IMG/VR virus record: IMGVR_UViG_2802429242_000010
Coordinates: 1 to 28,083 of that record
Strand: one strand, 5' to 3'
From: a virus
Taxonomy: Duplodnaviria > Heunggongvirae > Uroviricota > Caudoviricetes
Length of the DNA: 28,083 nucleotides
The notes below the pieces were generated by a model that was given only the letters and a program-made list of their open reading frames with translations, searched no databases and was not told the origin of the DNA. Numbering within the stretch: position 1 is the first letter of the stretch; the number at the start of each line of letters is the position of its first letter. Below, piece by piece: positions 1 through 28,083 of this stretch. A program made the translations under genes and the position numbers.

Positions 1-7
1 AGAAATT

Positions 8-36
8 GGGCTTCCACCTGGGAAGCCCTTTCTTTT
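8..36 (+). terminator. Intrinsic terminator-like hairpin with T-tract at the left edge, probably for a plus-strand gene ending upstream of the window
   Basis: Inverted repeat GGGCTTCC-acctg-GGAAGCCC followed by TTTCTTTT on the plus strand. Also lies downstream of pspG on the other strand, so may act bidirectionally. Confidence 0.45.
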
Positions 37-163
37 ATAGTTCGGCTGTATGTAGGGTACAGCTCGATGAATTTGTTTGACGCGCAATAGTGACAGATTT
101 GATTATCAATTCCTATTTTGTTCTAAGGATAAAACCTTAGGTTGTGATCATCCGCACAATCCC

Positions 164-406
164 TTAGTAACGCCAGCGGTCATAGCGCTGATATTTCGGC
201 ACTTTTGGTGCTTTAATCGTCTTGATTACCCACACTACTGCAATCGCCAACAGCAGCCACGGCAACAACTTGATCATCAATGCCAGCATACCGCCGAGGA
301 ACATAATGGCCGTCGCCACAACCAGCGCGGCGATAATACCCAGCAACGAAACACCAGTGACCATCAACATGACAAAAAAGCCAATAACGAAAAGTAGTTC
401 CAGCAT
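164..406 (-). CDS. pspG: Phage shock protein G (small inner-membrane protein)
   Basis: ORF 164..481 contains a sequence I recognise as PspG starting at the internal Met (MLELLFVIGFFVML...KYQRYDRWRY, 80 aa). Two hydrophobic helices. Sits next to dusA as in enterobacterial chromosomes. Confidence 0.85.
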   Translation of the reverse strand: MLELLFVIGFFVMLMVTGVSLLGIIAALVVATAIMFLGGMLALMIKLLPWLLLAIAVVWVIKTIKAPKVPKYQRYDRWRY

Positions 407-437
407 GATGTTCTCCCAAAAATGAAATCTCTTGCTG

Positions 438-458
438 CCATTACAAGAATCATGCCAA
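438..458 (-). promoter_or_regulatory. Candidate sigma-54 (-24/-12) promoter of pspG
   Basis: Minus-strand sequence TTGGCATGATTCTTGTAAT about 30 nt upstream of the pspG start fits the GG-N10-(G/T)C sigma-54 pattern and resembles the pspA promoter (TGGCACGCAAATTGT). The psp regulon is known to be sigma-54/PspF dependent. Confidence 0.5.
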
Positions 459-541
459 AAACTAATATATTGATTTATCAAAGAAAACGCCCCGCGACCG
501 TGCGCAGGGCGTAGTGAATTTGACTACTTTATGGTGAAAAA

Positions 542-1579
542 TTAACGCTTGTCCGCCACCAGTTTGAGCGCGTGTTCCAGCACGTTAATATCGGCACCTG
601 CTTTATGGGCATTTTCACTTAAATAACGCCGCCACTGCCGCGCGCCAGGGATCCCCTGGAACAACCCCAACATATGGCGGGTGATATGACCGAGATACGT
701 ACCCTGGCTAAGCTCGCGTTCAATGTACGGATACATGGCTCGTACCACCGCCACCGGATCGGCATCGGTATCCGAGGAACCAAAAATCTCACGATCCACC
801 GCCGCCAGAATGCCGGGGTTTTGATACGCCTCGCGCCCGACCATCACACCATCCATATGTTGCAAATGCGCTTTAGCCTCTTCCAGCGACTTAATACCAC
901 CGTTAATCGACATCGTCAGATGCGGGAAATCACGCTTCAGTTGATAGACGCGCGGGTAATCGAGCGGCGGGATTTCACGGTTTTCTTTCGGACTTAAACC
1001 AGAAAGCCAGGCTTTACGCGCGTGGATGATAAACATCTCGCATTCGCCTTTGCCGGAAACGGTGTTGATGAAATCACAGAGAAATTCATAACTGTCCTGA
1101 TCATCAATGCCAATACGCGTTTTCACCGTCACCGGAATCGACACCACATCGCGCATCGCTTTCACGCAGTCGGCTACCAATTGCGCATTGCCCATCAGGC
1201 ACGCGCCAAACATCCCGTTCTGCACCCGGTCAGATGGGCAGCCAACATTCAGGTTGATCTCATCGTATCCGCGCGCTTGTGCCAGCTTCGCACATTGCGC
1301 CAGCGCCGCCGGATCGCTTCCACCCAACTGCAACGCCACCGGATGCTCTTCTTCACTGTACGCCAGGTAATCACCTTTACCGTGAATAATCGCCCCGGTG
1401 GTCACCATTTCGGTATAGAGCAACGTATTGCGGGAAAGCAGACGCAGGAAATAGCGGCAGTGTCTGTCCGTCCAGTCGAGCATAGGAGCAATGCTAAACC
1501 GAGAATTCCAGTAAACACCAGTTTTTTCAGGCATCACGCTGGTTTGATTAATTTTTTGTGTTTCATGATTATCGTGCAT
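542..1579 (-). CDS. dusA: tRNA-dihydrouridine synthase A
   Basis: 345-aa ORF with the conserved Dus/TIM-barrel core ([21 protein letters not shown], catalytic Cys region) that I recognise as enterobacterial DusA. Its 5' end directly abuts the integrase gene. Confidence 0.9.
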
Positions 1580-1667
1580 TTTTGAACATTTCAGGCTATT
1601 TTTCTCGCGTTAGGTTCCCGCACAGGTTCCCACGTTTTATGGGAACCCGAAATAACGAGGTCGTGTA

Positions 1668-2765
1668 ATGGCGTACTATAACATAGAGAAACGACTAAAA
1701 TCCGATGGCACACCACGCTATCGCTGTAATGTGATTATCAAAGAAAAAGGTGTTATCACTTACAGGGAAAGCAAAACATTCCCTAAACATGCCCATGCCA
1801 AAACATGGGGTACACAGAAAGTGATGGAATTAGATCTATATGGCATTCCATCATCAAATGCAGTCGACGGACTTACAGTCCGTGACTTACTACACAAATA
1901 TTTAAATGACCCAAATGCCGGAGGTAAAGCAGGCCGTACTAAAAGATATGTGCTGGAACTGCTTATGGATAGTGACATCTCCGCGATCAAACTATCCGAA
2001 CTGACAGAAAATGACGTAATTGAACATTGCAGGCTAAGAAACAACGCTGGTGCAGGTCCAGCAACAGTCAGCCACGATGTTAGTTATCTTGGCAGTGTTC
2101 TGGATGCGGCCAAACCTGTATACGGAATTAATTACACATCAAACCCGGCGAAAAGCGCTCGTCCATATCTACTTAAACTTGGTTTGATTGGTAAATCAAA
2201 CCGTCGTAATCGTAGACCAGCATCTGATGAACTGGACATGCTCATTGAAGGCCTTCAACAACGATCTACTCATAAATGCTCAAAAATTCCGTTCGTTGAT
2301 ATCCTCAAATTTTCTGTGTGGTCCTGTATGCGAATCGGAGAAGTATGCCGGTTACGATGGGAAGATCTCGACCAGGAACAAAAATCTATACTCGTAAGAG
2401 ACAGGAAAGATCCACGCAAAAAGGAAGGCAACCACATGAAAGTAGCCTTGCTTGGGGAAGCCTGGGATATCGTCCAACGACAGCCCCAAAAATCGGAATT
2501 CATTTTTCCATATAACAGCACTTCTGTTACTGCGGGATTTCAGAGGGTAAGAAGCAAATTAGGTATTAAAGATCTGCGATACCATGATTTGCGTAGAGAA
2601 GGGGCAAGTCGCTTATTTGAGGCTGGTTTTAGTATTGAGGAAGTCGCCCAAGTTACAGGGCATCGTTCATTAAACGTGCTATGGCAGGTATATACCGAAC
2701 TGTATCCGAAATCTTTACATAATCGTTTTGAAGAGCTCCAAAAGAGCAGAAATAAGACCTCTTAA
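1668..2765 (+). CDS. int: Tyrosine-type site-specific integrase (dusA-associated family)
   Basis: 365 aa. C-terminal catalytic region with R (RIGEVCRLRWEDLD), H-x-x-R (YHDLRREG) and the tyrosine region (GHRSLNVLWQVYTEL). Located directly beside the 5' end of dusA. Confidence 0.9.
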   Translation: MAYYNIEKRLKSDGTPRYRCNVIIKEKGVITYRESKTFPKHAHAKTWGTQKVMELDLYGIPSSNAVDGLTVRDLLHKYLNDPNAGGKAGRTKRYVLELLMDSDISAIKLSELTENDVIEHCRLRNNAGAGPATVSHDVSYLGSVLDAAKPVYGINYTSNPAKSARPYLLKLGLIGKSNRRNRRPASDELDMLIEGLQQRSTHKCSKIPFVDILKFSVWSCMRIGEVCRLRWEDLDQEQKSILVRDRKDPRKKEGNHMKVALLGEAWDIVQRQPQKSEFIFPYNSTSVTAGFQRVRSKLGIKDLRYHDLRREGASRLFEAGFSIEEVAQVTGHRSLNVLWQVYTELYPKSLHNRFEELQKSRNKTS

Positions 2766-2785
2766 CACTGTTTATCCATACAGTT
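2766..2785. promoter_or_regulatory. LexA (SOS) box 1 upstream of the dinI-like gene
   Basis: cACTGTttatccatACAGtt matches CTGT-N8-ACAG. Confidence 0.6.
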
Positions 2786-2793
2786 AAAAATAA

Positions 2794-2813
2794 TACTGTA
2801 TACAAACACAGTA
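2794..2813. promoter_or_regulatory. LexA (SOS) box 2 upstream of the dinI-like gene
   Basis: TACTGTatacaaacACAGTA is a close match to the TACTG(TA)5CAGTA consensus. Lies about 15 nt upstream of RBS AGAGGG and the ATG at 2827. Confidence 0.7.
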
Positions 2814-2826
2814 TAGAGGGACTTTT

Positions 2827-3075
2827 ATGCGTATTGAAATCTGCATAGCCAAAGAAAAAATGACTAAAATGCCAACCGGTGCTGTGGATGCGTTAAAGGA
2901 AGAATTAACCCGACGCATCAGTAAACGTTATGACGATGTAGAGGTGATCGTAAAAGCCACCAGCAACGATGGCCTTTCTATTACGCGCACCGCCGATAAA
3001 GATTCAGCTAAAACTTTTGTTCAGGAGACTCTGAAAGATACCTGGGAATCTGCTGACGAGTGGTTTGTTCACTAA
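2827..3075 (+). CDS. dinI: DinI-family DNA-damage-inducible protein (prophage copy)
   Basis: 82 aa, MRIEI...[16 protein letters not shown], which I recognise as DinI-like (DinI ends ...QETWESADDWFV). Preceded by two LexA boxes. Confidence 0.85.
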
Positions 3076-3242
3076 TTAACACGTAAAATCGGTAACGGCT
3101 GGAAATCATTCAATACTCGCACTATCGAAAGTTCGCCAGCCAGCCGCAGCACGTTCTTGCATACGACGTGGCTGCGGCTTCCAACATTAGACAAATAACT
3201 CTTTAAGTTGCCTTTAAATTAATACCAGCACCGCGCCGGATG

Positions 3243-3683
3243 TCATCTGGCCTGAACTGCCGGAGGCGTAGGCCATTCAATATCTGGAGCACTGGAGGTA
3301 TCAACCAGTTCCAGTGCGTCCAGATAATCCAGCCACAAATTATATTGCGCCAGTTCCTCACCTTTCAGACGACCAATAGCTGCTTTACCTGGCCATTGCC
3401 TGTTATTCATGTGCTCATTGGCAGTATCTATGCGCCGCTGACGCTCGTATTCTGCCATCTTTATCAGTTCTTCAGGTGCCAGTGGCGGAATATCACTCCA
3501 TACGGGATAACCATCATCACCCGCAATCCTCATTTTTCCCTCCGGTGGCTTCTGAAATGCAGAAAAAGTTTCTTCATCAACCTCCACGCCTTTTTCTGGC
3601 CATAACCCCACGGATTCATAATGTAATTTCAAAGCCAACGGATAGAAGGCGTTAGTTTTTGCATCATAAATATATTTGTTCAT
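3243..3683 (-). CDS. Tail fiber assembly protein (Tfa-like chaperone)
   Basis: 146 aa, directly downstream of the tail fiber gene. C-terminal region with the NLWLDYLDAL-type motif typical of Tfa proteins. Confidence 0.8.
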   Translation of the reverse strand: MNKYIYDAKTNAFYPLALKLHYESVGLWPEKGVEVDEETFSAFQKPPEGKMRIAGDDGYPVWSDIPPLAPEELIKMAEYERQRRIDTANEHMNNRQWPGKAAIGRLKGEELAQYNLWLDYLDALELVDTSSAPDIEWPTPPAVQAR

Positions 3684-3685
3684 TT

Positions 3686-4327
3686 TTATTTCCCTATTGC
3701 AATCCAGTTAGCGCCAGCACCCGTTCCGCCAGTACGAGAACTCATTAAATAAAATGCAAGTAGTCCGCCTCCTGCCGGAGTTGTCGCAAAGGCAGGGCAA
3801 TCTGTCGCACCGTTAATTGCACTGTCAAAAGACGTGGCAATACGATAACCAGATGTAAAAGGAATCGGGAAGTTAACAGTTGTTGGATAGCCGATTGGCC
3901 CTGCAATACTGACGCCAAACTGTATGATTGTACCATCCGGAAATTTCATCCAGCCTGGCCCCGACGTGAAGCTAGCCATATCCGGGATCTGATTTACCCC
4001 GGTTCCAACCTCCCGTTTTGCCGCTTCTCCCAAACCAAGGTTTTCGAGAGCCGTTTTCACCGTGCCGTCCGATTTGATATCGCCAAACGGATTTTTGCGG
4101 CTTAACAGTAGCGCACTAAGCGCGGTAAGCAGCTGGTCGTGCCGCCCCTTCTCCAGGCTGGCACCGGATGCCTCCACCACGCCGCAAAGCTCCTCCTGCA
4201 ACATGTCAAAGTAGTCATCATCCAGATCGGTGGCAGGTGTGCCGGTCTGGGGGTTACCACGGGTAAAACCGTTCTTACCCGCGCCGAACTTATCCTTCTG
4301 CGCGGTTTTCGTGTCTATACGATGCAT
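3686..4327 (-). CDS. Tail fiber protein (short, 213 aa)
   Basis: Position between baseplate genes and tfa. N-terminus [46 protein letters not shown] resembles conserved tail-fiber N-termini; Gly-rich C-terminal tip. Confidence 0.65.
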
Positions 4328-4330
4328 GGA

Positions 4331-4915
4331 TTACTCCGGATATTTAAAAATTACGTAGGTATGCGACGGGCAGAGTTTGTTAAGCACACACTCGACAACG
4401 GTGTCGCCCCAGATACGCAGCGCGGAATCACAGGGATCGCCACATGTCATCCAGGTGGTGTTGGTGGCAGCTGGCATGTTGACCTGCCAGTAATACCGCC
4501 ATTCCGGCGCGTTCACAGCGTCAGTACAGGCCGATGAGCAGGTGAACGTGCTTTTGTCGTATCGCGTGATGGTAGCGTCTGGTCTGCCCAGGGCAGCAAG
4601 CTGTGCAAGGTAAAAATCCTCATTGATGCCGCCCGCCAGGTTAACCTTCGCATCCAGTCGTTGCTGACGCTGGCGAAGGGTCTGTGTCCCTGCGGGAATA
4701 CATTCATCCGGCAGGCCGCACAGACGCTCCCAGCGATTTATCAGTTCGGTGGTGGTGCGCGGATCCAGCTCCCGCATCAGGGCATCCGCACGCTGATGAA
4801 CGCGGGTTAATGACGGTGCCGCACCGGCAATCGCCGGATCGCTGGCTGACCACGCCGGACCGGGCGGCAACAGTGCTGACAACAGACGGATGTAATCATC
4901 GTTTGTCACGTCCAT
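4331..4915 (-). CDS. Tail/baseplate protein (Mu gp48-like, DUF2313-type)
   Basis: 194 aa; position and overlap with the upstream baseplate J-like gene; family assignment from memory of Mu-like tail clusters. Confidence 0.6.
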
Positions 4916-5964
4916 GAAATCGCCCCCAGAACCGCCAGTTCATTTTTCGCAATGGTGATATTGTCCGCCGGAGCAAGCAACTGATGGCTGTATTCCCCGT
5001 TCGCACCGGAAATCGCTTCACTGATACGCGACACCTTCAGTTCTCCCTGCGGATAACCATCACGCAGCAGGAACGAACGCAACTCGGCGGTGATGGCAGC
5101 CCGTATTTCCGGTGTATCCGGCGTCACACGGATATGAAAATCCACCGTATGTGCCACCGGCCTGAACACATACAAATCAGAGCCTGCCACCGGGGCCAGT
5201 GGCTCGATATGTTGTCTTGCCGCCGTTTCCGTTGATTCTTCCGGAATGGGATTAATCAGGTCACTGCTGGCAATCATCACACCGACAGTTCCCGTTCCCA
5301 TCCAGTGACGGTATGTCCATGCGCGGGTAATACCGGGCACTTCTTTAGCCCAGACTACATAGTCCCCGTCAGCCCCGCCCTGCGGCGTCCAGTAATACCG
5401 CTCAATGACGCGGGCGCGCCACGTTTCCAGCTCTTCAGTATCAAATCCGCCTGTCAGGGTGTCAGCCACACCGGAAGACGGCAGACCATTCACCGGCGTG
5501 ACCAGGATTAATGCCGTACCGTCGTCAGCGTTACCGACCGCGCCTGCATTTGAGCAGGCGATCGGCACGCGCAGGACACCACCGGAGCTGGTTGCATCGG
5601 CAGTTGCAGTATACTGAACCAGGTCATCGCGCTGAATAACACTCCCGGCGGTCACCTTCAGGCCATCGCTGACACCTTCCCAGCGCATATACCCGCTGGC
5701 AGCCGTGGCCCCCTTGCGCGGACACCGTTTCATCGCAGCATGTCGCGCCAGCCAGGACTCATCGCACAGGTCAGGCAGCATGTTCATTGCCAGATAATCG
5801 ATGTACCCGTAAACCGTATGCAGCGCCGCCGCATACACCTTTGCCCGCACGTCTTCATCCATGCGCCGGAGCGTGTCGCTGACGTCCAGCCTGGCGAATA
5901 AATCGTTACGGAGCATACTGATATTTTCTGCCAGCGTCGGGCGCTGAAATTCACTGTCCGCCAT
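4906..5964 (-). CDS. Baseplate J-like protein (Mu gp47-like)
   Basis: 352 aa; size and position in the baseplate cluster, overlapping neighbours on both sides (translational coupling). Confidence 0.75.
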
Positions 5965-6379
5965 GCGTTATCGCACTCCACAGATCATCAAAAGAAATCA
6001 TTACCGGTCCGTCACGACGCCAGAGAGTGATACTGTTACCCAGTTCATTAATCCCGGTGCGGCGGATATCCAGATCAATACGGGACACCACGCCGTCATC
6101 AATCATCCATTGCAGGCATTCGCGGATATATCCCCTTACCGTCTGCACCAGTTGATTGGTCAGTTTGCTGCGCTGAAGCAGCCACAGTCGGGAGCCGTAA
6201 CGGTCATTCTGTACCGCAGGCCAGGTATCCCCCCACCATCCCATCGGGACGTCGGCATTGTCATCAGGCTCCGCCCGCCGCCAGGTGAACAGGGAAATCA
6301 CCACGGCGCGGGTCAGCGGATCCAGCGGTGCGCTGGCGCAGGTGCGTTTACCGTTCACCGTCAGCCACAGTTCCATCAT
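5951..6379 (-). CDS. Baseplate protein (Mu gp46-like)
   Basis: 142 aa; conserved position between the spike and baseplate J genes; 4-nt overlap with the upstream gene. Confidence 0.65.
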   Translation of the reverse strand: MMELWLTVNGKRTCASAPLDPLTRAVVISLFTWRRAEPDDNADVPMGWWGDTWPAVQNDRYGSRLWLLQRSKLTNQLVQTVRGYIRECLQWMIDDGVVSRIDLDIRRTGINELGNSITLWRRDGPVMISFDDLWSAITHGGQ

Positions 6380-6924
6380 GCCTCCATCGCTTTATCAGGT
6401 TTGTCGGTGTTACTGCCCTGACCGTTCTCTCTGTGACGATGCCCGTTATAGGCAAGCCGCATCGCTGACATGGTGGTACCGCCGGAGTCGCACAGGTCTT
6501 TCACCTGTCCTGTCACTTCCAGGTCCATTTCAAAACGTGCTTTAGGTGAATTACGAAACGTGATCGTTTTACCTGCACCGTCCACCACGATCCCCTCCCG
6601 GGTCAGTGTCACGGACTGCCCCTGATCGTCATAGACAGCCACCTCACCCGTCTGCAGCCCTTTCAGGCGGTAGCGCCGGTCCGACACCGTAACAACCACC
6701 GCATGAGAACGGTCGCCATCCGGAAACAACACCACCGCTTCCGCACCGCTGTTTGCCCTTGCGGTAAAACCGTAGGGTTCAAGATGTTCAACCCCGGCTT
6801 TGGGTTCACCTGCAATCAGGGACACATCCACGGTCTGACATTTCGTGGCGGCACTGATGCTTTTCACCACGGCCCGCCCAATCAGGCCGAGGAGTTGTCG
6901 CTGCATGGCTTCAATCGTCCTCAT
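6376..6924 (-). CDS. Baseplate assembly/spike protein (gpV / Mu gp45-like)
   Basis: 182 aa with beta-rich central region (VVVTVSDRRYRLKGLQTGEVAVYDDQGQSVTL) typical of gpV-like spike proteins. Confidence 0.7.
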   Translation of the reverse strand: MRTIEAMQRQLLGLIGRAVVKSISAATKCQTVDVSLIAGEPKAGVEHLEPYGFTARANSGAEAVVLFPDGDRSHAVVVTVSDRRYRLKGLQTGEVAVYDDQGQSVTLTREGIVVDGAGKTITFRNSPKARFEMDLEVTGQVKDLCDSGGTTMSAMRLAYNGHRHRENGQGSNTDKPDKAMEA

Positions 6925-8003
6925 CAGAACGGGTCCTCCTGTACTCTGGCTTTTTTCTTTTTCCGCGCGCCGGGGGCTTCGGGTTCAGGCAGATAAGCAT
7001 CAGGTGGGCCGACACGGATTTCCGTCAGGGTGCCGTTCTGGTCCTGAGTAAACGTGACTTCCGAAACAAGCAGTTCGGTATTGTCGAAACCACAGACCGG
7101 ATCAAAGACAATCACCCGCTGGTTGGGCTGCCACAGCGTACCGTTACCCTGTCGCCAGCCCTGCACCACATAGGTGGTTTCATCCGTCCGCGCCGCCCGT
7201 TGTCTGGCTTCAAAGTCCGCACGGGCAATACAGCCTGCCCCCGTAGCCTGCCCTGTCTGCCTGATATACATCGGACGGTAACGGGCAATAAATGCGTCCT
7301 CTGTGCGGGCCCGCAGCGCGGTGGTGGTGGCCTCACCGAAATCATCGTCGTTTCCGGCACGCTGCCCCGCCACCTGGTAAACAGAAAACCGCTCCCGGAT
7401 ACTCTTCTCCGTATCGCAGGAAAGGATGTTTTCCCCGAGTACCAGCGCAGTATGTGCCCGCGTTGAGCCAATACCGCCAATCACCAGCCTGCCGTGCGGG
7501 TCGTCGTAAGCCAGTGCCTGCTGCTGACCGAGTATTTTGTTGATTACCTCAATCACCGTTTCACCGTGATCAGGCTGAACATCAGGAATAACACCCGACG
7601 GCGCACCGCTGTTCACCACCTCAATGCCGAAAGGCGCAGCAAGCGCCTGCGCAATCTGCACCAGCGAGCGTCCGTTAAACTGTGTCGGTTCGGCTGCACA
7701 GTCAATCAGGTCAGCCGTCAGACTACGTCCGGCAATACCGGTGCTGACCGAACGGGAATCGTAACGAACGGGCGTCGCCTCCACCCAGCCGGTGATCACC
7801 AGCTCATCACCAATCAGCACTTCCACTTTTGAACCGTTTTTAATGCGCGGCTGAAGCGTGGTGATACCCTCATCTCCCGGCCACTGGCGGGTGATCTCCA
7901 CACTGAAATCCCGCGCCAGCCGTTCAATACCGGCACCGATGCGCACCGATGTCCAGCCATTCCACTCCCGGCCATTTACCCGTAGCGTGACATTGTCGTT
8001 CAT
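6924..8003 (-). CDS. Baseplate hub / tail protein (Mu gpP-like, P2 gpD-like)
   Basis: 359 aa; immediately downstream of the DNA circulation protein gene as in Mu-like tail modules. Confidence 0.65.
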   Translation of the reverse strand: MNDNVTLRVNGREWNGWTSVRIGAGIERLARDFSVEITRQWPGDEGITTLQPRIKNGSKVEVLIGDELVITGWVEATPVRYDSRSVSTGIAGRSLTADLIDCAAEPTQFNGRSLVQIAQALAAPFGIEVVNSGAPSGVIPDVQPDHGETVIEVINKILGQQQALAYDDPHGRLVIGGIGSTRAHTALVLGENILSCDTEKSIRERFSVYQVAGQRAGNDDDFGEATTTALRARTEDAFIARYRPMYIRQTGQATGAGCIARADFEARQRAARTDETTYVVQGWRQGNGTLWQPNQRVIVFDPVCGFDNTELLVSEVTFTQDQNGTLTEIRVGPPDAYLPEPEAPGARKKKKARVQEDPF

Positions 8004-9373
8004 TGCACTGGCACCTTCAGAGGGATCACCGGCACAAAGCCGGGATGCGTAATGGCATTACGCCGGATAATGTCCGCGTCACGCGCCGCGTTATCAAACC
8101 AGGTCGCCGCCAGCACCAGCGCGGGTAAAACCTCATCCGGTGTGCGCTGAATGATCCGTGCAGACTGTTCAAGGCGCGTGTTGATATCCGCATTCAGATC
8201 TGCTTTCACCCGGCGCAGCGCCAGAAACAGCGCATCGCTGGTTGTACGGGACAACTCCTTATCAATTGCCGTATTCAGTGTGTCGCGAATGTCAGTCAGT
8301 TCTTCCCACGTCGGCAGGTCAACCGTGTTTTTCACCGCCGGTGCATTGTTCAGTGCCGGATGCGTGACGGAAGGCCAGCCAGTGCTCTGCGCGGGTGTTG
8401 TTGCCTGCCCCACTGCGGAATTCTGCATCACCGCGGAAGTTGTTGGCGCAGGCAATCGGGTGACGGCATACGCCGCTTCGCTGATTGCGGTCGTACGAAG
8501 GGTGCTGGCAACCACGTTACGCTGCTGCGTCGCCGTGGCGGTGGTTTTACTGTCCGTTTTCCAGACGCCGCGCGGTTGTAGATCGCTGCCGAGGCTGACA
8601 CCGGAAAGCGTTTTGATCATGGTGACCAGGTCGCTGGCGTTGCCATAAAGGCGTTTCCCGGTACGCCACATTTTCTGCACCTGCTCAACGAAATTTTTGC
8701 CTGACGATGGCGGCGGCAGAAGTACCGAGATATCCCCCTGCAACAGCCTGGCGGCATCCGATACGGCAGAATCCACCACTTTCATCGCATCAGAAACATA
8801 CCCCAGCATTATGCTGGCATTACCGATAACGTCGTTCTGCACGAAATCCGCCACACCATCGATACTGAAACCGCTGAAGCTGTCACTGATGCAGTCATCC
8901 AGTGCAGAACAGGATGACATCAGCGTCTGCGCCGTCGCCGCACCTGATGTGGGGTAAGAGAGTTCACCTGCTTCGACAAACTTCAGGTCAAAGCGGACAA
9001 TACGCCCTTCACTTTTCGATGTGCTGACCCGAACTTCCCCGTCAACACAGACTTTCAGCTCACCATATGTCGGGTGGACAAGCGTGCCGGGACCGGGTTT
9101 ATTCAGCGCTTCAATCAGGCGATCGCGCTGGTCAAAGCAGTCATCTCCCACCACATAAGCTGTGATGGACGGGCGGAAAGTGACTTTTCCCAGATCTTCG
9201 GTATAGGGCTTGTCGCGGTTCGGGTATTCATGTGTTTCCACACGGCGACCGGTTCCCGCACTTTCTTCTTCAACCTTAAACGGCACACCTCGAAATGATG
9301 CTTCAAGTAGCTTTTCACGCCAGCCACTTCGAGAATCAGAGGATAGGTACGAAGAAATATGAGAAAAATCCAT
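8000..9373 (-). CDS. DNA circulation protein (Mu gpN-like tail protein)
   Basis: 457 aa; N-terminal region (SFRGVPFKVEEESAGTGRRVETHEYPNRDKPYTEDLG) matches the DNA-circulation N-terminal signature; downstream of the tape measure gene. Confidence 0.8.
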   Translation of the reverse strand: MDFSHISSYLSSDSRSGWREKLLEASFRGVPFKVEEESAGTGRRVETHEYPNRDKPYTEDLGKVTFRPSITAYVVGDDCFDQRDRLIEALNKPGPGTLVHPTYGELKVCVDGEVRVSTSKSEGRIVRFDLKFVEAGELSYPTSGAATAQTLMSSCSALDDCISDSFSGFSIDGVADFVQNDVIGNASIMLGYVSDAMKVVDSAVSDAARLLQGDISVLLPPPSSGKNFVEQVQKMWRTGKRLYGNASDLVTMIKTLSGVSLGSDLQPRGVWKTDSKTTATATQQRNVVASTLRTTAISEAAYAVTRLPAPTTSAVMQNSAVGQATTPAQSTGWPSVTHPALNNAPAVKNTVDLPTWEELTDIRDTLNTAIDKELSRTTSDALFLALRRVKADLNADINTRLEQSARIIQRTPDEVLPALVLAATWFDNAARDADIIRRNAITHPGFVPVIPLKVPVQ

Positions 9374-9385
9374 GGCGTCACCTCA

Positions 9386-9416
9386 AATAAAAACCGCGTG
9401 TAAACGCGGTTTTTTA
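9386..9416. terminator. Bidirectional intrinsic terminator downstream of the moron gene
   Basis: AAATAAAA-CCGCG-tgtaaa-CGCGG-TTTTTTATT: GC stem flanked by an A-run and a T-run, giving a hairpin plus U-tract on either strand. Confidence 0.6.
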
Positions 9417-9429
9417 TTAGGTAATAAAA

Positions 9430-17990: not shown

Positions 17991-19257
17991 TGGTTTTTCC
18001 CTCATCGTTTTTTGGGGGCTTAAAATCTCCTGCCGGGTTAGCAGCATTCACGCTTACCAGCATCTCGTCCAGCCCTTCAACCGGATTCATATCCTCAAAT
18101 GCGCGGGCCTCATTACGGCTCATCCATCCATCGGTAATAGCGAAGTGATAGAATTGCGCGCGCTCCTGCGGAGTTCCGCGTAAAAGCCCCGTCAGATTGA
18201 ACCTGACGTAATACCCGGCGGCTAACTCAGCGCGGGTAAACAAGCGACGGTTAAGCTCCTGCTCCCAGTTCGTCACCCACGGCATCATCGTGTAGCGGAC
18301 AAACTGAATCGCCTGCGCAGAAATATTGGAGAAGGTGGCTTTTTCGAGGTCATTAATCATGTGCGCAGGAATATTGAAAATACCGGCGATCATTGAACGG
18401 TTCAGTTTCATCATGTCAATGATCTGAGCGTCAACTGGCGACACAGTCAGTGCCTTGTAATCCAGATCGGCTGGCAGCAGCATGGTTTTGTTTTCCTGGC
18501 GGCGTAACGCCTGCGATGCCTTCTGCCACTGATCTTTAAGCCAGCCCCAGCTTTCCTTATTGAGTCCGCTTTTAACGGATACTATCCCCGCCGGACGGGC
18601 ATTACCGCTGAAGAAGCTTTCTGTGTACTTCTGACCGCTCATCCCCATGCCTATTGTTTCGGCATGTTGCATAATCGGACTCAGCCCCATCTTCTGATTA
18701 TTACCCAGCGCACGGATGTGGATCATATCGTCCGGACTGATCGCAAACGCCCCATATTCGTTGTACAAACCGTAGGTATATCGGCCACCAGTATTCATCA
18801 GCGTCGTTTCCCACGGCATACAGCAATCCAGGGATATGACTTCACCGCGACGATTACGTTTCACCCAGGTATACCCATTCCCCCAGCCAAGGATGTGACG
18901 TTGCTTCAGTTCGCGCCATTTGTAGCTGGTTTGCCAAGTATTGGGCTCATCATGAACCAGATAAAACGCAGGATGATCGCGTGCGGGTTCAACCTTCCTC
19001 TTGTGCCTGCGCATAACATGCAACGGCATCTGGGCAAGGCTGGAAGACAGGACATAGATACAGGAATACACCGCAGCCAGTTTCATCGCAGTCTCAGGAC
19101 TGACATAAACGTCTGCCCGGAACAGCCCATCAGTATCAACGGCATCCCCGGTTATCGGGGTGGAAGGATTCTCCAGTGATTTACTTCTGAACAGAGCATC
19201 AAGCAGCACGCGTCCCCCTTCTGACCATAGCCAGTGCGCCCACCAGCAGTAAAGCAC
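17983..19257 (-). CDS. Portal protein (HK97 family)
   Basis: 424-aa ORF as given by the track (starts on GTG). The true start is probably downstream (GTG near 19209 after AGGGGGA, or a later ATG), because the first ~17 codons overlap a translationally coupled small ORF. Confidence 0.8.
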   Translation of the reverse strand: MLYCWWAHWLWSEGGRVLLDALFRSKSLENPSTPITGDAVDTDGLFRADVYVSPETAMKLAAVYSCIYVLSSSLAQMPLHVMRRHKRKVEPARDHPAFYLVHDEPNTWQTSYKWRELKQRHILGWGNGYTWVKRNRRGEVISLDCCMPWETTLMNTGGRYTYGLYNEYGAFAISPDDMIHIRALGNNQKMGLSPIMQHAETIGMGMSGQKYTESFFSGNARPAGIVSVKSGLNKESWGWLKDQWQKASQALRRQENKTMLLPADLDYKALTVSPVDAQIIDMMKLNRSMIAGIFNIPAHMINDLEKATFSNISAQAIQFVRYTMMPWVTNWEQELNRRLFTRAELAAGYYVRFNLTGLLRGTPQERAQFYHFAITDGWMSRNEARAFEDMNPVEGLDEMLVSVNAANPAGDFKPPKNDEGKTNE

Positions 19258-19360
19258 CGGACAGCATCAGAGCCGGAGCCATACCAAACTGCAGGTAAAC
19301 CCCGCACGTAAGCAGGCCAAAACCAGCCAGCCCGATAACATCAGCAATTAGTGATTTCAT
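19199..19360 (-). CDS. Possible small membrane protein (53 aa) between terminase and portal
   Basis: Not in the ORF track (under 60 aa). ATG overlaps the terL stop (ATGA). Translation [53 protein letters not shown] has two hydrophobic helices. Fills the terL-portal gap. Confidence 0.3.
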
Positions 19361-21090
19361 AGAATTAAGAGATCATCGTCCGGATCAAGAGATGAGAGGA
19401 AATCGTCAGGTTCTTTGAGCATTGCCCGACCGATCGTCATAATCAGTGCAACCGCACCATCGATTTTGTTTTCCGCCTGCTCCTTGACGGGCTTCACTAA
19501 ATCATCGTTACCTGGCATGTTTTTGCCGACCACATTGCCGATACACCAGGTCATGATGGGATTGCCGTCATGATGAAAGCGTCCCGATTCAATCGCTGCT
19601 TCCAGCTCTTTCATCGGATCGGACATATTGGCGAAGTTCTGGACGATAGTGACGGGATTCAGATCTTCATCAGCAAGGTCATGTGACAGCCCGGTCGCCC
19701 CGAAGGGGTCGATGGGTGACTCACTGACCGGGCTGATTTTGTTCGCCGCTTTGGCCTCTTCGAGGATGTAGCGATAATCCACCTCTGCACCATCGGTAAC
19801 GGTCAGGACGCCCATTTCCACCCATTTCTGAAAGCGTTCGGCGGTCCGGCGATCTTCATTTTTCTCGACGCTGTACACCGTGTCATACGGTACCCAGAAA
19901 CGCGGGGCCACACTGTAGTAATGCGTTTTACCGTCAATCTCGCGGGTATAAAGTCGCGCCATGCTGTTCATATCCAGCTTACGCGCCAGGTCAAAGGCCA
20001 GAATGCACGGCTGCCCCTCGAACTGCTCAAGGGTCAGTGATTTATCCTCGCAGCTCTGCCAGCTCACCAGGTTGAAATACGCCGAACGCGCCGACACCCA
20101 GATATTGAGGTGTTTTGTTTTAAAGACGTTTGCCAGACGGGCGTTATTTTTCGCACGTTGCTGCTGGCTTAACAAAAACTCGCGATAAACCGACACACCG
20201 ATATTCGGGTTAGCTTTTTCAAGTATCTGCGGGTCGGTCCAGTCGTCGCCTTCGTCAACGGTATAGATGATCCCGAACAGTTCATCGTTGGGCACCGAGC
20301 CGTTGAGCATCTCGATGACTTCCCGCCGTTTGTCGTAGCACGGCCCCTCAATGTTGTACCCGGCGGTGGTAATGGCCCACATCAGTGGCTGGCGTCGCGC
20401 CCCCATCCCGGTAAGCATTGTGGTATAAAGCGCATCGGTGGCATGCTCGTGATATTCATCAACCACGGCACAGTGGGGTGATGAACCATCACCGGGGTTG
20501 CCGATCAGCGGTTCAAACCGCGCGCCATCCTCCGGACGGTTCATGTTTGAGGCGTTAACCTCAATCCCGAACGCTTCCGTCAGCATGGGTGTGCGTTTAC
20601 ACATCAGTCGCGCCGGACGAAAGACTTCCCACGCCTGTTTCTCTGTCGTGGCACCGGAATACACTTCCGCGCCAAACTCGTTATCACAGGCAAAACAATA
20701 CAGGGCAACACCGGCAGAGATTGCCGATTTGCCGTTCTTACGGGGGATTTCGGTATACACCTCCCTGAAGCGGCGCAGCCGGGAGCCTTTATTGACCCAG
20801 CCAAACGCACAGCAGATCACAAATAGCTGCCACGGCTCCAGCGTGATGGGCATCCGTTTGAATGCCCACTCACCCTTGGTGTGCGGCAACAGCTGAATAA
20901 ATTTCGCGGCCCGTTCAGCCAGGTCCTTGTCGAAGCGGTAACGAAACGACTTACTTTTTTCCGCCATCAGGTCATCAAGATGGCGCTGGCAGGCCTGAAT
21001 CACAAACTGGCAGGCCACAATCTTTCCGCGCACGACATCACGGGCATACTGATTGGCAGCATTTACGTTGGGGTAAGATTTCCGGCTCAT
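19357..21090 (-). CDS. Terminase large subunit
   Basis: 577 aa; N-terminal ATPase region and C-terminal nuclease-type acidic motifs; start overlaps the terS stop (ATGA). Confidence 0.9.
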
Positions 21091-21581
21091 GATTCGATGA
21101 TTTTCAGAAACGGGTTAGTGGCTTTCTTCTGCCCCGCCAGGCCAATCAGACGCTGGCGGCTGCTGGGGTCGAGTCCGAGCATTGCCCCCGTGCTGCTCAT
21201 CTCGGACTCCTGTTCTTTTTTGGCGGTCAGCTCCGGATTTTTGACCCTGCCGCCCATTGCGCCGGTGATGGTGTTGCCCTGTATGGCAATATTTTTCACG
21301 GCACGTCGCCAGAACTCATAGGCCACGCACCACCGCTCAAGCACCGCGAGGTCAGTCACGCACAGCAGGCCCTGACCGCAGAGTTCTTTGGTTGTCAGTT
21401 GCCACATGATCGTGGCGAGAGGGAGATCTTCTTCAGCGAACCACTCCGGTGGCTCAACACCTTTGATGGGCGTAAAAACAGGTTCATCTTTGTTCAGGGC
21501 TCGCTTGCCGGGGTTTCCGGCCAGCGCCTTGCGCGCCGTTGGCTTGGGGCGACGCCCGGAACGCCCCGCCGTTCCAGCCAT
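21087..21581 (-). CDS. Terminase small subunit (P27-like family)
   Basis: Basic N-terminus ([29 protein letters not shown]) typical of P27-family TerS. Start placed at ATG with AGGAG 8 nt upstream; the track start at 21590 is a GTG. Confidence 0.75.
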
Positions 21582-21590
21582 ATGCGGCAC

Positions 21591-21706
21591 TCCTGGTTAA
21601 ATTTCATTTTTCGCGGGTGTAAAAAAACGATGGGGCGGGCAGTCCGGAAGACGTCAGGTCACAGAGATTTGACCCGCCCCTCCCCTCAGACAGTTGAGAA
21701 TTATTA
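21591..21706. other. Candidate cos / packaging-initiation region between the HNH and terS genes
   Basis: 116-nt intergenic region containing the GC-rich inverted repeat GGGGCGGG (about 21632..21639) and CCCGCCCC (about 21673..21680). HNH-terS arrangement is characteristic of cos phages of the HK97 type. Confidence 0.35.
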
Positions 21707-22057
21707 TCACTTAAGTCGTTCACGGGCCGTCTTCGCCTTATGACACGGCCAGCACAGACTCTGCAGATTACAGTCGGCATCAGTGCCGCCATGCGCTTTA
21801 GGGATGATGTGGTCAACGGTTTTCGCCTCACGCACCACACCAGCACGCAGACATAACTGACACAGGCCTTTGTCACGCTTCAGGACACCCGCGCGGATAC
21901 TGTCCCACTTCGAACCATAACCGCGCTGATGACGGGATTGTCCTGGCTTGTATTGCTTCCAGCCCTCGCTTTTGTGGCTTTCGCAATAGCCTGACGGATC
22001 AGTCGTGGTATTGCGGCAACCGCGAAAACGGCAGGCTTTTGGGGTTCGTGGTGGCAT
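21707..22057 (-). CDS. HNH endonuclease (terminase-associated)
   Basis: 116 aa; N-terminal Cys cluster (CRFRGC...C) and HNH core (DHIIPKAHGGTDADCNLQSLCWPCHKAK). RBS GAGGGG 5 nt upstream. Confidence 0.85.
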   Translation of the reverse strand: MPPRTPKACRFRGCRNTTTDPSGYCESHKSEGWKQYKPGQSRHQRGYGSKWDSIRAGVLKRDKGLCQLCLRAGVVREAKTVDHIIPKAHGGTDADCNLQSLCWPCHKAKTARERLK

Positions 22058-22092
22058 TTATATCCCCTCTTTGGTGCACGCTTACAATGCGT

Positions 22093-22116
22093 AAAAAAGC
22101 CTCGCATTAGCGAGGC
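22093..22116 (-). terminator. Intrinsic terminator (minus strand) downstream of the 74-aa ORF
   Basis: Minus-strand transcript has GCCUCGC-uaau-GCGAGGC followed by UUUUUU (plus-strand A-run about 22093..22098). Confidence 0.6.
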
Positions 22117-22223
22117 TCGTTTATATCTTGAAGGTGAATACTTATTGTCTTATCTATCCACGGGAAACATTAAGATTATTACACCCGTTAGTTGGGAAAT
22201 AAAACAAAATGCAGGTGGTTTAT

Positions 22224-22448
22224 TTATTCTTTGCTGATTGCTTTCTGAATGGCATCGGCTAATGGTTCAATTAAGCCAATAGCTGCTTTTAATTCCTGTT
22301 CAAATTTTGCACTTGTAGCCTGACCACCTGCAGAAGAAAGTGAGGCCTTAACTAATTCAAGGGCAGCTTGAACAGCTATAACCCTCTGTTTTTGAGCTTG
22401 AGTTACAGGCTGAGCACCTATTCCTGAAGGGAAATAATTCTCTAACAT
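22224..22448 (-). CDS. Hypothetical small Ala/Gln-rich protein (74 aa)
   Basis: Good RBS (GGAGG, 5-nt spacing) and a terminator downstream; predicted helical, no recognisable family; in an AT-rich stretch. Confidence 0.5.
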   Translation of the reverse strand: MLENYFPSGIGAQPVTQAQKQRVIAVQAALELVKASLSSAGGQATSAKFEQELKAAIGLIEPLADAIQKAISKE

Positions 22449-22715
22449 TACAACCTCCGTATTAAAAAGTGAGGTTACACATTACCCTTAAGATTACTCT
22501 TAGTGAAGAGGTATCTCATAATTATCACCCTTACCAATAACGCTTGATGAAATTTGTAATGGACTGGCTCTTATTTCAACGCAACCACTTACCGCGCGCC
22601 AGATGCTTAACCTCAAACATTAGCAATGAGATGTTTAATCTGAATCCACTCCAGAAGTAATCACCACTCTGTCTACAGGGCCTGATGTGAAGGATGATGA
22701 GTAAAATTATCGCTA

Positions 22716-23177
22716 TCATCGAAGGCATTGCGTCCTGATGTACTCCTGCAGGTAGTTAACCTGTGCGGTTATCCTGTCGATTCCACTTCGGAGACGGTAA
22801 TAATTGAGTTCAGCATCTGCTGTAAGTCCTGGGCTTTCTCCATCGCCCATGCCGCTGGCTCCGGTCGTTGACTTTGCACAGGTGGCGGCGACTTGCAGGC
22901 GCTTACGCCCAGCAGAAACATCAGCACGGAGACTTTCGATAGTCGCGTTAGCATCAGCAAGCTCCTTTGTGTATCTGGCGTCAAGTTCTGCTACGTCACG
23001 TTGACGCTTCTGCATATCAGAGATAGTCGCCATAGCCGAATCTAATGCCATAGCATTCTCATCACGCTGCTTTTTGTATTCGATGGCTTTGCTGTGGTAA
23101 TAATTTGCTGAACAGATAAAAGAACCAATGACAGTAACGAAGAATGCAGCGATAACCAGCTTATAGCTCAACTTCAT
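22716..23177 (-). CDS. Rz: Spanin inner-membrane subunit (Rz-like i-spanin)
   Basis: 153 aa; N-terminal TM helix, coiled-coil periplasmic domain and C-terminal Cys; clearly similar to lambda Rz as I recall it (YKAQRD..., MQxRQRDVAxLDAxYTKELADA...). Confidence 0.85.
   Translation of the reverse strand: MKLSYKLVIAAFFVTVIGSFICSANYYHSKAIEYKKQRDENAMALDSAMATISDMQKRQRDVAELDARYTKELADANATIESLRADVSAGRKRLQVAATCAKSTTGASGMGDGESPGLTADAELNYYRLRSGIDRITAQVNYLQEYIRTQCLR
22769..22954 (-). CDS. Rz1: Spanin outer-membrane lipoprotein subunit (Rz1-like o-spanin), embedded in Rz in another frame
   Basis: Start at internal Met giving MLTRLSKVSVLMFLLGVSAC|KSPPPVQSQRPEPAAW...; lipobox V-S-A-C followed by a Pro-rich segment; fully inside the Rz gene in a different frame, as in lambda. 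Confidence 0.7.
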   Translation of the reverse strand: MLTRLSKVSVLMFLLGVSACKSPPPVQSQRPEPAAWAMEKAQDLQQMLNSIITVSEVESTG

Positions 23178-23637
23178 TTACCACCCCGCCAGCCTCTTTG
23201 AATCGGGCAATCAGGTCACCGATTTTATGTTCATACTGACCGTAACCAGCGCCCGGCAGTGAAGCCCAGATATTGCTGCAACGATCGATAGCCTGACGAA
23301 TATCGCCGCGATCAATCATCGGTAAAGCGCCACGCTCTTTAATCTGCTGCAATGCCACAGCATCCTGGCTTTTTGGAGAGAAGTCTTTCAGCCCAAGCTG
23401 CTTGCGGTAAGCATCCCACCAGCGTGAAAGAAGTTGATAACGGCCTGCAGCTGTTGATTTGAGTTTGGGGTTTAGCGTGACAAGTTTGCGAGGGTGATCG
23501 GAGTAATCAGTGAACAGTTCGCCACCAACAATAACATCATAACCGTGGTTACGTGTCGGTTGTCGCCCGTTATCCGTTCCTTCTGACCATGCCACCATAT
23601 CAAGGAAAGCTTTACGCTGGGAATTTAGTGCCTGCAT
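23161..23637 (-). CDS. R: Endolysin, lambda R-type lytic transglycosylase
   Basis: 158 aa, near-identical over long stretches to lambda R as I recall it (QRKAFLDM.AWSEGTDNGRQ.TRNHGYDVIVGGELFTDYSDHPRKLVTLNPKLKST.AGRYQLLSRWWDAYRKQLGLKDFSPKSQDAVALQQIKERGALPMIDRGDIRQAIDRCSNIWASLPGAGYGQ). Confidence 0.9.
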   Translation of the reverse strand: MQALNSQRKAFLDMVAWSEGTDNGRQPTRNHGYDVIVGGELFTDYSDHPRKLVTLNPKLKSTAAGRYQLLSRWWDAYRKQLGLKDFSPKSQDAVALQQIKERGALPMIDRGDIRQAIDRCSNIWASLPGAGYGQYEHKIGDLIARFKEAGGVVNEVEL

Positions 23638-23640
23638 AAA

Positions 23641-23967
23641 TTACTCCTTAGAGCCACCAAACTTATTACCGATTACTCGCATTGCAGCCCCACGAATAGC
23701 ATCGACCCCGATCAGCCCAACGCCGCCACCAATGGCAACAGAAAGAGATTTAGGCCATCCGACATACTCAAGAGCGGATGCAAAAGTCAGCGTCAGAGCA
23801 CCACAGAGCAAAATCTCGAGCGTTTTTCGTTTCCAGCCACCACCACCGCCAAAATAGGCAATACGTAAACCAGCCATAACGATCGACATAATCACTGCGC
23901 CCAGCGGTGTGTCTCCACGCCACCAGCTCTGGACCAACTCCAGCCAAGTATTTGGGTTATGAGGCAT
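23641..23967 (-). CDS. S: Holin (class I, lambda S-like)
   Basis: 108 aa, three predicted TM segments and charged C-terminus; immediately upstream of the R/Rz/Rz1 genes. Confidence 0.8.
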   Translation of the reverse strand: MPHNPNTWLELVQSWWRGDTPLGAVIMSIVMAGLRIAYFGGGGGWKRKTLEILLCGALTLTFASALEYVGWPKSLSVAIGGGVGLIGVDAIRGAAMRVIGNKFGGSKE

Positions 23968-24107
23968 TTGTAGTTATCTCTCACCTCGCTAATACAGCAG
24001 GTGCAAATTGAGGGAACATCGTGTACCGCAAATCAGAAGCGGAAACGTCAAAGAAGCCGAACCAATGGATAACTGCGGAATAGGCAAGGACCAACGAATC
24101 CCCAGCC

Positions 24108-24141
24108 CCAGAAACGACAAAACCCGCTCGACGGCGGGTTT
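24108..24141 (-). terminator. Candidate intrinsic terminator (minus strand) about 140 nt upstream of the holin gene, possibly a tR'-like element
   Basis: Minus-strand AAACCCGC-cgucga-GCGGGUUU followed by a U-rich tract (UGUCGUUUC). Confidence 0.4.
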
Positions 24142-24186
24142 AAGCTGTGTGGCGAAGTAACCACTCTTAACAGATTACAATGTTTT

Positions 24187-24215
24187 TTGCGTACGCGTTA
24201 GCATTTTCGTAAAAT
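24187..24215 (+). promoter_or_regulatory. Candidate sigma-70 promoter for the ATPase-methyltransferase cassette
   Basis: TTGCGT (-35), 17-nt spacer, TAAAAT (-10), about 30 nt upstream of the ATG at 24247. Confidence 0.35.
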
Positions 24216-24246
24216 ACATTACCTTGCAACCATTTCAGTATAAAAA

Positions 24247-26037
24247 ATGAGCACAGAATTAAAACTAAAGAAAATTATGGCATCGTCTAAAATTGAGCCA
24301 TTTATTAGACATATTCGTTTTCCTTTTTTTAAAAACCTTGCAGAGGGTAGCAAGATTGATTTTGAGTATCCAATTACAGCATTAGTTGGTCAAAACGGGA
24401 CCAATAAAAGTTCTGTTTTAAGAGCCCTATTCGGTTCTCCAAACAACTATTCTCTGGGTAGCTTATGGTTTTCTACAGATGTAGATGAGATTAAAGATGG
24501 TGGTCGTTCTAGATTTATTTATGGATATTATGACAAAGCTACTGATTCAATTGTTGAAGTAATTAAAACTCGAATCTCTAAAGAAAATGATCCTGATTAC
24601 TGGGAACCATCCAGACCATTAAAATCCGACAACATGGCTCCAATGCCTAGTACAAAAATCTCAACCAATCAACTAAGGACTAGGTGGAAAGCTATTGACA
24701 AAAATGTAATATATTTAGATTTCAGAGCAACTATCAGTGCATTTGATAAGTTCTTTTATCACTCTGATTTTCATACATACCCTAAGAAAGATTATCTTAG
24801 AAAACGCAGTCAGATGCTAAAAGACATTATAGATAACGATCTTAAAAAATATCAACCTCATAAAGGAAAAAAAGACAAGCTATTTGTTAACACTTTATTA
24901 GAAAAAAGTAAGGTAGAGGCAATCAGCAAGATTTTAGGTCGCAAATACACAAGCATCCGCCTTATTGAACATAGCTTATTCACTAATGACAAAGCTCCCA
25001 CAATTATTCTTCAATCAGAAAACTTAAAATATTCTGAAGCTTTCGCAGGCAGTGGGGAATTTGCTGTATCTATATTAGTGCATAAACTAATGGATAGCCC
25101 TGATGCATCTTTAATTCTGCTAGATGAACCTGAAGTATCACTTCACCCTTCTGCTCAATGTCAATTGATGGAATTTTTATCAGAACAAGCACTTAAAAAG
25201 AAACATCAAATTGTCATATCCACACATTCATCAACAATAGTAAAAGACTTGCCTAAAAATGCCATAAAATTATTCTGTCTGAATGATAAAGTAGGAAAGG
25301 TTGATGTTCTTCAAAATGTCAGCCCAGAAGAATCTTTCTTTATTCTTGGTGAACGCATTGATAAAAGAACCGTTATTGTAGAAGATCGGTTAGCGAAGAG
25401 GTTTGTAGAAAAGGCGCTTAAAGCGGGTGGTGAAGCATTATTAAACTCCTTCGAAGTAAAACATGTTCCTGGAGGAGCGGGAAGTATTCTTCAAACTTTG
25501 GCTGTGCCTTTATGTGTTGCCAATGTTAAAAACGTTATTTTCTTATTAGATGGTGACCAATCGAGAACTGATGATTATCCAACTTCTGATTCCATACCAG
25601 AAAATCAAAACACAAACCTTCAAAACATCATAAAAGAAATAACCAATCAAGATATAAAATTTAGTTGTGATGGTTCTAATGGCTCATCAAATAACAATCA
25701 AAAATACAAAATGCAAAGAAATTTTATCGATTTCATCCACGATAAAATTGCTTTTCTTCCTGTTTATACTCCTGAAGCATTTCTTATTGAGAATGTTCAT
25801 GGTGATTATAAAGAATATAAAGATCAAATCCCCAAAAACATTCAAGATGCTAAAGAAATCACCAAAGAACTTTGTAAGTTAGACACAGGGTTGGAGAACG
25901 TTACCAGTGACGATATCTTTGAAACACAAATCAGAATTCTTAATAAAATACCAAATAATCATGAAGTGTTAACAAAAACTCGAGAGTTGCTGCAAATCTT
26001 TTTAGATAATGATACTATCAGACCAAGAGTGAGGTAG
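24247..26037 (+). CDS. P-loop ATPase with Toprim-like C-terminal region (OLD / PARIS-like architecture); candidate ATP-dependent nuclease
   Basis: 596 aa. N-terminal Walker A (ALVGQNGTNKSSVL), ABC-like region (FAGSGEFA), Walker B (LILLDEPEVSLHP) and H-loop-like VISTHS. C-terminal half has Toprim-like acidic motifs (TVIVEDRLAKRF and NVIFLLDGDQ). Strongly AT-rich. Domain calls are by-eye motif recognition. Confidence 0.6.
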   Translation: MSTELKLKKIMASSKIEPFIRHIRFPFFKNLAEGSKIDFEYPITALVGQNGTNKSSVLRALFGSPNNYSLGSLWFSTDVDEIKDGGRSRFIYGYYDKATDSIVEVIKTRISKENDPDYWEPSRPLKSDNMAPMPSTKISTNQLRTRWKAIDKNVIYLDFRATISAFDKFFYHSDFHTYPKKDYLRKRSQMLKDIIDNDLKKYQPHKGKKDKLFVNTLLEKSKVEAISKILGRKYTSIRLIEHSLFTNDKAPTIILQSENLKYSEAFAGSGEFAVSILVHKLMDSPDASLILLDEPEVSLHPSAQCQLMEFLSEQALKKKHQIVISTHSSTIVKDLPKNAIKLFCLNDKVGKVDVLQNVSPEESFFILGERIDKRTVIVEDRLAKRFVEKALKAGGEALLNSFEVKHVPGGAGSILQTLAVPLCVANVKNVIFLLDGDQSRTDDYPTSDSIPENQNTNLQNIIKEITNQDIKFSCDGSNGSSNNNQKYKMQRNFIDFIHDKIAFLPVYTPEAFLIENVHGDYKEYKDQIPKNIQDAKEITKELCKLDTGLENVTSDDIFETQIRILNKIPNNHEVLTKTRELLQIFLDNDTIRPRVR

Positions 26038-26040
26038 ATA

Positions 26041-27081
26041 ATGGCTAAAAAGATACACGTTTACGATTTCTTTTCCGGCTGCGGCGGAACCAGTGTAGGC
26101 CTAAAAGCGGTGGGAATGGAAATTATTTTCGGTTTAGATATTGATCTAGACTCCGCTAACACCTTTAAAATGAATAATCCATTTGCACATTTTATCAATG
26201 GTGATATCAAAGATACACACGTTGAGGAAATTAAGCATCTGGTTTGTGCGTCAACACAAAGCAAAGCTCTAACCCTTTTTTGTGGTTGTGCTCCATGTCA
26301 ACCATTCTCGAAACAAAATAAAATACGGAACGAGGATGATCCGAGAAAAGATCTGCTTACTGAGTTTGCACGGTTTGTCTCTTATTATACGCCAGACTTT
26401 GTACTGGTAGAGAATGTACCAGGAATCCAAAATGTCGATATTAACAATGGAAATTTCCAGAAATTTCTTGAGGTTTTAGCACATCATCACTACAACGTTG
26501 ATTTTGGTGTGATTCCTGCGTTGTGGTTCGGGGTTCCTCAAACACGTGAACGTTTTGTTTTACTGGCGTCAAAACACACGAATATTAAGCTTCCATCACA
26601 AACTCATGATGGATTAAAAACTCCGTATGCAACTGTCAGAGACTGGATCGGCGGATTACCTCCTATTGCTGCCGGTGAAACTCATAAAGATGTTATGGAT
26701 CATACAGCAGCCAAACTATCTGATCTAAATATTAAACGTATTAAAGCGACTCCTGAGGGAAAAGGTAGAGAATCTTGGCCTGAAGAACTTATACTAAAAT
26801 GCCATAAAAAATATAAAGGGCATACTGATGTTTATGGACGGCTTTCTTGGGACAAACCAGCAAGTGGATTAACAACTAGATGTATAAGCTATTCGAATGG
26901 ACGTTTCGGACATCCAGAGCAAGATAGGGCTATTTCTGTTAGAGAGGCTGCGTTATTACAGACTTTCCCATTAGACTATTCCTTCACAGGCTCTTTAGTC
27001 TCGAAAGCCAAACAGATAGGGAATGCAGTCCCTCCCAAGATGGCTGAAGCTCTTGGAAGGGCTATCATCGCATCACTTTAA
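26041..27081 (+). CDS. DNA (cytosine-5)-methyltransferase
   Basis: 346 aa with canonical C5-MTase motifs in order: I FSGCGG, IV PCQPFS (catalytic Cys), VI ENV, VIII QTRERF, X GNAVPP. Starts 3 nt after the ATPase stop (operon-like). Confidence 0.9.
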   Translation: MAKKIHVYDFFSGCGGTSVGLKAVGMEIIFGLDIDLDSANTFKMNNPFAHFINGDIKDTHVEEIKHLVCASTQSKALTLFCGCAPCQPFSKQNKIRNEDDPRKDLLTEFARFVSYYTPDFVLVENVPGIQNVDINNGNFQKFLEVLAHHHYNVDFGVIPALWFGVPQTRERFVLLASKHTNIKLPSQTHDGLKTPYATVRDWIGGLPPIAAGETHKDVMDHTAAKLSDLNIKRIKATPEGKGRESWPEELILKCHKKYKGHTDVYGRLSWDKPASGLTTRCISYSNGRFGHPEQDRAISVREAALLQTFPLDYSFTGSLVSKAKQIGNAVPPKMAEALGRAIIASL

Positions 27082-27091
27082 AAGCGGAGCC

Positions 27092-27445
27092 CTAGAGGGC
27101 TTCGCCTAACAATAATAGAATACCTGATATAAACCCTATAGCTCCCTGAAGCTCTTTTCTAATTGCTCCATCAGAGCATTTTCTTTTCTTAGCAATGGTG
27201 CGTAATGAGATACCAATCACAAAATGAGCAATGATCAGCTCATATTCTTCTGGTTTATACTTCCGCAGGCGGGCGACACAGCCATCAATCATGATGCCTT
27301 CATCATCATCGCACTGAATCCGGGACTTTCTGCCATGAGGTAAAAGCCCCTTGAAGCCAGCGGCTACCGGTTGCCAATCCACACCACTGTTCTCTGCCGC
27401 AGCCCACGCTCCCCAACGGTCTAATACTTCATACATATCACACAT
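27092..27445 (-). CDS. Q: Late-gene antitermination protein Q (phage 82 / DLP12 QuuD-like family)
   Basis: About 117 aa from ATG with RBS GGAG upstream; similar to the QuuD-type Q protein I recall (..LERWGAWAA...AAGFKGL...CDDD..I..GC.ARL...). Located upstream of the lysis cassette on the same strand. Confidence 0.75.
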   Translation of the reverse strand: MCDMYEVLDRWGAWAAAENSGVDWQPVAAGFKGLLPHGRKSRIQCDDDEGIMIDGCVARLRKYKPEEYELIIAHFVIGISLRTIAKKRKCSDGAIRKELQGAIGFISGILLLLGEAL

Positions 27446-27462
27446 CAACTTTCTCCACCAAA

Positions 27463-28083
27463 TCAGGCTAGCACACCAATTGCCAACGCACGGTCGATAA
27501 AACGAAATATCAGCTCCAGCTGGGAGCCATACTTCTCTTCAAATGCCACGGTATCCGCATGCAGCTCGTCGTGATGCTTTCTGCACAAAGGCAACACAAA
27601 GAGATCATGCGCTTTTGTACCCATTCCACCCTGACCGTGGCCTATCAGGTGGTGGGGATCATCAGCGGGCTTTCCACAACATGCACACGGCTGTGTCTTA
27701 ACCCAGCGCGTGTACTTTTCATTAACCCAGCGGCGACGTTTTGGGCGTAACATAAAAGACTCCGGCGACTCCGGATCCACTTCCAGCGCCAGCACTTTTT
27801 TCGCTTTATCCTGGATGATGCTGGTGGCAGGAACCGAAGGCACAAGGTCACTTTCCCGGGTAACAGACGGCACAACAGGCTTCGGTAATCTAAGTGCCTT
27901 ACGGGCTGCACTTTCCGGTAAGGCATCCGCCAGGTCATTACGAATCAGCCACCAGCACAGTTCCGGCATTGTCACAACGTGACTGTCATCAAAACCGAGA
28001 TCCCGACGCACAACAGACAACACCCAGCGGGCACAGTTATCCGTTGCCATTGATTCCAGCCGTTCCGTGAACTGATCACGCAA
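27463..28083 (-). CDS. DUF968-like lambdoid-prophage protein, N-terminally truncated by the window edge
   Basis: ORF runs to the window end (first displayed codon is TTG, so the true start is outside). C-terminal Cys/His-rich motif CACCGKPADDPHHLIGHGQGG...LPLCRKHHDELH. 14 nt upstream of Q on the same strand. Confidence 0.65.
   Translation of the reverse strand: MRDQFTERLESMATDNCARWVLSVVRRDLGFDDSHVVTMPELCWWLIRNDLADALPESAARKALRLPKPVVPSVTRESDLVPSVPATSIIQDKAKKVLALEVDPESPESFMLRPKRRRWVNEKYTRWVKTQPCACCGKPADDPHHLIGHGQGGMGTKAHDLFVLPLCRKHHDELHADTVAFEEKYGSQLELIFRFIDRALAIGVLA

Follow-up and report, generated by a model that had tools for sequence, protein, structure and literature searches.

An integrase gene lying immediately beside the start of dusA raises the question of whether a prophage has entered the 5' end of this host gene and, if so, which part of the gene now belongs to the phage and where the exchange took place. 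We addressed this in the window, which here means the whole stretch of 28,083 nucleotides that was analyzed. In the list of open reading frames, dusA (542..1579, minus strand, 345 amino acids) and the integrase gene (1668..2765, plus strand, 365 amino acids) both begin with ATG and diverge from starts separated by 88 nt (1580-1667), exactly as a preliminary description of this DNA had it. The product of 542..1579 is identified as DusA by profile matches of 580 bits (TIGR00742) and 560 bits (NF008774), and at a near-identical locus of E. coli 181.1 RefSeq carries both genes with an equal 88-nt gap. The interval singled out in that description, 1480-1667, extends from inside the att core delimited here (1476-1492) to the last base before the integrase ATG.

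The comparisons of sequence assembled below make it very probable that 1476-1667 is the integrase-proximal attL of a temperate SfV-like phage, inserted by a dusA-associated integrase (DAI) at codons 30-35 of the dusA gene of Escherichia marmotae. The features concerned are as follows.

164..406, minus strand: pspG, host chromosomal gene downstream of dusA, 80 aa
542..1579, minus strand: chimeric dusA open reading frame; codons 1-29 phage, codons 30-35 shared core, remainder to codon 345 host
542..1475, minus strand: host (E. marmotae) portion of dusA, matching empty sites of this species at 99.6-99.9%
1476..1492, no strand: attL common core, 17 bp, TCGAGCATAGGAGCAAT; the attP/attB identity block, dusA nt 88-104, codons I30-D35
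1476..1483, no strand: minimal crossover block TCGAGCAT; in E. coli backgrounds, attP, attB, attL and attR share no other stretch
1493..1579, minus strand: phage-borne dusA' 5' end, codons 1-29, near-identical to the int-adjacent segment of SKA5 and mEp460
1580..1667, no strand: spacer between int and dusA', phage, identical or nearly so in free phages
1613-1619 (plus), 1625-1631 (plus) and 1641-1647 (minus): three GGTTCCC repeats of the int-proximal arm, candidate arm-type Int sites
1668..2765, plus strand: dusA-associated tyrosine integrase, 365 aa (PF00589, E 7.5e-21)
2827..3075, plus strand: dinI-like gene (PF06183), constant companion of the int module
1476..28083, no strand: prophage body, an SfV-like myovirus (tail, head, terminase, lysis, moron, Q), continuing beyond the window

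Host chromosome and prophage body

The chromosomal side of the window was placed by comparison with sequenced relatives. Window positions 1-1480 are 93.3% identical at best to E. coli across all 5426 complete genomes, and the chromosomal part as a whole is 91-93% identical to the retrieved Escherichia species representatives. An exact 24-mer search of GTDB representatives returned no match, and a DusA-based scan of them gave 80 loci, none of them more than 93.3% identical to this part. Exact-protein look-ups of DusA and PspG retrieved four prophage-free loci of E. marmotae type that are 99.6-99.9% identical to window positions 1-1492; the 80-residue PspG itself led to E. marmotae and E. coli loci, where it is likewise encoded beside dusA. 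E. marmotae is the species once named Escherichia cryptic clade V. We assign the host to this species because of the loci matching at 99.6-99.9%, one of which, CP025979.1, belongs to a genome from a study of E. marmotae (PMC6650469). In all four of these empty sites dusA has 331 codons and is directly divergent from zur.

On the other side of the junction, the integrase gene is followed by the dinI-like gene, which also follows int in 181.1, H10407, mEp460, SKA5 and all E. marmotae loci, and then by tail, head, terminase, lysis and Q genes that occupy the minus strand to the end of the window. The far junction had been placed beyond the window, and phage genes do reach its last base, with the Q antiterminator gene at 27092-27448. 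The prophage is colinear with the 38-40 kb prophages of 181.1 and H10407, and SfV and vB_EcoM-720R4 cover 71-75% of window positions 3200-24000 at ~97% identity. SfV and SfIV share its structural module, from terminase to baseplate, at ~97% identity over 63-71% of the same interval. Both of these phages have a different integrase and a different attachment site, tRNA-Thr. The dusA module of the window prophage represents a mosaic swap relative to them.

The contig PTTC01000027.1 (GCA_002966085.1), the probable source of the window, is 100% identical to its first 4400 nt and ends at the same point (28083). As the window thus appears to end where this contig ends, the break in the assembly falls within the prophage, with attR on another contig. 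A two-gene moron occupies 24247-27081 between the lysis genes and the Q antiterminator, on the plus strand and hence opposite to them. One of its genes encodes a 596-aa OLD/Gabija-like AAA ATPase, for which the best PADLOC match is HEC-04, followed by ATPase-Toprim, and the second encodes a C5 cytosine methyltransferase; no such pair is annotated at the equivalent position in the 181.1 and H10407 prophages. The moron may be a defense or self-protection cassette. mEp460 and the prophages of 181.1 and H10407 each have a gene for a PrtN-like excisionase at their far end, and by analogy one is presumably present in the unseen part of the window prophage. Between the PrtN-like gene and attR, the 181.1 and H10407 elements carry a toxin-antitoxin-like gene pair with a Panacea domain (38735-39783 and 1032-2020, respectively, in locus coordinates), which forms their extreme far end.

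The dusA junction and its attachment core

Integration into the 5' coding end of dusA was the central proposal of the preliminary description, which suggested aligning this region with dusA of prophage-free strains. When this alignment was run, identity dropped at 1492: the four same-species empty loci match positions 1-1492, after which homology stops, and the 5' end of the window dusA is not identical to that of prophage-free chromosomes up to the integrase gene. The free phages mEp460 and SKA5, in which int lies in mid-genome, give the reciprocal picture, as their intact attP matches the window from 1476 rightwards and is unrelated to it leftwards. A corresponding step is seen against the E. 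coli 181.1 lysogen, from which the window differs by 7-8 mismatches per 100 nt up to base 1460 and, past this base, by zero mismatches until 2201 and by three in all of 1461-3200; identity to the 181.1 prophage over 1400-3200 is 99.7%. Given that the host part is from E. marmotae and the prophage end is 99.7% as in 181.1, the step marks the junction, and the module circulates across Escherichia species.

The core was delimited by aligning the window with attB from two E. marmotae loci and attP from two free phages. The resulting 17-bp identity block lies within the first ~100 nt of dusA, where the attL core had been predicted, at nt 88-104 of the open reading frame. Its two edges are sharp, in that bases 1474-1475 (AG) are of the attB type and not of the attP type (TA), and base 1493 onward is of the attP type. 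The earlier view that the core cannot be defined from this window does not hold, as the attP of free phages and the attB of empty sites together define it without recourse to the far junction. Four-way comparisons of ETEC H10407 with K-12 and of 181.1 with SK1144 yielded the minimal crossover block. In attP this block sits within a dyad that can be read directly from the sequence, TCCTAT-CGAGC-ATAGGA, which suggests core-type half-sites around an overlap of 5-7 bp. The extended semi-conserved att region reads C-GT-C-TCC--TCGAGCAT-GG-GCAA.

A repeat search of the window did not turn up the dusA 5' segment as a direct repeat, in keeping with the position of attR outside it. The architecture of attR can be seen in the comparators. 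In H10407 it consists of the other phage arm, TCGAGCAT and a displaced K-12-type 5' end, which is labeled in RefSeq as a truncated tRNA-dihydrouridine synthase, and in 181.1 it consists of the phage arm, TCAAGCAT and a displaced native-type 5' end identical to the SK1144 empty site. The attL of 181.1 reads TCGAGCAT (locus 1380-1400) and its attR TCAAGCAT (39920-39930), the latter being the native-type attB allele, and this G/A difference falls inside the minimal block, that is, in the putative overlap region.

A further claim, that the prophage supplies a replacement 5' end for dusA, is borne out by the free phages, as mEp460 and SKA5 both carry a dusA-like segment beside int in an intact attP; in SKA5 it is annotated as a 'tRNA-dihydrouridine' mini-ORF. 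The DNA of window positions 1484-2800 is 98.9% identical to SKA5 and 98.3% identical to mEp460, and dusA codons 1-29 bear no relation to the native 5' end in E. marmotae, the leader of which is MSAESQTAYPAHRFS. The fusion is in frame and leaves an intact open reading frame of 345 codons, in which the phage part ends ...NSRFS and continues as IAPMLD. DusA profiles match residues 19/27-344 of the chimeric protein, and because these matches begin only at residue 19/27, the replaced part is mostly non-conserved leader, along with the residues RFS that open the first conserved strand. The exchange recreates the RFSIAPMLD strand, and the chimeric DusA thereby agrees with the argument of Farrugia et al. 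2015 (PMC4482086), according to which insertion leaves the TIM barrel with its first beta-strand. Candidate start codons of dusA are M1 at 1579 and M16 at 1534. At the level of sequence, these comparisons show that the annotated DusA N-terminus in the lysogen genome is phage-encoded.

The preliminary description had regarded the dusA promoter, along with the first few dozen codons, as probably derived from the prophage. The codons stood up to comparison (codons 1-29), and the promoter is proposed from necessity, because the geometry of the insertion requires one. A consensus scan of 1400-1800 returned no sigma-70-type promoter or terminator, and manual reading gave only weak -10/-35 candidates. 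We infer that the chimeric dusA would be transcribed from a phage-borne promoter in the 1580-1667 spacer, a segment that must also contain the translation signals of int.

The same spacer holds the three GGTTCCC repeats, which lie inside 35 nt; the 28-kb window has 10 copies of this motif in all against 3.6 expected. On the other attP arm, GGTTCCC-AATA-GGCTCCC is found at a distance of ~45-60 nt from the core. In Phytobacter and Kosakonia, relatives with integrases ~82% identical keep both the GGTTCCC motif and its layout, and a Pluralibacter relative with an integrase 70% identical keeps the layout with the motif GTACACC/GGACACC/GGTGTAC. A conserved layout with a motif that co-varies on both arms fits arm-type integrase-binding sites such as those of heterobivalent (lambda-Int-like) integrases, for which the GGTTCCC repeats are therefore candidates; they are also candidates for an operator of int and dusA'.

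The mechanism that we propose would begin with a phage whose attP carries a 40-codon dusA-like mini-ORF (dusA') beside int. Recombination in the core common to phage and host (TCGAGCAT, which in E. marmotae lengthens to 17 bp) would join phage codons 1-29 and the sequence upstream of them to host codons 30-345, and since the fusion at the core is in frame, an intact dusA of 345 codons persists. The native 5' end and promoter would be displaced to the far junction, attR, beyond the window. This attR would be expected to comprise the arm ...GGTTCCCAATAGGCTCCCACAAAG...AAAAACGGTACATCCTA, the core TCGAGCATAGGAGCAAT, and CGAGAAACGGTGTGCGGG.../CGAGAAACGGTGTGCGGGATAAGCGG... (the native 5' end encoding MSAESQTAYPAHRFS). 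Excision of the window prophage, probably with the participation of a PrtN-like excisionase, would then restore the native dusA.

The integrase and its relatives

The Pfam match on the integrase covers the catalytic domain only (residues 189-346). In an alignment with XerA (5hxy), residues R222, H306, R309, H332 and Y342 fall on the catalytic positions, and the RHRH-Y set is thus present. DAIs were defined by Farrugia et al. 2015 (PMC4482086) as integrases of elements that use one site in the dusA 5' end, lie between semi-conserved repeats of 21 bp and provide the gene with a new 5' end. Among these traits, the window has the integrase at the dusA 5' end and the insertion in a semi-conserved att sequence of ~21 bp, and the imperfect repeat at attR with its displaced 5' end is present in 181.1 and H10407, which carry an equal module.

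The integrase is identical at 362 of 365 residues to that of ETEC H10407, a catalogued DAI (Table S1 of PMC4482086). The same table places the H10407 prophage at 4684277..4723914, and its published end, 4723914, corresponds to dusA nt 104, the insertion point found here. This 39.6-kb prophage shares with the window the gene order dusA/int/dinI/tail, the insertion point, the replacement 5' end and the semi-conserved att repeats. It differs in its host (E. coli rather than E. marmotae), in its identity block (8 bp in a K-12-type background rather than 17) and in its cargo, the window having the ATPase and C5 methylase moron and no invertase beside dinI.

Among isolated viable phages, mEp460, SKA5 and 1720a-02 have integrases 98-99% identical to that of the window. 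The free genomes of mEp460 (NC_019716), which was named as a DAI hit (PMC4482086), and SKA5 (OR670062) contain, like the window, the core, dusA', the GGTTCCC repeats, int and dinI, together with the other arm; SKA5 also has SfV-like tail and head genes in common with the window. They differ from it in being unintegrated, and mEp460 in being a lambdoid siphovirus. Experimental evidence comes from the Stx2d phage 1720a-02 (Balasubramanian et al. 2019, PMC6328086), which was shown to integrate 100 bp into dusA of Citrobacter rodentium, with a 7-base core conserved in attL, attR, attP and attB and an in-frame, phage-borne dusA' supplied to the host gene. Excision of the circle restores the native dusA in this system, and an int deletion mutant loses excision (PMC6328086). 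The int/attP module of 1720a-02 is 97.5% identical to window positions 1484-2800, although the phage itself, which is lambdoid and Stx-converting, has a host of another genus and structural and cargo regions unrelated to those of the window. The closest characterized relative of the DAIs is the Rci shufflon recombinase of IncI plasmids (PMC4482086), and the mEp460 integrase is annotated as INT_Rci (cd00796). Unlike the DAIs, Rci inverts shufflon segments, has a C-terminal extension and does not integrate an element into dusA.

The int-dinI-attP module is carried by a wide range of elements, including SfV-like myoviruses, the lambdoid phage mEp460, the Stx2 phages 1720a-02 and phiSTEC1575-Stx2k, and elements with Peptidase_S74 tailspikes. 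One element of the E. marmotae set combines the same module with SLATT_5 and reverse-transcriptase genes, and at another E. marmotae locus a stump of int and truncated dinI adjoins an AraC-type gene. As one and the same module occurs on very different elements, dusA is a shared integration hot spot across Escherichia species.

Alternative readings and the dusA alleles of E. coli

Three other explanations of the locus were weighed. The integrase could belong to an element inserted elsewhere, for example in a tRNA gene, and merely lie beside an unmodified dusA. The sole general point for this is that many integrases target tRNA genes, to which may be added that the structural module is SfV-like and that SfV uses another integrase and site. 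It is refuted by the end of empty-site homology inside dusA (1492), by the dusA-like segment within attP and by the reciprocal junctions of the comparators, and we give it practically no weight. The divergent 5' end could also reflect allelic variation or import by homologous recombination, unrelated to the integrase, and E. coli does have two very different dusA 5' alleles that occur without an adjacent integrase. Against this, the breakpoint falls, with single-base precision, on the attP/attB identity block, and the 5' segment is linked to int in packaged phage genomes. Leader type and integrase also go together among the 80 Enterobacteriaceae species loci: all five DAI-adjacent loci have a long leader of the MH.N.E... 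phage type, and the 71 loci with the short native leader (M..ES... type) include none with an integrase within 3 kb. These observations contradict the reading, which is highly improbable.

The third explanation accepts the insertion and holds that the prophage is cryptic and no longer mobile, the dusA-int junction surviving as a frozen scar and no longer working as an attL. The window shows only one end, decayed versions exist at the same site (the int and dinI stump of one E. marmotae locus, and a 10.9-kb 'phage remnant' in O157:H7 EC4115 listed in Table S1 of PMC4482086), and the 2.8-kb moron breaks the late region at 24247-27081. The integrase gene is nevertheless intact and 98-99% identical to those of viable phages, the structural, lysis and Q genes are all intact in the 26.6 kb seen and colinear with full-length prophages, and the attL core and arm repeats match the free-phage sequences exactly. 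On this balance, immobility seems unlikely, and an attL of a temperate phage at dusA codons 30-35 is the reading that we retain.

The survey of leaders also bears on the reference allele of E. coli. K-12 DusA has a long leader, MHGNSEMQKINQTSAMPEKTDVHWSGRFSV, which is of the MH.N.E... type as in phage dusA', and its 5' segment is 82.7% identical to phage dusA' over 98 nt. Compared with the short native 5' end of the sampled Enterobacteriaceae, the K-12-type sequence diverges exactly at the DAI core (K-12-type locus 1785-1990 against native locus 2785-2990), and K-12-type loci have the DUF2713 genes yjbL and yjbM between dusA and zur. The K-12-type allele is found in 4302 of 5426 complete E. 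coli genomes (~79%) and the native allele in 1123 of 5426, with essentially no overlap. A displaced native 5' end is absent in K-12 between zur and yjbM, where native homology resumes only ~75 nt upstream of zur. We somewhat favor the view, drawn from these alignments, that the K-12-type 5' end is a fixed fossil of an ancient integration by a DAI element whose integrase and cargo have decayed; alternatively, the phage may have captured dusA' from a K-12-type host.

Four of the 80 species loci (in Kosakonia, Superficieibacter and Silvania) have a long phage-type leader and lack an integrase in the 3 kb upstream. These could be additional DAI fossils, or may represent lineages whose native leader gave rise to phage dusA'. 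Judged by eye, the open reading frames in the 3 kb upstream of these loci resemble zur, an outer-membrane-like protein and small toxin-like genes, none of them obviously of phage origin.

If the K-12-type allele is indeed such a fossil, the leader of the reference DusA (its first ~32 codons), its promoter and yjbL/yjbM would be of mobile-element origin, and phages entering K-12-type hosts would now recombine with a site that has already been 'converted'. This is only a mildly novel lead. The dusA junction itself is a correct, ordinary and already well documented finding, a known and common arrangement in view of the work of Farrugia et al. 2015 (PMC4482086), the work on 1720a-02 (PMC6328086) and the presence of the dusA-int arrangement seen in the window in 741 of 5426 complete E. 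coli genomes. A description of the mechanism appeared in 2015 and an experimental demonstration, for a near-identical module, in 2019; current understanding is unchanged. The value of the present analysis for annotation is that the prophage boundary is fixed to 1476-1492 and that the predicted attR sequence is usable for joining contigs. For the biology of these elements, it indicates that an int/attP module 99.7% identical to that of an E. coli prophage operates in E. marmotae, the chromosome of which is only ~93% identical to that of E. coli.

Follow-up and report, generated by a model that had tools for sequence, protein, structure and literature searches.

The window (the whole 28,083-base stretch of DNA analyzed here) is E. 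coli chromosome with a lambdoid prophage at dusA. From its left end, pspG (164–481) and dusA (542–1579), both on the minus strand, are followed by a tyrosine integrase gene (int; 1668–2765, plus strand) and then by an intact plus-strand gene with an ATG start (2827–3075) that encodes an 82-residue DinI-like protein of a phage subfamily. Convergent with this gene is a tail-fibre assembly gene (3243–3683, minus strand), from which the minus strand continues through short tail fibre, Mu-type baseplate, sheath, and tube genes; HK97-type head genes, terminase, and a lysis cassette are further genes on this strand, and an antiterminator Q gene lies near the right end. The initial annotation had put the DinI-like gene at the integrase end, on the strand opposite the tail genes, and this placement stands, with int directly 5′ and the tail genes convergent. 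The prophage repressor gene lies outside the window.

The closest complete genome is that of strain 181.1, in which the left part, from dusA to the tail genes, is the same as in the window, and the lysis and early regions differ from those of the window prophage; the best coverage of the window in the E. coli genome collection is 87%. The junction between integrase and DinI-like gene is also present in the isolated phages mEp460 and SKA5, both of which have a dusA-type integrase at this position, and in SKA5 a short dusA 5′ fragment adjoins int, which matches the expectation for dusA-targeting elements. Farther along, SKA5 and many E. coli prophages carry a DNA invertase and an invertible tail-fibre segment, whereas the window has neither.

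The assignment of the protein to the DinI family, which the initial annotation had called clear, is borne out by profile and sequence matches: Pfam DinI (PF06183) scores 70.4 bits against a cut-off of 24.2 and is covered over positions 1–63 of 63, PHROG 189 (“RecA filament binding protein DinI”) scores 108 bits, and the sequence of DinI in the PDB (1ghh/7ywa) is matched with E = 4.8e-13. Of the 151 positions in the PHROG 189 profile, the protein covers only the C-terminal half (71–149). The protein is 47% identical to E. coli chromosomal DinI (b1061; PDB: 1GHH, 7YWA), with which it shares family, fold, the MRIE start, and the C-terminal helix ETWESAD(D/E)WFV, but its score of 71.7 bits is below the threshold of the NCBIfam DinI equivalog (NF007893; cut-off 111), and it is therefore taken to be a phage paralogue and not an orthologue of the host dinI product. 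Relative to chromosomal DinI, it has two additional residues after A8, two fewer in the β2 region, and two more before helix 2.

A cryo-EM and mutagenesis study of the RecA-DinI complex has described a DinI pocket (L13, L21, W71, W77, and F78) that takes RecA F203 and an acidic patch on DinI (E24, E69, and D76) that meets RecA (PMC9926225). In an alignment to E. coli DinI, the predicted counterparts in the window protein are M15, L23, W73, W79, and F80 for the pocket and E26, D71, and E78 for the patch, so that five of the eight contact positions are identical and three are conservative replacements. An AlphaFold2 model computed from a shallow alignment has the β-α-β-β-α order (strands at residues 2–8 and 39–45, helices at 19–34 and 58–72), and its best PDB matches are 7ywa_A, that is, DinI on the RecA filament (TM 0.70/0.74), and 1ghh, free DinI; it should be noted that the confidence of the model is modest (pLDDT 64.8, with C-terminal residues below 50). 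The initial annotation had allowed for a decayed remnant; instead, the reading frame is intact and dN/dS against close relatives is 0.09–0.40 (for distant relatives, synonymous sites are saturated and dN is ∼0.2), and by this measure the gene is maintained by purifying selection. That the protein binds RecA, and that it may alter induction or mutagenesis, we only infer. A search of the accessible literature returned no experiments on this gene or on relatives more than 90% identical to it.

The tandem-box promoter and its conservation

Two LexA boxes had been noted just 5′ of the DinI-like gene, and a search of the full window bears this out, with CTGT-N8-ACAG found only at 2768–2783 and 2796–2811, 28 bp apart, against 0.34 matches expected by shuffling (two or more matches anywhere in the window in 5 of 100 shuffles). 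A consensus scan predicts a σ70 promoter, TTAACA-N17-TAAAAA, at the same place. Its −35 hexamer TTAACA (2762–2767, plus strand) overlaps the int stop codon TAA (2763–2765), and its −10 region TAAAAAT (2785–2791) can be read as TAAAAA with a 17-nt spacer or as AAAAAT with an 18-nt spacer; in the mEp460 record, a promoter is annotated at the equivalent position. Box 1 (CACTGTTTATCCATACAGTT, 2766–2785, core 2768–2783) agrees with TACTGTATATATATACAGTA at 15 of 20 positions and fills the whole 17-nt spacer between −35 and −10, its 20-mer reaching two bases into the −35 hexamer. Box 2 (TACTGTATACAAACACAGTA, 2794–2813, core 2796–2811) agrees with TACTGTATATATATACAGTA at 17 of 20 positions; it starts 3 nt past the −10 region and so covers the predicted transcription start, at ∼2797–2800, and it ends 13 nt 5′ of the ATG. 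A Shine-Dalgarno sequence, GAGGG (2816–2820), can be read 7–11 nt 5′ of the start codon.

To score the boxes, we used a symmetrized weight matrix of 24 E. coli LexA operators, of which the uvrA/ssb and dinI sites were confirmed in fetched sequences. With this matrix, box 1 scores 21.4–22.0 bits (heterology-like index 5.78) and box 2 scores 22.4–23.1 bits (index 5.05), both within the range of the sulA, recA, and dinI operators, and no other site in the window exceeds 9.5 bits. The −35 hexamer is TTGACA in most near-identical relatives and is weaker by one base here because the int stop codon is TAA instead of TGA. Since there is no terminator between int and the gene, LexA-independent expression by read-through from int is possible.

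The layout was compared across 17 loci fetched by protein similarity (genome contigs; 56–98% protein identity) from Shigella, E. coli, Pantoea, Trabulsiella, Mixta, and Erwinia, a set whose size limits the taxonomic breadth of what follows. The order TTGACA, box, TAAA-rich −10, box, Shine-Dalgarno sequence, ATG recurs in most of these loci, the upstream sequences reading CTTGACACTGT. The CTGT/(A/C)CAG arms and a TTAAA(A/T)A at the −10 position are kept across the relatives, including loci whose proteins are only 56–71% identical, and the box interiors and the flanks vary. Allowing one mismatch, the distal box is found in 14 and the proximal box in 15 of the 17 loci; 12 have both, three have only the proximal box (among them a Raoultella locus and one misbinned metagenome-assembled genome), and two have only the distal box. 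In viral contigs, two boxes precede the gene in all 22 assessable copies of the 82-residue type among the matches listed. The spacing between the boxes ranges from 24 to 29 bp among relatives, and cooperative LexA binding is therefore not implied.

This phylogenetic footprint provides the strongest in silico evidence that the boxes are likely to be functional. The tandem-box promoter is a trait of the subfamily, common to all close relatives, rather than a peculiarity of the window. Regulon membership was judged by three features, all of which are found here: palindromes of operator grade, operators lying over the predicted promoter and start, and conservation across taxa.

Relatives and spread of the cassette

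LexA control of the gene is supported by the conserved layout together with published experiments on homologous phage dinI genes, and it is from those experiments that LexA binding and induction by DNA damage would be expected for this copy. [quoted passage not shown] Like these damage-induced genes, the window gene is prophage borne and has a LexA box just 5′ of its start codon. The Gifsy genes, however, have a single box and are first in a dinI-antirepressor-irsA operon downstream of replication genes, whereas the window gene is monocistronic, with int on one side and the tail-fibre genes on the other, and Gifsy-2 DinI, the homologue that was measured, is 44% identical to the window protein. 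A dinI-like gene of PhiKO2 has also been cited as LexA regulated, and LexA-boxed DinI-like genes, placed in opposite orientation after the tail genes, have been described for many temperate phages in a paper on a Serratia phage (PMC7556043). The host gene differs in its signals and setting: in K-12 chromosomal dinI, which is likewise LexA controlled, a single LexA box lies across the −10 (TTGTCA-N17-TATAAA) where the window gene has two boxes, the 3′ end is a simple GC hairpin plus U-run where the window gene has a two-hairpin element, and the gene lies between pyrC and bssS and not in a prophage.

Homology of the window to the phages 2H10, cdtI, and CP-1639 and to Stx2c phages, in which the gene has other neighbors, starts at 2759–2761 and ends at 3170–3183, that is, it runs from about the −35 region to the foot of the second 3′ hairpin. 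The flanks differ between carriers, both upstream and downstream, and the sequence comparison thus indicates that promoter, gene, and 3′ hairpin move as a unit, which makes the cassette a phage moron. At least 80% of the cassette is found in 1,348 of 5,426 complete E. coli genomes (about a quarter), with up to eight matching places per genome when partial matches are counted. Homologues were found by tblastn in 133 phage records; VT1-Sakai (H0001) and many Stx1 and Stx2 phages match at 91–94% identity in this search, and the cassette shared with mEp460, SKA5, cdtI, VT1-Sakai, and the Stx1/Stx2 phages encodes proteins of 91.5–99% identity, annotated in the phage records as DinI-like, as DNA damage-inducible protein, or as “RecA filament binding protein DinI.” The DinI-like protein of BP-4795, in contrast, is only 61% identical. 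A LexA-boxed phage dinI cassette is thus an already known, widespread, and long-annotated arrangement, and given the published LexA-controlled phage homologues of Gifsy-1/2/3 and PhiKO2, its occurrence in the window is ordinary.

The structured 3′ element

The 3′ element is the only part of the cassette that may be new. It consists of two hairpins at 3094–3182 on the plus strand, with conservation beginning at ∼3082 (CGTAAAATC). In hairpin 1, the stem GGCUGG/CCAGCC pairs 3097–3102 with 3136–3141 and encloses the loop AAAUCAUUCAAUACUCGCACUAUCGAAAGUUCG; hairpin 2 (3142–3179), with the loop CUUGCAUAC, forms the 3′ boundary of the cassette. A U-run is absent in the window copy and present in most relatives. 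Folding of 3070–3200 gives −36.4 kcal/mol (z = −4.2).

Indels prevented a consensus for hairpin 2 when 94 copies of the element were aligned with plain MAFFT and passed to RNAalifold, and per-sequence folds and an explicit structure were used instead. With the explicit structure imposed on a 38-sequence alignment, 89% of cells are paired, compared with 28%–54% when the partners are slid, and 14 of the 20 pairs have changes on both sides; none of 500 shuffles attains these values. A covariance model scores 115.6 bits at 3094–3182 (plus strand); elsewhere in the window it finds only weak matches (14.9 bits at 5262–5344, and 18.6 bits for one on the opposite strand), and it also matches Pantoea and Trabulsiella loci that had been fetched by protein similarity and not by motif. 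Where the upstream coding sequences are only 53%–56% identical in nucleotides and 27%–30% in amino acids, the element is 79%–86% identical in nucleotides. G-U pairs in stem 2 of the copies behind MsgA-type genes favor the dinI strand, and hairpin 1 is more stable when folded on the opposite strand.

Rfam has no plus-strand family in the window, at an MsgA-type locus, or in stand-alone copies of the element. The sole Rfam match is sub-threshold and on the opposite strand, where the terminal hairpin of Shigella CssrB (RF02799) matches the reverse strand of hairpin 2 with 22 bits against a gathering threshold of 76. A published parallel is IsrC, a convergent sRNA that overlaps the 3′ end of Salmonella msgA (PMC2330248). 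CssrB and IsrC differ from the present element in their strand, which is the opposite one, and the match is confined to the shared hairpin.

A scan of viral contigs for the loop motif of hairpin 1 yielded at least 120 matches; since this loop was the search pattern, its invariance in most copies is by construction. Among the matches listed, 91 copies have at least 420 nt of upstream sequence: 22 follow a gene of the 82-residue type, in every case with two LexA boxes, 17 follow MsgA-type DinI genes (∼30% protein identity) with one or two boxes, four follow truncated DinI-family genes, and 48 have no DinI C terminus upstream, some of these being decayed dinI genes. MsgA itself is a DinI-family protein encoded behind a LexA box, and msgA was induced 3.4-fold in a Salmonella SOS survey (PMC8072944); the MsgA-type genes in viral contigs that carry the 3′ element encode proteins ∼30% identical to the window protein. 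By eye, a promoter-like TTGAAT-N17-TATAAA can be read upstream of some dinI-less copies, which also have a U-run terminator. Many dinI-less copies, again by eye, sit at the extreme end of a prophage, beside the 3′ end of a tRNA gene or of ssrA.

Most E. coli genomes match only positions 259–410 of the cassette used as query. In K-12, the spacer between ykgJ and ecpE holds a decayed dinI-like pseudogene followed by an intact 3′ element with compensatory changes in stem 2. A small open reading frame running through the element was considered and rejected: two variants (L093 and L188) have in-frame stops with the stems kept, and the changes are compensatory and not synonymous. An in-frame ATG is present in some dinI-less copies.

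The default reading of the element is that it serves as a terminator or stabilizes the mRNA. We propose only tentatively that the ∼90–100 nt at ∼3082–3182 may be an undescribed prophage RNA family of Enterobacteriaceae, made as the 3′ end of SOS-induced DinI/MsgA mRNAs or from a promoter of its own at prophage ends, in which the conserved loops CAUUCAAUACUCGCACUAUCG and CUUGCAUAC would either work in trans or serve as a protein-binding site.

Readings of the cassette and their meaning

Taken together, the data make it likely that the locus is a self-contained accessory cassette (moron) wired to LexA and the SOS response, with its own σ70 promoter, two operators, a DinI gene, and a structured 3′ end. 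In an undamaged cell, LexA dimers bound to box 1, between −35 and −10, and to box 2, over the start site, would shut the promoter. Upon DNA damage, RecA filaments would promote the self-cleavage of LexA, and the gene would be transcribed alongside the host SOS regulon, whatever the state of the prophage's own repressor. The 82-residue protein would then bind in the groove of the RecA-ssDNA filament, as host DinI does, where the added DinI-type activity would be expected to stabilize the filament and, at high dose, to compete with groove-binding substrates such as UmuD, LexA, and CI-type repressors. Possible outcomes are a raised or lowered induction threshold, less processing of UmuD, and longer-lived filaments. 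The suggestion of the initial annotation that the gene could tune the host SOS response, and with it the threshold of prophage induction, gains no support from the present sequence data, and induction was unaltered when the distant Gifsy-1 and Gifsy-3 homologues were deleted (PMC3121763).

A different weighting of the same transcript is that its main payload would be RNA, the 3′ element being released from it or acting as a regulatory sRNA with DinI as co-passenger. [quoted passage not shown] Compared by description, DinR too is structured and belongs to a LexA-controlled dinI transcript, in which it takes up the terminator and the sequence upstream of it. The strong covariation in both stems, the better conservation of the element than of the upstream coding sequence, its association with two DinI subfamilies that are both behind LexA boxes, the stand-alone copies (some with promoter-like hexamers and a U-run), its persistence next to a decayed dinI-like coding sequence between ykgJ and ecpE of K-12, the strand preference of the G-U pairs in MsgA-type stem 2, and the in-frame stops that speak against a small open reading frame all point in the same direction. 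However, DinR derives from chromosomal dinI and pairs with ftsZ through a seed in a Klebsiella-specific stretch, whereas the window element has no ftsZ leader complementarity beyond background: the RNAduplex energy for the K-12 leader is −12.8 kcal/mol, a value equalled or bettered by 76% of 4,028 control windows. In a study of Hfq-bound sRNAs in EHEC, dinI appears in neither the text nor the supplements (Tree et al., 2014; PMC4104026). With the invariance of the hairpin 1 loop owed in part to the search pattern, the window copy devoid of a U-run, hairpin 1 stabler on the opposite strand, and a plain terminator or mRNA-stabilizing 3′ end accounting for much of the pattern, we regard an RNA payload as possible but doubtful.

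Two further readings concern the gene itself. DinI homologues are linked to LexA-controlled antirepressors in 186 (Tum), PSP3, Fels-2, and Gifsy-1/2/3 (PMC3121763), and PHROG 189 includes longer, Tum-like members, as can be seen from its profile of 151 positions, only 71–149 of which the window protein matches; the cassette might accordingly be a LexA-controlled induction switch of the 186 Tum/Gifsy type, in which the DinI-like gene would be fused to or co-transcribed with an antirepressor. A search for such a module found neither an N-terminal extension nor a downstream small open reading frame: the protein is 82 residues long with an MRIE start as in DinI, no plus-strand open reading frame of at least 30 residues exists within 3076–3240, the stretch 3094–3182 is occupied by the structured RNA element, and close relatives are monocistronic too, all of which renders an induction switch highly improbable. 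We give equally little credence to the view that the gene is a neutral hitch-hiker or a decaying remnant whose LexA boxes are inherited baggage. It could draw on the decayed copy in the E. coli core genome and on the only published test that we found, in which non-polar deletions of the Gifsy-1 and Gifsy-3 dinI genes caused no significant change in the level or rate of induction (PMC3121763); against it are the open reading frame, intact in the window and in 1,348 genomes, the low dN/dS, the RecA-contact residues, which are kept, and a promoter/operator layout that is maintained across genera while neighboring bases diverge.

As for what an SOS-wired cassette means for its carriers, the 3′ element is a more useful lead than the gene. 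Were it a functional RNA, prophages would have in it a common SOS output that annotations lack; DNA damage would then turn on a phage-borne riboregulator together with a RecA modulator, and a domesticated copy would persist in the ykgJ-ecpE spacer of most E. coli core genomes. With regard to the gene, the prophage integrated at dusA puts a DinI paralogue into the LexA circuit of its host, as do Stx, cdtI, and mEp460-type phages. Since roughly one in four complete E. coli genomes carries the cassette, the dose of DinI-type protein after DNA damage would differ between strains, and this variable dose may affect how much SOS mutagenesis occurs, how RecA filaments behave, and whether co-resident prophages, Stx phages among them, are induced.

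A conserved element 3′ of the DinI-like gene

Directly 3′ of the stop codon of the DinI-like gene lies a conserved, RNA-like element of two hairpins (window 3082-3182, + strand) for which Rfam has no entry. Covariation in the element is strong, and its conservation exceeds that of the DinI-like coding sequence itself; elsewhere, copies are found behind MsgA-type DinI genes and also on their own at prophage ends. In K-12, and likewise in most of the complete E. coli genomes, the spacer between ykgJ and ecpE contains the element along with what is left of a dinI-like gene, a decayed and unannotated 3′ part (minus strand; positions 3712-3876 of the fetched K-12 region, L102, corresponding to about 304,211-304,375 of NC_000913.3). 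This copy of the element is intact, scoring 93.6 bits with R1, the covariance model that we built for it, and carries compensatory changes in the stem of its second hairpin (hairpin 2); neither a promoter nor a LexA box is found upstream of the decayed gene in L102.

On the strand opposite dinI, Rfam gives a weak match, at 22.4 bits against a gathering score of 76, to the terminal hairpin of the Shigella sRNA CssrB (window 3145-3200, − strand; L102 3681-3749, + strand). This opposite-strand match suggests that hairpin 2 forms a bidirectional 3′ end shared between convergent transcripts, much like the shared 3′ end reported for the convergent Salmonella transcripts IsrC and msgA (PMC2330248).

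Enterobacterial-type DinI cassettes also turned up in assemblies assigned to unrelated phyla, one titled Chryseobacterium sp. (L088) and the other a Saccharibacteria MAG (L092), most likely as a result of contamination or misbinning.

Attachment sequences around the cassette

The insertion site of the prophage lies at the 5′ end of dusA (window 542-1667). Elements with dusA-specific integrases restore the dusA start when they integrate, and the present prophage appears to do likewise, since in phage SKA5 a short dusA 5′ fragment (L002 2758-2880) adjoins the same integrase as in the window. In phages with other integrases, repeated ATGCCCCA motifs spaced by ∼10 bp are found upstream of the cassette (L084, L085, L087 and L090; also L116) and may be integrase arm-type sites of a neighbouring attP. 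In some viral contigs (L178, L215, L133 and L208), the right arm of hairpin 2 continues directly into the 3′ end of ssrA (GGGTTCAACTCCCGCCAGCTCCACCA); here, the 3′ element lies right against the attachment-site core of prophages that integrate into ssrA.

Other modules of the prophage

In SKA5 (L002 4520-6214), as in most E. coli relatives, the cassette is followed directly by a DNA invertase and an invertible segment of alternative tail fibres. Within window 3183-3243, homology runs out near 3221 and the next feature is already the tail-fibre assembly gene, so that the window lacks the invertase module.

Between the lysis cassette and the antiterminator gene Q, the window carries a pair of genes on the opposite strand (24247-27081, +) encoding a 596-aa AAA/OLD-like ATPase (PADLOC HEC-04, 124 bits), which relatives have annotated as 'ATP-dependent nuclease', and a 346-aa C5 cytosine methyltransferase; the pair resembles a moron for defence or methylation, placed where stx is found in Stx phages.

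Follow-up and report, generated by a model that had tools for sequence, protein, structure and literature searches.

A predicted 53-residue membrane hairpin encoded between the terminase and portal genes of an SfV-like prophage

Between the genes for the large terminase subunit (terL) and the portal protein of an SfV-like prophage lies a third, very small gene (X), whose frame is under purifying selection and whose product is predicted to be a hairpin of two hydrophobic helices. We propose that X is a late gene and that its product most likely works in the inner membrane together with the portal and packaging machinery; we give this reading a probability of roughly one half. The window, that is, the whole 28,083-nt stretch of DNA that was analysed, is 99% identical to phage SfV in this sequence, and X overlaps both of its neighbors. 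The features of the locus are as follows.

19357–21090, minus strand: terL, large terminase subunit, 577 aa (Pfam TerL_ATPase and TerL_nuclease)
19361–19437, minus strand: codons of the C-terminal ~26 residues of TerL, which diverge from SfII, SfIV, SfI and ST64B
19357–19360, minus strand: ATGA overlap, read from the sequence, of the terL stop (TGA, 19359–19357) and the X start (ATG, 19360–19358)
19199–19360, minus strand: X, 53 aa plus stop (TGA, 19201–19199); PHROG 7105 member, RefSeq hypothetical protein WP_170998582.1
19292–19351, minus strand: predicted helix 1 (TM1), about residues 4–23, Gly/Ala-rich, with the family-conserved D7, G13 and G20 (AlphaFold2 helix 2–25, hydropathy, conservation)
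19280–19291, minus strand: predicted tight hairpin turn Q24-F25-G26-M27, at the center of the vYLqFG motif of the family (helix break at residue 26 in the AlphaFold2 model)
19223–19279, minus strand: predicted helix 2 (TM2), about residues 28–46, with G35 invariant family-wide (hydropathy, AlphaFold2, conservation)
19202–19222, minus strand: basic C-terminal tail RRGTRAA, with dual-use codons that also supply the portal Shine-Dalgarno and start (sequence)
19213–19219, minus strand: portal Shine-Dalgarno AGGGGGA, 3 nt before the GTG, kept in all close relatives (canonical AGGAGGA in locus L091)
19210–19257, minus strand: spurious 16-codon N-terminal portal extension, as in the SfV record, equal to the +1 frame of X
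17983–19209, minus strand: portal gene (HK97-type) from the corrected start GTG (19209–19207), 408 aa, with an 11-nt overlap with X

Coding status and annotation of the small ORF

The initial annotation had described a 53-codon ORF at 19199–19360 that opens on the ATGA of the terL stop, and these statements about the sequence hold. Codon-substitution patterns further show that the ORF is a genuine phage gene. It is uninterrupted, at 52–53 codons, in 91 of 91 related loci examined. Over codons 2–50, that is, outside the overlap with the portal gene, the frame of X has a pN/pS of 0.22, near the value for the terL C-terminus (0.17), whereas the two remaining forward frames give 1.05 and 3.13; the variable columns are distributed 22/15/41 over the three codon positions, an excess at the third position (chi-square p = 0.0009). 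The length of the frame is not significant alone, because 53 open codons follow a start in random sequence with a probability of (61/64)^53 = 0.079; it is conservation that lifts the ORF above chance. This probability of about 0.08 per start is what would favor a chance open frame without coding function, but such a frame is refuted by the codon-substitution pattern and by the family-wide conservation, and we regard its likelihood as negligible. The earlier reservation that the ORF might have arisen by chance in GC-rich DNA is thereby removed; moreover, the window has a GC content of 50% and is not GC-rich (X, 55.6%; flanks, 53.9% and 51.5%). The possibility that the stretch is an RNA element and not a gene was also considered and dropped, because the minus-strand fold of 19190–19380 is unremarkable (z = −0.95).

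The description of the ORF as unannotated is correct for the SfV and SKA5 phage records; it is incorrect for PGAP (WP_170998582.1) and for several other phage records. In the SfV RefSeq record the portal runs from the upstream GTG and X is missing. In a 100%-identical E. coli chromosome annotated by PGAP, WP_170998582.1 is present together with a 408-aa portal that starts at the position of 19209, and the same three product names recur in 25 of 25 listed records, among 263 matching E. coli genomes. RefSeq/PGAP thus already annotates both the small ORF and the corrected portal, so neither point is new; for the window, the result is a correction of the 2002-era SfV record, that is, the addition of a 53-aa gene and the shortening of the portal by 16 residues, both of which current pipelines make.

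Portal start and translational coupling

The gene downstream of X matches the HK97-family portal models PF04860 (327.5 bits; cut-off 39.1) and TIGR01537 (324.4 bits; cut-off 112). Its longest ORF opens at GTG 19257, within the frame of X, and it is this start that leaves a 99-nt 'gap' after terL. The initial annotation suspected that the start was mis-set and preferred the GTG near 19209; the upstream stops, the N-terminal alignments and the PGAP call all agree. Comparison of the relatives places the true portal start at GTG 19209, and the start in the SfV record (GTG 19257) is by this comparison an artefact, 48 nt too early. Stops occur 3–6 codons upstream of the conserved portal start in 6 of 33 distinct sequences (L004, L006, L077–L080), in 14 of the 33 there is no start codon upstream of it, and the position homologous to 19209 is an ATG in Symbiopectobacterium, in Klebsiella phages and in E. 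coli phages. The PHROG portal match begins at residue 18 of the longest ORF. The N-termini of diverse portals align at MLLD.LF, and with the 19209 start MLLDALFRS aligns to the N-termini of the portals of SfII and of loci L103, L107 and L100; the 16 extra residues have no counterpart in family members, and the 408-aa length called by PGAP is that given by the 19209 start. Across the relatives it is therefore the portal extension that is broken by stops (the 6 of 33) and X that is never interrupted, the opposite of the pattern (a disrupted small ORF beside a conserved portal extension) that would speak against X.

Each of the 48 distinct related regions has the ATGA overlap with terL, as do distant members, and a Shine-Dalgarno is absent before the ATG of X both in the window and in the homologues with ATGA; the coupling to terL proposed in the initial annotation is thus supported in every homologue. 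Without a Shine-Dalgarno of its own, initiation of X should depend on translation of terL (termination-reinitiation). At its other end, in the window and in relatives, the portal Shine-Dalgarno and start sit within X, where AGAAGGGGGA.GCGTG is kept. Because X starts on the terL stop and its last codons house the portal Shine-Dalgarno and GTG, the three cistrons form a translational chain.

Such a chain raises the question of whether the peptide matters. If it did not, the ORF would be a translational bridge from terL to the portal start that houses the portal ribosome-binding site; the ATGA overlap, the portal signals in the last codons of X and the conservation of this overlapping architecture all fit, and HK97 manages with a direct terL/portal overlap. 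A spacer would not, however, preserve D7, G13, G20, YLxFG and G35 over 144 clusters at 50% identity, the selection on codons 2–50 outside the portal overlap is not expected of one, and YmfR-type relatives (described below) have their own Shine-Dalgarno and an 11-nt gap after terL; we consider the bridge unlikely.

We also considered recoding, that is, a frameshift or readthrough at the end of X that would fuse the hairpin to the portal and yield a minor, membrane-anchored portal species. A G5 run and tandem AGA-AGG codons (both rare in E. coli) precede the junction, in locus L102 the portal frame directly follows the X stop in the same frame, and fused products occur in the databases (P0026, P0034, P0036). 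However, the relative frame and the overlap differ among homologues, some of which overlap by 1 to 17 nt and others not at all, the G run is missing from distant members, and the database fusions have further frameshifts and look like assembly errors. With frames and overlaps that vary in this way, recoding was rejected as a conserved mechanism, and we judge it very improbable in the window.

Family, predicted structure and occupants of the same slot

X matches PHROG 7105 with E = 5.6e-22, its residues 1–52 aligning to profile positions 1–52 of 52. It is a member of this family without any difference: the members (RefSeq 'hypothetical protein', e.g., WP_170998582.1 and WP_000811487.1) have the same length and occupy the same slot between terL and a 408-aa portal in phages of E. 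coli, Klebsiella and Edwardsiella. A profile search collects 144 clusters at 50% identity that share D7..G13..G20-vYLqFG26..G35; F25 and G26 do not vary among close homologues, and across the wide family the conservation of G26 is at least 90%. Among nine distant or marginal members that were looked up (27–52% identical to the window protein), seven have the order TerL-X-portal (PF04860). In P0046, P0083, P0129, P0166, P0155 and P0172, TerL, X and Phage_portal are followed by an S78 or S49/ClpP protease, and all but P0155 also have an HK97-type capsid gene called further downstream; in P0095 the upstream gene is TerL and the downstream gene is cut. In an eighth distant member, P0103 (L099–L101), the gene before X is not terL, yet the overlap with a PF04860 portal is kept.

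The AlphaFold2 model of the 53-aa protein is a hairpin (helices 2–25 and 27–52; pLDDT 88.8), in agreement with the two hydrophobic helices described in the initial annotation. The hairpin is almost wholly hydrophobic and, by the positive-inside rule, should lie in the inner membrane such that its N- and C-termini both face the cytoplasm. A sequence search of the PDB with the window protein gave no match, Foldseek against BFVD gave none at E ≤ 0.001 (no surprise for a hairpin of 53 residues), and the Pfam search gave no family at E ≤ 1; the PHROGs matched are 7105, 502 and 4810 only.

A membrane protein inside a packaging operon had been called unusual. The comparisons point the other way: a small, predicted two-helix protein is common in the terL-portal slot, and we infer that YmfR and DUF1056 are two other small two-helix families that fill it in other HK97-like phages. 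YmfR, from the cryptic prophage e14 of E. coli K-12 (b1150, IPR020297), is identical to SfII_03, is near-identical to ST64B Sb3 and is assigned to PHROG 502 ('membrane protein'). It is a hydrophobic two-helix protein of 60 aa encoded between ymfN (a terminase chimera) and beeE (a portal fragment); the YmfR-type gene lies between terL and portal in SfII and ST64B too, and its 3′ end carries the portal Shine-Dalgarno and overlaps the portal GTG. An hhalign comparison of the YmfR-type and window families gives a probability of 94% (E = 1.2e-7) with the conserved glycines aligned, although hydrophobic composition can inflate such scores. There is no BLASTP similarity between YmfR and the window protein, and the cross-hits are weak (window protein to PHROG 502, E = 9.6e-5; YmfR to PHROG 7105, E = 0.022). 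The turn is IYPPAG in YmfR and YLQFG in the window protein, which lacks both the IYPPAG turn and the C..WSW motif of YmfR helix 2 and has no W or P motif; YmfR also differs in having its own Shine-Dalgarno and the 11-nt gap in place of ATGA, and in being followed by a portal that is only 26% identical to that of the window.

DUF1056 (PF06341) is represented by orf59c of Streptococcus phage Sfi21, a 59-aa protein that by inspection looks like a two-helix hydrophobic hairpin, its first helix containing an Asp and its turn reading Y-x-W-F-G; its gene lies between terL and a PF04860 portal that is followed by protease and capsid genes. The window protein has no Pfam match, its hhalign probability against Sfi21 orf59c is 0.5%, and the host of Sfi21 is Gram-positive; DUF1056 is thus best regarded as a positional and topological analogue. 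The HK97 genome has no small gene in this position, and its terL and portal overlap directly.

Small genes in the terminase-portal slot are also known from phage lambda, in which the gene for gpW, a 68-aa head-completion protein, lies in the head operon between terminase A and portal B; gpW is soluble and binds the filled head, whereas the window protein is hydrophobic over nearly its whole length. For the placing of a portal or packaging vertex at a membrane by small membrane proteins, precedents may be seen in T4, in which portal (gp20) initiation is membrane-assisted with gp40, and in PRD1, whose packaging vertex includes the small membrane proteins P20 and P22; none of these has a sequence relationship to the window protein, and we know of no requirement for a membrane in HK97-type assembly. 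Our literature search found no account of the function of YmfR, of the function of DUF1056 or of a terL-portal membrane protein.

Inheritance and possible roles

X appears to be inherited with the portal module and the C-terminal tail of TerL, not with the body of TerL. TerL is 98% identical to that of SfII up to about residue 551 and divergent beyond, and the DNA matches to SfII, SfIV, SfI and ST64B end at query position 263–266; the TerL tail (~26 residues), X and the portal thus diverge together from these four phages, which places a mosaic joint at about 19437. The same contrast between terminase and head genes has been described among Sf phages (PMC3851460). Within the close family, the divergence of X tracks the terL side (r = 0.925) and the portal side (r = 0.926) alike, so the mirror-tree does not favor co-divergence with the portal.

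This inheritance, together with the presence of YmfR and DUF1056 in the same slot, makes a role with the portal or packaging module at the cytoplasmic membrane the most likely one. The hairpin would sit in the inner membrane, where it could hold or nucleate the portal; alternatively, it could tether the mRNA and nascent portal. Expression would be late and not from the prophage, as suggested by the lack of a promoter-like site on the ORF strand and by the co-induction of ymfR with e14 genes. The protein would be a non-universal accessory and not a core component, since HK97 lacks the gene; with HK97 proheads assembling from plasmid-expressed genes, it cannot be essential to the mechanism.

The initial annotation had suggested a moron or exclusion factor. 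A superinfection-exclusion gene expressed from the prophage would have a precedent in HK97 gp15, a moron in the tail operon, and X is likewise a small membrane protein within a structural operon; like gp15 and the class II holins/pinholins (e.g., S21-68), it has two predicted TM helices and a charged C-terminus. The locus itself does not favor this suggestion, which we regard as improbable: the minus strand of 18800–19800 contains no sigma-70-like promoter, the single terminator-like hairpin is weak and lies inside the ORF, and X overlaps terL and portal, resembles its flanks in GC content and is constant in the 91 related loci, not sporadic. A promoter or terminator of its own was rejected for X, since the counts are at chance level. 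In addition, SOS induction raises ymfR together with the rest of the e14 genes (PMC10012262), which speaks for late expression and against a moron. PADLOC gave no match for the window protein, and no homology to holin, defence or exclusion proteins was found in PHROGs, Pfam, NCBIfam or PADLOC.

A class II holin or pinholin is not favored either: X lies outside the lysis cassette, PHROGs 7105, 502 and 4810 are not lysis families, and there is no Pfam match. The holin/endolysin/Rz cassette of the phage is at 22716–23967, ~3.4 kb from X.

A more serious alternative, possible although we doubt it, is a late membrane effector whose target is the host envelope and whose action is separate from head assembly (e.g., a lysis-timing modulator, a pinholin- or antiholin-like protein or a late block to superinfecting DNA), the place in the head operon giving it only late, low-level expression. 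In size and shape X resembles small membrane effectors of phages, with two helices joined by a tight turn, a basic C-terminus and an Asp within its Gly/Ala-rich helix 1, nearly the whole protein is membrane-buried, which favors an intramembrane target, and the related PHROG 502 is placed by PHROGs in the category 'moron, auxiliary metabolic gene and host takeover'. Against it, the phage already has its full lysis cassette, the holin-family and PADLOC searches are negative, and accessory effectors are usually sporadic and mobile, whereas X keeps one slot through >50% divergence, with both S78 and S49 protease types and from marine to enteric habitats.

We extend the portal/packaging reading, as a tentative proposal, to PHROG 7105, YmfR/IPR020297 and perhaps DUF1056 together: they may form a single, widespread class of accessories of HK97-type heads that are embedded in the membrane and have been overlooked, and through which the cytoplasmic membrane would be linked to the synthesis or assembly of the portal or to the packaging motor. 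In that case, many HK97-like phages would have a membrane-associated step in head morphogenesis for which the HK97 model has no equivalent. The general conclusion, modest but real, is that hundreds of diverged HK97-like phages keep a very small hydrophobic hairpin in the terminase-portal slot, and E. coli K-12 carries its relative YmfR. Because the gene is small, can be mutated without disturbing its neighbors and is present in the tractable phages SfV, ST64B and Sfi21, experiments could address directly whether it takes part in head assembly or packaging.

As a separate observation on the model, only about three residues at the N-terminus and seven at the C-terminus would protrude into the cytoplasm, which would leave little surface for a soluble portal and counts against a portal role. 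It is no less plausible than portal binding that the protein acts inside the membrane, either on a host protein or by associating with itself, and the basic and Gly-rich character of its C-terminal tail may reflect the demands of the portal ribosome-binding site rather than the function of the protein.

The small frame between terL and the portal gene

The packaging and head genes of the window relevant here are the following.

21087-21590, minus strand: terS
19357-21090, minus strand: terL
19199-19360, minus strand: small ORF X, 53 codons (ATG 19360-19358, TGA stop 19201-19199)
17983-19257, minus strand: portal gene, longest ORF (from GTG 19257)
16148-17377, minus strand: HK97-type capsid gene, downstream of a prohead protease gene

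The start ATG of X overlaps the terL stop (ATGA), and GTG 19257 of the longest portal ORF falls within X, one base out of the X frame; a second portal-frame GTG is located at 19209, 3 nt past AGGGGGA (19219-19213). Shigella phage SfV is 99% identical to the window over the terL-X-portal stretch, and its RefSeq record lists terL, a 99-nt 'gap' and a portal gene that starts at the upstream GTG, with the small gene absent from the annotation; the sequence and this record match the layout described in the initial annotation (the ORF, the ATGA overlap, the gap and the upstream-GTG portal). Only in old or sparse records, SfV and SKA5 among them, is X 'unannotated'; RefSeq E. coli genomes and several phage records include it. 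The stretch is present in 263 of 5,426 complete E. coli genomes, and the order terminase large subunit, hypothetical protein, phage portal protein is annotated in 25 of 25 among the matches listed of the 263 (coordinates verified in two of those records); the phage records EPP-1, vB_VIPKPNMC05 and vB_EcoS-716R3 carry the same three overlapping genes. Current RefSeq annotation already treats X and the portal correctly, and X is an ordinary member of a known phage family.

The prohead protease gene (minus strand) is located between the portal and capsid genes; its longest ORF, from ATG 18047, encodes 219 aa (17388-18047, minus strand), and the SfV and PGAP annotations have 200 aa from 17990, with an 8-nt overlap with the portal end. 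An HNH endonuclease gene (21707-22057, minus strand) is immediately upstream of terS and also precedes the P27-family terS (Pfam Terminase_4) in three related loci (L094, L095 and L103); this position is typical of HK97-like cos packaging modules.

Conservation of X and the start of the portal gene

The chance of an open 53-codon frame is ~0.08 per start; an open frame by itself proves nothing, and conservation decides the question. The initial annotation had allowed for a chance ORF in GC-rich DNA, but the GC content of the window is 50%, so it is not GC-rich. A large protein database contains 30 clusters of 52-53-aa homologues that are 60-96% identical in the alignment, several with the NCBI name 'hypothetical protein'. 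X aligns end to end with PHROG 7105 (E = 5.6e-22), and 144 clusters at 50% identity came out of a profile search against 1.8 billion representative proteins; nearly all of them are 45-60 aa long and have in common, beyond mere hydrophobicity, a specific motif of D7, G13, G20, vYLqFG26 and an invariant G35. The codon-substitution analysis that had been proposed as a check covered 16 diverged representatives: the frame of X has a pN/pS of 0.22, the two remaining forward frames have 1.05 and 3.13, and the neighboring terL C-terminus has 0.17; variable columns are distributed 22/15/41 over codon positions 1/2/3 (p = 0.0009). The frame is intact, with 52-53 codons, in 91 of the 91 related loci fetched from genomes and viral contigs. 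On this comparative evidence X is a real gene, and a chance ORF is excluded. The initial annotation was right in both of its calls, X as a gene and a later portal start; the pattern it named as speaking against X, an interrupted X beside a conserved portal extension, is the opposite of what was found, because the extension, not X, contains stops in some homologues.

For the portal gene, five independent lines of comparison favor GTG 19209 as the start, as had been proposed from the preceding AGGGGGA. First, the match to the PHROG portal profile begins no earlier than residue 18 of the long form (the ORF from GTG 19257). Second, 6 of the 33 distinct homologous sequences (loci L004, L006 and L077-L080) carry portal-frame stops 3-6 codons ahead of the conserved start, and 14 of the 33 lack any upstream start codon. 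Third, Symbiopectobacterium prophages and Klebsiella and E. coli phages have ATG at the homologous position, and in locus L091 the portal Shine-Dalgarno sequence is the canonical AGGAGGA. Fourth, the N-terminus from 19209 (MLLDALFRS) aligns with the N-termini of portals that are just 26-54% identical. Fifth, in one E. coli chromosome, 100% identical to the window across the 401-bp query, PGAP calls a 408-aa portal that begins 11 nt before the X stop. Read in this way, the 16 additional N-terminal residues of the long form are the +1 frame of X.

In locus L102 (2308-2435) the likely portal start (MGFLSAILNP...) comes immediately after the X stop and in frame with X (TGA ATG); automated gene calling placed it 127 nt further downstream, another mis-set portal start. 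Eight database members of the family (P0004, P0008, P0009, P0011, P0018, P0026, P0034 and P0036) have a swapped C-terminus or an in-frame fusion to the portal N-terminus, some with additional frameshifts; the most likely cause is misassembly, or decay of the prophages, near the G5 run. A recoding fusion of X to the portal is unlikely.

The ATGA overlap of terL and X is universal among the homologues, and a Shine-Dalgarno-like sequence before the X ATG was found in none of them; X is therefore expected to rely for its initiation on ribosomes finishing terL. The final codons of X, AGA AGG GGG ACG CGT GCT GCT TGA (RRGTRAA), house both the Shine-Dalgarno sequence and the start codon of the portal gene, so part of the 'basic tail' is constrained by the portal ribosome-binding site. 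As judged from these overlaps, terL, X and portal form a translational chain; X as a pure 'translational bridge' is unlikely. No promoter-like site was found on the X strand, and its one weak terminator-like hairpin, inside X (19290-19306, minus strand), probably reflects GC-rich Gly/Ala/Leu codons, because such hairpins occur at chance frequency and the RNA fold of the region is unremarkable (z = -0.95).

Relatives and genomic context

A natural module swap is seen within the Shigella phage group: the window terL is 98% identical to that of phage SfII to about residue 551, past which the last ~26 terL residues, X and the portal (26% identity) all differ; because the three diverge together, X, by sequence comparison, travels with the portal module and the terL C-terminal tail. 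In terminases such as lambda gpA this tail is the portal-binding end. The mosaic joint is at ~19437 (minus strand), within the terL 3' end, and DNA identity to SfII, SfIV, SfI and ST64B (90-97%) breaks off some 78 nt short of the terL stop. The terminases of the Sf phages are >90% identical and their head genes are unlike those of SfV (PMC3851460).

The terL-portal slot that X has here is filled in SfII by SfII_03 and in ST64B by Sb3, each annotated as 'membrane protein'; the SfII record places a 'putative rho-independent terminator' within SfII_03 (locus L092, 2370-2419). SfII_03 is identical to YmfR (PHROG 502) of the E. coli K-12 e14 prophage, where ymfR has the terminase chimera ymfN on one side and the portal fragment beeE on the other; in YmfR-type proteins the C-terminal end, GGGK over GGCGGAGGTAAATAGTG, is constrained by the portal ribosome-binding site as in X. 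Pairwise BLAST gave no match between X and YmfR; when the profiles of the two families are compared, the probability is 94% (E = 1.2e-7) and their glycines line up. Hydrophobic composition can inflate such a score; a distant relationship is probable. In Streptococcus phage Sfi21 a 59-aa Pfam DUF1056 protein, with two hydrophobic helices by inspection and no detectable homology to the X family, precedes the PF04860 (Phage_portal) gene in the same slot. HK97 has no gene there, since gp2 and gp3 abut. None of the papers searched assigns a function to X-family, YmfR or DUF1056 proteins: in them, ymfR is named only as one of the genes of an e14 deletion, among first-round candidates of an ASKA overexpression screen and among SOS-induced e14 genes, and DUF1056 only within a list of HMMs.

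Nine distant or marginal members (27-52% identical to the window protein, profile E up to 8e-4) were looked up; enteric bacteria and a Tara (TARA_) metagenome scaffold are among their sources. The order TerL, X, downstream gene occurs in 7 of the 9: six (P0046, P0083, P0129, P0166, P0155 and P0172) have a Pfam-confirmed TerL upstream and Phage_portal downstream, then an S78 or S49/ClpP protease and, except in P0155, a called HK97-type capsid gene; in P0095 TerL is upstream and the contig ends within the downstream gene. In P0103 (loci L099-L101) terL is not upstream and X still overlaps a PF04860 portal; the contig of P0137 is too short to judge order. Across these genomes the position of X next to the portal appears strictly conserved.

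Predicted topology and possible roles

The AlphaFold2 model of X is a helical hairpin (helices 2-25 and 27-52, mean pLDDT 88.8), so that the product of this late gene is a predicted two-helix hydrophobic hairpin. Its N-terminal K2, C-terminal R47/R48/R51 and uncharged four-residue turn suggest, by the positive-inside rule, that both ends are cytoplasmic, with nearly the whole protein in the inner membrane.

Genes that hold a fixed place in the head operon across such divergence normally work with their neighbors; our best guess, a weak one, is therefore that X may serve the portal and packaging module as an accessory located in the membrane. Possible roles would be to hold the portal at the membrane or nucleate it, or to tether the polycistronic mRNA and nascent portal there. 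The guess is weak because HK97 manages without X and little of the protein would be exposed to the cytoplasm. The main rival is that X encodes a late membrane effector separate from head assembly that acts on lysis timing or late exclusion; the phage's own holin, endolysin and Rz genes are located at 22716-23967. The suggestion of an unusual moron or exclusion factor is not supported, and a prophage-expressed moron is unlikely.

Elsewhere in the window, two opposite-strand genes (24247-27081, plus strand) are located between antiterminator Q (27092-27448, minus strand) and holin (23641-23967, minus strand). The first encodes a 596-aa AAA_15/AAA_21 ATPase (best PADLOC matches HEC-04 and ATPase-Toprim_I-B; weaker ones GajA, PtuA and Old) and the second a 346-aa C-5 cytosine DNA methyltransferase; the pair resembles cargo of a defence type inserted at the Q-lysis junction. 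At 542-2765, probably the prophage boundary, a phage integrase gene (1668-2765, plus strand) adjoins a gene for dihydrouridine synthase (Dus; 542-1579, minus strand); dusA is a known integration target for one family of prophage integrases.

Follow-up and report, generated by a model that had tools for sequence, protein, structure and literature searches.

Does the short non-coding gap between an HNH endonuclease gene and the small terminase gene terS of an integrated prophage hold the cos site at which the phage genome is cut for packaging, and is the GC-rich inverted repeat found in that gap a part of how the site is recognised? Both had been proposed in a sequence-only reading of the 28,083-nucleotide stretch of viral DNA considered here (the whole of which we call the window), where the gap was taken to hold the cos of an HK97-style packaging module and the repeat to be a symmetric element of the kind used for nicking or for terminase binding.

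Gene context of the interval

The HNH, terS and terL genes of the window are all encoded on the minus strand, and the two genes that bound the gap are those named in the sequence-only reading:

21707-22057, minus strand: HNH endonuclease gene (Pfam HNH, E 5e-15)
21087-21590 (GTG start) or 21087-21581 (ATG start), minus strand: terS, small terminase of the P27 family (Terminase_4/P27, E 4e-20)
19357-21090, minus strand: terL, large terminase (Pfam TerL_ATPase and TerL_nuclease)

The HNH gene lies directly upstream of terS and terL, which is the gene order by which an HNH-assisted packaging module is recognised. In translation, its product has an N-terminal zinc-ribbon-like CxxxxC...CxxH motif that is followed by the HNH domain. 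The closest solved structure, that of the HNH protein of Geobacillus phage GVE2 (5h0m, E 4.6e-13), likewise consists of an N-terminal zinc ribbon and an HNH domain, and the HNH core is 43% identical to that of HK97 gp74 across 42 aa. TerL is 26% identical to HK97 gp2 over ~500 aa (BLASTP, E 2e-30). Downstream of terL come the portal gene and those for a prohead protease (S78) and a capsid protein with the HK97 fold, and then, farther along, genes for the tail sheath, the tape measure, DinI and an integrase; Rz, endolysin, holin and a Q-like antiterminator are encoded upstream of the HNH gene. The late genes within the window are all full-length. This gene content is that of a temperate phage under lambdoid regulation, whose head and packaging module are of the HK97 type and whose tail is contractile.

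Translation of terS more likely starts with the ATG at 21581-21579 than with the GTG at 21590; an AGGAG ribosome-binding site lies ahead of the ATG at 21590-21594, and the terS genes of phages SfV and SfI are annotated from the equivalent ATG. The gap had been described as 116 nt long, which holds as a count from the GTG codon, but since terS more likely starts at the ATG, the non-coding gap becomes 21582-21706, or 125 nt.

Two other features of this neighbourhood are recorded here. An intrinsic terminator on the minus strand at 22092-22123, which consists of a AGCCTCGC-TAAT-GCGAGGCT hairpin and a T6 run, sits between a 74-aa ORF (22224-22448, phrog_5901) and the HNH gene, and its hairpin is the source of sub-threshold Rfam matches (e.g., Leu_leader, 27 bits). 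Q antitermination is presumably required for late transcripts to reach HNH, cos and terS. Between the Q-like antiterminator gene (27092-27448) and the holin gene (23641-23967), two opposite-strand genes occupy 24247-27081 on the plus strand. One encodes a 596-aa AAA_15/AAA_21 ATPase whose top PADLOC matches are HEC-04 and ATPase-Toprim_I-B (OLD/Gabija-like) and the other a 346-aa C-5 cytosine DNA methyltransferase, so that the pair has the appearance of a defence or moron cassette carried by the prophage.

Placement of the cohesive ends

For Shigella phage SfI, the termini have been sequenced on DNA of free phage particles, with one primer site in the HNH gene and another in terS, and these ends show a 10-nt gap relative to the prophage, 5'-TGCCCGCCCC-3' (PMC3636060). 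An identical 10-mer is present in one copy in the window, on the minus strand at 21632-21641. The SfI database record ends with ...GGACTGCCCGCCCC and starts with GTCG, in keeping with the mapped gap. The record of the Stx2e phage phiP27, on which the P27 family of small terminases was founded, carries a 10-nt "cos-site" feature, CGCCCGCCCC in gene orientation, which aligns with the TGCCCGCCCC of the window, and the paper on SfIV states that cos is common to SfI, SfII, SfIV and SfV. The matches of the interval to known phages are as follows:

vB_EcoM-720R4: 97.4% identity, whole interval
SKA5: 95.7% identity, whole interval
SfII: 94.8% identity, whole interval
SfV and SfIV: 98.3% identity, terS-proximal half
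Salmonella phage ST64B: 94.5% identity, 95% of the interval
SfI: 96.8% identity, over the aligned parts
phiP27: 78.8% identity, 84% of the interval, the match overlapping the annotated "cos-site"

The Shigella phages SfI, SfV, SfII and SfIV and Salmonella phage ST64B have the gene order HNH, cos, terS, terL and the 10-nt cohesive end that are seen in the window, and the interval as it occurs in SfV, SfII and SfIV is 95-98% identical in nucleotide sequence. The differences are a few point changes, among them an A in the window against a G in SfI at +1. The copy in the window is an integrated prophage whose ends are placed by homology, whereas those of SfI were mapped on virion DNA; it is homology, accordingly, that shows the putative cut site in concatemeric DNA and its 10-nt stagger to lie around TGCCCGCCCC on the minus strand at 21632-21641.

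The exact SfI end, the aligned phiP27 feature and the ends of the SfI record bear out the proposal that the packaging module is HK97-style and has its cos in the HNH-terS gap. We assign a probability of roughly 0.9 to the reading that this interval serves as cos in a temperate myovirus prophage of the SfV/SfI/phiP27 kind, which would package its DNA in the manner of HK97 with TerS, TerL and the HNH protein. Since this site is already known in near-identical phages, the novelty of its location is low.

The same sequence might instead be a relic, that is, a cos-like site left unused in a prophage that is defective or that packages its DNA by the headful. This seems to us very improbable in view of the 95-98% identity of the interval to plaque-forming phages, the full-length late genes, a TerL of the HK97 type and the occurrence of the HNH-cos-terS region in 1127 of 5426 complete E. 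coli genomes. Despite its intact-looking site and late genes, the prophage of the window could itself be defective.

Two of the database records show peculiarities at this site. The SfV record (U82619.2) is split between TCT and TCCGGACTGCCCGCCCC, 7 nt upstream of the end mapped in SfI; the sequences of SfV and SfI agree here despite the 7-nt difference in their record ends, and the SfV ends were either approximately placed or mapped differently. For E. coli CX04, an HNH-cos-terS region that is 99.3% identical to that of the window is found on a separate 37,667-bp record (NZ_CP081716.1) in addition to another on the chromosome; the separate record is probably an excised or replicating copy of a phage genome that was assembled as a replicon.

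Conserved architecture around the cut

For a wider comparison, the region upstream of terS was gathered from six further phages (of Klebsiella, Pseudomonas, Moraxella, Psychrobacter and Vibrio), from one Burkholderia phage and from 80 loci in bacterial genomes; the TerS proteins of these 80 loci are 48-99% identical to that of the window. The related bacterial loci were searched with a 5-sequence alignment. A scan of viral contigs returned relatives that were all at least 99% identical and so uninformative on conservation. The final alignment comprises 85 unique sequences, drawn from Enterobacterales, Pseudomonas, Moraxella, Psychrobacter, the Burkholderia phage and HK97; Vibrio phage H2 was left out because its HNH gene abuts terS. 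Since the sampled sequences are phylogenetically related, the conservation counts given below overstate the independence of the observations.

Nearly all of the 85 sequences share one layout, in which a G-box is followed at a constant 27-28 nt by GAC, a C-rich 10-mer, a T-tract, a ACCCGCGAAA box, the ribosome-binding site and terS. In the window, the elements of this layout are:

21673-21687, minus strand: G-box, GAGGGGAGGGGCGGG (1.21 bits/position across the 85 relatives, including HK97)
21662-21672, minus strand: TCAAATCTCTG motif directly after the G-box (1.18 bits/position)
21645-21661, minus strand: spacer of variable sequence (0.48 bits/position) and fixed length (within 1 nt)
21642-21644, minus strand: conserved GAC (1.40 bits/position)
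21632-21641, minus strand: C-rich cohesive-end 10-mer TGCCCGCCCC, the putative cosN core, identical to the SfI cos (0.94 bits/position)
21620-21631, minus strand: ATCG and then a T7 tract, directly downstream of the cut (T-tract, 1.45 bits/position)
21597-21619, minus strand: CACCCGCGAAAAATGAAATTTAA box, +13 to +35 from the cut (1.45 bits/position)

G-box and GAC lie 27-28 nt apart in 83 of 84 sequences, HK97 included, and the TCAAATC of the motif at 21662-21672 also occurs in HK97 in the same register. Across the 85 sequences the downstream box takes the form ACCCGCGAAA(A/T)(A/T)NAAATTT and shares with the T-tract the highest conservation of all the blocks (1.45 bits/position), across TerS proteins that are only 35-100% identical. 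The G-box, the spacing, the T-tract and the ACCCGCGAAA box are all kept in phiP27, with its 10-nt cos-site at the aligned position, although the phage differs from the window in the sequence of the interval (79% identity) and in its TerS (48-49% identical).

With respect to these elements, the top-strand nick is predicted between 21632 and 21631 and the bottom-strand nick between 21641 and 21642, where the plus strand of the window reads CA^GTC (here and below, the caret marks the nick). The bottom-strand position follows from the boundaries of the 10-nt gap in SfI and from the 10-nt 3' overhang of HK97.

There is frequently a symmetry at the cut itself, GAC-N10-(G/A)TC, which is distinct from the 8-bp inverted repeat discussed below. 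A (G/A)TC follows the 10-mer in 41-45 of the 85 relatives, and the N10 spacing is found in 45 of 85 as against 1-3 for spacings of N7 to N9. As a universal symmetric frame, GAC-N10-RTC was rejected; only about half of the relatives have it, and the Xenorhabdus group has N11.

Departures from the common layout were seen in a few places. In loci of Phytopseudomonas/Pseudomonas, ~60 nt upstream of terS, GACCGCCCGAACGACGGGGGGAGCC replaces GAC and the C-rich 10-mer ahead of the T-tract, and this variant has the look of an inserted extra segment with a G-run. In Vibrio phage H2 PGK-2017 (535-901; TerS 50% identical), the HNH gene stops 6 nt short of terS, and neither a G-box nor a ACCCGCGAAA box was found within ~280 nt upstream of terS; the lack of an intergenic cos region implies that its cos lies elsewhere or that its packaging differs. 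Many relatives have a short AT-rich inverted repeat, AATGAGA-N5-TCTCATT, just upstream of the G-box. In many cases it overlaps the stop codon of the HNH gene; its overall conservation is poor (0.36 bits/position), and it is weak in the window (21693-21712). It could be a site for a host factor or for bending.

The inverted repeat and what its symmetry means

The repeat itself is real. Its arms, GGGGCGGG at 21632-21639 and CCCGCCCC at 21673-21680, are complementary at 8 of 8 positions and are separated by a 33-nt spacer. Some perfect 8-nt inverted repeat with a spacer of 3-60 nt arises in 6.3% of 5000 dinucleotide-preserving shuffles of the interval, whereas an all-G/C one arises in only 0.02% of them, and the pair at 21632-21639/21673-21680 is the sole all-G/C 8-nt inverted repeat in the 28-kb window. 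On these grounds the repeat is unlikely to be due to chance.

The alignment assigns the two arms to different elements of the site. The terS-proximal arm (21632-21639) falls within the cohesive-end 10-mer, and its identity as sticky end rests on the match of that 10-mer to the mapped end of SfI; the HNH-proximal arm (21673-21680) falls within the G-box. Complementarity between the arms was examined in 75 distinct haplotypes of the G-box and cos segment by permutation against mismatched pairs. Within a sequence the longest complementary run is 4.91 nt on average, against 4.86 nt for pairs taken from different sequences (p=0.33), and a score based on ungapped matches agrees with this result (p=0.80). 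Perfect 8-bp complementarity is confined among the 75 haplotypes to the SfV/phiP27 subgroup and, independently, Gilliamella.

These data bear on the notion of a functional dyad, in which a dimeric terminase or HNH complex would bind the two GC-rich arms symmetrically. The rarity of an 8/8 all-G/C repeat in the shuffles and the conservation of both arms in the SfV/phiP27 subgroup are what such binding would lead one to expect, but complementary runs that are no longer within sequences than between them are not, and HK97 and most relatives keep the G-box and its spacing with just 3-5 nt of complementarity. Moreover, the arms are 41 bp apart and off-centre relative to the cut. A dyad of this kind is quite unlikely in our estimation. 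Since complementarity is no better within sequences than between them, there is no sign of selection for symmetry, and the 8-bp repeat is best read as a by-product of the coexistence of a conserved G-rich box and a C-rich sticky end. The part of the sequence-only reading that made the repeat a symmetric nicking or binding element does not survive this comparison, because its arms are a sticky end and a separate G-box whose complementarity is not maintained across the family.

The two arms and the T7 tract might also be thought to act in RNA, as a hairpin with a U-tract that terminates or attenuates the late transcript, either beside or instead of a cos function. The gene-strand RNA does fold with the arms paired and U7 behind them (-26.5 kcal/mol, z = -1.9), the arms also pair in the RNA folds of many family members, several relatives giving folds similar to that of the window, and the T-tract is among the best conserved parts of the site (1.45 bits/position). 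Yet the RNAalifold consensus structure is empty, covariation between the arms is absent from the 75 haplotypes, the loop would be 33 nt long, and HK97 lacks a T-tract after its cut. The mapped DNA ends lie within the supposed stem, and a canonical terminator is already present upstream of the HNH gene at 22092-22123. We regard an RNA element here as unlikely. A rho-independent terminator in the strict sense (a GC-rich stem with a 3-8 nt loop and a T-run) was rejected on account of the 33 nt between the arms and the lack of a conserved fold. A scan for promoters and terminators found no promoter-like site and no canonical terminator in 21582-21706, and an Rfam scan of 21000-22600 (E<=1) gave no match within the same interval.

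Comparison with HK97 and lambda

HK97 has 10-nt 3' overhangs according to the Figure 1 legend of PMC9410871 and a later PNAS paper. The Discussion of PMC9410871 gives 10-nt 5' overhangs for lambda and 12-nt 3' overhangs for HK97, which contradicts its own figure legend; the two numbers were apparently swapped. The HK97 cleavage position corresponds to base 1 of its record, a numbering that was checked against the published T16, C:G21 and A-tract 24-29, and the right end of the genome reads ...GGGCAGGGGGGGGGATCAAATCTTCAAAACCTTTGCCCCAAATGAC^CGCCGCCAAA. The overhang CGCCGCCAAA begins directly after GAC, in the register seen in SfI, and a G-run followed by TCAAATC lies 28 nt from that GAC. The HNH gene is the last and terS the first on the virion map of HK97, whose TerS site lies downstream of the cut beside an A/T tract. 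The differences are in the sequence of the sticky end, which forms no inverted repeat with the G-run, in the missing T-tract directly after the cut, in a TerS without detectable sequence relation to that of the window and in the morphology of the virion, HK97 being a siphovirus whereas the prophage of the window has a contractile-tail module.

The gap in both SfI run-off reads is what 3' overhangs would give and is consistent with the situation in HK97. From these two phages we infer 3' polarity for the SfV/SfI/phiP27 subgroup, and the element in the window would have unique ends with 10-nt 3' overhangs.

The cos of phage lambda is composed of cosQ, cosN and cosB, in which the site of the staggered nicks lies between an upstream element and a downstream site for the small terminase; its overhang is 12 nt and 5', its gpNu1 R-sites are accompanied by an IHF site, and lambda is not known to use an HNH protein. 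The site in the window follows the same three-part logic of an upstream element, a nick site and a downstream TerS site, but there is no sequence similarity between the two, and the TerS of the window is of the Terminase_4 rather than the Nu1 type. A lambda-type cos was rejected for the window on the basis of that TerS, the 10-nt sticky end and a search of 21400-22200 that found no direct repeats of the R-site type.

A probable recognition site for TerS

The TerS site of HK97 extends from +15 to +29 and has a critical C:G pair beside a flexible A-tract, which is read by arginines from the otherwise disordered N- and C-terminal arms of the protein. In the window, CCCGCG and then an A-tract occupy +15 to +25 within the most conserved block of the site. 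We liken this block to the HK97 site because of its similar position and its similar "C:G next to an A-tract" composition, and by this analogy the ACCCGCGAAA box at 21597-21619 is the probable TerS recognition site and the equivalent of cosB. In the structural model of the window TerS, the N-terminal 28 residues are disordered and basic. Searches for a relationship between HK97 gp1 and this TerS by BLASTP, Pfam and hhalign found none, a profile of the TerS gave chance matches only against PDB sequences, and its model had no match in the PDB by Foldseek. In the scheme that we propose, TerS would recognise the ACCCGCGAAAAATGAAATTT box at +13 to +35 from the cut; bound there, it would position TerL and the HNH protein at the initiation of packaging and stall the motor at the same place at termination.

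Which nuclease might cut which strand

At the aligned position of the bottom-strand nick, AC[C/T]G is found in 77 of the 85 sequences. The context is GAC^CG in HK97, phiP27 and most relatives and GAC^TG in SfI and the window; the sticky end of phiP27 starts with C, which gives AC^CG where the window has AC^TG. The terminase-linked HNH nickases N.phiGamma and N.phiE2 (the latter from GVE2) nick at CG^GT (= AC^CG), and the catalytic domain of N.phiGamma recognises ACTG as a star site (Xu and Gupta, PMC3592412). It has been proposed in the literature that the HNH protein and TerL each nick one of the two strands. When they act alone, gp74 of HK97 and some further packaging HNH proteins have been reported to be non-specific.

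The agreement between the nearly invariant AC^YG and the CG^GT/CA^GT specificity of the HNH nickases suggests a division of labour in which the HNH protein would nick the bottom strand at the conserved AC^YG, which reads C(A/G)^GTC on the opposite strand, and the nuclease of TerL would nick the top strand, so as to leave ends with 3' overhangs like those of HK97. In view of the reported non-specificity of gp74 and other packaging HNH proteins on their own, the agreement may be a coincidence of a 4-bp motif. The G-box, at its fixed distance of 27-28 bp upstream of GAC, would in this scheme be a cosQ-like element; it is more likely to be read by TerL or the HNH protein than by TerS, because HK97, with a TerS of unrelated sequence, has the G-box as well. 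We offer the strand assignment (HNH bottom, TerL top), together with this role of the G-box, as a tentative proposal that is somewhat more apt to be wrong than right. Neither was found in the literature covered, outside of which lie Kala 2014, Allison 2002 and Recktenwald 2002, and a literature search for the sequence strings of the site gave only noise.

Significance

What the present analysis adds to the known location of cos in the near relatives of this prophage is the set of exact cut coordinates in the window, the recognition that its inverted repeat is incidental and a conserved architecture with a testable assignment of strands. The outcome is a testable map of an HK97-type cos, consisting of a G-box, a fixed spacer, GAC^N10, a T-tract and a TerS box, and a specific prediction as to which nuclease, HNH or TerL, might nick which strand. 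The genome ends are thereby fixed for a prophage family found in roughly one in five complete E. coli genomes, which provides exact coordinates for linearising such prophage genomes and marks these elements as cos packagers, with a correspondingly low risk of generalised transduction.

Follow-up and report, generated by a model that had tools for sequence, protein, structure and literature searches.

The window, by which we mean the whole 28,083-nt stretch of the Caudoviricetes record IMGVR_UViG_2802429242_000010, an E. coli prophage, very probably carries its late control unit in a conserved element of about 96 nt at 24110..24205 (minus strand), on which the Q antiterminator would act from 2.9 kb away, while the cassette lying between them would be a defence-type moron seated in a standard cargo slot. 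The original prediction had envisaged that the late promoter is displaced about 3 kb from Q and that it and the cassette are controlled from one compact divergent region. Comparative data supported this layout, with the promoter itself predicted from sequence, and comparison with DLP12 and other relatives located both the candidate promoter and the insertion boundaries, namely the element on one side and the last Q codons on the other. The genes and the intergenic hairpin concerned are as follows.

22716..23177, minus strand: Rz, after lysozyme (PF03245, E=1e-38)
23161..23637, minus strand: lysozyme, after the holin (RefSeq name)
23641..23967, minus strand: lambda-family holin, first late gene (PF05106, E=6e-25)
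24247..26037, plus strand: ABC/OLD-like ATPase, cargo gene 1 (AAA_15/AAA_21)
26041..27081, plus strand: C5 cytosine DNA methyltransferase, cargo gene 2 (PF00145, E=3e-59; PADLOC MTase_II, E=7e-91)
27082..27107, no strand assigned: hairpin between the convergent Q and methyltransferase genes, overlapping the Q stop codon (MFE -16.7 kcal/mol, z=-2.7)
27092..27445, minus strand: Q antiterminator gene, encoding 117 aa when read from the ATG; TTG 27448 is a further possible start of the ORF

The layout read earlier from the letters alone held in all its main points. Q is separated from the lysis genes by the antisense cassette 24247..27081 (plus strand, 2.9 kb), which lies between Q and the holin; the Q stop (27092) and the convergent methyltransferase stop (27081) are 10 nt apart in the ORFs; noncoding DNA upstream of the holin is confined to 23968..24246; and the terminator-like minus-strand hairpin placed at about 24108..24141 was present, with its stem at 24141..24120. 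The late genes occupy the minus strand, and every ORF between Q and the large terminase subunit, both included, is intact. The GC content was 30-40% in the cassette versus about 50% in the flanks. The ATPase, named 'ATP-dependent nuclease' in RefSeq, matched the PADLOC profiles HEC-04 (E=1e-36) and ATPase-Toprim_I-B (E=7e-25), and the cassette is read as a horizontally acquired defence-type moron, its anti-phage role being predicted from these matches together with MTase_II. This particular cassette was found in 8 of 5426 complete E. coli genomes, and Q-to-lysozyme segments 99.6-99.7% identical to that of the window occurred in four unrelated strains and four IMG/VR contigs.

The proposed Q-family identity of the gene at 27092..27445 was borne out by its match to PF06530 (Phage_antitermQ; 148.7 bits versus a cutoff of 26, E=8.8e-44), a family that also contains phage 21 Q (87.4 bits, E=8.8e-25). 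The ATG start at 27445 is the one annotated by RefSeq in identical Q copies. The protein was 47% identical to DLP12 QuuD and 27% identical to Q21 (BLASTP E=9e-8), and its residues 9-87 matched the solved Q21 chains 6P18/6JNX (E=0.003). Close relatives also matched ECF sigma region 4 weakly, as is expected given the Q21 fold (bioRxiv 10.1101/651190). The gene thus reads as a Q21/QuuD-family antiterminator, with antitermination activity predicted. On the Q-sense strand, the hairpin at 27082..27107 is followed by UUUUAAAG, whereas its cargo strand is without a U-tract. Most cargo classes have an analogous hairpin 3' of the Q stop, and in the variant L081 one G-C pair of the post-Q hairpin was replaced by A-T in a compensatory change; this hairpin is likely a terminator or insulator.

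The conserved element, of which the window holds only one copy, is not immediately downstream of Q, the distance between the Q stop and the element being 2886 nt. Q is a diffusible protein, and adjacency of its gene and its site is customary, not mechanistically required; the site therefore need not adjoin the Q gene. Sequence alignment resolved the element into the following parts.

24110..24141, minus strand: intrinsic terminator (tR' analogue), stem 24141..24120 with 8 pairs, T-tract 24119..24110
24149..24171, minus strand: invariant discriminator and initially transcribed block GTTAAGAGTGGTTACTTCGCCAC (alignment, variants, column counts)
24177..24172, minus strand: predicted late -10 TAATCT, predicted start near A24165
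24178..24201 region (spacer 24195..24178), minus strand: conserved spacer CGTACGCAAAAA, candidate Q-binding element from the corresponding placement in phage 21
24201..24196, minus strand: weak -35 candidate CTAACG, 3 of 6 consensus positions
24187..24215, plus strand: predicted cargo promoter, -35 TTGCGT at 24187..24192, 17-nt spacer, -10 TAAAAT at 24210..24215

Across 42 variants, the columns of the predicted late -10 showed T in 40, A in all 42, three variable positions (0.5-0.8 bits) and T in all 42; this T-A-n-n-n-T pattern is, as far as alignment columns can tell, the one expected of a -10 hexamer. Against the proposed late promoter count its poor -35 candidate and the consensus scan, which called no promoter at this site. 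In the spacer, the columns 24194..24185 were invariant or nearly so, the spacer sequence varying by Q clade, and its conservation could reflect the cargo promoter no less than Q binding. The block at 24149..24171 is presumed to be the pause/Q-loading region. A convincing -10-like sigma-dependent pause element was not found in the first 25 transcribed bases, where the majority sequence was TACTTC, with no TAnnnT, and TACTTT appeared in a few variants. A second -10-like register, CATTGT at 24182..24177, overlaps the predicted -10 and would bring TAAGAG to +2, as in phage 21. It was dropped as the -10 on account of its failure in the DLP12-type, L066, L028 and L029 variants, and stands only for an uncertainty of about 5 nt in the position of the late start. 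An RNA hairpin predicted by folding within the invariant block (GUGGU...GCCAC) is not claimed, the variants being without compensatory changes. Likewise, the CRP site annotated inside this block in the PA-2 record was not adopted; the block is retained in cargo-free phages.

The terminator stem is followed by TGTCGTTTCT, and the predicted terminated RNA would be about 47-55 nt long. Taken alone, the hairpin was within chance (11 terminator-like sites versus 4.1 expected in the region; fold z-score -0.8), and it is taken as real because the 96-nt element holding it is conserved: 363 phage records contain this element, as do 2465 of 5426 complete E. coli genomes, and it is unannotated throughout. 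Three variants (L068, L081 and L029) carry unrelated hairpin and T-tract terminators in the same position, and for this reason the terminator function appears to be conserved. In some Shiga-toxin phages, the element was also seen upstream of stx1 or stx2.

On the opposite strand, the predicted cargo promoter would start at about 24222, ahead of the cassette ATG at 24247. Its TTGCGT was near-invariant (37 of 42 variants), and an nAnnnT hexamer lay 16-18 nt from it in 40 of 42 variants, versus about 33% by chance. The cargo DNA is unrelated between variants, yet the -10-like hexamer recurs. From these patterns, the element is predicted to provide the -35 of the cargo promoter, with the cassette bringing its own -10 (TAAAAT).

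The positions of Q and the element were also compared across relatives. In two Stx2 phages (L007 and L092), which have no cargo, the Q stop and the start of the element are 0-16 nt apart, and the gap at this site measures 0-4 nt, versus 2886 nt in the window. Of the 80 closest IMG/VR loci, 76 have cargo of 620-3746 nt separating Q from the element, the other four loci being ones that did not reach the element; the gaps in these 80 loci fell into about 29 distinct classes with a GC content of 0.30-0.40 and with antisense ORFs in all but two classes. The same order of Q, cargo and element was seen in DLP12, PA-2, 434B, SfII, mEp460 and Stx1/Stx2 phages, and the proteins in the slot included PD-Lambda-5, PDC-S33 RelA/SpoT, PDC-M53, a caspase and a STAND NTPase. 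These comparisons indicated that this Q clade as a rule has cargo between Q and the element, so the insertion, which had been regarded as unusual, has counterparts throughout the closest loci as well as in DLP12 (nmpC) and PA-2 (lc). Homology among the relatives ends inside the final 8-14 Q codons, which differ by cargo class, and the DNA beyond this 3' tail is unlike between all cargo classes. In strain G1/2, the same Q, cassette and element precede other late genes, the breakpoint falling directly behind the terminator; therefore, the element seems to travel with Q, not with the holin. Furthermore, phage 434B forms plaques with a DLP12 segment of Q, nmpC::IS5, late promoter and lysis genes (PMC9119081), and because it does so, a Q of this family appears able to work across kilobases of antisense cargo.

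We propose the following sequence of events. The element would act as a sigma-70 promoter with the -10 TAATCT at 24177..24172, a weak -35 and a spacer that probably binds Q. In the lysogen, transcripts from this promoter would halt at the terminator about 50 nt downstream. Upon induction, Q would be produced from its gene 2.9 kb upstream of the element, and the diffusible protein, acting in trans, would load onto RNA polymerase at the element and carry it past the terminator into the holin, lysozyme, Rz and terminase genes. The cassette would be transcribed away from the late genes, with its -35 in the element, ending at the hairpin over the Q stop codon.

This proposed unit was compared with known systems. 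In the phage 21 unit, whose annotation is experimentally based, a -35, a QBE in the spacer, a -10 and the start are followed by a pause element, and the terminator has its end near +50. The window element is likewise compact (about 96 nt, versus 85 nt in phage 21); its predicted promoter, conserved spacer, start and terminator come in the same order ahead of the lysis genes, and both Q proteins belong to PF06530. In contrast, the phage 21 unit lies 7 nt past the Q stop, whereas 2.9 kb intervene in the window; the -35 of phage 21 is a consensus one (TTGACA) and its -10 is poor, whereas the window element has a poor -35 and a better -10; and the window Q is 44 residues shorter than Q21. No similarity was established between the window element and either the phage 21 QBE (ATTGAGCA AATGAGCA) or its pause element TAAGCT. 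The DLP12/PA-2/434B module (quuD, the porin gene nmpC (lc), essD) likewise has the element upstream of the holin and an antisense lysogenic-conversion gene after Q, the DLP12 element anchor being at 577223..577237 in MG1655. There, however, the slot is taken by a porin gene that has a promoter region of its own, several hundred bases from the element, and a sigma-E-type start as well. The window cargo is instead an ATPase/methylase pair; its ATG is placed about 42 nt from the element, and the pair would take the TTGCGT of the element as its -35. The spacer also differs (TACGTACGTAAAAAA versus CGCGTACGCAAAAA).

Morons and defence hotspots (lambda bor/lom, the P2/P4 hotspots, phi80 Tai) resemble the cassette in being low-GC blocks with their own promoter and terminator (predicted ones in the cassette) between genes adjacent in relatives, with exchangeable contents rich in defence-type proteins. 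The slot in the window is unlike the other hotspots in lying between a regulator gene and the regulator's own target site, and in its crossover points, one in the last Q codons and the other in the element, which would give half of the cargo promoter. A constitutive late promoter and terminator that yield a short RNA in lysogens are also known from StxS and lambda 6S RNA (PMC7547250). StxS is a 258-nt RNA of the 144-aa Q clade that undergoes processing to 74 nt (PMC7547250). The RNA predicted for the window, about 50 nt, shares no sequence with StxS, and an identity with StxS was ruled out by that Q clade and the 258-nt pR'-tR' interval. An Rfam search gave no match at gathering score across the window and nothing above chance level within 23900..24300; a full-text search with the element core sequence found it in no paper; the accessible sources gave no mapped transcript 5' or 3' end for the element; and the E. 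coli Term-seq supplement had no entry near 577220..577289 or for essD.

The original prediction had also raised the alternative of a late promoter and Q-utilisation site at or inside the 3' end of Q or of the methyltransferase gene, from which late transcripts would run antisense through the cassette and silence it. The stops 10 nt apart mean that a Q-adjacent promoter would sit in coding DNA, and interference of this kind has a precedent in phi80, where expressing Q reduced the level of a defence protein encoded antisense within the late operon (PMC11364771). We nevertheless regard it as very improbable. In a simple consensus scan, the minus strand of 24856..28083, a range that takes in Q and the last 100 nt of the methyltransferase gene, yielded no sigma-70-like site; the break of homology in the last Q codons and the cargo-specific DNA beyond argue that no conserved promoter resides there; a hairpin and U-run follow the Q stop; and cargo-free relatives have, directly after Q, the very element that now stands at 24110..24205 as a single copy. 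Five minus-strand sites within the AT-rich ATPase gene gave no excess over shuffles (9 found, 10.8 expected). Because the predicted late start is downstream of the cassette, an antisense run through it is not needed, and nothing was found in its support; antisense transcription of the cassette could arise only from early transcripts reading past Q. A scenario less credible still is that the prophage has decayed, the insertion having cut Q off from the lysis genes so that no working late control is left. The rarity of the exact cassette would suit it, whereas the intact ORFs, the recurrence of near-identical Q-to-lysozyme segments in unrelated strains and contigs, and the same layout with other cargo in plaque-forming SfII, mEp460, 434B and Stx phages all speak against it.

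More weight, though still an improbable reading in our estimate, was given to the possibility that the element is a terminator and cargo promoter only, an insulator bordering the moron slot, with the late genes served by early antiterminated read-through or another promoter and Q acting elsewhere or as an activator. In its favor are the weak -35, the failure to find a pause element and the CRP site of the PA-2 record, as well as the fact that upstream conservation peaks at bases shared with the -35 of the cargo promoter. The DLP12 lysis operon uses a start upstream of the element: the published one, obtained by primer mapping, was reconstructed to near position 576874 of MG1655, which puts it about 350 nt upstream of the element, and its flanking sequence fits, by our own reading, a sigma-E promoter (GAACT-16-TCACT). 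Other promoters can therefore feed that operon, and this start neither confirms nor contradicts the proposed late promoter. Against the insulator, the element with its TAnnnT and invariant block is retained directly after Q in cargo-free phages, the late-strand T-A-n-n-n-T is left unexplained by a cargo promoter on the opposite strand, the layout fits the mapped phage 21 unit, and the element moves with Q when late genes are exchanged. Between the terminator and the holin (23968..24110), the consensus scan found no promoter.

Taken together, late control in the window is most likely placed at the element, and the odd gene order represents a standard functional layout, not damage. The arrangement, which almost half of complete E. 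coli genomes share with other cargo, is real but ordinary, and what is new is this cassette as one more cargo in a known moron/defence slot. The gap between Q and the late promoter in Q21/QuuD-type lambdoid prophages would thus be a busy exchange site for defence-type genes, and the promoter and terminator of the element would bear on toxin expression in some Shiga-toxin phages. The element may also serve as a simple landmark for annotating late promoters and mining prophage cargo. A more speculative extension, which we hold to be possible but rather unlikely, is that the element is a universal docking site with two back-to-back, sterically overlapping promoters, whose predicted late and cargo starts are about 57 bp apart, the outward one being completed by any cargo that inserts there. 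If polymerase binding at the overlapping promoters were mutually exclusive, Q-driven late transcription would shut down the defence cargo at induction with no antisense read-through, and prophage defence genes would be timed independently of the cargo in almost half of complete E. coli genomes; in cargo-free phages, the outward promoter would yield an anti-Q RNA, which may have been its ancestral role.

The genes around the Q antiterminator were found to be arranged in the window as the original prediction had described them, with coordinates, ORFs, gene order and strands confirmed:

27463..28083, minus strand: DUF968/HNHc_6 gene, an ORF truncated by the window end, directly upstream of Q
27092..27445/27448, minus strand: Q antiterminator, 117/118 aa (PF06530 Phage_antitermQ, E=8.8e-44)
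26041..27081, plus strand: C5 cytosine methyltransferase (PF00145)
24247..26037, plus strand: AAA_15/AAA_21 ATPase (Pfam)
23968..24246: noncoding gap of 279 nt, no ORF
23641..23967, minus strand: holin (ORF)
23161..23637, minus strand: lysozyme (ORF)
22716..23177, minus strand: Rz (ORF)
21707..22057, minus strand: HNH endonuclease gene, beyond Rz
21087..21590 and 19357..21090, minus strand: small and large terminase subunit genes, just downstream of the HNH gene

The 10-nt spacing between the convergent Q and methyltransferase stops was present, as was the minus-strand terminator-like hairpin (24141..24120). RefSeq copies 99.6-99.7% identical to the window carried matching gene calls, and the GC content of the ATPase-methyltransferase cassette was 30-40% versus about 50% in both flanks. 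A second low-GC stretch (22100..22700, about 39-40%) between Rz and the HNH endonuclease gene holds a 74-aa ORF (22224..22448, minus strand) that has no match in Pfam; the stretch may be a further small moron. An out-of-frame 71-aa ORF inside Rz (22769..22984, minus strand), with a lipobox-like LLGVSAC, is probably the Rz1 o-spanin. An HNH endonuclease upstream of the terminase genes is typical of HK97-like cos packaging modules. The DUF968/HNHc_6 gene, 330 aa long in relatives, accompanies the Q clade in nearly all loci and is mislabelled "antitermination protein Q" in some phage records.

Comparison of the 279-nt gap with phage genomes matched 363 records, most of which had in common a core of about 75-95 nt that corresponds to 24110..24205 of the window. 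Of 5426 complete E. coli genomes, 2465 contain this 96-nt element, none with an annotation for it; the window has it in a single copy. Lambda-type phages keep pR' directly after Q; the element match begins 16 nt past the Q stop in the Stx2-converting phage Stx2_14040, and in phage 1720a-02 at the base right after it. Elsewhere Q and the element are parted by one to three genes, as in the window and in many other loci, among them E. coli F404, A65EC, Stx2a_1447, Lambda_4C10, 434B, PA-2, SfII, mEp460 and a Stx1a phage. Among the 80 closest relatives of the window Q from IMG/VR (83-100% identity), the distance from the Q stop to the element was 620-3746 nt in all 76 with the element within reach. 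The closest IMG/VR loci displayed about 29 distinct gap lengths, with a gap GC of 0.30-0.40 and gap ORFs antisense to the late genes except in two classes. The original prediction had offered two options, a late promoter displaced from Q or late transcripts running antisense through the cassette, and the former is supported by an element that directly follows Q in cargo-free phages and lies beyond the cargo elsewhere.

The holin-proximal 140 nt co-vary with the holin type, and in four genomes (e.g., strain G1/2) Q, cassette and element are joined to a different late region comprising a truncated methylase, three tRNAs and other genes, the homology to the window stopping right past the terminator stem. 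The element is thus linked to Q rather than to the holin. Phage 434B, a plaque-forming derivative of 434, has in place of its own Q, late promoter and lysis genes a DLP12 segment in which nmpC::IS5 separates Q from the element (PMC9119081). SfII, mEp460 and the Stx phages sharing the layout are isolated phages, and the cargo-split Q/late-control architecture works. Q, being a protein, should tolerate a distance from its site; that the two usually adjoin is a custom of lambdoid genomes and no mechanistic requirement.

Phage 21 Q, a structurally solved antiterminator whose mechanism has also been solved, contacts RNA polymerase through its C-terminal residues. It falls in the same Pfam family (PF06530, E=8.8e-25) as the window Q, which matched the PDB Q21 chains with E=0.003 and shares 27% identity with Q21 and 47% with QuuD, which belongs to the K-12 cryptic prophage DLP12. 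The gene at 27092..27445 was thus upheld as a Q-family antiterminator by its PF06530 match and its similarity to Q21 and QuuD. Weak matches of close relatives of the window Q to ECF sigma region 4 are consistent with the sigma-R4-like fold reported for Q21 (bioRxiv 10.1101/651190).

Across loci L001-L087, the last 8-14 residues of Q (27092..27130, about 12 codons) varied by cargo class and the remainder was 83-100% conserved, a variability that was unexpected given the polymerase contacts of the Q21 C-terminus. Homology between cargo classes ends inside Q, just past the motif GF(I/V)xG, and the recombination breakpoint of the cargo slot lies within the Q coding sequence. In most cargo classes a GC-rich hairpin lies between the convergent Q and cargo stops; that of the window (27082..27107; MFE -16.7 kcal/mol, z=-2.7) overlaps the stop codon of Q, with UUUUAAAG after it on the Q-sense strand, and the related cassette of locus L081 retains it through a G-C to A-T exchange. 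Since the cargo classes diverge inside Q and the hairpin sits at its stop, no conserved DNA is left beside Q for a late promoter, and a consensus scan gave no promoter-like sites there. Both observations argue against late transcripts that start at Q and run antisense through the cassette, although early transcripts reading past Q could cross it in that direction.

The element was then compared with the late region of phage 21, for which the genome record carries an experimentally based annotation (coordinates of locus L089):

3000: Q stop
3007..3012: -35 TTGACA
3015..3030: Q-binding element, two 8-bp repeats filling the spacer
3030..3035: -10
3042: start site
3043..3049: sigma-dependent pause element
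3044..3091: terminator

The whole phage 21 unit spans 85 nt with a terminated RNA of about 50 nt, and the window element matches it in size and order. Among 42 unique variants of the element, a late-strand hexamer began with T (40/42) and A (42/42) and ended in T (42/42), with three variable positions (0.5-0.8 bits) between them; this TAnnnT pattern, TAATCT at 24177..24172 in the window, is the one expected of a -10 hexamer. Downstream of it, the invariant block GTTAAGAGTGGTTACTTCGCCAC is followed by the terminator, and in three variant loci (L068, L081, L029) unrelated hairpins with T-tracts substitute for the terminator at equal distance, which argues for termination as the function conserved there. 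From a predicted start at about A24165, termination would give an RNA of about 47-55 nt. Upstream of the -10, GTACGCAAAA (24194..24185) is invariant or nearly so, and the spacer sequence follows the Q clade, reading CGCGTACGCAAAAA in the window clade, GCGGTCCGCAAAAA with the 126-aa Q and TACGTACGTAAAAAA with QuuD. We propose this conserved spacer (GTACGCAAAAA within 24172..24205), the positional counterpart of the phage 21 Q-binding element, as a candidate Q-binding site.

The candidate -35, CTAACG, is separated from the -10 by an 18-nt spacer and agrees with the consensus at 3/6 positions; the consensus scan reported no promoter in the element, and no -10-like pause element was identified in the first 25 bases transcribed from the predicted start. 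An overlapping register, CATTGT at 24182..24177, would place TAAGAG at +2, where phage 21 has TAAGCT; it fails in DLP12-type and several other variants, and leaves the predicted start uncertain by about 5 nt. A mapped transcript end for the element was not found in the accessible published sources. Overall, the late control unit likely lies at the element, and the exact hexamers and start are assigned with moderate confidence; the mechanism would then be ordinary Q-dependent antitermination, at a site that is displaced yet standard.

In MG1655, the reporter fragment published for DLP12 (-121 to +650) spans 576753..577518; transcription would accordingly start near 576874, which is 350 nt upstream of the element. 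GAACT-16-TCACT adjoins this position (about 5842..5875 of the MG1655 locus L088, i.e., genome 576841..576874) in porin-specific DNA, and the sequence fits a putative sigma-E promoter, in agreement with the cited RpoE regulation. A pR'-type promoter in the element is compatible with such a start.

On the plus strand, TTGCGT (24187..24192) lies inside the element and TAAAAT (24210..24215) 17 nt on, in cassette-specific DNA, which predicts a cargo start near 24222, 25 nt ahead of the ATPase ATG. TTGCGT was kept in 37/42 variants, and a hexamer of the form nAnnnT lay 16-18 nt from it in 40/42, as against about 33% in random sequence of the same composition; mostly it stood at exactly 17 nt and started with TA, despite unrelated cargo DNA. 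The compact divergent control region originally envisaged is thus supported. The predicted late and cargo starts are about 57 bp apart with interdigitating -35 regions, and two polymerases could hardly occupy the element together; firing of the late promoter might in this way silence the defence cargo. In cargo-free phages (L007 2986..3030, L092), the outward half reads TTGCGG with TACTTT 18 nt on, aimed into the Q 3' end; it could yield an anti-Q RNA, reminiscent of lambda paQ.

In PADLOC, the ATPase matched the HEC-04 and ATPase-Toprim_I-B profiles and the methylase type II MTase, so that the pair ranks with defence candidates. Among the largest proteins encoded by other cargo classes were:

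RelA/SpoT-domain protein (PADLOC PDC-S33, E=2e-114)
caspase-domain protein
metallo-beta-lactamase-fold protein
calcineurin-phosphoesterase-NACHT STAND NTPase
PD-Lambda-5_A (E=5e-75)
PDC-M53A

Porins (nmpC, lc) are classical occupants, and together with these defence-type proteins they mark the slot as a lysogenic-conversion and defence hotspot. PD-Lambda-5_A is one part of the experimentally validated PD-Lambda-5 system (PMC9519451). The cassette of the window is rare, occurring in 8/5426 genomes and, in IMG/VR, in four contigs plus one with a more distant version. Genes between Q and S that oppose the late direction have been familiar since the work on PA-2 lc and DLP12 nmpC, and GenBank J02580 (PA-2) already displays the Q-cargo layout. 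The concepts of the moron and of the prophage defence hotspot are established (PMC9122126, PMC9519451, PMC11364771); within a partial coverage of the literature, we found neither a statement placing the QuuD-type late promoter beyond the cargo nor an account of the conserved element or of the promoter halves shared in it.

The element also lies upstream of stx1AB or stx2AB in several Stx phages (L093, Stx1_14040, 1972..5979; L003, Stx2a_1447; L007; L092), with three antisense ORFs between Q and the element in some and the element directly after Q in others. In these phages it would be the promoter/terminator unit governing toxin expression.

Follow-up and report, generated by a model that had tools for sequence, protein, structure and literature searches.

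Nucleases of the OLD family are widespread, their recognition of targets in vivo is poorly understood, and those that have been characterised sense phage proteins or nucleotides. A two-gene cassette in an E. coli prophage, in which a predicted OLD-type nuclease is followed directly by a C5 cytosine DNA methyltransferase, raises the question of whether such a nuclease may be linked to an epigenetic self-mark, and whether the two genes form one system or are neighbours by chance. The window, that is, the whole stretch of DNA analysed here, comprises 28,083 nucleotides (positions 1 to 28,083 of IMG/VR record IMGVR_UViG_2802429242_000010). The prophage that hosts the cassette is integrated beside dusA, and the cassette itself is compact (two genes, 2.8 kb), lying between the Q antiterminator and the holin. 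The features discussed below are as follows.

23967-23641, minus strand: lambda-family holin (PF05106, Pfam)
24119..24211, no strand assigned: conserved core of ~95 nt, left edge of the cassette and boundary between cargo and lysis genes
24120..24141, minus (late-gene) strand: terminator-like hairpin with T-run, from a terminator scan
24187..24215, plus strand, facing the cassette: promoter-like TTGCGT-17 nt-TAAAAT, a recurrent arrangement
24247-26037, plus strand: gene 1, 596 aa
24247..25281, plus strand: predicted ABC-type (OLD/SMC/Rad50-like) ATPase head of gene 1, aa 1-345
25282..26037, plus strand: predicted OLD-type Toprim and helical domain of gene 1, aa 346-596
26031..26043, plus strand: junction of gene 1 and gene 2, read directly from the sequence
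26041-27081, plus strand: gene 2, 346 aa
27084..27105, minus strand: inverted repeat with TTTT after it on the Q strand, read directly from the sequence and overlapping the Q stop codon
27448-27092, minus strand: Q antiterminator (PF06530, Pfam)

Both open reading frames are exactly as an initial annotation of this DNA had described them, two plus-strand genes 3 nt apart, and their lengths and profile matches lie far beyond chance. The two proteins bear the accessions WP_231256136 and WP_047645442. Gene 1 ends with a TAG codon (26035-26037) 3 nt before the ATG of gene 2, and a GAGG Shine-Dalgarno sequence (26031-26034) falls within the 3' end of gene 1, 6 nt 5' of that ATG; the two genes are translationally coupled. 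The AT-richness that had been judged by eye is borne out by a GC content of 0.31-0.41 over 24001-27000, compared with 0.50-0.61 in the structural genes. Rz is among the genes flanking the cassette, as is an endolysin ORF that has no Pfam match but whose homolog at locus L001 is annotated as glycoside hydrolase family 24. An N6-adenine methyltransferase is encoded by this type of prophage as well.

The same annotation had assigned the cassette to the slot in which lambdoid phages carry Shiga toxin genes. Pfam matches of the flanking genes uphold the Q-to-holin interval and the antisense orientation, but not the equation with the stx position: the cassette occupies an antisense sub-slot between Q and the core, whereas in Stx2a_1447 the stx genes are on the opposite side of the core and in sense orientation. 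The core is common to lambdoid phages with differing cargo; with the core segment as query, megablast hit ~2500 records of E. coli and 48 of phages, and a five-way phage alignment shows it to be invariant irrespective of cargo. An Rfam search of the core returned no family, and its folding is unremarkable (z-score -0.13). The hairpin at 24120..24141 precedes the holin start by 153 nt, is kept in 5/5 aligned phages, and is a candidate Q-antiterminated terminator.

Facing the cassette, the promoter-like site has its -35 element within the conserved core and its -10 element in the cargo-proximal part; the pattern TTGCGT-17-TAnnAT, with six different -10 hexamers, was present in every allele and cargo variant scanned. 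A generic promoter scan missed the site, which may nevertheless serve as the promoter of the cassette. At the other end, the inverted repeat at 27084..27105 may act as a terminator. No more than 10 nt separates the methyltransferase stop codon from that of Q, which leaves no space for pR' to lie between Q and the cargo, and the Q/cargo convergence is equally tight in SfII and Stx2a_1447; a search for pR' and qut revealed no persuasive sigma-70 promoter in the core's late strand, where pR' can be placed only by elimination. Other defence candidates occupy the slot, for example PDC-M53A/B in SfII, and of the complete E. coli genomes about 46% have the hotspot. The slot is a cargo-exchange hotspot of lambdoid prophages with a shared, outward-facing candidate promoter, and could be mined for further defence genes.

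Gene 2 had been called an unambiguous C5 cytosine methyltransferase, and every search agrees: PF00145 matches across its full length (3.3e-59), TIGR00675 matches as well, PADLOC assigns MTase_II (6.8e-91), and the top-scoring entries in the PDB are catalytic domains of DNMT1 (2e-34). The motif set is full, comprising motif I (FxGxG), IV (P85-C86-Q87), VI (E124-N125-V126), VIII (Q167xR169xR171) and X (G327-N328), and the target recognition domain (TRD) between motifs VIII and IX is conserved within the methyltransferase clade in our alignment. Judged from its sequence, gene 2 is a complete Dnmt1-like C5 cytosine DNA methyltransferase. A Dnmt2-like tRNA methylase was considered and rejected, as DNMT1 and bacterial DNA methyltransferases match best; the motif IX/TRD region is likewise DNMT1-like, not Dnmt2-like. 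Sister methyltransferases are partnered with HEPN RNases, GmrSD_N and GHKL proteins, not with classical restriction endonucleases (REases), and because these partners include no REase of known specificity, the sister enzymes give no clue to the recognition motif.

For gene 1, an ABC-ATPase fused to an OLD-type Toprim nuclease is predicted, in agreement with the architecture proposed initially. The ATPase head carries a Walker A motif (G48-x2-G51-x2-K54-S55), the segment Y262-x-E264-AFAGSGEF, Walker B (D293-E294) and an H-loop (H327), and Pfam detects AAA_15 (1.5e-15) and AAA_21 (2.3e-13). The Toprim and helical residues are E379-D380 (VEDR), G410, D435-G436-D437 (DGD), E510 and K536. The last two, both in helices past the Toprim sheet, are kept in 46/47 and 47/47 aligned sequences respectively, and are set beside the metal-B Glu (E508) and catalytic Lys (K562) of BpOLD by location, not by residue-by-residue superposition of active sites. 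Foldseek with full-length gene 1 ranks the T. scotoductus OLD nuclease, Gabija GajA and the retron Eco8 OLD effector at the top, and PADLOC matches HEC-04 (1.3e-36) and the retron I-B ATPase-Toprim (7e-25). Profile searches are more restricted. Of the families that the initial annotation had named, AAA_15/AAA_21 and PF00145 were found, while Pfam searches of the C-terminal half at E up to 10 returned no Toprim, OLD or DUF4435 match and nothing beyond aa ~340; a C-terminal profile found no match among PDB sequences, the match of the PADLOC Old model is limited to aa 286-334, the GajA models match aa 287-356 only, and NCBIfam has no model for gene 1. The Toprim assignment is thus supported by structure prediction, PADLOC profiles and motifs only, and the tie to the OLD family is one of fold and motif.

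In length and fold gene 1 resembles ordinary OLD nucleases; we identified in it neither a domain that reads methylation or recognises sequence nor a sensor domain beyond the usual OLD architecture. Its family comprises 395 clusters at 50% identity (E up to 1e-30), and no nuclease-methyltransferase fusion occurs among the best 150 representatives (339-699 aa). INPHARED (50,697 phage records) and PLSDB (72,556 plasmid records) hold no close homolog, solitary or otherwise, with ~29% partial matches at best; E. coli plasmid ATPase-Toprim proteins align with gene 1 at ~30% identity over ~190 aa only.

Whether the two genes belong together was addressed by their distribution. Among 80 genome loci fetched, 77 had a gene-1 ORF, and a C5 methyltransferase lay within 6 kb in 69 of these and was directly adjacent in 47; the loci sample Proteobacteria, Actinobacteria, Bacteroidota, Firmicutes, Planctomycetes, Patescibacteria and other phyla. 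Two exceptions are explained, one by a methyltransferase that runs off the contig end (L007, tblastn) and one by an IS21 insertion (L075). In viral contigs 58 loci carry a gene-1 ORF; the methyltransferase is present at each of them and adjacent at 55. After de-replication of the gene-1 family at 90% identity into 99 clusters, the methyltransferase is adjacent in 75, within 6 kb in 21 and absent in 3. The association also holds from the other side: gene 1 lies immediately upstream of 39/40 viral methyltransferase homologs at >=54% identity (the exception starts at a contig edge) and of 0/40 at <=53% identity. The gap between the genes has a median of 2 nt in 101 adjacent pairs. The catalytic residues of nuclease and methyltransferase alike are conserved in 47/47 pairs, E510 alone in 46/47, and every motif that the initial annotation had named for the two proteins falls in an invariant alignment column. 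The linkage of gene 1 and the C5 methyltransferase is near-universal, reciprocal, ancient and not coincidental. The possibility of a chance pairing, which the initial annotation had entertained, therefore fails: such linkage favours its restriction-modification-like pair, or a coupled variant of its abortive-infection gene beside a methyltransferase, over chance neighbours.

No other recurrent partner emerged from the operon survey, in which neither a helicase nor a retron recurs, and most loci are bare dyads with gene 1 as the sole nuclease. This is not always so, since seven relatives of gene 1 are located downstream of a complete HpaII-type restriction-modification system (methyltransferase and RE_HpaII) and others in operons of a methyltransferase and a GHKL ATPase. 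Distance matrices of gene 1 and the methyltransferase are correlated (rho 0.26-0.47, similar to the 0.37-0.54 for different regions of gene 1 among themselves), and no region of gene 1 stood out as co-varying specifically with the methyltransferase TRD. Gene-1 clades follow methyltransferase type, and partner switches between methyltransferase families have occurred. Where loci have decayed, two have a frameshifted nuclease with an intact methyltransferase and one has both broken; no locus has an intact nuclease beside a broken adjacent methyltransferase.

We propose that gene 1 and gene 2 would together provide an ATP-dependent defence akin to restriction-modification, with both genes carried as cargo of the prophage, a proposal that we find as easy to believe as to doubt. 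The C5 methyltransferase would mark the DNA of the lysogen and prophage at its recognition motif, the OLD-type nuclease would engage DNA by binding or hydrolysing ATP in its ABC head, and a two-metal Toprim site would nick or degrade DNA lacking the mark, such as that of a superinfecting phage. Transcription in the lysogen would probably start from the promoter at the slot boundary, opposite to the late-gene strand, with coupled translation. We infer that methylation protects DNA from the gene 1 nuclease, that DNA is the target of this nuclease, and that the cassette is expressed in the lysogen. The nuclease gene comes first, no controller protein is present and a promoter scan found no significant internal promoter for the methyltransferase, so there is no obvious delay of restriction in a new lysogen.

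In favour of a restriction-modification-like pair we count the linkage and its reciprocity, the lack of any other partner, the kept catalytic residues, co-inheritance, translational coupling, the asymmetry of decay, the defence activity of HEC-04 and the defence candidates of the slot. Against it we count that no recognition domain was identified in gene 1, that HpaII restriction-modification or GHKL neighbours occur at some loci, that sister methyltransferases associate with HEPN RNases, GmrSD_N and GHKL rather than with REases, that methyltransferase switching is awkward if the nuclease has a fixed sequence specificity of its own, and that PARIS, Gabija, retron Eco8 and HEC-04/IbfA are methylation-independent, trigger-sensing or abortive-infection effectors. 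The switching, together with the lack of an evident sequence-reading domain in the nuclease, suggests that the methyltransferase may itself supply target recognition or licensing. By analogy with Type III logic, it could be both the self-marker and the DNA-recognition/licensing subunit of a new type of restriction-modification; we hold this to be doubtful. If true, it would define a fifth, methyltransferase-linked class of OLD nucleases, and would explain the swapping of nucleases between unrelated C5-methyltransferase families.

The HpaII systems and GHKL ATPases beside some relatives mean that a simple restriction-modification pair is not the sole viable reading. The cassette could encode an abortive-infection or guard nuclease coupled to a methylase, comparable to PARIS or PrrC, in which the OLD-ABC head senses a phage cue, be it a factor that counters restriction or methylation, the depletion of SAM or some other phage protein, and Toprim is then released on cellular or phage nucleic acid; the methyltransferase would then be the partner that is guarded or that licenses the nuclease, or would restrain it like an antitoxin, and would not be a simple self-marker. 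Characterised OLD-ABC/Toprim systems do act in this way (PARIS with Ocr, retron Eco8 with SSB, abortive infection by IbfA), HEC-04 was discovered inside the methylase-containing Hma system, and OLD-ABC/Toprim modules are widespread in BREX, where they have been read as backup suicidal effectors (PMC12839542). The relatives that adjoin a complete HpaII system are situated as a backup would be, HEPN RNases are the partners of sister methyltransferases, and switching between methyltransferase families would be easy for a guard. However, most loci, this one included, are without a primary restriction enzyme to back up, no sensor domain is seen beyond the ordinary OLD architecture, and the methyltransferases of this clade are dedicated partners of gene 1 with every catalytic residue conserved, which a mere scaffold would not need; we regard a guard as possible but rather unlikely.

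Two further explanations fare worse. That a stand-alone HEC-04-like nuclease merely travels with an orphan phage methyltransferase directed against host restriction enzymes would suit the single-gene action of HEC-04/IbfA, the frequency of orphan methyltransferases in phages (with the N6-adenine enzyme of this prophage type as an instance) and the gathering of defence genes in hotspots, but it is very improbable given a reciprocal, near-exclusive linkage across many phyla and in both chromosomal and prophage loci, with a sharp threshold of methyltransferase identity, given translational coupling and co-diversification, and given the lack of a solitary close homolog in the phage and plasmid records searched. 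A role analogous to Vsr, a repair accessory of C5 methylases that nicks T:G mismatches arising from deamination of 5-methylcytosine, would account for linkage to C5 methyltransferases whatever other genes are present, and recalls the GHKL (MutL-like) ATPases in some operons and the fact that MutS is also an ABC ATPase; with phage-defence effectors as the nearest relatives of gene 1, and the cassette being mobile prophage cargo, we give this role almost no credence. Gene 1 as a substitute for Vsr was rejected outright: a genuine Vsr (PF03852, E 1e-24 to 1e-34) shares the operon with a gene-1 homolog at five loci, so gene 1 does not replace it.

Returning to the restriction-modification-like pair and its coupled variants, the initial annotation had recognised no named system, and we found none: PADLOC, Pfam and NCBIfam have no model dedicated to the pair, and a full-text literature search retrieved no description of an OLD/Toprim and C5-methyltransferase system, though an earlier comparative-genomic mention is possible. 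If true, a branch of the OLD family obligately tied to a dedicated DNA methyltransferase would link an OLD nuclease to an epigenetic self-mark, and would represent either a new restriction-modification architecture (ABC ATPase and Toprim) or a new control of an abortive-infection nuclease.

Among known systems, the OLD nucleases themselves (P2 Old, T. scotoductus Class 1, B. pseudomallei Class 2) have the same layout of an N-terminal ABC ATPase and a C-terminal Toprim and helical domain; their Toprim Glu, Gly and DxD residues have counterparts in gene 1, and their helical Glu/Lys have candidate counterparts. They are the top structural matches of gene 1, yet share only ~13-17% identity with it, and the Pfam OLD-type Toprim model does not detect its C-terminal domain. 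OLD classes are distinguished by their neighbours, namely none (Class 1), a UvrD-like helicase (Class 2), a retron (Class 3) or GajB (Class 4); gene 1 has a dedicated C5 methyltransferase, and its family falls into none of these classes, with a C5 methyltransferase neighbour in 96/99 clusters. HEC-04/IbfA, the best PADLOC match and the closest relative with validated anti-phage activity, is likewise a single polypeptide of an ABC ATPase fused to TOPRIM. Gene 1 scores 124 bits against the HEC-04 profile, its best stretch covering positions 155-386 of 494 and not the full length; four other members of the gene-1 family match equally partially, with a range of about 110-124 bits. HEC-04, which was found inside a system with a methylase, Hma (Payne et al. 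2024 preprint), defends against phage only with its Walker A motif and the metal site of its Toprim intact; its apparent toxicity was the reason for omitting IPTG during growth (bioRxiv 10.1101/2024.01.29.577857). The ibfA gene is carried by an IncI1 plasmid, and IbfA causes abortive infection. HEC-04/IbfA act alone, whereas the gene-1 family is methyltransferase-linked and has ~100 extra C-terminal residues.

Gabija, PARIS and retron systems involve no methyltransferase and sense nucleotides or phage proteins, not a DNA mark, and their HMM matches to gene 1 are confined to the ATPase region. The partner of GajA is GajB, a UvrD-like helicase, but no helicase neighbours gene 1 in the window or recurs in related loci; PARIS, with the ABC ATPase AriA, a split DUF4435-type Toprim in AriB and no modification gene, does not fit the cassette; and the retron I-B/Eco8 OLD effector is partnered with a retron RT/msDNA and no methyltransferase. 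PrrC-EcoprrI, in which an ABC-ATPase anticodon nuclease is embedded in a Type I restriction-modification locus, is the paradigm of guard action; PrrC, however, cuts RNA and is held by a full Type I enzyme, whereas gene 1 is a predicted Toprim protein whose partner is usually a lone C5 methyltransferase. Type II systems usually employ REase folds (PD-(D/E)xK, HNH, GIY-YIG, PLD) without need of an NTP, unlike gene 1, which combines a predicted Toprim with intact ATPase motifs. In a Type II system the nuclease cuts at or close to the methyltransferase's recognition site unless that site is methylated, a relation on which, for the cassette, genetic linkage, co-inheritance and the asymmetry of decay bear. 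Type III restriction-modification (Mod and Res) and the NTP-dependent C5-methyltransferase systems LlaJI and BsuMI place a methyltransferase and an NTP-dependent nuclease in one operon, and their logic could match that of the cassette (self-marking, perhaps with DNA recognition supplied by the methyltransferase), but the parts are unrelated: the cassette has an ABC ATPase in place of an SF2 helicase or McrB GTPase, a predicted Toprim in place of PD-(D/E)xK, and a Dnmt1-like C5 methyltransferase.

The cassette comprises two plus-strand genes at the positions reported in the initial annotation: gene 1, encoding a putative OLD-type ABC-ATPase/Toprim nuclease, and gene 2, encoding a C5 methyltransferase (MTase). 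Together with their neighbours, they are arranged as follows.

Features of the cassette and its surroundings
Left end of the window, within 542-2765, minus strand: dusA (PF01207)
Directly after dusA, within 542-2765, plus strand: tyrosine integrase
23967-23641, minus strand: lambda-family holin (Pfam), with endolysin and Rz on the same side, both minus strand
24141-24120, late (minus) strand: hairpin and T-run at the end of the conserved core
24247-26037, plus strand: gene 1, open reading frame of 596 aa
26041-27081, plus strand: gene 2, open reading frame of 346 aa
27448-27092, minus strand: Q antiterminator (PF06530)
Q side of the cassette, minus strand: DUF968 protein (Pfam)

The order of dusA and integrase indicates that the prophage is integrated beside dusA. 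Direct reading of the gene 1-gene 2 junction (...GTGAGG TAG ATA ATG) shows a GAGG Shine-Dalgarno in the last codons of gene 1, 6 nt before gene 2 begins, which makes the pair translationally coupled. The cassette is AT-rich, as had been noticed, with a GC content of 0.31-0.41 versus 0.50-0.61 in the structural genes.

The ATPase half of gene 1 (residues ~20-340) is covered by the Pfam families AAA_15, AAA_21 and SMC_N; past residue ~340 there is no Pfam match, even at E = 10. The best PADLOC models are HEC-04 (1.3e-36, residues 209-470) and the retron type I-B 'ATPase-Toprim' effector (7e-25, residues 42-484), and weaker matches (PtuA, AriA, GajA, Old) are restricted to the ATPase. In an alignment of 22 sequences the invariant residues are Walker A G48, G51 and K54, Walker B D293-E294 and H-loop H327 in the ATPase half, and E379-D380, G410, D435-G436-D437, E510 and K536 in the C-terminal half; all of the Walker, H-loop and acidic motifs first picked out by eye lie in these columns. 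The catalytic set of OLD consists of Toprim residues E400, E404 and D455xD457 and helical-domain residues E508 and K562 (PMC6755086), and the invariant residues of gene 1 plausibly include its counterparts.

Comparison of gene 1 with other proteins (unlabelled values)
TsOLD (T. scotoductus OLD): 8.1
BpOLD (B. pseudomallei OLD), C-terminal region: 7.3
AriB: 6.5
Retron Ec67: 6.2
T7 primase: 5.7
Small Toprim protein (2i5r): 5.7

The sequence profile built from the C-terminal domain has no match in the PDB, and the Toprim assignment is accordingly one of fold and motif; at that level the proposed Toprim-like half holds, and in Pfam and PDB sequence profiles it goes undetected. The identification of gene 2 as a C5 cytosine MTase is borne out in full: it is complete, matches PF00145 (3.3e-59) and PADLOC MTase_II (6.8e-91), and has DNMT1 catalytic domains as its closest PDB matches.

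The genetics of the nuclease-MTase pairing are unusually clean. The exact cassette occurs in 8 of 5426 complete E. coli genomes, and a second allele (~60% protein identity for gene 1, 66% for the MTase) occupies the same slot in ~10 further E. coli genomes, each time with its own MTase. A scan of species-representative genomes yielded 80 loci from many phyla, 77 with a gene-1 ORF; a C5 MTase lies within 6 kb in 69 of the 77 and is directly adjacent in 47, on the same strand in 45 of these, and the catalytic residues of both enzymes are intact in all 47 adjacent pairs. Viral contigs with a gene-1 ORF carry the MTase in 58/58 cases (adjacent in 55). After de-replication at 90% identity, the MTase is adjacent in 75 of 99 clusters, within 6 kb in 21 and missing from 3, with a median spacing of 2 nt; the possibility, raised at the outset, that gene-1 homologues are never MTase-linked is contradicted by 96 of the 99. 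Linkage is also reciprocal: among viral MTase homologues with at least 54% identity, gene 1 is immediately upstream in 39/40 (the one remaining case begins at the edge of its contig), and at 53% or less in 0/40. This makes it improbable that the two are independent genes travelling together by chance.

The pair is co-inherited, MTase type following gene-1 clades; pairwise distances of gene 1 and MTase correlate with a Spearman coefficient of 0.26-0.47, comparable to the 0.37-0.54 seen between regions of gene 1 itself. Clustered at 50% identity, the gene-1 family (E up to 1e-30) falls into 395 groups; its 150 best representatives measure 339-699 aa (mostly ~580-650) and include no fusion with an MTase, and no third partner recurred in a Pfam census of the remaining operon genes. 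Among broken modules, the nuclease is frameshifted and the MTase intact in two, and both genes are broken in a third; none has an intact nuclease beside a broken MTase.

We hypothesize, with moderate confidence, that the cassette is a two-gene, ATP-dependent, restriction-modification-like system, in which the MTase would mark self DNA and the OLD-type nuclease would attack DNA lacking the mark. Methylation would then be protective, DNA the nuclease's target, and the cassette presumably expressed in the lysogen. A Type III-like arrangement, with the MTase supplying recognition, would be the most attractive version, since no additional recognition domain is seen in the nuclease, which has also moved between MTase families. 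Less probable, but possible, is an abortive-infection nuclease of the PARIS/PrrC kind that is coupled to a methylase; recent comparative work interprets OLD-ABC/Toprim modules embedded in BREX as backup suicidal effectors (PMC12839542), and HEC-04 was first found embedded in the methylase-containing Hma system (bioRxiv 10.1101/2024.01.29.577857). A role in repair is very improbable.

A minority of gene-1 relatives sit inside larger methylase-bearing operons. The order MTase - RE_HpaII - gene 1 occurs at seven of the fetched loci (L021, L027, L028, L029, L050, L063, L069; Bacteroidota and Firmicutes); other operons run MTase - GHKL ATPase with Hypoth_Ymh - gene 1 or, in Bacteroidota, MTase - ~990-aa GHKL/HEF_HK/HATPase_c - Response_reg_2 - gene 1 (L030, L034, L036, L074, L080, L075). 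In L074 a Vsr gene follows the gene-1 homologue, and L075 has an IS21 insertion just 5' of the nuclease gene. Genuine Vsr shares the operon at five surveyed loci (L026, L043, L044, L049, L074; three of these five loci are of the GHKL types just described), which rules out gene 1 as a stand-in for Vsr. In the gene-1 tree the HpaII association is polyphyletic, having arisen at least twice, and the nuclease has therefore switched MTase partners. Because its methylated motif (CCGG) is known, the M.HpaII-like MTase - RE_HpaII - gene 1 unit is a natural test case. Sister MTases without gene 1 pair with GHKL ATPases, GmrSD_N proteins and HEPN RNases, not with classical restriction enzymes: no MTase of the viral contigs (L185-L225) at 41-53% identity to gene 2 has gene 1, and their neighbours (n=36) often are GHKL/MORC-like ATPases (8), GmrSD_N proteins (6) or HEPN RNases (5 + 2). 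It looks as if this Dnmt1-like MTase superclade is a hub for effectors of non-canonical kinds.

On the side away from Q, the cassette is bounded by a core of ~95 nt (24119-24211; also in loci L001-L006 and L087-L103). Irrespective of cargo, ~2500 E. coli records and many lambdoid phages conserve this core ahead of their lysis genes, and it has no Rfam match. On the cargo strand (within 24119-24215), every allele and cargo variant scanned (434, whose core has diverged, was aligned by eye only) has a TTGCGT -35-like hexamer with TAnnAT exactly 17 nt downstream; six different -10 hexamers occur at this identical spacing, facing the cargo, and from sequence the arrangement is likely a promoter common to slot cargoes. 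Only 10 nt separate the stops of MTase and Q, where the Q strand has an inverted repeat plus TTTT (27079-27105), so pR' is not between Q and cargo; in this phage group pR' and qut probably lie within or close to the core, beyond the cargo, where no convincing sigma-70 promoter for pR' was found. Q and holin do flank the cassette, as proposed, but its equation with the stx slot fails: in Stx2a_1447 the stx genes lie past the core in sense orientation, and the antisense slot therefore adjoins the classical one. Other antisense occupants are SfII_50/49 of Shigella phage SfII (L004 2754-4368), a full-length PADLOC PDC-M53A/B match, and Stx2a_1447 genes 24/23 (L005 3130-4693; 343 + 179 aa, unannotated), which have no PADLOC match (the larger also no Pfam match) and may be an undescribed defence candidate; in 434 the slot holds nmpC.

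Elsewhere in the window, a minus-strand ORF of 173 aa (9430-9951; GC 0.35) between the tape-measure and the next tail gene has a lipoprotein-like signal peptide and no Pfam match, and could be a moron such as a superinfection-exclusion lipoprotein. An HNH endonuclease gene (21707-22057, minus strand) adjoins the P27-family small terminase, a placement typical of HK97-like packaging modules.

The initial annotation recognised no named system in a nuclease-ATPase with a C5 MTase, and we likewise find no dedicated model in PADLOC-DB v2, Pfam or NCBIfam, no close gene-1 homologue in 50,697 phage records and, in full-text literature searches for this module, no account of OLD/Toprim joined with a C5 MTase as a system, with an earlier comparative-genomic mention (Krishnan et al. 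2020) possible. The nuclease has OLD architecture but fails sequence-model membership of the OLD family, and every neighbourhood that defines an OLD class is missing. Plasmid ATPase-Toprim proteins of E. coli share ~30% identity with gene 1 over ~190 aa. The nuclease is a relative, not a member, of HEC-04/IbfA, the single-gene ATPase-TOPRIM phage defence: the profile match is partial across the whole gene-1 family, and HEC-04/IbfA act alone, whereas the gene-1 family is paired with an MTase.
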